A stretch of DNA of 64,000 nucleotides from Chrysomallon squamiferum (Eukaryota > Animalia > Mollusca). Within the stretch, counting starts at the first letter, position 1. Each line of letters starts with the position of its first letter. This document shows, one piece after another, positions 1-64,000 of the stretch. Under the pieces are notes generated by a model, which ran no database searches, had not been told where the DNA came from, and saw only the letters and a program-made list of their open reading frames with translations. Location: assembly GCA_012295275.1 (NCBI GenBank), contig CM022675.1, forward strand, positions 1,426,001-1,490,000. Direction: 5' to 3'. A program made the translations under genes and the position numbers.

Positions 1-380
1 TGTTATATATGTACATGAAATATAAGAGGAAGGAGGAAGAAAAACAACAACAACAAAAAAACAATAAACAAACAAACATGAAAAACCCAAATAAAACAAA
101 GAGACAAAGACTAAAACAAAATCTGAACATTACAAACTTGTGTCCAATGTCATAGAAGTAATAATGTATATATTTTTAAAATTACCGTAAACCAAACAAA
201 TTAAGCTGTAGAAAGCAAACCGGCGAGCAAATAAATAAATAAATCAATAAATAAAGAAAAAAAGAAATTAATACATAAAATAAATAAAATCAAAAAATAA
301 AACGAATAAAAGTAATTGTAATAATAACAATAATACTTTAAAAAGAAAGCAATTAAAACAAAAAATTAATAATAATAACA

Positions 381-428
<48 letters not shown>

Positions 429-632
429 TCAAGAAATGAGAATAAAGTAAGAAATGAAAATAAAAACAGAATAATTATGAAAGCGTTATAATATTAGGCA
501 AATCTTCTAAAGCAGAAATAACTTTAATAAAATGTTATGTAAAATTCAAAACAGTTTCCAACTTCAGTTTGCTACTGAAATGTGAAATATTTGTCAGGGT
601 AACTAAATGTGATGTTTGTTGACATCTTCCTT

Positions 633-10772
<10,140 letters not shown>

Positions 10773-10917
10773 CTTAAAACAAAATTTAATATTTGTGATT
10801 CTGAAACGTTTTAACATTTTCATACCATCTTTAAAAATAAAAATAATAATAATAGTATCAATAATAATTTTTTTTATAAAAATAATAATAGTAGTAATAG
10901 TAGTAGTAGTAGTAGTA

Positions 10918-10963
<46 letters not shown>

Positions 10964-11069
10964 GAAGAAGGAGACCTTTGACCTAATGTGTAATTAAGTA
11001 ATTATGTGATAATCAGTGACTACAAGTACTTCTTTTCATATAAACATTTAATATTTTTAAAAATTACGT

Positions 11070-11269
11070 NNNNNNNNNNNNNNNNNNNNNNNNNNNNNNN
11101 NNNNNNNNNNNNNNNNNNNNNNNNNNNNNNNNNNNNNNNNNNNNNNNNNNNNNNNNNNNNNNNNNNNNNNNNNNNNNNNNNNNNNNNNNNNNNNNNNNNN
11201 NNNNNNNNNNNNNNNNNNNNNNNNNNNNNNNNNNNNNNNNNNNNNNNNNNNNNNNNNNNNNNNNNNNNN
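11070..11269. other. Assembly gap (200 N)
   Basis: Flanks match 29888 and 35117 of the duplicated unit, implying about 5.2 kb hidden, including G1 coding exons 1-2. Confidence 0.95.
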
Positions 11270-12285
11270 AGATATCAATAATATTAAATTATTTCAACTC
11301 AAGCTGCCTATGAATGGGTTTTACTTTTTTTTTTTTCTAGGACGCAAAAACAAAGTGTATTATATAATTCTGACCAGATTGCTTATATCATCTCTTATGT
11401 TGAGTTGTTTTACCTTTCAAGTACGTAGGCTGATATGTTTGTAAACTAATGCAAAATAAGATTTGAAATTAGAAAAATACTTTCATAAACTATTAAAATA
11501 ATGACAAGGAGAATAAATGAAAACCAAAGAATGTTTGGGAACTCATAATGCTTCTAATTTGGAAGGAAAATGTCATGAAATATTTTCTAATATATACAAA
11601 TATTAATTTACTGCATGACATCAGTTCTGTAAATTATATAGTGGTACACACTTTATTGAAATTAATATGGAAAACATTTTTGTTTTTGGATACCTAAAAG
11701 TGCATCTGTGACAGTATTGATAAATGATACAGATCATATATATTACAATAGCTTAATACAATAATTACACAACATTTAAATAAAGTCGCTTTGCATTTTT
11801 GTATCAAGCGTAGTGATGTTATCACTTGCGTGGCGAATTTATATGTGTTGTCTCTAATCTTAGAAGATATTTCTAGCAAATAAATAAACCGTGCACGCGT
11901 TTAAGTCAACACTACAGAAATATATATTAGACTGCACTTTTTAGTTTTACGATAAATTAAAACTAGATTGCTGAACGCAAGTTAAACGTAAAACAGAGTA
12001 TATTTACTTTCTTAATAAAATAAAATAGAAGAAAATAGAAGAAAATTATAAAAATAAATAAATAAATAAATAAAAATAAAATAGATATTAAACGATAATT
12101 ATAACAATAACATCAAAAATAATATCGCTTGATTCGAATATTATTAAAAAGGTTAATTTGTGAAAATTAATAGCCTCTTAAAATAAATATAATATAATAT
12201 AATATAATATAATATAATATAATATAATACAATATTGTACAGAAAATACATACATATTAACTGAAGCAAAGTAACTTGAACCTAC

Positions 12286-12364
12286 CTCGTTTCTTGTGAC
12301 ACTCAGAAATGAATCTTTGTCCTCACTTACACAGTTCAGTGTGTTTAGAATAAAACATAAAACT
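12286..12364 (-). other. Putative non-coding first (5'UTR) exon of G1
   Basis: Ends at GAG|GTAGGT donor; conserved at 36166-36244 and, as an isolated island, at 63761-63812. Confidence 0.65.
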
Positions 12365-12395
12365 GCATCTCACGATGCGTTTTGCTGTATTTATA
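12361..12395 (-). promoter_or_regulatory. Core promoter of G1: TATA box and Inr-like GCAGTT
   Basis: TATAAATA at 12395-12388, 31 nt upstream of the A of GCAGTT (12364). Confidence 0.6.
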
Positions 12396-12486
12396 TGGTA
12401 AGGACAAAGAAACCATCCTGTCCAATGAATAACTGCTTTTTAGTATTGCATCATACATGAGCTGTATGTTTCTTCAAACTTATTAC

Positions 12487-12547
<61 letters not shown>

Positions 12548-12640
12548 TTGTTTATTTATTTATTATAATTATTTACTTTTAAGTATATATCTTTATGGTG
12601 TGTGTATATGTCTGTGTGTGCAAAATTAGATAATACAAAC

Positions 12641-12738
<98 letters not shown>

Positions 12739-13717
12739 CCTCTCTCCCTCATTCTCTCTCTGTATGTCTATGTGTGTGTCTGTGTGTCTTTCTGAATACT
12801 TAATCATTTTTTTATTTGGTTTTTTATTTACTTATTGCCTTTTTGCATAATTTTATATATTTAATTATTTTTTATTTGCTATGCATTTACTTGTCTAATA
12901 TTTTTCTTTCGCAGTTTTAACGTAATTTCTGTTTAGTGTTAATGATAAGTTTATTTTTTTATTTATTTATTAAATTATTTATTTATTCATTTATTTGTTT
13001 ATTTATTTGCTGCTACATGAGTGTCTGCTCACTGAATATAATTTTATTAACGTGTAGTTGGGTGTATTTATCTATATACGCATATGTATGTGCGTGCGTG
13101 TTTTGTTTATTTATCTATCTTATTTAATTGCATTTACTTGTTTGTTACATTGTTTGTGTTTGTTATCTTTTATTATTATTAATTTATTTCTTCACTTAGT
13201 TATTTATTAATTTATTTATTATAATTTTGTTCTTTGATTCCTTTTGTGTTTGTGTTTGTGTGTGTGTATGTGAGAGAATTATTTCGTTAGCGATATCATT
13301 TATTTATTTAAAATTTAAATTTTGTGTCTTTGTTTGCTTGTGCGTTTGCTGTTTATATCTTTAACTGAATATTTACAAGAAAAAATAAATATTTTAATAA
13401 TATACCGGTTTTGTACAAGAAAATGGAATGCTGACAAAATTTAAATAAAACTGATATAATACGTATTGTGATGTGCTATTGTACTGTGAAGTGAGATAGA
13501 ATATATCACTGTAGAGTTTGGTTGTCTGACAGGAGGTTGTGTTTGAGGTGTTTCCTCCATGTTAGTCATGCTCAGTTTTACTCGTTCAAACATACTGGAG
13601 GAAATAAATTTTAAAACTTTCGTGAAAATATTGTTCATTAGGTTAAGAAAGAATCACAACTTCATGATGGTATTTATGAAGAACGATGACTAAATGTTCA
13701 GTGACAAAAGTAAAACA

Positions 13718-13920
13718 GGTTGTCTTGATGGTCGAATGGTATCGTCTTCAGACTTCGGAGTTTGGGTGAATGGGTGTCATAGGTTCGAATCTCGTCAGCA
13801 GCATCTGACGGGGTTGGTGAGTTCGTATTTAGACTTTATCCTGTGTCAGTGCGTACGCGAATATTGTCTATGTGTCATGTATAATGAGAAGTAAATAAGG
13901 CAGACCACTACACGTAAGTT
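13718..13920 (+). mobile_element. tRNA-derived SINE-like element
   Basis: Pol III A box TGGTCGAATGG (13729-13739) and B box GGTTCGAATC (13782-13791); no complete cloverleaf; copies at 37548 and, inverted and truncated, ending at 33473. Confidence 0.6.
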
Positions 13921-14569
13921 CGGTTTGCATAGCTATATACAAATACATATATATAGATACATACATGCATACAGATAAAAACATGCACACGCAGGTACAT
14001 GCAAGCATGGATACATTCACATACATGCACTGCTTTTATCACACTGTTGCTAATTACAATGTAATACAAATGTTACACGTCTAAAAAGAAAGAACACTTC
14101 ATTTAAAATCCACGCTTCAGTTAACATTTAACAACTGTGGGAGCGACGGTGCAAAATACAGTGCACTGACGATGAAATGCTTGAAAAAAAAAGAAACATA
14201 ATTATACATACATAAATATATATGAATTGTTTTTATCAGAGTCTTGCTAAAATGTTACTCATACAAATGTTAGACTTGAAAGTCAAAGCAGACTTTTAGT
14301 TACTGAGTACAACTGATCTAACACTAACAAAACTAGGAGCTACTATATAATATACAGTACACCGATTTCCAATTAACTGTTCTTAAAAAACACACACACA
14401 CACACACTTATCAGAGAATTGCTTGAAAGAAAGATAATTATATACATCGTATTTGCTTTTATCGTTCTGTTGCTTATAAGTCAATGAGAGCGAATTGTAG
14501 ACATTTTTACTTACTGTCAACACTTTAGTTAATGTTAACAATGGTGGGTGTTACTATATAGTACGGTAT

Positions 14570-14707
<138 letters not shown>

Positions 14708-14857
14708 ATTTATTTCCTACTTTGATAACCGGAGGTCAACGCTAGTTGTCGCCAACGTATAAAGAAGAAGCATACCATCAAATTTAGATAACAAGAAAAT
14801 GTATATTGATTTCTTTTTTTATTTCTTTATTTCTTCTTCTTCTTCTAATGATTTTTG

Positions 14858-14889
<32 letters not shown>

Positions 14890-14928
14890 GTACCAGTAAT
14901 AATAATAATAATAATAATAATAGTAATA

Positions 14929-14970
<42 letters not shown>

Positions 14971-15732
14971 GATATCATTATTATTATTATTATCATTATT
15001 ATTGTTATTATCATCAATATTTTGAATCATTTATTAGACTTTTCGTTTTTATGAATCATGGAATGAAACGGAATTTAAATTCCTTTGATAAAATCTTTTG
15101 CAATTTCAACATTCATCTGAACTTTTGTTTTTTGACAATTATTATTCATTATGTATTTCAGCACTTTAGAAAATAAATGAAATGGATAGCTGGTGTAGTA
15201 GTAGGTAGAACTATATTTATTGTGTTAAAATGAGAGGTGCAACATCTGTTATATTTAACAGTGTGTGTATATACACATGTATTTAATTTGTACTGTATTG
15301 CTTACATTTTTGTACTTACTTAATTTTATTGTTTCACCGTTTGCTTTTCTCTGTTTTCTGTTTCTATATTTATTTGAATAATTTCAGAACAATGTAGCTA
15401 AAAAGCTAATGACAGAAATTTTAGAGATTCAAAGAGAAACATGACTTTTATTTACTATCCACACATCAGTTAAGAATAAGAAACTGGGAGTTACTATATA
15501 ATTGATTTTCAATGAAATGCACTTAGTATATATATATTAACATATAATTATGGACGTTTCGATATTAAGACCGCGTATGACAAAAAAGGAGCATTCTAAG
15601 TTTGTTATTACAATGTAAAAGTCAGAGTGTATCACTGAACACTTTACTTGTCTGAGAGGAAATTACGTTTTCAGATGTTTCGTCAATGCTAGTCACTTTG
15701 TTTTTTTCAACTGGTTTTCAGTTAAGACTTCT

Positions 15733-15798
<66 letters not shown>

Positions 15799-17035
15799 AC
15801 ACACACACACAGAGAGAGGAACAGGCGGGCAAACACATTAAATCACTGGTACGTTTCGATAATTAGAAGGCAAACGAGATAAGACTTAGAAACTCCCAAC
15901 CCAAAAACTGAAGGGAAATGTAATTGTACATACAATGTACGTATGCATTGCTTTTATCGCAGTGTTGCTAAAAAGTTAATGATAGAAATTTGTGAGATTC
16001 AAAGAGAAATATGACTTTTATTTACTGTCCACACCTCAGTTAACATTAACAAACTGGGAGTTACTATATAATACAGAGTACATTGATTTTCAATTAACTG
16101 CACTTTGTATATATATGTATGGACCTTTCGATATTAAGACCTCGTACGAGAAAAAAAAAAAAAAAAAAAAATTATAGTAATAATAATAGAATAACTTAAA
16201 AATAACAAATGTGTGGAAGAAATGGCTTAAATGTGTTAACTAAAATAATTATACATACATCAGTTAACATTAACAAAACCGGGGTTTGCTTTTCAGTATA
16301 CACTGCTTTCATTTTCAGTTAGCTGCACTTAATATTTTTAACAGCATTCTTACGTTTCAGTGTATGAGAACGATTTTAATAAACAAAAACACACACACAC
16401 AGACACTTATCAGAGAGTGACTGAAAAGAAGGGAAATATAGTCATATACATTGTATGCGCTTTTTGCTTATAAGACATTGAAAGAACACCTTTATTTACT
16501 TTCAACACTTTACTTAACATTAACAATAGTTGGTGTTACTATGTAGTATAGTACATTGATTTTGAAATAACTGCACTTAATATATATATATATATATATA
16601 GATACGTACATACACATATACATATAGGTTTCGATATAAAGGCAACGGATGAAAAAATATTTATTATTATTATTATTACTTTTATTATTATTATTTTGTT
16701 TTGCGTTTATTTTTATTTTTTTTAATGATTTATTTTTTGAGTGTTTCTATTTTTATTATGTTTGTTTTGTTTTTGTCTGTGTTGCAGTACATGTGTGTGA
16801 AGAATAATAATAAAATATTAATAATAATACATTAAAAATAAATAAATAAATAAAAATAAAAATAAAAATGAAAACAAATTGAAAGGAGAAGAAATAGAAA
16901 AACGATTTTTCTGATATTAATATATATAATTTCACCAAATTGATAGTAAAATAAAAGTTCAGTAACCGTTATGGAATGCTTTCTCCCGTCATTACTTGCC
17001 TATGGAATCAGGTAAAAGTAATATTAGTAAATAAA

Positions 17036-17112
<77 letters not shown>

Positions 17113-18947
17113 GTAATAATAATAATTAGAAGATTAATGTCGCAGTAGTGGCCATCTTAATTGTATAATTATTTGCTTGCTTGTTCGTGATTTATTTCTT
17201 TGTTTATTTAATGTTTGTTTAATCATTGATTTCTGTTTATTTTTACATTTCTCATTATAGTCTTAAGTTGTATTCATTCAGTCTAAATTGTTTAGAAATG
17301 AAGAAAACAAGAAGAAAATGACGATGCTAATGGCAACAAGAATGTCCTGACGTAACTTTGTTAGTAAAGATTACGTACTACTGTTAATGATCGCTACATA
17401 GTGATAATATTTGTTACACGTCACTTGACCAGAATGGAAGCGATTTCTGACATGTTTCCATGTCTTATGACGTAAGTTTGTGTAATGACACCTGCGAATT
17501 TTTAATAAATAAAATAGGATAACTTTCACTACTGATGTTGCTCGTGCAAACCGGAAGCTTTCCAAATCTCTTCACAATGTGTTTCACTTTCAGCAAATTC
17601 GCGGTAAATTTAAATTTGAAAATACACAAGACCGCCGAATAGAATGTATTTTAATTTTAATTTTGTTTTAAACATTGACTTAGTATTATTTTTACCAGGG
17701 GTAAACACAGGGATTGTATATGAAACAAAACATAAATGTAATTTCTTCAGATTAAAAAAGCAGAATATTTTTATTCATACATACTTCTTATATGGCTTCC
17801 TCGCGTTAAAAGCAATTCATCAGATTATGTCACTTACACACCTACACCCATTCAGACCTGCACACCCTCAAACACACCAACACACCCCCAAACACCCCAA
17901 ACACCCCCACATGCCCCACACAGACCAGTATTCTTCGACCTGAATACGTTTTAAGTCTGCAAGATATGTAAAATGAACTGTCAGACTCCTGTACAAGAAA
18001 TAAAACAAAACTCATCAAATTATTTTGCTAGAAGCTTTATTCAAATTATTGCGGATATAAAGAAGAAAAAAGAAAGAAGAAAAAAGAGGTTCATTAATAT
18101 ATTGTAGTTAAAACCAAATGTAAAGCAAATGTAAAATAAAATAATAATTAAAAAAAAAAAAAAACACCCCAAAACCCCACTAAATTAAATTTAATATATT
18201 CAGTAAATTTTAGTAGAAAAAAAACACCCAATAAATAACTAATAAATAAAAGAAATAAACAATGAAAAGAGGTATCGGTAAGTAAGTAAATAAGTAAATA
18301 AGAAAATAAATAAATAAATAAATGATAAATAAAACTATGATGGATGCCAATAAAGCGAAACAAGACAAAAAGTAAGATTCCGAATAAATACATAAACAAT
18401 TATTTAAGGAAACCCAAACCATTGTAAAAACATAATATAATCAGTTTAATATTTTCAGTTACTACGCAGTAATAATATAAATAAAAATTCCAACACCAAC
18501 AACTAACTTTAAGTGCATTTAGAAATGTTCTGATAATGTATTATTATATAAATATACTAGTATCGTAAACAACAGAAAATATCAAATTTACCGAAATAAA
18601 AGAAAAAAACAACAAATAAAAAGTTTATGTTTTTAATTTAAAATTTGTATTTAAAATTTTTATTCTTCTTCTTATCATCATTTTCTTCTTATAATAATAA
18701 TAGTTATAGTTGTTGTTGTTGTTGTTGTTATTATTATTATTAGTAGTAGTATTTAGCTTTTTTTTACCATGTTGCACTTGATTTCTAAATATTTGCAACT
18801 AGAAATTTACAGCTGATTTATTAGTTTATGTTACAGAAAACCTTTAACGTATTATTTTTGTTTTCATAATCAGGTATATTACATGTCTGAATACTAAATA
18901 TCATATATTTATATTATATAATAAATATAAGAGTAAGGAAGAAGAAG

Positions 18948-18997
<50 letters not shown>

Positions 18998-19295
18998 AAG
19001 AACAAAGAGACAAAGACAAAAACAAAATCAGAACATTACGAAGTTGTGTCCAATGTCATAGAAGTAATAATGTATACTTATTTAAAATTTCCGTAAAGTA
19101 AACAAACTAACAATAGCTCTATAAATGAGAATAAAATAAAGAATAACACTGAAAACAGTAATAATTACGAAAGCGTTATAAGCTTAGTCAAATGTTCTAA
19201 AGCAAAAATAATTTAAGTAAAAAGCTTTATAAAATTCAAAAGAGTTTTTTAACTTCAGTTTGCTACTACAGTATGTGAAATGTTTGTCAGGTTAA

Positions 19296-19465
19296 CTAAA
19301 TCTGGTGTTTGTTGACATCTTCCTTCTTCTGATTGGACTTTTTCTTCCTCAGGAAGACGACCACCACAATCCCAATGACAAGTGAGAAGATGATCACCAT
19401 AACAACACAGAGAACAATCAGAATCGTGTTGTTGACATCAACTTGATCAGATCCATGTTTTTTAC
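19296..19465 (-). CDS. G2 TM and tail exon
   Basis: [55 protein letters not shown]. Confidence 0.87.
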
Positions 19466-19616
19466 CTAGAATGAAGTAAGATTTTAAATATCACATGCTT
19501 GTTTTTTTTCTTGTAACTAATATCTATTAAAGAAAATCTGCATTCAGAAAACTAATCACGAATATGAGTTAAGTTGAAGAAAACAAATTACTGCTACAGA
19601 TCTGACATAAACTCAC

Positions 19617-19734
19617 TTGGTGTTCGATCTTCCACCAACACATCCAGAACAGAAAATGTTTTTCTCACAAGTTCATCAGACGTTTCAGCCGATCTTCGTT
19701 TTCTTCCAAACCCTTTCTTGCCATTGCAGTCCAC
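19617..19734 (-). CDS. G2 furin/EHP exon
   Basis: VDCNGKKGFGRKRRSAETSDELVRKTFSVLDVLVEDRTP. Confidence 0.88.
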
Positions 19735-19958
19735 CTGACATTGAAAATTTCTGTGTGAAAATTTTAACTCAAACTATAATGTAATTGTGTCATTTTTTTA
19801 TTCTATAGGAAAAGTTAACTGTGTCTCTTTGTTGAAAGATGAAATACAGAAAGTACGACTACTTGATAAACAATAATATTATAAAAAATAATAATATTAA
19901 TAATAATACTAATAAATAATAACAATCAAATTTAAAAATATAAAAACAGACGAAGAAT

Positions 19959-20019
<61 letters not shown>

Positions 20020-20070
20020 ACTATGAACAAAATAACAGAAAACAGTGACAACAGAAATGATAAAACTTAC

Positions 20071-20236
20071 TGGGTCACACAGAGATTTTTGATCTGGAGG
20101 ACAAACTTTGACAGAACATTCTGTAGAGACTGCGTTGTTTTTGTTAAAGGTGAAAGCTTTCAACTTGAATGTGACGTTGTTTCCTGATCTTTCAGGCTCC
20201 TGTATCATCAGTTTACCGATCTCAGAAGACGGGCAG
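20071..20236 (-). CDS. G2 ZP-C exon b
   Basis: CPSSEIGK...FKLKAFTF...[17 protein letters not shown]. Confidence 0.88.
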
Positions 20237-20636
20237 CTGAGTAAAGGAACCAAATTTTCCAGTAATCAGCACCAAATATAATTCTTCTTTAATTATTTGA
20301 TTTCCACTGAAACATCAGTGCCTGGTTGTATAATTAAAACTTTCTGAGAGGGTGTCAAATTGATGACTAGATAATTAATTACAAAACATGGATCCACTTT
20401 CTTTTCAGAATATATTAATAATGTTCGTTTTTAGAGTGGCTGAAATGTATCAAAATTGTTTAATTATATTAAATAACTAACAACAAGTATACACCGTTTA
20501 CTCAGATATAATTATGACATTTAAAAAAAAATATTTTCAGAAATAATGAGTCCCTCTCGAGTTAAAAACCAACTTATTTAGGTGTTTGACTGAACGGAAA
20601 TTCTAAGAAATAAATGTGCTAAAATGAAAGTATTAC

Positions 20637-20730
20637 CTGTTTTCAATGATTTTCAGAGTTTCACTGTCTTCTCCAGTTTTCTGATTATCAGCAGTACATG
20701 ACTCCACTCTGACAGTGCCTGTTTCTGGTT
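20637..20730 (-). CDS. G2 ZP-C exon a
   Basis: [30 protein letters not shown]; alternative in-frame acceptor at 20736. Confidence 0.83.
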
Positions 20731-21165
20731 CTGTTTCTAATATATTACAATAATACTGCTTGTCAAAGTTGTTATTTAAAACAAAATTATATTCTTTGCT
20801 ATGAGTAGTAATCAAAACTATGATACAACTGTGGAGTTAAATATAATGTTTTTTTAGAAATTCCTTTTGCAGGTTAATATATAAGTAACTTTTAATACTA
20901 CTCAAAGTAACATTCATTCATTTATCATTTTATTTCATGTTAGAAAAAGATAATATTGGAGAAAAATAGTATTTTAGACAAGTTTAAAAATAATCTGGAG
21001 CATCAGAAAGCCTTAATATTTATTGATAGAGAGAACCAATTTTTAATAGAGTTTCTTTAGAAACAAATTTTAGTAAGAAACAAACAAGGTACAGCTCAAT
21101 AATCAGTGTAAAATGTGATTGCAGTAAAACTGATAATAATAAAATAGCGTCCGTGTCCATCAGAA

Positions 21166-21256
<91 letters not shown>

Positions 21257-21403
21257 CATCATCATCATAATAATAATGATAACTGTAATTAAAATAAAAG
21301 ATATAAAAAAGCTATAAACAAGTACAAAAATATATAAACGAATAAATATATAAATAAATAAATAAATAAGTAAAATAATAATAACAATAAGAACAACAAA
21401 AAC

Positions 21404-21453
<50 letters not shown>

Positions 21454-21622
21454 TAATAATAATCATCATCATCATAATAATAATGATAACTGTAATTAAA
21501 ATAAAAGATATAAAAAAGCTATAAACAAGTACAAAAATATATAAACGAATAAATATATAAATAAATAAATAAATAAGTAAAATAATAATAACAATAAGAA
21601 CAACAATAATAACAACAAAAAC

Positions 21623-21668
<46 letters not shown>

Positions 21669-21804
21669 TAAATAAATAAATAAATAAATAAATAGATAAA
21701 TAATTAATTTTTTTCAGTAGCACAGGTTGAAATTCATACATGTAGTGCCTAGCACAAAATTAGTAAAACTAGAAACGTAATAATTGACACAGGTTGACAG
21801 TTAC

Positions 21805-21971
21805 CAGCACATATCACACCAGCATCGTTTTCATGTTGACAGTCAAAGTTACCCCATTGAAAATTACACTGTTGAAGACTTGTTTCATTTCCCAAACAGT
21901 GAATATCACGAAGAATGATAGGTCCTGATCCTTCACCAAAATAAGAACTACCAACTGCTGTTGCATTTGAA
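21805..21971 (-). CDS. G2 SRCR4 second half
   Basis: [55 protein letters not shown]. Confidence 0.9.
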
Positions 21972-22358
21972 CTGTAAAACATAGGGGGTGGCATCTTCAA
22001 ATATGTAGTATTAATGTGCATATATCATGTTATATCTTAAAAATATATTTAAAAATTAAAATATTTTGTTTTCATTATAGTGGTTAATTATAAGCTAAAA
22101 ATAATAATATAAAAAGTTTAGATATATTATACTGGGACAGATTTTTAGGTGAAATTTTCAAGTTATTCTTTTTTTAAATTTATACTCCTAATTACTTTAA
22201 TTATTCACTAATATGATTATTCTGATAAGAATAAATAAATAAATAAATAAATAAATAATAAATAAATAAAAAATAAAAATAAATAACTATTATTAATTTA
22301 GTGAAACACGGTATTATGAAGTAAATAGCTATCATAATAAGCATTATTAATAACTTAC

Positions 22359-22515
22359 TTAGTGAAACCCAGCATTCTGCAGTAAACAGCTGCGTTGTAA
22401 TCAGTATGAAATTTATCACAGACTGTGCCCCACATTCCAAGATATTTAATCTCTACTCGACCTTCTCGTTCTGAACTGCCATTCACCAGACGAATCTTTA
22501 TCTGTTGATTATCTT
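22359..22515 (-). CDS. G2 SRCR4 first half
   Basis: [45 protein letters not shown]. Confidence 0.9.
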
Positions 22516-22672
22516 CTGAAAAAAAAATCTAGATTTTTCATAATGTCACAAAATATAACATGAAGGATATCAAAATATTTAACATCATTTATTTCTCTCT
22601 GTGTGTTATTCTGAGAACACAAATGAAAGATGAATGGTAGAAATAAACTGACTGTTATGTAAGACACGTTAC

Positions 22673-22842
22673 CTTCACACAGCAGAGCTAGAAACTTGTC
22701 ATGACTGGAATCTTCAATGTTAAAGTAACATTCTTTAAAGCTCTTTTCCAGTCCTGAACATTTTACTTCCGATATCCAACCTTTTGGGTTACTGGAAGTC
22801 AGATTAGTTTCAACCGATTCCACTAATACTGCTCCGTAACTT
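22673..22842 (-). CDS. G2 SRCR3 second half
   Basis: Matches G1 3871-4040. Confidence 0.86.
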
Positions 22843-23212
22843 CTTTAAAAATACAATTAAAAGAGATACATATTATATATATCTTATATAGTAAATAAAA
22901 CAATAAAAATAATAATATTATCTTTAAAGTTGTTCTTTTTCTTCTTCTTGTCATCCTCCTTTATTATTGTATTCAGTATTATTATAATATAAAAACAGAA
23001 GAAAACAAACTGATAAACTCATTGTCATCATATTATTAAACGGTTTTCGGGTTTTAAAATATCGCACATTCTTAATTACATTCTTTTATGTCACTCAGCA
23101 ACTAATTGTAATGTTGTTGTTTCTCTAGATTTTACTGTTATGATTATTTTCTCATTATGAGGAACTGATACACAGTTCCAGCTGGTACTTATCAGCTTCG
23201 ATATTGACTTAC

Positions 23213-23369
23213 TCGTTATATCCAAGTGTTCTGCACAAAACTTTAGCATCCGCGGGAGAAGGTCTCGAATCATAAAGTCTGCCCCACTCATTGTTTATTT
23301 TCACTTCAACGACACCGTAGTTACTGTCTGGACCATCAACTAGTCGTAATTCAATGTTTGATATGTTCA
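23213..23369 (-). CDS. G2 SRCR3 first half
   Basis: [27 protein letters not shown]...CRTLGYN. Confidence 0.88.
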
Positions 23370-23615
23370 CTACAAAATTAACATAAGAAATAAATAATAG
23401 AAAATAAAGTAAAATAATAGAAATCAGGAAAAAACAACATTAACCTTCATTTTCCTCTAAATCTGATTCTTCATGTAAACTCTATATTAATTTAGTGATT
23501 CCTTGCAAATTATACTCTAATCTGATATAAAAAAGCAAAATAAAATCATTAAATAAGAATATTAATTGAACATTCTGCATAATTTAAACTGAACTAGTGT
23601 TTTTAAAGTAAATAC

Positions 23616-23767
23616 CTGAACATTTGATTTGTACAGATTTACATCCAGAGTTTACATTGCGATGACCCAAAACACACAGATGAAGAGCAGGTTCATAACC
23701 TTTACATTTAACTTGATACATCCATATACCATCAACAACATCTTTACCAGGTAGATAGCTTTCGAGT
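23616..23767 (-). CDS. G2 SRCR2 second half
   Basis: Matches G1 4814-4965 (N to D change). Confidence 0.86.
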
Positions 23768-23824
23768 CTGTAAACACAAATAAAACGGTTATCTAATAAT
23801 ATAGATGACTGGAAGTAATGTTTT

Positions 23825-23969
<145 letters not shown>

Positions 23970-24298
23970 CCACTGCAAACTGCTAACACACGACTTCACT
24001 GGATAATATTTACGACACAATCATAAAACGATTTAAGAGCAGAACAGAAAATCTATATCTAACTGTTGATGATTTTGATGACAAACTGAACTTTGAAGAA
24101 AAATATTCTGTAACTATATGAGCATATATTATTATCTATATTATTAAATAAGCGTTTTAAACGGTTTCAACAATTACAACAACAACAAAATAATAATAAT
24201 AATAATTGTTCTTTATCAATATCGTTGACGTTGTTGTTATTATTATTACTATGCATATATTATACAAATTAACGGTGTTATTAGAGACGTTTACTGAC

Positions 24299-24455
24299 GC
24301 TGCATAGCCCAGTTGTCTGCATACAACACTTCCTAAGTCGTTGTCCGCAACTGTAGAACACACAGATTTCCATTTGTCATCATCAAATACTTGAAGTTTT
24401 CCTTCTTGCTCATTTGGCCCATCCACCAGTTTCAGTTTGTATGGTGCAGGGTTTT
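24299..24455 (-). CDS. G2 SRCR2 first half
   Basis: Matches G1 5458-5614. Confidence 0.88.
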
Positions 24456-24848
24456 CTTTTTATATTGGAAAAAAAAACATTATTTACGGCTTGTTGTAAT
24501 ACATTATCACTTATACTTACACACATATATAACTACAGTGTATACGTCATAAGTAAGAACACTAATAATTCTATTGCCTCTGCAAGTAATTGATGAGTTT
24601 TATCCTTCTAGTTTATTATTATTTTTTATTTTTTTTTTTTATATTTCATATACGTTCATCTGTTCAGATTTCGGTTAAGGTGTTTTTGATTCGTTTGACT
24701 GAATCAATTATACTACTACTACTACTACTACTACTACTAAAAATAATAAGTAACAACAGTAATAATACAATAACAATAATAATTATAATTATAATACCAT
24801 CAGAAATAATCCCAAAATAAGGGCTATGATGATGATGGTAATAATAAC

Positions 24849-24932
<84 letters not shown>

Positions 24933-24946
24933 AAGAAGAAGAATAC

Positions 24947-25113
24947 CATCACATATAATCCCAAAATAATCAGGGAGATGAGTACGAGTTAAATACTTCC
25001 AAGTGGCACAGTCATCAACATCCATTTCAAAACCATCACAATGTGTATTAAAAAATAATACCGGTGCATTTGTGTCTGGAAAGAAACTTCCATCACGTGG
25101 CATTCCAAACGCA
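24947..25113 (-). CDS. G2 SRCR1 second half
   Basis: Matches G1 6112-6278. Confidence 0.86.
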
Positions 25114-25363
25114 CTGGTGAATAGAAACAGAAATTTAATTGTAACATCAGTGCAAATATACTTTAATTAATGCGATATTAACAGATGCATGCATTTACAT
25201 ATTTAGTTCATTAGACACGTATATATTATATATAACTCATTTTTAAATTTATTGTATGATATTTTCAATTAATACTGAAGTCAAGAACCTGTAAAACAAT
25301 TAGCCATTTTGTTTTCCTTTGAGTTTATTCTTTCTACATACTTGTACTTCACAAAACAGGATT

Positions 25364-25494
<131 letters not shown>

Positions 25495-26407
25495 ATTAAA
25501 TGCAGTTCTTTGAAACTCAGTGTACTGTATTACGTAGTAACACCCAATTTGTCTAATGTAAACTCAAGTGCTGGAAGTAAGTAAAAGTGTTCTTTAAATG
25601 TTTAGAATTCGCTCTCATTGACTTATAAACAACACAAGGACAAAAACAACTACGAGTCTTATAACGATAATTCTCTTCTTTTCAGCCATAAGTTTGTGTG
25701 TGTGTGTGCGTTTTGGTTTTTAGAAAACATTGGCATCTAGGAAATCGAAACGCAACAATGGTTTTAAAAATATCAAGTGCAGTTAATTGAACATCAAAGC
25801 AGTGTCTATTGAAGGGTAGCTCATATTTTGTTATTACATATTTGGTCTTATATAGAAACATATCAAATTATTTTATTGATATATTTAATACGTAGGTAAC
25901 ATTACAATGTTTAGAGTTATATCCTTTTATTTATATATTTACTATGTCACACATCTGATATAAATAATATATATATATATTGTTATTAATATATTTCCAA
26001 TATTACATAATGCTTCTTTTTTAGGTAAGTATTCCAACTTTTTGATGGTGTGGGTTTTCCATAGTACATACTGGATGGAAAAGAAATGTTTTGTCTGTTA
26101 AGAACTCTAAAACTTACAACTGGAGAGTTGGGAGACATTCTTTGATAACATTTGTATATATCTCTTTTTAATCTATAAACACACACACACATCCACAAAC
26201 GCACGCACAAACAAACTAACACACACACATGCACACATATGTGGATAGTATTTTTAAGTACATATTTGCCTCACTACCTTTACTAGAAATACTTTTTCTA
26301 GTTTTTTTGATGTTGTAACAGTTGTTATTACAGTTACGTTGTAGTGGTGATGATGGTGTTAGCAAATATAACACAATGTTTATTAGAGAAAATTCGTATT
26401 AACTTAC

Positions 26408-26549
26408 TTGTTGAAGCCGAGAGTTCTACAAACCACAGTGGCCTCAAAGTAGTAGAAATTCATACTGATAACGTGGCCCCAGGTACCGTCGTTCAAAACT
26501 TCTAGTCGACCTTGTTTAGTTGTATTACCACCAGCCAGACGAACACTCA
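26408..26549 (-). CDS. G2 SRCR1 first half
   Basis: Matches G1 7638-7779. Confidence 0.88.
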
Positions 26550-26915
26550 CTTCATAGATGAAAAACAAATATACAATATATTTTTATTAACACACACACG
26601 TCTTAACACGTATACAGCTGCTGCTGAAATGTGGACATTTTTAACTTATATGGTGTGAAAAGTTCAAGAAGAGAAGACACAGTGAACTCACAACTGAAGA
26701 GGGAAACCATTGACTACACAACGACTGGTTCAGAATTGAGAAGAAATATATGTCCATTCTATTAAATTGTGGAAAACTGTTTAGGAATATTTTATTAGCA
26801 GTTTAAAAATAGGAACTTTACACTTTTAGGACAAAACTCCACAACGTATTAGTTCATCAACATGAAGTGAATATTTGATGTGTTTCTTATTATGCTGTTA
26901 TAGACCCACATTTAC

Positions 26916-26960
26916 CTGGCTTAAGATCTCTAATCTTTTGTGGTACAGTCGCGCTCAAAT
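26916..26960 (-). CDS. G2 45-nt linker mini-exon
   Basis: Matches G1 8146-8190. Confidence 0.72.
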
Positions 26961-27078
26961 CTGTGAATAGAGAAACGAAAATCTGCAAAAATGTCATTAC
27001 GTTATTATTTGTACTGTCGTTGTGGTTGTTGTTGTTGTTTGATTATTATTATTATTATTAATAACATCATCATCATCA

Positions 27079-27139
<61 letters not shown>

Positions 27140-27171
27140 GTAAAATATAAGAAGAAACAGCATTTTCTTAC

Positions 27172-27315
27172 TTGTAGAAAATTCAAATGTAAGTTCTTCA
27201 TCTAAAGAGACAGCTGCTGATTCTGAAACTGAACGACCTGTTTTTGAGGTTGATGTTGAACTGGAGAAGAGAGGAGTCTATTGAGCTAACTGTGTTTGTG
27301 ATGTTCTGTCCGTTT
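27172..27315 (-). CDS. G2 ZP linker/IHP exon carrying a +1 frameshift
   Basis: gaaCgacctg vs gaagacctg in G1; reads NRSFSFRISSCLFR* (stop 27198-27200). Confidence 0.82.
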
Positions 27316-27693
27316 CTGCTGAATAACATTAGAAACAAACACACGTAAAACCTAATATCATAAACAAGATTAATATTCACACTTTGAACATATACATTTT
27401 CTTCCTCACTATAACCAATGGTTTTAATTGCACAAATAAATCACAAATCTTGATATATGAGATGAATTGGTAAACTACTCAACTATTAACTTCGTATTTA
27501 GAAATAACTTTTATAAAAATTTAACATAAAAATAAACTGATAAGTGAATGAATAAACGAAACTAAGAGATACAACACAAACATACGTATAATTGTCAGCA
27601 CAATTATTACTACTACGACTATTACAGCTACTACTAACAGTTTTATAGAAAACTACAGTTTGAAACAGAGAAAAGAAGAAGATAGTAACTAAC

Positions 27694-27845
27694 ACGATAA
27701 GGTCTTCGCTTGTGATAACTTTGGTGACAGTCACAGTTGTAGCAGAATCGTTCTTCTCACAAGTGACAGAGACTTTTGTGTCGAGGTTTGTCATAAACTT
27801 TTCACTGAACTGAATGATCACATCTCGAGTTCGACCTCCATTTAG
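27694..27845 (-). CDS. G2 ZP-N exon b
   Basis: Matches G1 8921-9072. Confidence 0.86.
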
Positions 27846-28038
27846 CTGTAAAAACGAGTCACAATTGCTATAGGTAGGTACAATACTATTTCAAATATGA
27901 CATCTAATATTACTGTATACACAGAAAACATGCACATTTTTTTTGTTAATATGTTTGCTGACAACAAAATTCCACAACCCCCGAAAAAGTTATATCTAAA
28001 CAAATTAAACTGCCAAATAAATATGTAAAGAGCGAAAA

Positions 28039-28089
<51 letters not shown>

Positions 28090-28110
28090 AAAGAAATGGT
28101 TGGAACTAAC

Positions 28111-28298
28111 CTGAGTGATGCCACCACAGTCACTATCCTGAACATTCAGAGCCACACCCTTTTTTCCGGCGGGTAGATCTGATTTTGTGAACGTACAACC
28201 TGTCGTGTCTTTCTCACCTTTAACATAGACGACACCACTGAATGTTCCAGCAGGATTAACGACAATCAACATAGAACTTTTCTGACAGGAAACTTCAT
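28111..28298 (-). CDS. G2 ZP-N exon a
   Basis: Matches G1 9306-9493. Confidence 0.88.
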
Positions 28299-29495
28299 CT
28301 GAAATAAATAATTTGTTCTTTCTCATACATGCAAACTGAAACAATATTGTCAAACCAAGAAGTGTCGATATCGCTGGAGCGAATGGATAAAGTCGATTTA
28401 ACACGAATATCGACAGAAGCAATAGACAATGCTTCGCACTGAAAATGAAGTATATGCACTTGGATGGATTTAGTTTTATATTAGACATTTTAAATATTTA
28501 GCAATCAAGAATCAATTAATGCACGTACAAAATTAGTAATCGTAGTCGAACACCTTTAATCAGATCACTGCTGTGTGACAAGTTGCTGGTTGCGTTGATG
28601 ACGTGCCAACCGAATCCATATTTTCTACAATTAGTGAAACTTATGTCACTGCATCTTCAGAATGTGAATAAAATTATTAAATTAATTTTAGGAACCATGA
28701 ACTTCTAACAGAAATGAAAATGTTTTACAGAAGCACAGATACAAATTTCTTCACAATATATTTGACTAATTAACAGAGTGTTTCAATGAAGTCTGTTGCG
28801 TACTGGTGCGAAAGTTAAATAGCTACGAAAGTCTCAAATATAACGGACTGCATTTTGCATTGACATCTGAGCTCTCCACAATCTGAGCCAAGAAATGTAG
28901 AGTCTCTACTGCTGAAAGGTGTTTTTGTTCTGAAAAATCAGAGCCTCATTATTCTTCGTATCAATCTATCAAGGCCAGGTACAGCGGGGAGAGGTACAAC
29001 TTCTTCAACACTGCTTTACTGTGACACTGGGACACAGCTGATTCAGTTAAAATCACAACTGGAGACTCTTTTGAATCTGTTACTTTAACAAGGCAGAAAC
29101 AACAGTTAATTGTTCACACAGACATTTTATCCCACGAAAGTTTAAAAATCTGACTCCATCAAAAACAAATGCTCAAATCTATATTGTGTTCCTATATTTA
29201 ATTATGATATGTTATCGATGGTGCACTTTTTTACTTTGAATCGTACACTGGTTCACTGGTTGAGTATGACTCGTGGTGTTTGGGTGAAAGAGATTTTAAT
29301 TTTATATTAGTCACACGTGTGTGGGGTTTGTAGAATACACATACAAAACTGGTAACAAGTTTAATAAATGGTAATGTTGGCAATAACTGAGAAATGATCT
29401 TGCATTCAATAGTAATAATATAGTTACGTAAAATATAATGTATCATTGTTATTATTATTATTATTATTATACTAGAAATAAAGTAAATAACTCAC

Positions 29496-29594
29496 ATCTT
29501 TTGTTTTCACAATCATCTCCATATAAATCAGATTGACAGAAATGAGAGAAGACTCGTAAACTGCCGTAGCCTGAACCATAGCCTGAACCATAGC
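29496..29594 (-). CDS. G2 remodelled EGF2 exon
   Basis: YGSGYGSGYGSLRVFSHFCQSDLYGDDCENKR. Confidence 0.75.
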
Positions 29595-29735
29595 CTTAAA
29601 ACAAAATTTAATATTTGTGATTCTGAAACGTTTTAACATTTTCATACCATCTTTAAAAATAAAAATAATAAAATAGTATCAATAATAAATTTTTTTATAA
29701 AAATAATAATAGTAGTAATAGTAGTAGTAGTAGTA

Positions 29736-29784
<49 letters not shown>

Positions 29785-29895
29785 GAAGAAGGAGACCTTT
29801 GACCTAATGTGTAATTAAGTAATTATGTGATAATCAGTGACTACAAGTACTTCTTTTCATATAAACATTTAATATTTTAAAATTACGTTACTCAC

Positions 29896-30015
29896 TTTTC
29901 TTCTGCTCACAGTTGTAGCCAGTGTAGTCATTTCCACAGTCACAGGTGCCATTTTGACAAATTTTATTATTAGCACAATCCTGACCTTGTCGTCTGCAGT
30001 CGAAGTACTCTTCAC
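29896..30015 (-). CDS. G2 EGF1 exon
   Basis: [39 protein letters not shown]; six Cys. Confidence 0.9.
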
Positions 30016-30257
30016 CTGTAAACAAGTACAACATTACAACAGACGATAACTTACAAGTATAAAATACATCCTCACGGAATTAATTTAAAACAAAACTAAA
30101 CGAATGAATGCATGAATAAATAAATTAATTTTATTTTCAGCAAGCCCAAACCAAAAAAAAGATATATAATTTATATCAGAAAAGAATCAATATTTGATTT
30201 ATCTAGGTGTTTTTTTTTCTTAATTATGTGACTGGAAAGAATCGTAGGAAAAATTAC

Positions 30258-30309
30258 CTAGTGTGATGGAACAACTTAGAAGTATCAGATATACGAATGA
30301 TATCCACAT
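30258..30309 (-). CDS. G2 signal-peptide exon (coding part)
   Basis: [17 protein letters not shown] then G|gtaatt; acceptor ttttcag 12 nt before the ATG. Confidence 0.85.
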
Positions 30310-30984
30310 CTTTAGTTTATGCTGAAAAAGTGAAGCAAAGTAAAGTAAAGAAAAGTTAAATAACTGAATGAATAAGTAAAGAAGAATAGAAAAAAGAAAG
30401 GAAAAACGGTGAAGAAGTCTGAGAAATGGCTTATTATAGATATCTTATATATATATTTGTATACCTGGCTGCCTGTTCAAAAAAAAAAAAATAATAATAA
30501 TAAAAACATATTTACACATATATATATATATATAAAACAATAAACAAACAACATAATTGAAGAAATAAACAGAAAGTCAGATGGTTTGTTCATATATTAG
30601 AAATTAATTGTTTAATTTCTACAACATAACGCTTATTTATATGTTATATTGTTTGCATGTACATAAAGATGCAATTCAACAAGTAAAGAAAAACTCATCT
30701 GGTTTCTTCATATGTAAATATTTGACAGTTTAATTTTTAAAGTATAACGCTTTTCACGTCACTGTGTTGTCGAATATTTAATTTGCCAGTTATTAATTTA
30801 AGTTATTTTGATGTCAGACTGAAATCCTGGTTTCTGATTGGACCCGTTTTGTGAGTGTTGATTAAACGTATGTAGTGAGCAAGTAGCTCTGAAGTTAAGT
30901 TGTTTAACATAATGTTTTCATCTGGAAGAAAGCACATTTATATCATTGTGAACTAATGTTTGCCAATACTCTGTCATAATACAT

Positions 30985-33473
<2,489 letters not shown>

Positions 33474-33480
33474 AATAATA

Positions 33481-33511
<31 letters not shown>

Positions 33512-33876
33512 TTAACATCTACCGCGAAAACTTTAAAGAGATATTGATCTCTCTTGTGTATAAGAATAGAAAGACAAAAAATAACAACAATAATAAATAT
33601 GATGATGATGATGATGATTATAGTAATAATAGTCATAATCATATAAATAAATTAAAAGAAACAAATAAATAAGTAAATAAATAAATGCATACATACATAC
33701 ATATATAAAATTGGTATAAACAATAAAATATGTAAAATATGATCTGACAATCAATTTGAGAGACTTGTGAGACAGCAGGTTACAGATTCTTTGCTTTTAC
33801 GTAACAGTCAAAATAGAGCTCACTATGATATAAACAATCTAAAGATATGAAACGTTTGTTAATATAATAATAATAA

Positions 33877-33907
<31 letters not shown>

Positions 33908-34174
33908 AAGAAGAAGAAGAAGAAGACGAAAGAGAAGAAGAAGAAGAAGAAGACGAAGAAGAAAGAGAAAAAGAAGGAATAAATAAATAGATTTATATTC
34001 ACGGCTATAACAAACTATAATGAATTTTTTCAATCATAACTTCAGTCTTTCTTGAGGTTAACAAAAAGAAACTACTTATATAATCACCATTGAAGACTGA
34101 GTCACTTGTAGGTAGGTAACATTCAAACAATTAATGTGTGACCATTTATTTAATGAACACTCATATGTACGTAC

Positions 34175-34214
<40 letters not shown>

Positions 34215-34279
34215 AGAAGGAACGTCAACTTAATTAAAAGGAAATCATGAGAAAGCTTTGCTAAACGAAGCCGATTTCA

Positions 34280-34401
<122 letters not shown>

Positions 34402-35892
34402 TAGTTTTTTGTTGCATATATTTGAGGACTAACCAAAAACAAAACAAAACAAAAAACTGTTAGGATTATCAACATGATCAGTACTGCCCTATATAAGATT
34501 TACATCTTAAATGTACAGGTAATAAACAACACAATCTCAACAACAATAACAACAGCAATAATAATAACATCATCAACAACAACAACAACAACAACAACAA
34601 CAAGAAACAACAACAACAACAACAACAATAATAATAATAATAATAAAATAGCCAGTTTCTGTAAAAATCTTCTGTCGTTATGATTTACATGAGTGAGTTA
34701 TTTGATGTTAAACGTTTAAGACTGCTAAAATGTGTTCTGGATTCTCTCCTGGTGAATAGGCCACAAACTAAATTGTTAATGCAACTCAACATGACTTTAC
34801 ACTTAATAACAACAGTCGTATTATAGAGAAAATTTACACACAGACACACACATACACACTTACACACACACAAAGAAAGATCTATACAAACCTCTCTACT
34901 TACCTACCTACCTACCTACCTACATACATGTATAAATGCAAAAATAGATGTATATATGTATATTCGTACATACGTTTGACTTATATTCATAATTATGTTT
35001 AATTTAGCAAATTCTCTCTCAATATTTTGAACACGTTACACACTTATTTCTTGAACTACGTTACTCTGGTCATGTAACTCCCTGTATAGGTGAAATTATA
35101 TGACGTTATTTAGTTAAGATATCAATAATATTAAATTATTTCAACTCAAGCTGCCTATGAATGGGTTTTACTTTTTTTTTCTAGGACGCAAAAACAAAGT
35201 GTATTATATAATTCTGACCAGATTGCTTATATCATCTCTTATGTTGAGTTGTTTTACCTTTCAAGTACGTAGGCTGATATGTTTGTAAACTAATGCAAAA
35301 TAAGATTTGAAATTAGAAAAATACTTTCATAAACTATTAAAATAATGACAAGGAGAATAAATGAAAACCAAAGAATGTTTGGGAACTCATAATGCTTCTA
35401 ATTTGGAAGGAAAATGTCATGAAATATTTTCTAATATATACAAATATTAATTTACTGCATGACATCAGTTCTGTAAATTATATAGTGGTACACACTTTAT
35501 TGAAATTTATATGGAAAACATTTTTGTTTTTGGATACCTAAAAGTGCATCTGTGACAGTATTGATAAATGATACAGATCATATATATTACAATAGCTTAA
35601 TACAATAATTACACAACATTTAAATAAAGTCGCTTTGCATTTTTGTATCAAGCGTAGTGATGTTATCACTTGCGTGGCGAATTTATATGTGTTGTCTCTA
35701 ATCTTAGAAGATATTTCTAGCAAATAAATAAACCGTGCACGCGTTTAAGTCAACACTACAGAAATATATATTAGACTGCACTTTTTAGTTTTACGATAAA
35801 TTAAAACTAGATTGCTGAACGCAAGTTAAACGTAAAACAGAGTATATTTACTTTCTTAATAAAATAAAATAGAAGAAAATAGAAGAAAATTA

Positions 35893-35923
<31 letters not shown>

Positions 35924-36165
35924 AAAAATAAAATAGATATTAAACGATAATTATAACAATAACATCAAAAATAATATCGCTTGATTCGAATATTATTAAA
36001 AAGGTTAATTTGTGAAAATTAATCGCCTCTTAAAATAAATATAATATAATATAATATAACATAGCAATGTAATATAATATAACATAATATAATATAATAT
36101 AATATAATACAATATTGTACAGAAAATACATACATATTAACTGAAGCAAAGTAACTTGAACCTAC

Positions 36166-36244
36166 CTCGTTTCTTGTGACACTCAGAAATGAATCTTTGT
36201 CCTCACTTACACAGTTCAGTGTGTTTAGAATAAAACATAAAACT
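36166..36244 (-). other. Putative non-coding first exon of G2
   Basis: Same sequence as 12286-12364; donor GTAGGT; about 5.8 kb upstream of the ATG exon. Confidence 0.65.
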
Positions 36245-36275
36245 GCATCTCACGATGCGTTTTGCTGTATTTATA
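36241..36275 (-). promoter_or_regulatory. Core promoter of G2: TATA box and Inr-like motif
   Basis: TATAAATA 36275-36268, 31 nt upstream of the A of GCAGTT (36244). Confidence 0.6.
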
Positions 36276-36367
36276 TGGTAAGGACAAAGAAACCATCCTG
36301 TCCAATGAATAACTGCTTTTTAGTATTGCATCATACATGAGCTGTATGTTTCTTCAAACTTATTATA

Positions 36368-36410
<43 letters not shown>

Positions 36411-36502
36411 TTGTTTATTTATTTATTATAATTTATTTAAGTATATATCTTTATGGTGTGTGTATATGTCTGTGTGTGCAAAATTAGATAATACAAACAC
36501 AA

Positions 36503-36581
<79 letters not shown>

Positions 36582-37547
36582 TTCTCTCTCTGTATGTCTA
36601 TGTGTGTGTCTGTGTGTCTTTCTGAATACTTAATCATTTTTTTATTTGGTTTTTTATTTACTTATTGCCTTTTTGTATAATTTTATATATTTAATTATTT
36701 TTTATTTGCTATGCATTTACTTGTCTAATATTTTTCTTTCGCAGTTTTAACGTAATTTCTGTTTAGTGTTAATGATAAGTTTATTTTTTTATTTATTTAT
36801 TAAATTATTTATTTATTCATTTATTTGTTTATTTATTTGCTGCTACATGAGAGTCTGCTCACTGAATATAATTCTATTAACGTGTAGTTGGGTGTATTTA
36901 TTTATATACGCATATGTATGTGCGTGCGTGTTTTGTTTATTTATCTATCTTATTTAATTGCATTTACTTGTTTGTTACATTGTTTGTGTTTGTTATCTTT
37001 TATTATTATTAATTTATTTCTTCACTTAGTTATTTATTAATTTATTTATTATAATTTTGTTCTTTGATTCCTTTTGTGTTTGTGTTTGTGTGTGTGTATG
37101 TGAGAGAATTATTTCGTTAGCGATATCATTTATTTATTTAAAATTTAAATTTTGTGTCTTTGTTTGCTTGTGCGTTTGCTGTTTATATCTTTAACTGAAT
37201 ATTTACAAGAAAAAATAAATATTTTAATGATATACCGGTTTTGTACAAGAAAATGGAATGCTGACAAAATTATAATAATACTGATATAATACGTATTGTG
37301 ATGTGCTATTGTAATGTTAAGTGAGATAAAATATATCACTGTAGTGTTTGGTTGTCTGACAGGAGGTTGTGTTTGAGGTGTTTCCTCCATGTTAGTCATG
37401 CTCAGTTTTACTCGTTCAAACATACTGGAGGAAATAAATTTTAAAACTTTCGTGAAAATATTGTTCATTAGGTTAAGAAAGAATCACAACTTCATGATGG
37501 TATTTATGAAGAACGATGACTAAATGTTCAGTGACAAAATTAAAACA

Positions 37548-37750
37548 GGTTGTCTTGATGGACGAATGGTATCGTCTTCAGACTTCGGAGTTTGGGTGAA
37601 TGGGTGTCATAGGTTCGAATCTCGGCAGCAGCATCTGACGGGGTTGGTGAGTTCGTATTTAGACTTTATCCTGTGTCAGTGCGTACGTGAATATTGTCTA
37701 TGTGTCATGTATAATGAGAAGTAAATAAGGCAGACCACTACACGTGAGTT
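37548..37750 (+). mobile_element. tRNA-derived SINE-like element (duplicate of 13718-13920)
   Basis: A-box-like TGGACGAATGG; B box GGTTCGAATC at 37612-37621. Confidence 0.58.
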
Positions 37751-38393
37751 CGGTTTGCATAGCTATATACAAATACATATATATAGATACATACATGCAT
37801 ACAGATGTAAACATGCACACGCAGGTACATGCAAGCATGGATACATTCACACACGTGCACTGCTATTGTCACACTGTTGCTAATTACAATGTAATACAAA
37901 TGTTACACGTCTAAAAAGAAAGAACACTTCATTTAAAATCCACGCTTCAGTTAACATTTAACAACTGTGGGAGCGACGGTGCAAAATACAGTGCACTGAC
38001 GTTGAAATGTCTTGAAAAAAAAGAAACATAATTATACATACATAAATATATATGAATTGCTTTTATCAGAGTCTTGCTAAAATGTTACTCATACAAATGT
38101 TAGACTTGAAAGTCAAAGCAGACTTTTAGTTACTCAGTACAACTGATCTAACACTAAGAAAACTGGGAGTTACTATGTAATATACAATACACTGATTTTC
38201 AATTAACTGTTCTTAAAACACACACACACACTTATGAGAGAATTGTTTGAAAGAAAGATAATTATATACATCGTATTTGCTTTTATCGTTCTGTTGCTTA
38301 TAAGTCAATGAGAGCGAATTGTAGACATTTTTACTTACTGTCAACACTTTAGTTAATGTTAACAATGGTGGGTGTTACTATATAGTACGGTAT

Positions 38394-38513
<120 letters not shown>

Positions 38514-38663
38514 ATTTATTTCCTACTTTGATAACCGGAGGTCAACGCTAGTTGTCGCCAACGTATAAAGAAGAAGCATACCATCAAATTTAGATAACAA
38601 GAAAATGTATATTGATTTCTTTTTTTATTTTTTTATTTCTTCTTCTTCTTCTAATGATTTTTG

Positions 38664-38707
<44 letters not shown>

Positions 38708-38711
38708 GTAG

Positions 38712-38748
<37 letters not shown>

Positions 38749-38749
38749 G

Positions 38750-38789
<40 letters not shown>

Positions 38790-39552
38790 GATATGATTAT
38801 TATTATTATTATCATTATTATTGTTATTATCATCAATATTTTGAATCATTTATTAGACTTTTCGTTTTTATGATTTATGGAATGAAACGGAATTTAAATT
38901 CCTTTGATAAAATCTTTTGCAATTTCAACATTCATCTGAACTTTTGTTTTTGACAATTATTATTCATTATGTATTTCAGCACTTTAGAAAATAAATGAAA
39001 TGGATAGCTGGTGTAGTAGTAGGTAGAACTATATTTATTGTGTTAAAATGAGAGGTGCAACATCTGTTATATTTAACAGTGTGTGTATATACACATGTAT
39101 TTAATTTGTACTGTATTGCTTACATTTTTGTACTTACTTAATTTTATTGTTTCACCGTTTGCTTTTCTCTGTTTTCTGTTTCTATATTTATTTGAATAAT
39201 TTCAGAACAAAAAGCTAAAAAAAGCTAATGACAGAAATTTTAGAGATTCAAAGAGAAACATGACTTTTATTTACTATCCACACATCAGTTAAGAATAAGA
39301 AACTGGGAGTTACTATATAATTGATTTTCAATGAAATGCACTTAGTATATATATATTAACATATAATTATGGACGTTTCGATATTAAGACCGCGTATGAC
39401 AAAAAAGGAGCATTCTAAGTTTGTTATTACAATGTAAAAGTCAGAGTGTATCACTGTACACTTTACTTGTCTGAGAGGAAATTACGTTTTCAGATGTTTC
39501 GTCAATGCTAGTCACTTTGTTTTTTTTCAACTGGTTTTCAGTTAAGACTTCT

Positions 39553-39630
<78 letters not shown>

Positions 39631-40392
39631 AGGAACAGGCGGGCAAACACATTAAATCACTGGTACGTTTCGATAATTAGAAGGCAAACGAGATAAGACT
39701 TAGAAACTCCCAACCCAAAAACTGAAGGGAAATGTAATTGTACATACAATGTACGTATGCATTGCTTTTATCGCAGTGTTGCTAAAAAGTTAATGATAAA
39801 CATTTTAGAGATTGAAAGAGAAACATGACTTTTATTTACTGTCCACACCTCAGTTAACATTAACAATCTGGGAGTTACTATATAATACAGAGTACATTGA
39901 TTTTCAATTAACTGCACTTTGTATATATATATGTATGGACCTTTCGATATTAAGACCTCAAAACAAAATAAAAAAAAAAAAAATAAAAATTATAGTAATA
40001 ATAATAGAATAATAAAAAAATAAAAATGTGTGGAAGAAAATGGCTTAAATGTGTTAACTAAAATAATTATACATACATCAGTTAACATTAACAAAACCGG
40101 GGTTTACTTTTCAGTATACACTGCTTTCATTTTCAGTTAACTGCAATTTAATATTTTTAACAACATTCTTACGTTTCAGTGTATGAGAACGATTTTAATA
40201 AACAAAAACACACACACACACAGACACTTATCAGAGAGTGACTGAAAATTGGGGGAAATATAGTTATATACATTGTATTTTGCTTTTTGCTTATAAGAAA
40301 TTTAAAGAACATGTTTATTTACTTTCAACTTTAGTTTTAGTTAACATTAACAATAGTTTAATTTTACTATGTATATATATATATATATTTAT

Positions 40393-40438
<46 letters not shown>

Positions 40439-40907
40439 TATACATACACATACACACACACATACATATATGTTTCGATATAAAGGCAACGGATGAAAAA
40501 AATATTTATTATTATTTTGTTGTTTTTTATTATTTTTTTTTTTTTTGATTTATTTTCTTTTTTTTTTAATGATTTATTTTTTTTATTTTTCTATTTTTTA
40601 TTCTGTTTGTTTTGTTTTTGTGTGTGTTCATCCGTACATGTGTCTGAATAATAATAATAAAATATTAATAATAATAATAAAAAAATAAATAAATAAATAA
40701 AAAAAAAAAATAAATGAAAACAAATTGAAACAAGAGGAAATTGTAAAACGATTTTTCTGATATTAGAATATATAATTTCGCCAAAAGTATAGTAAAATAA
40801 AAATTCAGTAAGCGTTATCGAATGCTTTCTCCCGTCATTACTTGCCTATGGATCAGGTAAAATAATATTAGTAAATCAAATATAATAATAATAATAATAA
40901 CAACAAC

Positions 40908-40961
<54 letters not shown>

Positions 40962-43233
40962 TAATTAAAAATAATGTCGCAGTAGTGGCCATATTAATTG
41001 TATAATTATTTGCTTGCTTCTTTATGTTTTATTCCTTTGTTTATTTAATGTTTGTTTAATTACTGATTTCTCTTTATTTCTACATTTCTGATTATATTCC
41101 CAAGTTGCAGTCATTCACTCTAAATTGTTTAGAAACGGTGTTCTTTTTTGTTGTTGTTTTTTTAATAACAACACAACAACAACAAGAAGAAAACGACGAT
41201 ACTAATGGCAGCAAGAGAATGCTGACGTAACTTGGTTACCAAAGACTACGTATTACTGTTACCTGATGATAAAATTTGTTGCACATTATTACACGATCAT
41301 AATATTTCTTAAATATTACTTCACTGTGATAATATTTGTTACACGTCACCTAACCAAAATGGAAGCGATTTCTGACATGTTTCCATGTCTTATGACGTAA
41401 GTTTGTGTAATGACACCTGCGAATTTTTAATAAATAAAATAGTATAACTTTCAAAACTGATGTTGCTCGTGCAAACCGGAAGCTTTCCAAATCTCTTCAC
41501 AATGTGTTTCATTTTCAGCAACTTAGCGATAAATTTAAATTTGAAAGTGCAGAAGACCGCCGAATAGAATGTATTTTAATTTTAATTTTGTTTTAAACAT
41601 TGACTTAGTATTATTTTTACCAGGGGTAAACATAGGGATTGTATATGAAACAAAACATAAATATAGTTTCTTCAGATTAAAAAAGGAGAATGTTTTTATT
41701 CTGATATACTTCTTACAGGGCTTCCTCACGTAAAAAGCAATTCATCAGATTATGTCACTAACACACCCACACCCATTCAAACACACACACCTCCAAACAC
41801 ACCCACATACCCCCAAGACATACCCCTCCAACCCCCCAAATACCCCCACATGTCCCACACAGACCAGTATTCTTCGTCCTGAATACGTTTTAAGTCTGCA
41901 TATCTAAAATGAGCTGTCAGACTGGTACAAGAAAACAAAACAAAACTCATCCAATCATTTTGCTACAAGCTTTATTCAAGTTATTGCGGATATAAAGATG
42001 AAAAAAGAAAGAAGAAAAAAGAGGTTCATTAATATATTGTAGTTAAAACCAAATGTAAAGCAAATATAAAATAAAATAATAATAATTAAAAACAAAAAAA
42101 AACAAAAACAAAAAAACCCAACTAAATTTAATGAAATATATTCAGTAAATTTTAGTAGAAAAAAATAACAATAAATAACTAATAAATAAAAGAAATAAAC
42201 AATGAAAAGAGGTATCGGTAAGTAAGTAAGTAAGTAAATAAATAAATAAATAAATGAGAAATAAAACTATGATGGATGCCAATAAAGCGAAAGAAGACAA
42301 AAAGTAAGATTCCGAATAAATACATAAACAATTATTTAAGGCAACCCAAACCATTGTAAAAGCATAATAAAATCAGTTTAATATTTTCAGTTACTAAGCA
42401 GTAATAATATCAATAAAAATTCCAACACCAACAACTAACTTTAAGTGCATTTGGAAATGTTCTGATAATGTATTATTATATGATATAACGTAAATAACAG
42501 AACAAAGTAAATTTAGGGAAAAAAGGAAAATTTAAAAAATAATAATAATAGAAAAGTTGTTTATGTTTTTAATTTAAAATTATAATTTAAAATTGTTCTT
42601 ATTCTTCTTCTTTTCATCATTTTCTTCTTATAATAATAAAAATTATAGTTTTTGTTATTGTTGTTTTTGTTGTTGTTATTATTATTATTAATAGTAGTAT
42701 TTAGCATTTTTTACCATGTTGCACTTGATTTCTAAATATTTGCAACTAGAAATTTTCAGCTGACTTATTTATTTATGTTACAAAAAACTTTTAACGTATT
42801 ATTTTTGTTTTCATAATCAGGTATATTACATGTCTGAATACTAAATATTATATATTTATATTATATATGACACATACGAGGAAGGAAGAAGAAGAAACGA
42901 AAAACAAACAAAAACAAACAAAGAAACAAAAAAACAAGAACAAAGAGACAAAGACAAAAACAAAATCAGAACATTACGAAGTTGTGTCCAATGTCATAGA
43001 AGTAATGATGTATACTTATTTAAAATTTCCGTAAAGCAAACAAATTAACAATAGCTCGATAAATGAGAATAAAATAAAGAATAACACTGAAAACAGTAAT
43101 AATTACGAAAGAGTTATAAGCTTAGTCAAATGTTTTAAAGCAAAAATAATTTAAGTGAAAAGCTATATAAAATTCAAAAGAGTTTTTTAACTTCAGTTTG
43201 CTACTACAGTATGTGAAATGTTTGTCAGGTTAA

Positions 43234-48087
<4,854 letters not shown>

Positions 48088-48287
48088 NNNNNNNNNNNNN
48101 NNNNNNNNNNNNNNNNNNNNNNNNNNNNNNNNNNNNNNNNNNNNNNNNNNNNNNNNNNNNNNNNNNNNNNNNNNNNNNNNNNNNNNNNNNNNNNNNNNNN
48201 NNNNNNNNNNNNNNNNNNNNNNNNNNNNNNNNNNNNNNNNNNNNNNNNNNNNNNNNNNNNNNNNNNNNNNNNNNNNNNNNNNNNNNN
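48088..48287. other. Assembly gap (200 N)
   Basis: Joins mid-exon G3 to the 3' flank of G4. Confidence 0.95.
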
Positions 48288-48423
48288 AATAAATAAATAA
48301 ATAAATAAAGAAAATAAGAAAAAAAAAAGGAAAAAAGTAAATGAAATAAAAATAATGAAAAAGTCATAATTACTTAAAATCTTTTAGTTTGCTACTACAG
48401 TGACATGAACCATATTTGTCAGG

Positions 48424-48567
48424 TCAACTAAATTTGTTGACATCTTCATTCTTCTGGTTTGACCTTTTTTTCTTCAGGAAGACGATCACAACAATCCCGA
48501 TGACAAGTGAGAAGATCATCACCATGACAACACAGAGAACAATCAGAATCGTGGTGCTGACATTAAC
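48424..48567 (-). pseudogene. G4 orphan TM exon remnant
   Basis: [47 protein letters not shown], preceded in frame by TAA TAA; normal ttctag acceptor absent. Confidence 0.7.
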
Positions 48568-48952
48568 TTATTATTCAGGAATAATAAGAAAAAAGTTGTA
48601 AGCAAATTAGCGGGTTTAGAAACAGAAAATTGGAAATTGCAACTTTTAGCTTTAGACAGTTTCACCAATTTATCCTTTCCTAGCATGCGTATCTTACTGT
48701 AAGTGTGTTTGTTAGTTGTATTTTCACAAATTCATCTTTGTTATTTCGTAGTAACCAAATTGTTTTGTCAGTTATTTGATCAGCTTTGTCTGGTATTAAA
48801 TTGACTATCAGCTACCGTTCTTAGTCCTTTTCTCATTCCAGGGCCTGACTGGATTTACATTTCAGGGGAGATAAACATTAACAGGGCTGTCTTACAGATA
48901 CTATGTGAAGAAAATTGAGCGTATTATTAATATTATTATTATTAGTAGTAGT

Positions 48953-48984
<32 letters not shown>

Positions 48985-50168
48985 TTTTTTAACAAATTAT
49001 TTGAGGACAATACGAAAAATGTATTTAACAAATTCTTAGGTTTTGAAATTAGCAAAGTTCAAGCTGTAACTTAATATTTAAATATATTTATTCTCTCTTA
49101 TAGCATTCTATCAATTTCAAATTATGATATATTTAGATATGTTCATTCTTTCTTGTAACATTCTATCAATTTCAAACTATGATTTATATTAAAATATATT
49201 CGAATTGTTTCCTTCGATAAGACTGACATTGCGTCTTTAAGTATGTATGTAATTGTTTTTTGACAACAACAAAAAGTTGTCCGTTGTTTTGTGTCAGTTT
49301 TCTCCCCGTTTTTTCTGCCTATTAATTTAAGTACGAGTTATCATTCTTTGTCTTTTTGTCATATTAAAGGTTGAAAGAGATTTATATTTCAGGGGAGATA
49401 ACTTGCTATGTTTAACACTCTTCTTTCCCATTATAATAGTAAACTATCGCCTTTTTTTCCTTTGTTTTCAAATTGTATCTAAAAAAATGTATCTAATAAC
49501 TACTATTATAATATAATAATAACCAGTGTGACAATTATGTTCACTTTTATCACTGACAGTCACATAGACATCATTCTGTGATGTGCATATTTTAAGCTGA
49601 CAGAATAAAACACTTAAAATAAAATTACTAAAACTAATCTAACAGTTTAGAAGAAAATATTGTAACTTACTGGTTCACAGAGAGATTTTTGATCTGCAGG
49701 ACAAACTTTGACAGAACATTCTGTAGAGACTGCGTTGTTTCTGTTAAAGGTGAAAGCTTTCAACTTGAATGTGACGTTGTTTCCCGATCGTTCAGGTTTC
49801 TGCATCATTAGTTTACCGATCTCAGACGATGGGCAACTGAATAAAATCAAATATCAAATAGCATTTCTCTTTAGTTTTCTCGATCTGAATAAACTCAAGT
49901 TTTTTTTCAGAAAAAAAATCGCTTATTTCAGCTTTTAGAAGTTATAAAGTTATTTATTCCATAATAATTAGTCTGCAGTTCGGTTGTTTATCAAGAGGTA
50001 ACTAATATATGTAAAATATAATTATGTGAATCAAGCATGTATCTAGATTCTTGAAATAAAAATAAATAAAAACAATACTGCTACTACTACTACTAGTAAT
50101 AATAACAGTATATGTTTATAAATTCATAAATACAATAAAAATGCAAAATTAAAATAATAATAATAATA

Positions 50169-50202
<34 letters not shown>

Positions 50203-51372
50203 CGCTCAGTATTTTCTAGTGCTTCTCGGAGGCGACTGAAAATCCATGTTCATCAGTTCTGTGCTAAACAAGTATAAGTATATAAAACAACTGTTAAAAT
50301 AAAAGTTTACCTGTCTTCAATGATTTTCAAAGATTCAGCATCTTCTCCAGTTTTCTGATTATCAGCAGTGCATGACTCCACCCTTATAGTTCCTGATTCT
50401 GGCTCTGTTTAAAATAAATTGCAATATTCGTGTTTACAGATGTTGCTATCTCAAACAAAATTATATTGTTTGCAAGGAGTTATAGTGAAGATTATGCTAA
50501 GAGTTGGGAATTAAATGTGATCTTTTCTAATATTTTTATCAGCATAATTTAAATAAATAAATAAATACATAAATAAATAATTAAATAATTTCATAGAACT
50601 TTAAGAATAATTACAAGCGTTAATGATAATAACAGCACATATTTAGAGACAAACATTTCTTTGGAAAGTACAGAGTAGCATTCCTTTAGAACTCTGTGGA
50701 TGATAATAATACGGATAATTATATAATTAAACTGTACTTAAAAATGGAAGATACATTCTGAAAGAAAAAGTCATTTAATACAATATTTATTCTGCATCTG
50801 TGTCTATATGTGCGCTTGACATTATTTTTCATTTTTATATTTTTTTTTGTTTTATTATTCTATTATTTTTATTTGTATTCGTATTTTTTTATATAGTTAT
50901 TTATCTGTTCATCTATTTATCTTTTACAAGAAATAAGAAGAAGAAAAAAGAAGAAATTACTATTACTGCTACTACTACTACTTCTTCTACTACTAATCCT
51001 ATTTATTACTAGTACCACTACTACTACTACTACTACTATTATTATTACGACTACTACTACTACAACTAATAATAATAATAATAATACAATATCAATAACA
51101 GTAAATAAATAATGGGTGCACATATGTTTAAAACACATCGTTTTTTTAAGACGTTATATATTTTCAGCTGTTTTCGTAGATTGGGAGTGTTAATTTTCTT
51201 AATCATACAGTTCAAATGACAGGTCTGCAATACATATATTATTATAACTCTTAGACCTACTCATAGCAGTAGTAGTACTAGCACAACTGTTTATTTATTT
51301 ATATATTTTATTTATTTATTTATGTATGTATTTATTTATTTATTTTAATTTTTATTTTTATTTTTATTTTTA

Positions 51373-51403
<31 letters not shown>

Positions 51404-52891
51404 TTTGTATTTTGTGCTCATGGAAAACAGTAGCTGATATTTCTTAAACAAAAATATTATGAACAACAGCTGAAAACAGGCATAAAACTAGTAAAACTAC
51501 AAACTAATTAAAAGTGGCTGAGAGTTACCTGCACATATCACACCAGCATCTTGATCGTGGTAACAGTAAAAGTTGCCCCATTGAAAATGACACTGTTCAA
51601 GACTCGTTTCATTTCCCAAACAGTGAATATCACGCGGAAAGATAGGTCCTGATCCTTTTCCAAAATAAGCACTACTAATAGCCGTTGCATTTGATCTGTA
51701 AAACATGGAATGAGTCATTTGAAAATATATTTCTTAACTGTCATTACATTTATAATAATCGTTCTTACAATGATGTAGTGAATAGTTTAGTGTCTTACGT
51801 AATCAAACAGCTATCATAATAATCATGATTAACAAAGTAGTTGCAACTATTATAATAATCATCATTAGTAATTTCGAAAAGAAAGAGATATGTGTCCTAA
51901 AAGTAATACCAAAAAGAATAATAAAATCTAAATACAAAATCGAGTCTACTATTCATAATTATTATCAATATGTTATTCCACTTATGCTAGCTTTCTGAAA
52001 TAAACAATATTATAAATAACTTAGTAACAACAGTTAACTTTCTTAATAAAACAAAACACTCTCCTGTAAAATAGTTATTATTATTAATAACTTACTTCGT
52101 AAAACCCAGCATTCTGCAGTAAACAGCTGTTATAATACTCATTATTAATAACTTAGTTAGTAAAACCCAGTATTCTGCAGAAAACATCTGTTATAATAAT
52201 CATTGTTAATAGCTTACTTAGTGAAACCCAGCATTCTGCAGTAAACATCTGTTATAATAATCATTGTTAATAACTTACCTAGTGAAACCCAGCATTCTGC
52301 AGTAAACAGCTGCGTTGTAATCAGTATGATATTTATCACAGACTGTGCCCCACATTCCAAGATATTTAATCTCTACTCGACCTTCTCGTTCTGAACTGCC
52401 ATTCATCAGGCGAATTTCAGTTTCTGCTTTATCCTCTGCAGTAAGAAACAAAAGCCTATAACAAACTAAAATTTCTTGTCATCTCACAGATACACACAGT
52501 TTTTCACTTACATTTTATCACATTATTAATTTCCTTGTGTTTTGTCTCTAATACAATGAATGTTATTTTGTATAGAAGAAATCATTAAACATGTGGTAGA
52601 GGTTTAGTGACTGCTGTCTAAAATACATTACCTGAACACAGCAGGGCTGTGTACTTTTCATGACCATCGTTTTCACTATATGTAATGTGACACTCATTCA
52701 TGTTCTTTTCCAGTCCTGAACATCGGACACGTGATGTCCAAATGTTTTTGTTTGTTGACCTAAGATTATGCTCACGTTCACTCAGTAATATTGCTTTATA
52801 ACTTCTTTAAATAAATATATAAAAAGTACATCAATTTAAATAGAGTAATTATGTCAGTTTTTATATCAGTTTAAATGTTATATGGATGTCA

Positions 52892-52956
<65 letters not shown>

Positions 52957-55221
52957 GCTTTATTAGCATTAGTACATGGTTTCAAGTGTTATTTGACTGA
53001 TTTAATATTACATTCTGTTTCTACTTACTCGTTATATCCAAGTGTTCTGCACATAACTTTTGCATCCGCGGGAGAAGGACTCGAGTCATACATTCTGCCC
53101 CACACATTGTTTATTTTCACTTCAACTACTCCGTAGTTCCTGATTGGACCACCAACTAATCGTAATTCAATGTTTGATATGTCCACTACACAATAAACAT
53201 AAAACATAAAATCAATGCATTCTCTTTTTTTTGTATATTTCACGTATACAGACCTTATTATTATTTTTTATTATTTATTTATTTTTTTATTTATTTTGGA
53301 ATCTGCAGTAAACAAATGTAACTCTTATAATAAGAGTGTACTCTGTAGTTGGATGTTGATATGTTTTTCGTAGTGCCTGAACTTGACAATATGACAGGAT
53401 GATAAAAGTAATATAAGAACATTAAGTTTTCTTCTATTCTAAACTGTTTTCTCTATATAAGTCGCTAGTGTTATTCGATAAAGATTGGACAGTAACCGAA
53501 ATTGACAGTGTTAACATTAATACCTGAACACTTAATATGTACAGATTGACATTCACTCTGTTCATTCCGAAGTTTGAGAAGAGACAAATGCAGAGCAGGT
53601 TCATAACCAGCGCTGAAATACTGATACTTCCATATATTTCCAGTAACTGTTTCAGTATTAACATAGATTTCTGATCTGTGAAGAAACGCAGTCAAAATAA
53701 AAATAAAAGTAAAATGTTATTCAAAAATATATCTCAGTGGTAGGACATTATAAATGTTGAAATTTATATCAATATATTTTCTATGTATATTTAAACGTTT
53801 CTATGTGGCCTTGTGCGTATGTATATATTTACGATAACATTAGTACTACTACTATTATTACTACTATACTACTGCTGCTACTACTACTACTACAACTACC
53901 ACTAATTATTATTTTTATTATTATTATCACTATTATTATTATTACTATTATTATTATTATTATGTTTGCATTTAAAAAGACGTACTAACTTTGCATAACC
54001 CATTTGCCGGCAAACAACGTCAGCGTTTATTCTCTCAAGGTCGTCTGTGTTACACACTGTATTCCATTTTTCATCATCAAATACTTCAAGGTTTCCTTCT
54101 TGTTTGCTGTTTCCACCGACCAGTCTCAGTTTGTACGGTGCAGGGTCTTCTGTTATAGTAGAACAAAACACAAAGTTTATTCTTCATCAATGAAGAGCCA
54201 CAACAACAATTATGATGATAATTATGATAACAGTGATGATGATGATGATATTGATGAAGATGATGATAGTAAGATTTCTATACCGTCACATATAATTCCA
54301 ATATCTTCTCCAGTGCAGCCATCACCACAGTCAATAATCTCCCAGCTAAAGCAATCATCTACGTCCATTTCAAATCCATAACACACTAAATCACCTTCCC
54401 AAATTTGTCCAGTTCCTTCTGGGAAGAATCCTTTACCACGTGGCAGACCAAACGCACTGTAGGACAGAAACTGAATTGTAACAGCAGTGTTAACACACAC
54501 ATATACACGATATTATTTTTATGTAGTTATTAATTCATTTATTTATGTATTCTTTATTTTTTTGTTGTATTACTTCTTTACACACACACACAAACACGGA
54601 CTTCGAAAGGTAGAAATACAGCAAGAAACAGAACTATTTGCTATCAACTTACTTCTTGAATCCGAGAGTTCTACAAACTGTAGTAGCCTCATAGTAGGAG
54701 AAATCATCAGGCTGCAGTCTGCCCCATTTACCATTGTACAGAACTTCTACTCGACCTTCTTTAGTTGTGTTACCATCAACTAGGCGAAATTTCACTTTAT
54801 AATAAAATAGTAAACATTAATAATAATTCAAAGGACATTCCCAAGCATTCGTTAGGAACTGTTTGCGAGTAGTTTGAAAATGAGAAAGTCGACAGTCTAA
54901 AGTCAAGACTAAAAACTGAAACAATTCAGCAACATAAAGTAAATAATTAAAGTCTGTAGTTATAATGCCGTACATATTTGTTACCTGGTTCAATGTTGGC
55001 AACCTTTTCTACTAGCTCTTCTGTCAAATCTGAGAATAAAAATAAACTAAGTGAATAAATAAGTAATAAAGCTAAAGCTCCAAAAAAAAAAAAAAAAAAA
55101 AAGAATAAAAGAGAAAAAAGCACTCGATGACGCGAAATCAGAATTAATTAATGACAGCTATTATTAATATTATTATTATTATTATTATTACTACTACTAC
55201 TATTGTTATTATTATTATTAC

Positions 55222-55270
<49 letters not shown>

Positions 55271-55692
55271 TCAATGAAGAAAACGTGGGAAACAACAAGT
55301 TGCTCCTACTTGTAGAAAACTCAAATGTAAGTTCTTCATCTAAAGATACAGCTCCTGATTCTGAAACTGAAGACCCGTCTTTGAGGCTGATGTTGAACTG
55401 GACAAGCGAGGAGTCTATTGAGTTGACTGTGTTTGTGGTATTCAGTGTGTCTCTGTAAAATAACATCAAGAGGTATCCCAGATGTCCAAACTGTCCACCA
55501 TTTTAATAATTTTATACAAATTGCCATTCCCCTTTTTTATGTGTAATATCCCAAAGTAAAATATTGATACTTGAAATGGAATGTTGAATGTATTAAGTTC
55601 ATCTTCACGGAAATGTTAATTCAGTACTAACCACAATTGTAAGTAAAGTTATAGACATTCCAGGAAAGAAAGAAAAATATAATAATAATAAT

Positions 55693-55726
<34 letters not shown>

Positions 55727-56404
55727 TTTATAACGAACCTTTCAGTTTCTTTGGTTGTTATCACTTTGGTGACAGTCACGGTTATGTCATCGTTGTTTTT
55801 TCCACTACAAGTGACAGAGACTTTTGTGTCGAGGTTTGTCATATACTTTTCACTGAACTGAATGATCACATCTCGAGTTCGACCTCCATTTACCTTAAGA
55901 GCGAGTCAGAGTTACACAAGTTATGTTCAGTCAATGTCTAATACCACGTTGTACAAAGATAACAACAAATATTTTAAAACGATTTTAATACGACTTTGTA
56001 CAAAGATAAAAACAAATATTATAATTCTACAAATAACCGAATGTTAAAATCTGTTTTATTTAAACAATTTATGGAAGTAGCTAAGTATTTAAACATATTT
56101 CATTTAGAAAAAGCAATAAAAATAAGGAAAATACGAAGTATAAAAATAATAAAAAGAACTGACCGGAGTCACTCCTCCACATTCACTATCCTTAACATTC
56201 AGAACCACGCCCTGCTTTCCCGAGGGTAGATCTGATGACGTGAATTTGCAACTAGGCGCGTCTTTTCCACCTTTAGCATAGACGACACCATTGAATGTTC
56301 CAGAAGGATAAATCACAATCAACATAGAACTTTTCTGACACGAAACATCATCTGCAAATTGTAAGATTAGTATTTGTTAGCAGGAATAATCATGATGATT
56401 GTGA

Positions 56405-56454
<50 letters not shown>

Positions 56455-57553
56455 ATAATAATAAACATTGAATATAAAAGAAAGCGTATTTGACATCAAA
56501 TAATATAATTAAGCTTCCTTTCAGATTAATTTAAATGAAAAAATGAATCTGACAGCATAATTTCTGTGAGACAGTTTAAATCTGTTATAAGCTTGAATAT
56601 TATCTTACTACTATATCTTTTGTTATTTATTTATTTATTTTGTATTACTGGCAGGTGAAAAGTTTATTAAATAACAGTAATCTCAGTTAATATAAACGCA
56701 TACACACATATATATATATAATGAATGAGCATACTGAAAACAATTGGATTGTCATCTTCCCTTCATTGCCACGATATAAAAATAAGTATTATTTTGTTAA
56801 GTAGAATGAATTACTCACATCTTTTGTTTTCACAGTGGTCACCATAGAAACCAGGTGGACAGAAACACGCCTTGTTTCCATTATCATTGTAACAGATACC
56901 TCCATCAGAACCACAAGAGTCAGTCTGATTGGTACATGGACTTGAACCACTCAAACCTGAAAACACAAATTTCGTATCTGTCATGATATAAAGATAAAGT
57001 AAATAAACCAAAAATCTACCTATATCGTCTTGCTTTTTTTGATGATATCACTGCAGTTACCCACACTTGACATATTAGAATTACAATACTGACTTTTCTC
57101 CAGCTCACAGTTGTAGCCAGTGTAGTCATTTCCACAGTCACAGGTGCCGTCATTTTGACAAGTTTTATTATTAGCACAATCCTGACCCTGTCGTCTGCAG
57201 TCGAAGTACTCTTCACCTGTAAACAAGTACAACATTTTAACATAGGATAACTTTCATAACTGAAAATTGTTATTGAATAAAAAAAAATAAAAAAAAATAT
57301 ATGTGACAGATTTTACTTTAAATTGCAATAGAGGTAGTAGGAATAATAATAATAATAAAATTTAAGAGAATATACGTTAGGAAGAATAATGTTTTGACCA
57401 GTATAAAATAAAGAAAGCAGCATATCGAAATTATACAGTCATCAACATTTTTGTTTCAAATTTTATTTATTTATTTATTTAGAAATATTAATCATTTTTT
57501 TATATTTTTAATGTGAATTATATAGTTTTTAAAATGATTTCACTGTTCAGATG

Positions 57554-57585
<32 letters not shown>

Positions 57586-57878
57586 CGTATTTAATTACTG
57601 AAGTCGTCTTGTTCTTAACACTATTTAACCATGTAAACCAAAACAAATATATATCATCATTTAAAGGAATTGTTTCTAAAATATTAATGTTATAATTTGA
57701 ATGATGTATTTTTTTTAAATATTTTGTTCCACTGTTTGAACTATGTATATTCAATTTCTTCTTCTTTTTGTGACAACAAACACATACAATATTTCTATAA
57801 AGAAACAGAGACGAAAATAAAGTTACCTAGAGTGATGGAACAACTTAGCAGTAGCAGATAGACGAAAGATATCCACAT
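48424..57878 (-). CDS. G4: most divergent paralogue; signal peptide, 2 intact EGF, ZP-N, 4 SRCR inside ZP-C; furin exon not found and TM exon lacks its acceptor
   Basis: Exons 57878-57827, 57216-57094, 56956-56819, 56351-56164, 55893-55739, 55452-55310, 55029-54985, 54794-54653, 54456-54284, 54149-53990, 53675-53524, 53185-53029, 52804-52632, 52435-52279, 51695-51529, 50404-50311, 49836-49671 (795 open codons); TM remnant about 48567-48424. Confidence 0.87.
49671..49836 (-). CDS. G4 ZP-C exon b
   Basis: [55 protein letters not shown]. Confidence 0.88.
50311..50404 (-). CDS. G4 ZP-C exon a
   Basis: [30 protein letters not shown]. Confidence 0.86.
51529..51695 (-). CDS. G4 SRCR4 second half
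   Basis: [55 protein letters not shown]. Confidence 0.9.
52085..52311. repeat. About 61-bp tandem repeat (4 units) made from the SRCR4a exon end plus its donor site
   Basis: Unit taacttac-t-agtgaaacccagcattctgcagtaaacatctgttataataatcattg; 3 units in G1 (about 3395-3555), 2 in G2 and G3. Confidence 0.85.
52279..52435 (-). CDS. G4 SRCR4 first half
   Basis: [51 protein letters not shown]. Confidence 0.9.
52632..52804 (-). CDS. G4 SRCR3 second half
   Basis: [57 protein letters not shown]. Confidence 0.86.
53029..53185 (-). CDS. G4 SRCR3 first half
   Basis: [51 protein letters not shown]. Confidence 0.9.
53524..53675 (-). CDS. G4 SRCR2 second half
   Basis: [50 protein letters not shown]. Confidence 0.85.
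53990..54149 (-). CDS. G4 SRCR2 first half
   Basis: [52 protein letters not shown]. Confidence 0.9.
54284..54456 (-). CDS. G4 SRCR1 second half
   Basis: [57 protein letters not shown]. Confidence 0.88.
54653..54794 (-). CDS. G4 SRCR1 first half
   Basis: [46 protein letters not shown]. Confidence 0.9.
54985..55029 (-). CDS. G4 45-nt linker mini-exon
   Basis: tctcag|AT..CCAG|gtaac; [14 protein letters not shown]. Confidence 0.75.
55310..55452 (-). CDS. G4 ZP linker, IHP and first ZP-C strand
   Basis: [47 protein letters not shown]. Confidence 0.87.
55739..55893 (-). CDS. G4 ZP-N exon b
   Basis: [51 protein letters not shown]. Confidence 0.87.
56164..56351 (-). CDS. G4 ZP-N exon a
   Basis: [36 protein letters not shown]...[10 protein letters not shown]. 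Confidence 0.9.
56819..56956 (-). CDS. G4 EGF2 exon (intact)
   Basis: [45 protein letters not shown]. Confidence 0.9.
57094..57216 (-). CDS. G4 EGF1 exon
   Basis: [40 protein letters not shown]. Confidence 0.9.
57827..57878 (-). CDS. G4 signal-peptide exon (proximal copy)
   Basis: [17 protein letters not shown] then G|gtaact. Confidence 0.82.
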
Positions 57879-58078
57879 ATTTACTTTATACTGAAAAGAA
57901 GATTAAATAAATAAACAAACAAACAAAGAAACAAAGAAATTAATAAATTAATAAACTCATCACCTGTAAACAAGTACAACATTTTAACATAGGATAACTT
58001 TCATGACTGAAAATTGTTATTAAATAAAAGAAAAACAAAAATATATATATTGTGATATATTTTAGTTTAAATTCCAAT

Positions 58079-58196
58079 AGAGCTAATAGAAAAGGTTGCC
58101 AACATTGAACCAGGTAACAAATATGTACGGCATTATAACTACAGACTTTAATTATTTACTTTATGTTGCTGAATTGTTTCAGTGTTTAGTCTTGAC
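58079..58196 (+). repeat. Inverted ~118-bp copy of 54902-55019
   Basis: Reverse-complement match; the ORF track shows the same [18 protein letters not shown] peptide on opposite strands. Confidence 0.9.
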
Positions 58197-58206
58197 AACA
58201 ACAACA

Positions 58207-58298
<92 letters not shown>

Positions 58299-58711
58299 AA
58301 AATAGAAGAGAATAGAAATTAGGAAGAATAATGTGGAGAGAATCAGTAGTTATGTTGGGACCTGTATTAAATAAAAAAGCAGCATATCAAAATAAAACAG
58401 TCATCAAACTTTTTGTTTCATATTTTATTTATTTATTTATTTATTTATTTATATTTTTAGAAATATTAATCATTATTTTACTTTTTTTTATCTGAATTAT
58501 ACAGTTTTTTCAAAATAATTTAAATTGATATATATATATATATATATACAGTATTTAATTACAGAAGTCGTCTTGTTCTTAACCCTATTTCACTATGTAA
58601 AAAAGTATATATCGTCATTTAACGGAATTGTTTCTAAAATATTAATGTTATGTTTCAAATTCAGACACATACAATATTTCTATAAAGAAACAGAGACGAC
58701 AAGAAAGTTAC

Positions 58712-58763
58712 CTAGAGTGATGGAACAACTTAGAAGTATCAGATACACGAATGATATCCACAT
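58712..58763 (-). CDS. G4 signal-peptide exon (distal duplicate)
   Basis: [17 protein letters not shown] then G|gtaact; lies within a local duplication (57961-58810 vs 57214-57930). Confidence 0.7.
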
Positions 58764-59515
58764 ATTTACTTTATTCTGAAAATAAGATTAAATAAAGAAA
58801 CAAACAAACAAACAAACAAACAAACTAATAAAAAAAAAAAAAAAAAAAAAAAAAATATATAAATAAATAAATAAATAAATAAATACCTATGATGTTATAT
58901 TTTATGAATAGTATTGTGTGTATATCTGTGTGTCTGTGTGTACACGTCAAATATAGGTGCTTTGTGATAATCAAAGATACGTCATAAAACAATAGAGTAT
59001 TAACACAATCATTTACTGATATGAAACATACATTTTCTTAACATCGAAGTATTATAAATGTATGTTTTGTACACATAAATATACGTACTTACAAACATAC
59101 ATATATGAACAGAAATAGTACACACAAATCTGGCGAATTTGCGAAAACTGACCCCTTACCCAATGTTCTAATTTGACTGCTATGTAATAGCTGGTACAGT
59201 CACTGTTGAAATTAAACAAGCCGAATTGCAGTGGTGAGTGTATGGACCAATCGAGAAATCAAAGTTAATAGAGCTCCTCATTGATGTCTTATGATCAGAT
59301 ACTTAGTCTTTAAAATAGTTTTTAAGATGATTTTGATACGTTTGCTATTTCATGAGATAAATCAGAACCCATATATGAGTTTAAATCAGATGAAAAAGAC
59401 GCAGATGATCTTGAATGCACTGCATGAATATATAGTAACGTGACAATATCATTACACTATAACATACACATTTACAGATGTCCTTGTATAAGCACGTCCT
59501 GAAACTGTACAAACA

Positions 59516-59897
59516 CATTGACTGAAGTAATGTAGTCATGTATTTACAGAAAGTGGACACTAAACAAGTTATACGAATTACATTGACTGAAGTAATGTAC
59601 ATATGTATTTACAGAAAGTGGACACTAAACAAGTTATACGAATTACATTGACTGAAGTAATGTAGATATGTATTTACAGAAAGTGGACACTAAACAAGTT
59701 ATACAAATTACATTGACTGAAGTAATGTAGATATGCATTTACAGAAAGTGGACACTAAACAAATTATACAAATTACATTGACTGAAGTAATGTACATATG
59801 TATTTACAGAAAGTGGACACTAAACAAGTTATACAAATTACATTGACTAAAGTGATGTAGATATGTATTTACTGAAAGTGGACACTAAACAAGTTAT
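59516..59897. repeat. 65-bp tandem repeat, about 6 units
   Basis: cattgactgaagtaatgtagatatgtatttacagaaagtggacactaaacaagttatacgaatta starting at 59516, 59581, 59646, 59711, 59776, 59841. Confidence 0.95.
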
Positions 59898-60871
59898 AAT
59901 ACAAAGCTACACATAACGGATGAAACAAATTTATTGATGTAAAATATGTGCTAATATATATAAAATTGAGTACAATTGTCCTATGAATAACGTGCTTACA
60001 TATAAATAAAGCGTAGATATATGTAAACTGATCTTCCTGCAAATATACAGAAGTCAAATATGCACATAAGCAAAAAAGGAAAAATAAGATTAATAAATAG
60101 ACAAATAAGAGGACACATAGATTGGCAGATAGATGGAAAATTGATAGGTAGATGGATATATAGAGAGATAAAGAGATAAATAGCGAGACATAGAGCCAGA
60201 CATGTAGATATATTGACAGACAGACAGACGCTGAGACCGACATATCGGTAGATAGACATTTATCGAAAATGGATTGAACAACAAGATTCTGACATGTATG
60301 TCTGCGTGTATGAGTCTATTTGTGCGTGGATGCGTATGTGTATGTGAGTATGAATATATGCAAGATATATGTGTATGTGTGTATGTATGTGTATTTTTAT
60401 TATTATTATTATTATTGTTATTATTATTATTTCAAACTCACAGACATAAAGTCGCGCACATAATTATATTTAAGTTAGAAAAATCCAGACTGAAAAGAAA
60501 TAATAAAAGAAAAACATTAATGTATCAGATAATATTTGTTTGTTGACGTACAACAACCGAGTGAAAAACACAGCGTGGAAGACGTGTAATAGTGTAGATA
60601 GGCAGTGAGGGTACTCAAGCATGATTAACATAGGTAATCAGATTCAAAAAAAAAAAAAAAAATGTCATACAAAATTATCACACATAAAGAAATACGTTAT
60701 CGAGGAAAATGTCAAGATGATCTTCACACAGAACTGACTGAGAGTGAATGTTTCATTGTTCATTAATTTTAAATAAATCAGCTTTGCTGTAAAACGGGAA
60801 TCAAAGAAATCTACGATCTATTTTTGGACATCCATAAGACACATAAAACTGCTCAAAAGCGTCATAATATT

Positions 60872-60997
<126 letters not shown>

Positions 60998-61847
60998 CGC
61001 AGTACTAATATCCTAAATATATAAATAACACAGATACATTTAGACTAAGTTAAGTAGAATAAAATAGAATAGAAGAGAAGAGAATGAATAAACTATTTTT
61101 GTTGTACTGATGCTTTTTTTATATTTCCTCTGTGTTTGGCAAACTATGTTTTATTTTTCATCAAACTAAAAGTGAGAAAATGCAACAAAAATAAAAAAAA
61201 AGTAAAATAAAATAATAGATAGTAAACTGTTCTACATGAAATAATATCACAAAACAAAGAGTACATGTTAACAGTTACATTCAAGTATTAATTCTTTGTT
61301 TTCTACTGTGATGTTAATTGACTGTTTACACCATTCGTCTGAAAATACAATTTCGTGTCATCTCGTAATCCCCGCTACGATAAGATGTGTTTTCTTTACT
61401 CTGTAATCAAACATCAGAAGATCTAATTATGACAAAACTTTATTTATTGTCGTGTTGTTAATTGACTGTTTACATGAAATGTCTGGAAGCTCTCAGAGAC
61501 AGTCTGTGTATTAACTTATGTCATTGTAACATTCTTACTCTGCACTTTTAGAAAGAAAACAATGAGAAAAGACGTTATAGAGAAGTATATATTATCATAT
61601 ATTCACTGGTCCAAAATGAGTCTTAGTATTAACATTAGTGTTAGTGTACAAGTAGTAGTAATTGTTGTAGTAGTAGTAGTAGCAGCAGTAAGTTTAGCAG
61701 CAGTGTGCACGTAACGTACATTTCCTGACGTGTCACAGATATAAAATACAAAATTAGTGACTTATACATTTATTGAAGTTGCATACAAATAAGACTACTT
61801 AAAGTGTACTTATACATTTATTGAAGTAAAATAAGCACACAAACACA

Positions 61848-61900
<53 letters not shown>

Positions 61901-62952
61901 GTATGGAAATGCGAGTTGAACGTTCCTTGTTATTGTAACACTCTAACCGTTTTCCTCGCTTACACTGTGTGATGTGTTTGGAAAGAAATGTAGAAATGCA
62001 TATTAAGATGAGCTTTTCACTATTTTTGTGATAAGAAAATAAAGGTGGCTTCAAGGCATCACCGACTTTAAATCATATGTCATGTGATGTCATAACTACT
62101 CTATACAAACATTTCTTTTTTTCTTTTCTTATTATTATTATTATTATTATTGGGATTTTTTTGAGTTTTTTATTTCTTGATTGCCTGATTTCTTGGTCAA
62201 ATTTATGACAAAGAAAATCGCGAGGATGAATTATTTGTATGGTAAAAGAGGTAAGCAAGTAAAAAGAGAACACAAACTTGTCTGATTGTATTAAACACGA
62301 TTAAATGCACGTACGTCAATCATTTTGTGTTTTCTACCTGTATTCCCTTTTAAAAATAGATATGTTTTAAAGTTGTAACAGTCATATCTAAATCTTATAA
62401 TCTTTGTGTTATTTAATTTGGTAAATTATGTGTTTAGTGTTCATTAAGTGAGAATTCTAAGTTTAACTCATTTGTTCTTAAAGATTAATTTGAAAGGTTT
62501 TATTTAATTGCTAATTTATTTCTGACTTAGTGGAAATCATATATTCATCTCATGTTTTAATTTTGAATAAGTGAGAACGATGTTTATTCACAACACTAAA
62601 ACAGAAATGCACCTAAACAAACATACACACACAGACACGCATACAAAGCTGATATTTATAGATATATGTATGTATGCATGTATAGTAATAAAATCTTAAT
62701 GATAGAGATAACGACTGGCGACGTGTTTGTGTTCGTTGAATAAAAAGGTACAAGAACCGAGGTATTACGCACAATTTTACATATAATATACGGAAATCTT
62801 ACACAAAATTGCATGTATAATATATATGGGCGACAGACCTCATACAAGCTAAGTGATTTCAATAAAACTCCAGGATCACATTTATATAATGCCCATCATA
62901 TGGGGCGTGTCTCTAAACAAATAAATAAATAAATAAATAAATAAATAAAATG

Positions 62953-62988
<36 letters not shown>

Positions 62989-63760
62989 ATATTACCACTA
63001 CTGTTACTACTACTACCTCTACCACTACCACTACTACTATTGCTGCTACTACTCTTACTACTGCTACTGCTACTACTACTACTACTACTACTACTAATAA
63101 TAATAATAATAATAATAATGATAACACTTTATCTTCTATTACTTCTGTTATTAATACATTTATTACAACTACTATTTTTACAGTTATACCTACTACATCT
63201 ATGAATGCTGCTGTCATTACTTCTACTCCTACTACAACTACTAGAGCTAGCACTACTGGATATAGTCATACATGATTAAACAACGACTTAGGAGACGAGT
63301 TAGAAACAAAGACTGTGACACAGACTTTACACGTATAATGGAAGACATTGTGGAGGACAGTCTCATTATAAAGTATTACAGATATGTCCGCGGATGCAGA
63401 TTTCAATGTATTTCAGTTTGATTTATGATAAATTATTCTCTACTTTAAGAAACAAAACAAATAGAAAGTGCCTTTTAAACAAAAATTTATTATCATATAT
63501 TGATGGACCTAAATGAGCGTTAGTATTAGCGTTAGTGTTAGAATCAATCGTAATAGTAGTAGTAGAAGTAGTAGTAGTAATAGTAGTAGCAGCAGTAACA
63601 GAAGGTATAGAAATAATAATAATATTATTATTATTGTTATTGTTATTATTATTAGTAGTAGTAGTAGTTGTAGTAATAGTAGTAGTAGTAGTAGTTGTAG
63701 TAGTAGTAATGCATTCAAATGCGTACAAACATATTCATTGAAATGTTTACGTGAACCTAC

Positions 63761-63812
63761 CTTGTTTCTTGTGACACTCAGAAAAGAAGCTTTGTCCTCA
63801 CTTACACAGTTC
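63761..63812 (-). other. Putative non-coding 5'UTR exon of G4 (5' end undefined)
   Basis: Island homologous to 12286-12337 with donor AAG|GTAGGT; flanks are not homologous. Confidence 0.55.
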
Positions 63813-64000
63813 TCGTTCTGTTTCTACTGCATATGTTTGTTTCTCTACCTCCTTGTCTTTTCGTATAATTTGATATCTTAATTAGTTATTTTTGTATTTG
63901 CTATGTATTTACTTTATGATATTTTGTTAGTGTTAACGCACTTTTTCTCGATCTGTTTCTACCTACATAAGTGTTTTTCTCTACCTCATTATCGTTTCGT

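What the first reader, a model, noticed from the sequence alone, without database searches (positions are those of the whole stretch)
49671..57878. Four SRCR domains inserted inside the ZP-C domain of an EGF-ZP protein
Seen: the spliced order is SP-EGF-EGF-ZP-N (4 Cys)[14 protein letters not shown]...[13 protein letters not shown][15-aa linker + SRCR1-4][13 protein letters not shown]...CPSS...FKLKAFTF...ECSVKVC...C..VDC-RKRR-TM. Known: in a ZP module the internal hydrophobic patch and the 'V.L.E.L.FEV' strand are ZP-C strands A and B, directly followed by the 'L.V.SC.A' strand. SRCR+ZP proteins such as DMBT1/hensin put SRCRs N-terminal to an intact ZP module, and molluscan shell-matrix EGF-ZP proteins as I know them have 2 EGF + ZP and no SRCR. 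Inference: about 440 aa of scavenger-receptor domains loop out of the ZP-C B-C turn. A polymerising ZP filament would then display recognition domains laterally, as a matrix/pattern-recognition hybrid. I know of no described protein with this layout.
Basis: partly seen in the sequence, partly recalled or inferred. Interest (0 to 1): 0.88.

Follow-up and report, generated by a model that had tools for sequence, protein, structure and literature searches.

The report
Binding domains plugged inside ZP domain
A tandem family of mollusc (likely snail) genes splices four scavenger-receptor domains into the middle of a ZP matrix-building domain, and a deep-sea vent snail's predicted genes carry these or other domains at the same spot, so intact copies likely make secreted matrix proteins that display swappable binding modules; the flagged copy itself has lost its tail.

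Summary
The layout is real. Seventeen AG/GT exons join into a stop-free 795-aa frame: signal peptide, EGF, EGF, ZP-N, ZP-C strands A/B, a 442-aa phase 1-1 cassette (linker plus four SRCR), then the rest of ZP-C. A profile of insert-free chiton and abalone EGF-ZP proteins aligns in two collinear pieces around the cassette. RNA contigs 82-95% alike bridge both cassette borders. Gigantopelta aegis homologues hold SRCRs, one or two PAN domains, or nothing at the same site. A model of one closes the ZP-C sandwich around its insert.

Correction: this copy lacks the RKRR/EHP exon and an intact TM exon. These exist only in three neighbouring copies.

The family is probably the published scaly-foot snail 'DMBT1' expansion, annotated in split pieces (inferred). 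Nine paper searches found no description of the layout. Polymerisation and ligands are untested: two polymerisation-linked tyrosines and the DMBT1 cation site appear lost.

The parts
57827..57878 (-). Copy A exon 1: start codon and signal peptide
   Evidence: hydrophobic 17-aa leader seen in the sequence
57094..57216 (-). E2: EGF-like domain 1 (6 Cys)
   Evidence: (weak Pfam hit)
56819..56956 (-). E3: EGF-like domain 2 (6 Cys)
   Evidence: EGF_2, 1.6e-4
56164..56351 (-). E4: ZP-N first half (Cys109, 139, 162)
   Evidence: (CUT_N)
55739..55893 (-). E5: ZP-N second half (Cys196) and interdomain linker
55310..55452 (-). E6: end of linker, internal hydrophobic patch and ZP-C strands A/B; ends in a phase-1 donor
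   Evidence: model of homologue. On its own it gave no ZP hit in Pfam, PDB or the Atlas
54985..55029 (-). E7: 15-aa linker exon, first exon of the cassette (phase 1-1)
   Evidence: 45 nt also in copies C and D
54284..54794 (-). SRCR1 (E8 54794-54653, E9 54456-54284)
53524..54149 (-). SRCR2 (E10 54149-53990, E11 53675-53524); copy A has lost one Cys pair kept in B, C and D
52632..53185 (-). SRCR3 (E12 53185-53029, E13 52804-52632)
51529..52435 (-). SRCR4 (E14 52435-52279, E15 51695-51529); six-Cys group-A type; last exon of the cassette
50311..50404 (-). E16: ZP-C strand C onward; phase-1 acceptor
   Evidence: RNA joints
49671..49836 (-). E17: ZP-C with the FXF motif (aa 768-770) and Cys741, 780, 785, 793
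   Evidence: (PF00100 positions 86-133)
48570..49665 (.). 1.1 kb found nowhere else in the window, standing where E18 and the start of the TM exon should be; holds a 119-bp direct repeat at 71% identity
48433..48569 (-). 5'-truncated remnant of the TM exon of copy A (homology runs on to 48383)
43234..48087 (-). Copy B: from within SRCR2 (after an N gap) to E18 (43693-43576; RKRR and EHP-like strand) and the TM exon (43403-43234)
19296..30309 (-). Copy C: all 19 exons; one extra base in E6 near 27234 relative to copy D; degenerate EGF2 exon
633..11069 (-). Copy D: E3-E19 form an open 804-aa frame with one terminal stop; E1-E2 are not in view (N gap 11070-11269)

Best explanation
This is a tandem family of EGF-EGF-ZP genes with a phase 1-1 exon cassette (linker plus four SRCR domains) spliced between ZP-C strands B and C, and intact copies likely fold ZP-C around the cassette, are likely freed from the membrane by a furin-type cut at RKRR and would then join a ZP matrix that displays the fast-evolving SRCRs as binding modules. 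Shown: the exon chain, the position of the insert, spliced RNA at both borders in near relatives, SRCR, PAN or no insert at the same site in Gigantopelta gene models, a conserved ZP-C and faster-changing SRCRs. Predicted: closure of the sandwich, from a model of the PAN-type homologue. Inferred: origin by exon shuffling into a phase-1 intron; tolerance of the insert because SRCR domains have their N and C termini side by side; cleavage; matrix assembly, possibly with insert-free EGF-ZP partners; binding to organic shell or scale matrix or to microbes. Copy A itself would end 7 residues after E17, without the last Cys, cleavage site, EHP and TM, and is likely a dead copy.
For: Exon chain and phases. 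A profile built only from 4 insert-free chiton and abalone proteins aligns to copy A as profile 10-283 = aa 6-269 (9.6e-39) and 288-370 = aa 715-795 (6.1e-12), and as one piece (168.5 bits) without the cassette. RNA run X1: E6 to E8 in 2 contigs (sides 74 and 25), E15 to E16 in 2 contigs (sides 86 and 66), and exact GT-AG skips of 467, 474 and 400 nt. G. aegis: P0003 (strands A/B then 3 SRCR), P0032 (half SRCR then strand C to TM), P0007/P0008/P0028 (1, 1 and 2 PAN), P0002 (PAN-like insert, complete protein), P0009 (no insert). Model of P0002 against betaglycan ZP-C: Z 11.5, rmsd 4.0, 142 of 166 aligned, model 239-475; only 121 residues of that range follow the insert. Foldseek TM to betaglycan ZP-C is 0.52-0.59 over 240-250 columns, against 0.52-0.56 over 182-186 columns for the insert-free control. 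dN/dS is 0.03-0.21 for ZP-C exons and 0.63-1.47 for SRCR exons; the contrast has p = 0.002, 0.035, 0.015 and 3e-7 in the four pairs tested. All 14 complete SRCRs have 4 or 6 Cys. FXF is in E17; RKRR, an EHP-like strand and TM are kept in B, C and D. SRCR termini lie together: PMC7043408.
Against: No contig spans the cassette: the longest laid piece listed is 686 nt, and E1-2, E14-15 and E18-19 were not bridged. All joints come from 1 of 3 runs of one study, at 82-95% identity, so they show relatives or paralogues rather than these copies. The folded protein carries a PAN-like insert, not SRCRs; pLDDT is 66 and pTM 0.41, VIA gives only first and last aligned residues, and ZP-C folds are in the predictor's training data. 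In uromodulin, strand B holds V487, strand C holds F499, and V495 lies at the ZP-C/ZP-N interface, so an insert here could hinder filament assembly (PMC7737619). Where abalone has Tyr (strand before ZP-N F) and Phe (two residues after the last ZP-N Cys), the window copies have Arg and Gly or Lys. That these columns equal uromodulin Y402 and Y427, which take part in polymerisation, is my recalled mapping. 0 of 14 SRCRs keep both acids of the DMBT1 D1019/D1020 pair in register (mapping by recalled motif register; either mutation abolishes DMBT1 binding). No copy in the window is both complete and unbroken. The G. aegis entries are computer gene models, several of them truncated.
Confidence: 0.55

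Rival explanations
1. Same architecture, but the ZP module no longer polymerises. It would serve as a folding and shedding scaffold, like endoglin or betaglycan, for a membrane-tethered or furin-shed SRCR receptor or adhesin.
For: Apparent loss of both polymerisation-linked tyrosines (recalled mapping). The insert lies near the filament interface. ZP-N is less constrained than ZP-C (dN/dS 0.58 against 0.16 in A-D). Non-polymerising ZP proteins are known (PMC7456536).
Against: FXF, the hydrophobic patch, RKRR and the EHP-like strand are all kept. The insert-free chiton protein also lacks both tyrosines in register, so their loss is not tied to the insert.
Confidence: 0.3
2. The cassette is an optional, alternatively spliced block, and the main product is an ordinary insert-free EGF-ZP protein.
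For: The cassette is phase 1-1, so skipping keeps the frame. G. aegis isoforms X1 and X2 of one locus differ by one PAN unit (P0028, P0008). P0009 has no insert.
Against: Four contigs join the cassette borders to ZP exons. The SRCR exons stay open in all four copies despite 50-82% identity between A and C or D.
Confidence: 0.1
3. The SRCR exons are a separate nested gene, or the layout is an assembly artefact.
For: N gaps at 11070-11269 and 48088-48287; copies C and D are 96-98% identical over about 7.6 kb. Public models of relatives are split at or near the cassette.
Against: The same order holds in the three copies that show both borders, 64-79% identical at protein level between A and D. 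Spliced joints cross both borders. A second species has the same junctions. The cassette has no start codon, signal peptide or stop of its own.
Confidence: 0.04

Closest known systems
Molluscan EGFZP / 'EGF-like domain-containing protein' shell-matrix family (PMC9290575; here Haliotis XP_046358760.1 and XP_067687180.1, Liolophura XP_064596416.1)
   Same: Signal peptide, two EGF domains, ZP-N, ZP-C, basic cleavage site, TM. Collinear homology along the whole length.
   Different: These have a short B-C connector (4 profile positions between the two aligned pieces); the window genes have 442 aa there.
Gigantopelta aegis RefSeq models XP_041371612.1, XP_041372195.1, XP_041347291.1, XP_041373445.1, XP_041373053.1/54.1, XP_041371836.1, XP_041371611.1
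   Same: Closest relatives found (39-64% identity in aligned blocks to copy A). Same insertion point, with SRCR-type junctions at both borders.
   Different: Some carry one or two PAN domains, or nothing, instead of four SRCRs. The SRCR-type models are fragments, named 'uncharacterized', 'EGF-like domain-containing' or 'SRCR group B-like'.
[quoted passage not shown]
   Same: Tandem array; 0-5 SRCR per model. Five models have their first SRCR at residue 174-175 (174 counted from Met114 of copy A). One model has four SRCRs followed by a partial ZP hit. Seven unannotated 0.9-1.26 kb models lie 225-591 bp upstream of a same-strand 'DMBT1' model, like E4-E6 (1042 bp) and the 515-bp E6-E8 gap here.
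   Different: The passages read describe SRCR counts and expression in mantle and scale epithelium, not EGF or ZP domains around the SRCRs. Identity with this family is inferred from geometry; no sequences were compared.
DMBT1/hensin and lophotrochozoan LZP1 (SRCR plus ZP)
   Same: Both domain types in one protein.
   Different: LZP1 is listed as signal peptide, SRCR(s), ZP, TM (PMC9290575 text; its diagrams were not visible). DMBT1 has its SRCRs ahead of CUB domains and an intact ZP module (order recalled; components). Here there is no CUB, the SRCRs are inside ZP-C, and the cation site is not intact.
Uromodulin and ZP3 filaments (PMC7737619)
   Same: ZP-C fold, FXF motif, cleavage site and EHP logic. 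A ZP filament that carries binding branches.
   Different: Their extra modules are N-terminal branches or a small C-terminal subdomain, not whole domains inside the B-C loop.

Membership tests
Molluscan EGFZP | Signal peptide plus two EGF-like domains | tested here: met
   Copy A. EGF2 is degenerate in C and D.
Molluscan EGFZP | Collinear homology of the ZP module to EGF-ZP proteins | tested here: met
   (two collinear pieces)
Molluscan EGFZP | Uninterrupted ZP module | tested here: not met
   442-aa cassette
Molluscan EGFZP | Falls in the EGFZP clade of the PMC9290575 tree | tested here: inconclusive
   Trees of 11 and 9 rows were mostly unresolved and lacked other ZP families.
Molluscan EGFZP | Found in shell matrix or mantle | not testable with these tools
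   RNA tissue unknown. Mantle and scale expression is published for the look-alike 'DMBT1' array.
Polymerising ZP module | ZP-N with four Cys | tested here: met
   Cys109, 139, 162, 196; CUT_N/ZP-N matches
Polymerising ZP module | ZP-C sandwich including strands A/B | tested here: met
   Model of the PAN-type homologue P0002 only; not folded with SRCRs
Polymerising ZP module | FXF motif in ZP-C | tested here: met
   aa 768-770 in A; same in B, C and D
Polymerising ZP module | Cleavage site, EHP and membrane anchor in copies B, C and D | tested here: met
   the homologous strand aligns within ZP-C
Polymerising ZP module | Cleavage site, EHP and membrane anchor in copy A (the flagged copy) | tested here: not met
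Polymerising ZP module | Signature tyrosines of the ZP-N E'FG extension | tested here: inconclusive
   Arg and Gly or Lys where abalone has Tyr and Phe; mapping to uromodulin Y402/Y427 is recalled
Polymerising ZP module | Forms filaments | not testable with these tools
   needs expression and EM
SRCR domain (group A) | Pfam SRCR match and paired cysteines | tested here: met
   (7 of 8 half-exons); 4 or 6 Cys in 14 of 14 domains; PDB matches
DMBT1 / LZP1 | SRCRs placed before an intact ZP module | tested here: not met
DMBT1 / LZP1 | CUB domains (DMBT1) | tested here: not met
   Every exon of the chain is assigned to another domain and no CUB hit arose in 16 exon scans
DMBT1 / LZP1 | Dual cation site (D1019/D1020 pair) | tested here: inconclusive
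   0 of 14 have both acids in register; A-SRCR1 has DD one place off (read from the printed motifs because the script's labels were shifted by one). Mapping rests on a recalled register.

The most novel reading that the evidence does not exclude
In peltospirid vent snails the B-C loop of the ZP-C domain has become a plug-in socket. Exon shuffling swaps SRCR arrays and PAN domains in and out of an otherwise conserved EGF-ZP subunit, giving ZP filaments studded with variable binding heads. The reported 65-70-copy 'DMBT1' expansion expressed in the scaly-foot snail's scale and shell epithelia is this family, annotated in halves, so its armour matrix may be built on a modular ZP polymer.
Probability: 0.35. 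Interest if true: 0.87.

Novelty: new variant of a known kind. Interest (0 to 1): 0.72.

Why it matters
ZP modules are treated as closed units with accessory domains hung on their ends. Here whole domains of two unrelated folds sit inside ZP-C at one fixed loop. This gives a natural, testable site for attaching domains to a ZP module, and a test of which surfaces polymerisation needs. It would also re-identify a headline gene expansion linked to the scaly-foot snail's scales as EGF-ZP matrix proteins rather than DMBT1, change its copy count, and move some of its 'novel genes' into a known family. It explains why domain scanners miss these proteins: the split ZP-C scores weakly and gene models break at the cassette.

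Tried and rejected
No whole genome is held.

Homologue searches: single-exon word searches found nothing (E4; E17). E6 alone gave no ZP match in Pfam, PDB or the Atlas. Sequence searches of PDB with P0011 and alignment A3 found no ZP chain. Of 27 hits, 15 multi-stretch matches were not examined, 12 were fetched and 8 looked up.

RNA: the run search listed no RNA holder, only three added runs. X2 and X3 gave no joints. No E6-E16 skip joint was listed, but contigs drop rare forms, so this is not counted as evidence.

Selection and trees: positive selection on SRCR2b (B against C: pN 0.238, pS 0.051, p = 0.015) does not survive 48 tests. Trees could not order the gains of SRCR and PAN.

The VIA alignment of the insert-free control did not run; Foldseek was used for the control. 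The spliced window protein was not folded.

Copy A tail: a rescue by a cryptic acceptor was looked for and not found.

Earlier scan findings: four look-ups, none relevant.


Full report
Observation. The window is AT-rich eukaryotic DNA (28% GC); no whole genome is held. On the minus strand, 57878-49671 gives 17 exons with AG/GT borders that join into 795 aa without a stop. The order is signal peptide, EGF, EGF, ZP-N (four Cys), linker, the exon with the hydrophobic patch and the strand ending in FEFST (E6), a 15-aa linker exon, four two-exon SRCR domains, then E16 and E17 of ZP-C. Pfam finds SRCR on 7 of 8 half-exons, a ZP-N-type hit on E4 and the last third of the ZP-C profile on E17. The cassette is 1326 nt (442 aa) with phase-1 introns on both sides, so it can be gained, lost or skipped in frame.

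Correction. The VDC-RKRR-TM tail is not in this copy. After E17 comes 1.1 kb found nowhere else in the window, then a TM exon cut at its 5' end. None of 61 AG sites reaches that remnant in frame, and read-through stops after 7 residues. Uromodulin cut before its EHP is not secreted (PMC7737619 passages), so copy A is likely dead unless the assembly is wrong here. Three more copies follow in tandem. B starts inside SRCR2 after an N gap. C has all 19 exons but one extra base in E6. D lacks E1-E2 at a gap and reads open for 804 aa to its stop. B, C and D carry the RKRR/EHP exon and the TM exon. C and D are 96-98% identical over their 5' 7.6 kb and diverge at the 3' end, so part of the copy number may be haplotype duplication or gene conversion.

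Is the insert inside ZP-C? E6 alone matched nothing. A search of 1.84 billion representatives with the E4 alignment gave 27 hits; I fetched the 12 single-stretch ones. Six are Gigantopelta aegis proteins. A follow-up search gave 6 hits among 7991 candidates, including insert-free EGF-ZP proteins of a chiton and two abalones; a third abalone came as a cluster member. A profile built only from those four insert-free proteins aligns to copy A in two collinear pieces, profile 10-283 to aa 6-269 and 288-370 to aa 715-795. It aligns as one piece when the cassette is removed; D behaves the same way. The insert therefore replaces a connector of about four residues between strands B and C.

Is it one transcript? 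The run search listed no RNA holder, only three added runs. Contigs of run X1, 82-95% alike, gave 14 joints on copy A and 9 on the 3' part of copy C; X2 and X3 gave none. Two contigs join the E6 donor to SRCR1, and two join SRCR4 to E16. One 442-nt contig runs E15-E16-E17-E18. Several skips match the predicted introns exactly (467, 474, 400 nt). E1-2, E14-15 and E18-19 were not bridged, no contig spans the cassette, and the evidence is one run of relatives or paralogues. A nested gene is unlikely; continuity through the whole cassette is inferred.

The site is a socket. In G. aegis, P0003 has EGF-EGF-ZP-N and strands A/B followed by three SRCRs, and P0032 has half an SRCR followed directly by strand C through TM. 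P0007 and P0008 have one PAN domain at the same point and P0028 (another isoform of the P0008 locus) has two. P0002 is complete, with an insert of about 80 aa that aligns to those PANs but has no Pfam PAN call of its own. P0009 has no insert, and P0011 has a short unassigned stretch. These are computer gene models, several truncated. Trees did not resolve the order of gains.

Does the split domain fold? An AlphaFold2 model of P0002 (22-row alignment, pLDDT 66, pTM 0.41) matches ZP structures best. VIA aligns 142 of 166 residues of betaglycan ZP-C (Z 11.5, rmsd 4.0, model 239-475) and 120 of 129 of uromodulin filament ZP-C (Z 9.9, rmsd 3.1, model 244-446 on chain 456-584). Only 121 and 92 residues of those ranges follow the insert, so at least 21 and 28 aligned residues precede it, starting at the hydrophobic patch (F456 in uromodulin). 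Some could belong to the insert's end strands. The insert-free chiton control (pLDDT 59) scores no better against betaglycan ZP-C: TM 0.52-0.56 over 182-186 columns, against 0.52-0.59 over 240-250. This is a prediction, for a PAN-type insert, on a fold the method knows.

Selection. ZP-C exons have dN/dS 0.03-0.21 and SRCR exons 0.63-1.47 across the six copy pairs; the contrast is significant in all four pairs tested. All 14 complete SRCRs have 4 or 6 Cys, with losses in pairs. A single-exon signal of positive selection does not survive 48 tests.

Mechanism. I favour a membrane-anchored precursor whose ZP-C closes around the cassette, is cut at RKRR and enters a ZP matrix with the SRCRs exposed. 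The signals for this are kept: hydrophobic patch, FXF, RKRR, EHP-like strand and TM. SRCR termini lie together (PMC7043408), which suits insertion. Against polymerisation, the B-C connector is near the ZP-C/ZP-N interface in uromodulin (V495 between V487 and F499), although that paper also places exposed sperm-binding glycans of egg-coat filaments in this region. Two positions where abalone has Tyr and Phe hold Arg and Gly or Lys here (equivalence to Y402/Y427 is recalled). Against DMBT1-like binding, none of 14 SRCRs keeps both acids of the D1019/D1020 pair in register (register recalled). Ligands are unknown.

What is known. PMC9290575 (passages, supplement search and part 2 of 15 of the supplement; diagrams not visible) defines EGFZP and lists LZP1 as signal peptide, SRCR(s), ZP, TM. 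It also notes LEZ proteins with EGF, SRCR and ZP, whose domain order I could not see. PMC7142155 (passages; Supplementary Data 2 in full; searches of other files; part 113 of 235 of the source data) reports up to 65 tandem 'DMBT1' copies with 0-5 SRCRs in Chrysomallon, high in scale epithelium and mantle. PMC7736800 (passages) reports 70. In the supplements, five models have their first SRCR at residue 174-175. One has four SRCRs and then PF00100 at 420-496; the only other PF00100 row among 251, at 172-202 of the same model, lies in its second SRCR region. Seven unannotated 0.9-1.26 kb models lie 225-591 bp upstream of same-strand 'DMBT1' models. In copy A the first SRCR starts 174 residues from Met114, E4-E6 span 1042 bp, the gap to E8 is 515 bp and E8-E17 span 5124 bp (5184 bp for the published four-SRCR model). 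I infer that the published array is this family, split at the cassette; no sequences were compared, and the window's species was not determined. Passages only were read of PMC10855680, PMC7333891, PMC7456536, PMC13361971, PMC11673550, PMC11871041 and PMC7895826; none describes a domain inside ZP-C. Nine searches turned up no such description, judged from listings and these passages; subscription journals are mostly outside the library.

Verdict. A real, spliced and apparently undescribed variant of the molluscan EGF-ZP family, in which one loop of ZP-C carries interchangeable SRCR or PAN cassettes. Odds: architecture about 0.92; matrix-polymer mechanism about 0.55; the flagged copy non-functional about 0.75.

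Noticed in passing
window 57955-58840: Partial duplicate of the gene's 5' end (orphan signal-peptide exon 58763-58712, intron 1 and the first bases of E2), with an inverted 118-bp piece of the E7 region at 58079-58196.
   Followed up: partly
window 52080-52312: 61-bp tandem repeat (3.8 copies) that repeats the 3' end of E14 with its donor; further copies of this exon end occur in B and D. Possible alternative donors.
   Followed up: no
window 29496-29594 and 10674-10772: The EGF2 exon of copies C and D is 99 nt, keeps only two Cys and has a short Gly-Tyr-Gly-Ser repeat in place of the rest, still in frame.
   Followed up: no
window, about 27234: One extra base in E6 of copy C relative to the otherwise identical E6 of copy D; pseudogene or sequencing error.
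   Followed up: partly
window 35117-45388 against 11270-21409: The 3' end of the gene and about 8 kb of spacer are duplicated at 92% identity, and a 1.6-kb element recurs in alternating orientation near 13783-15392, 31896-33472 and 37613-39214.
   Followed up: no
window copies C and D: Mosaic identity: 0-2 nucleotide differences per exon in E3-E13, but dS 0.18-0.33 in E14-E17, where C is instead close to B. This points to recombination or conversion between copies.
   Followed up: partly
P0008 and P0028 (G. aegis LOC121386274): Two annotated isoforms differ by one near-identical PAN unit inside ZP-C.
   Followed up: no
PMC7142155 Supplementary Data 5: A gene annotated 'EGF-like domain-containing 1' is near the top of the scale-epithelium list, and that family is listed as expanded (9 copies) in Supplementary Data 1. 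These could be insert-free or other partners.
   Followed up: no
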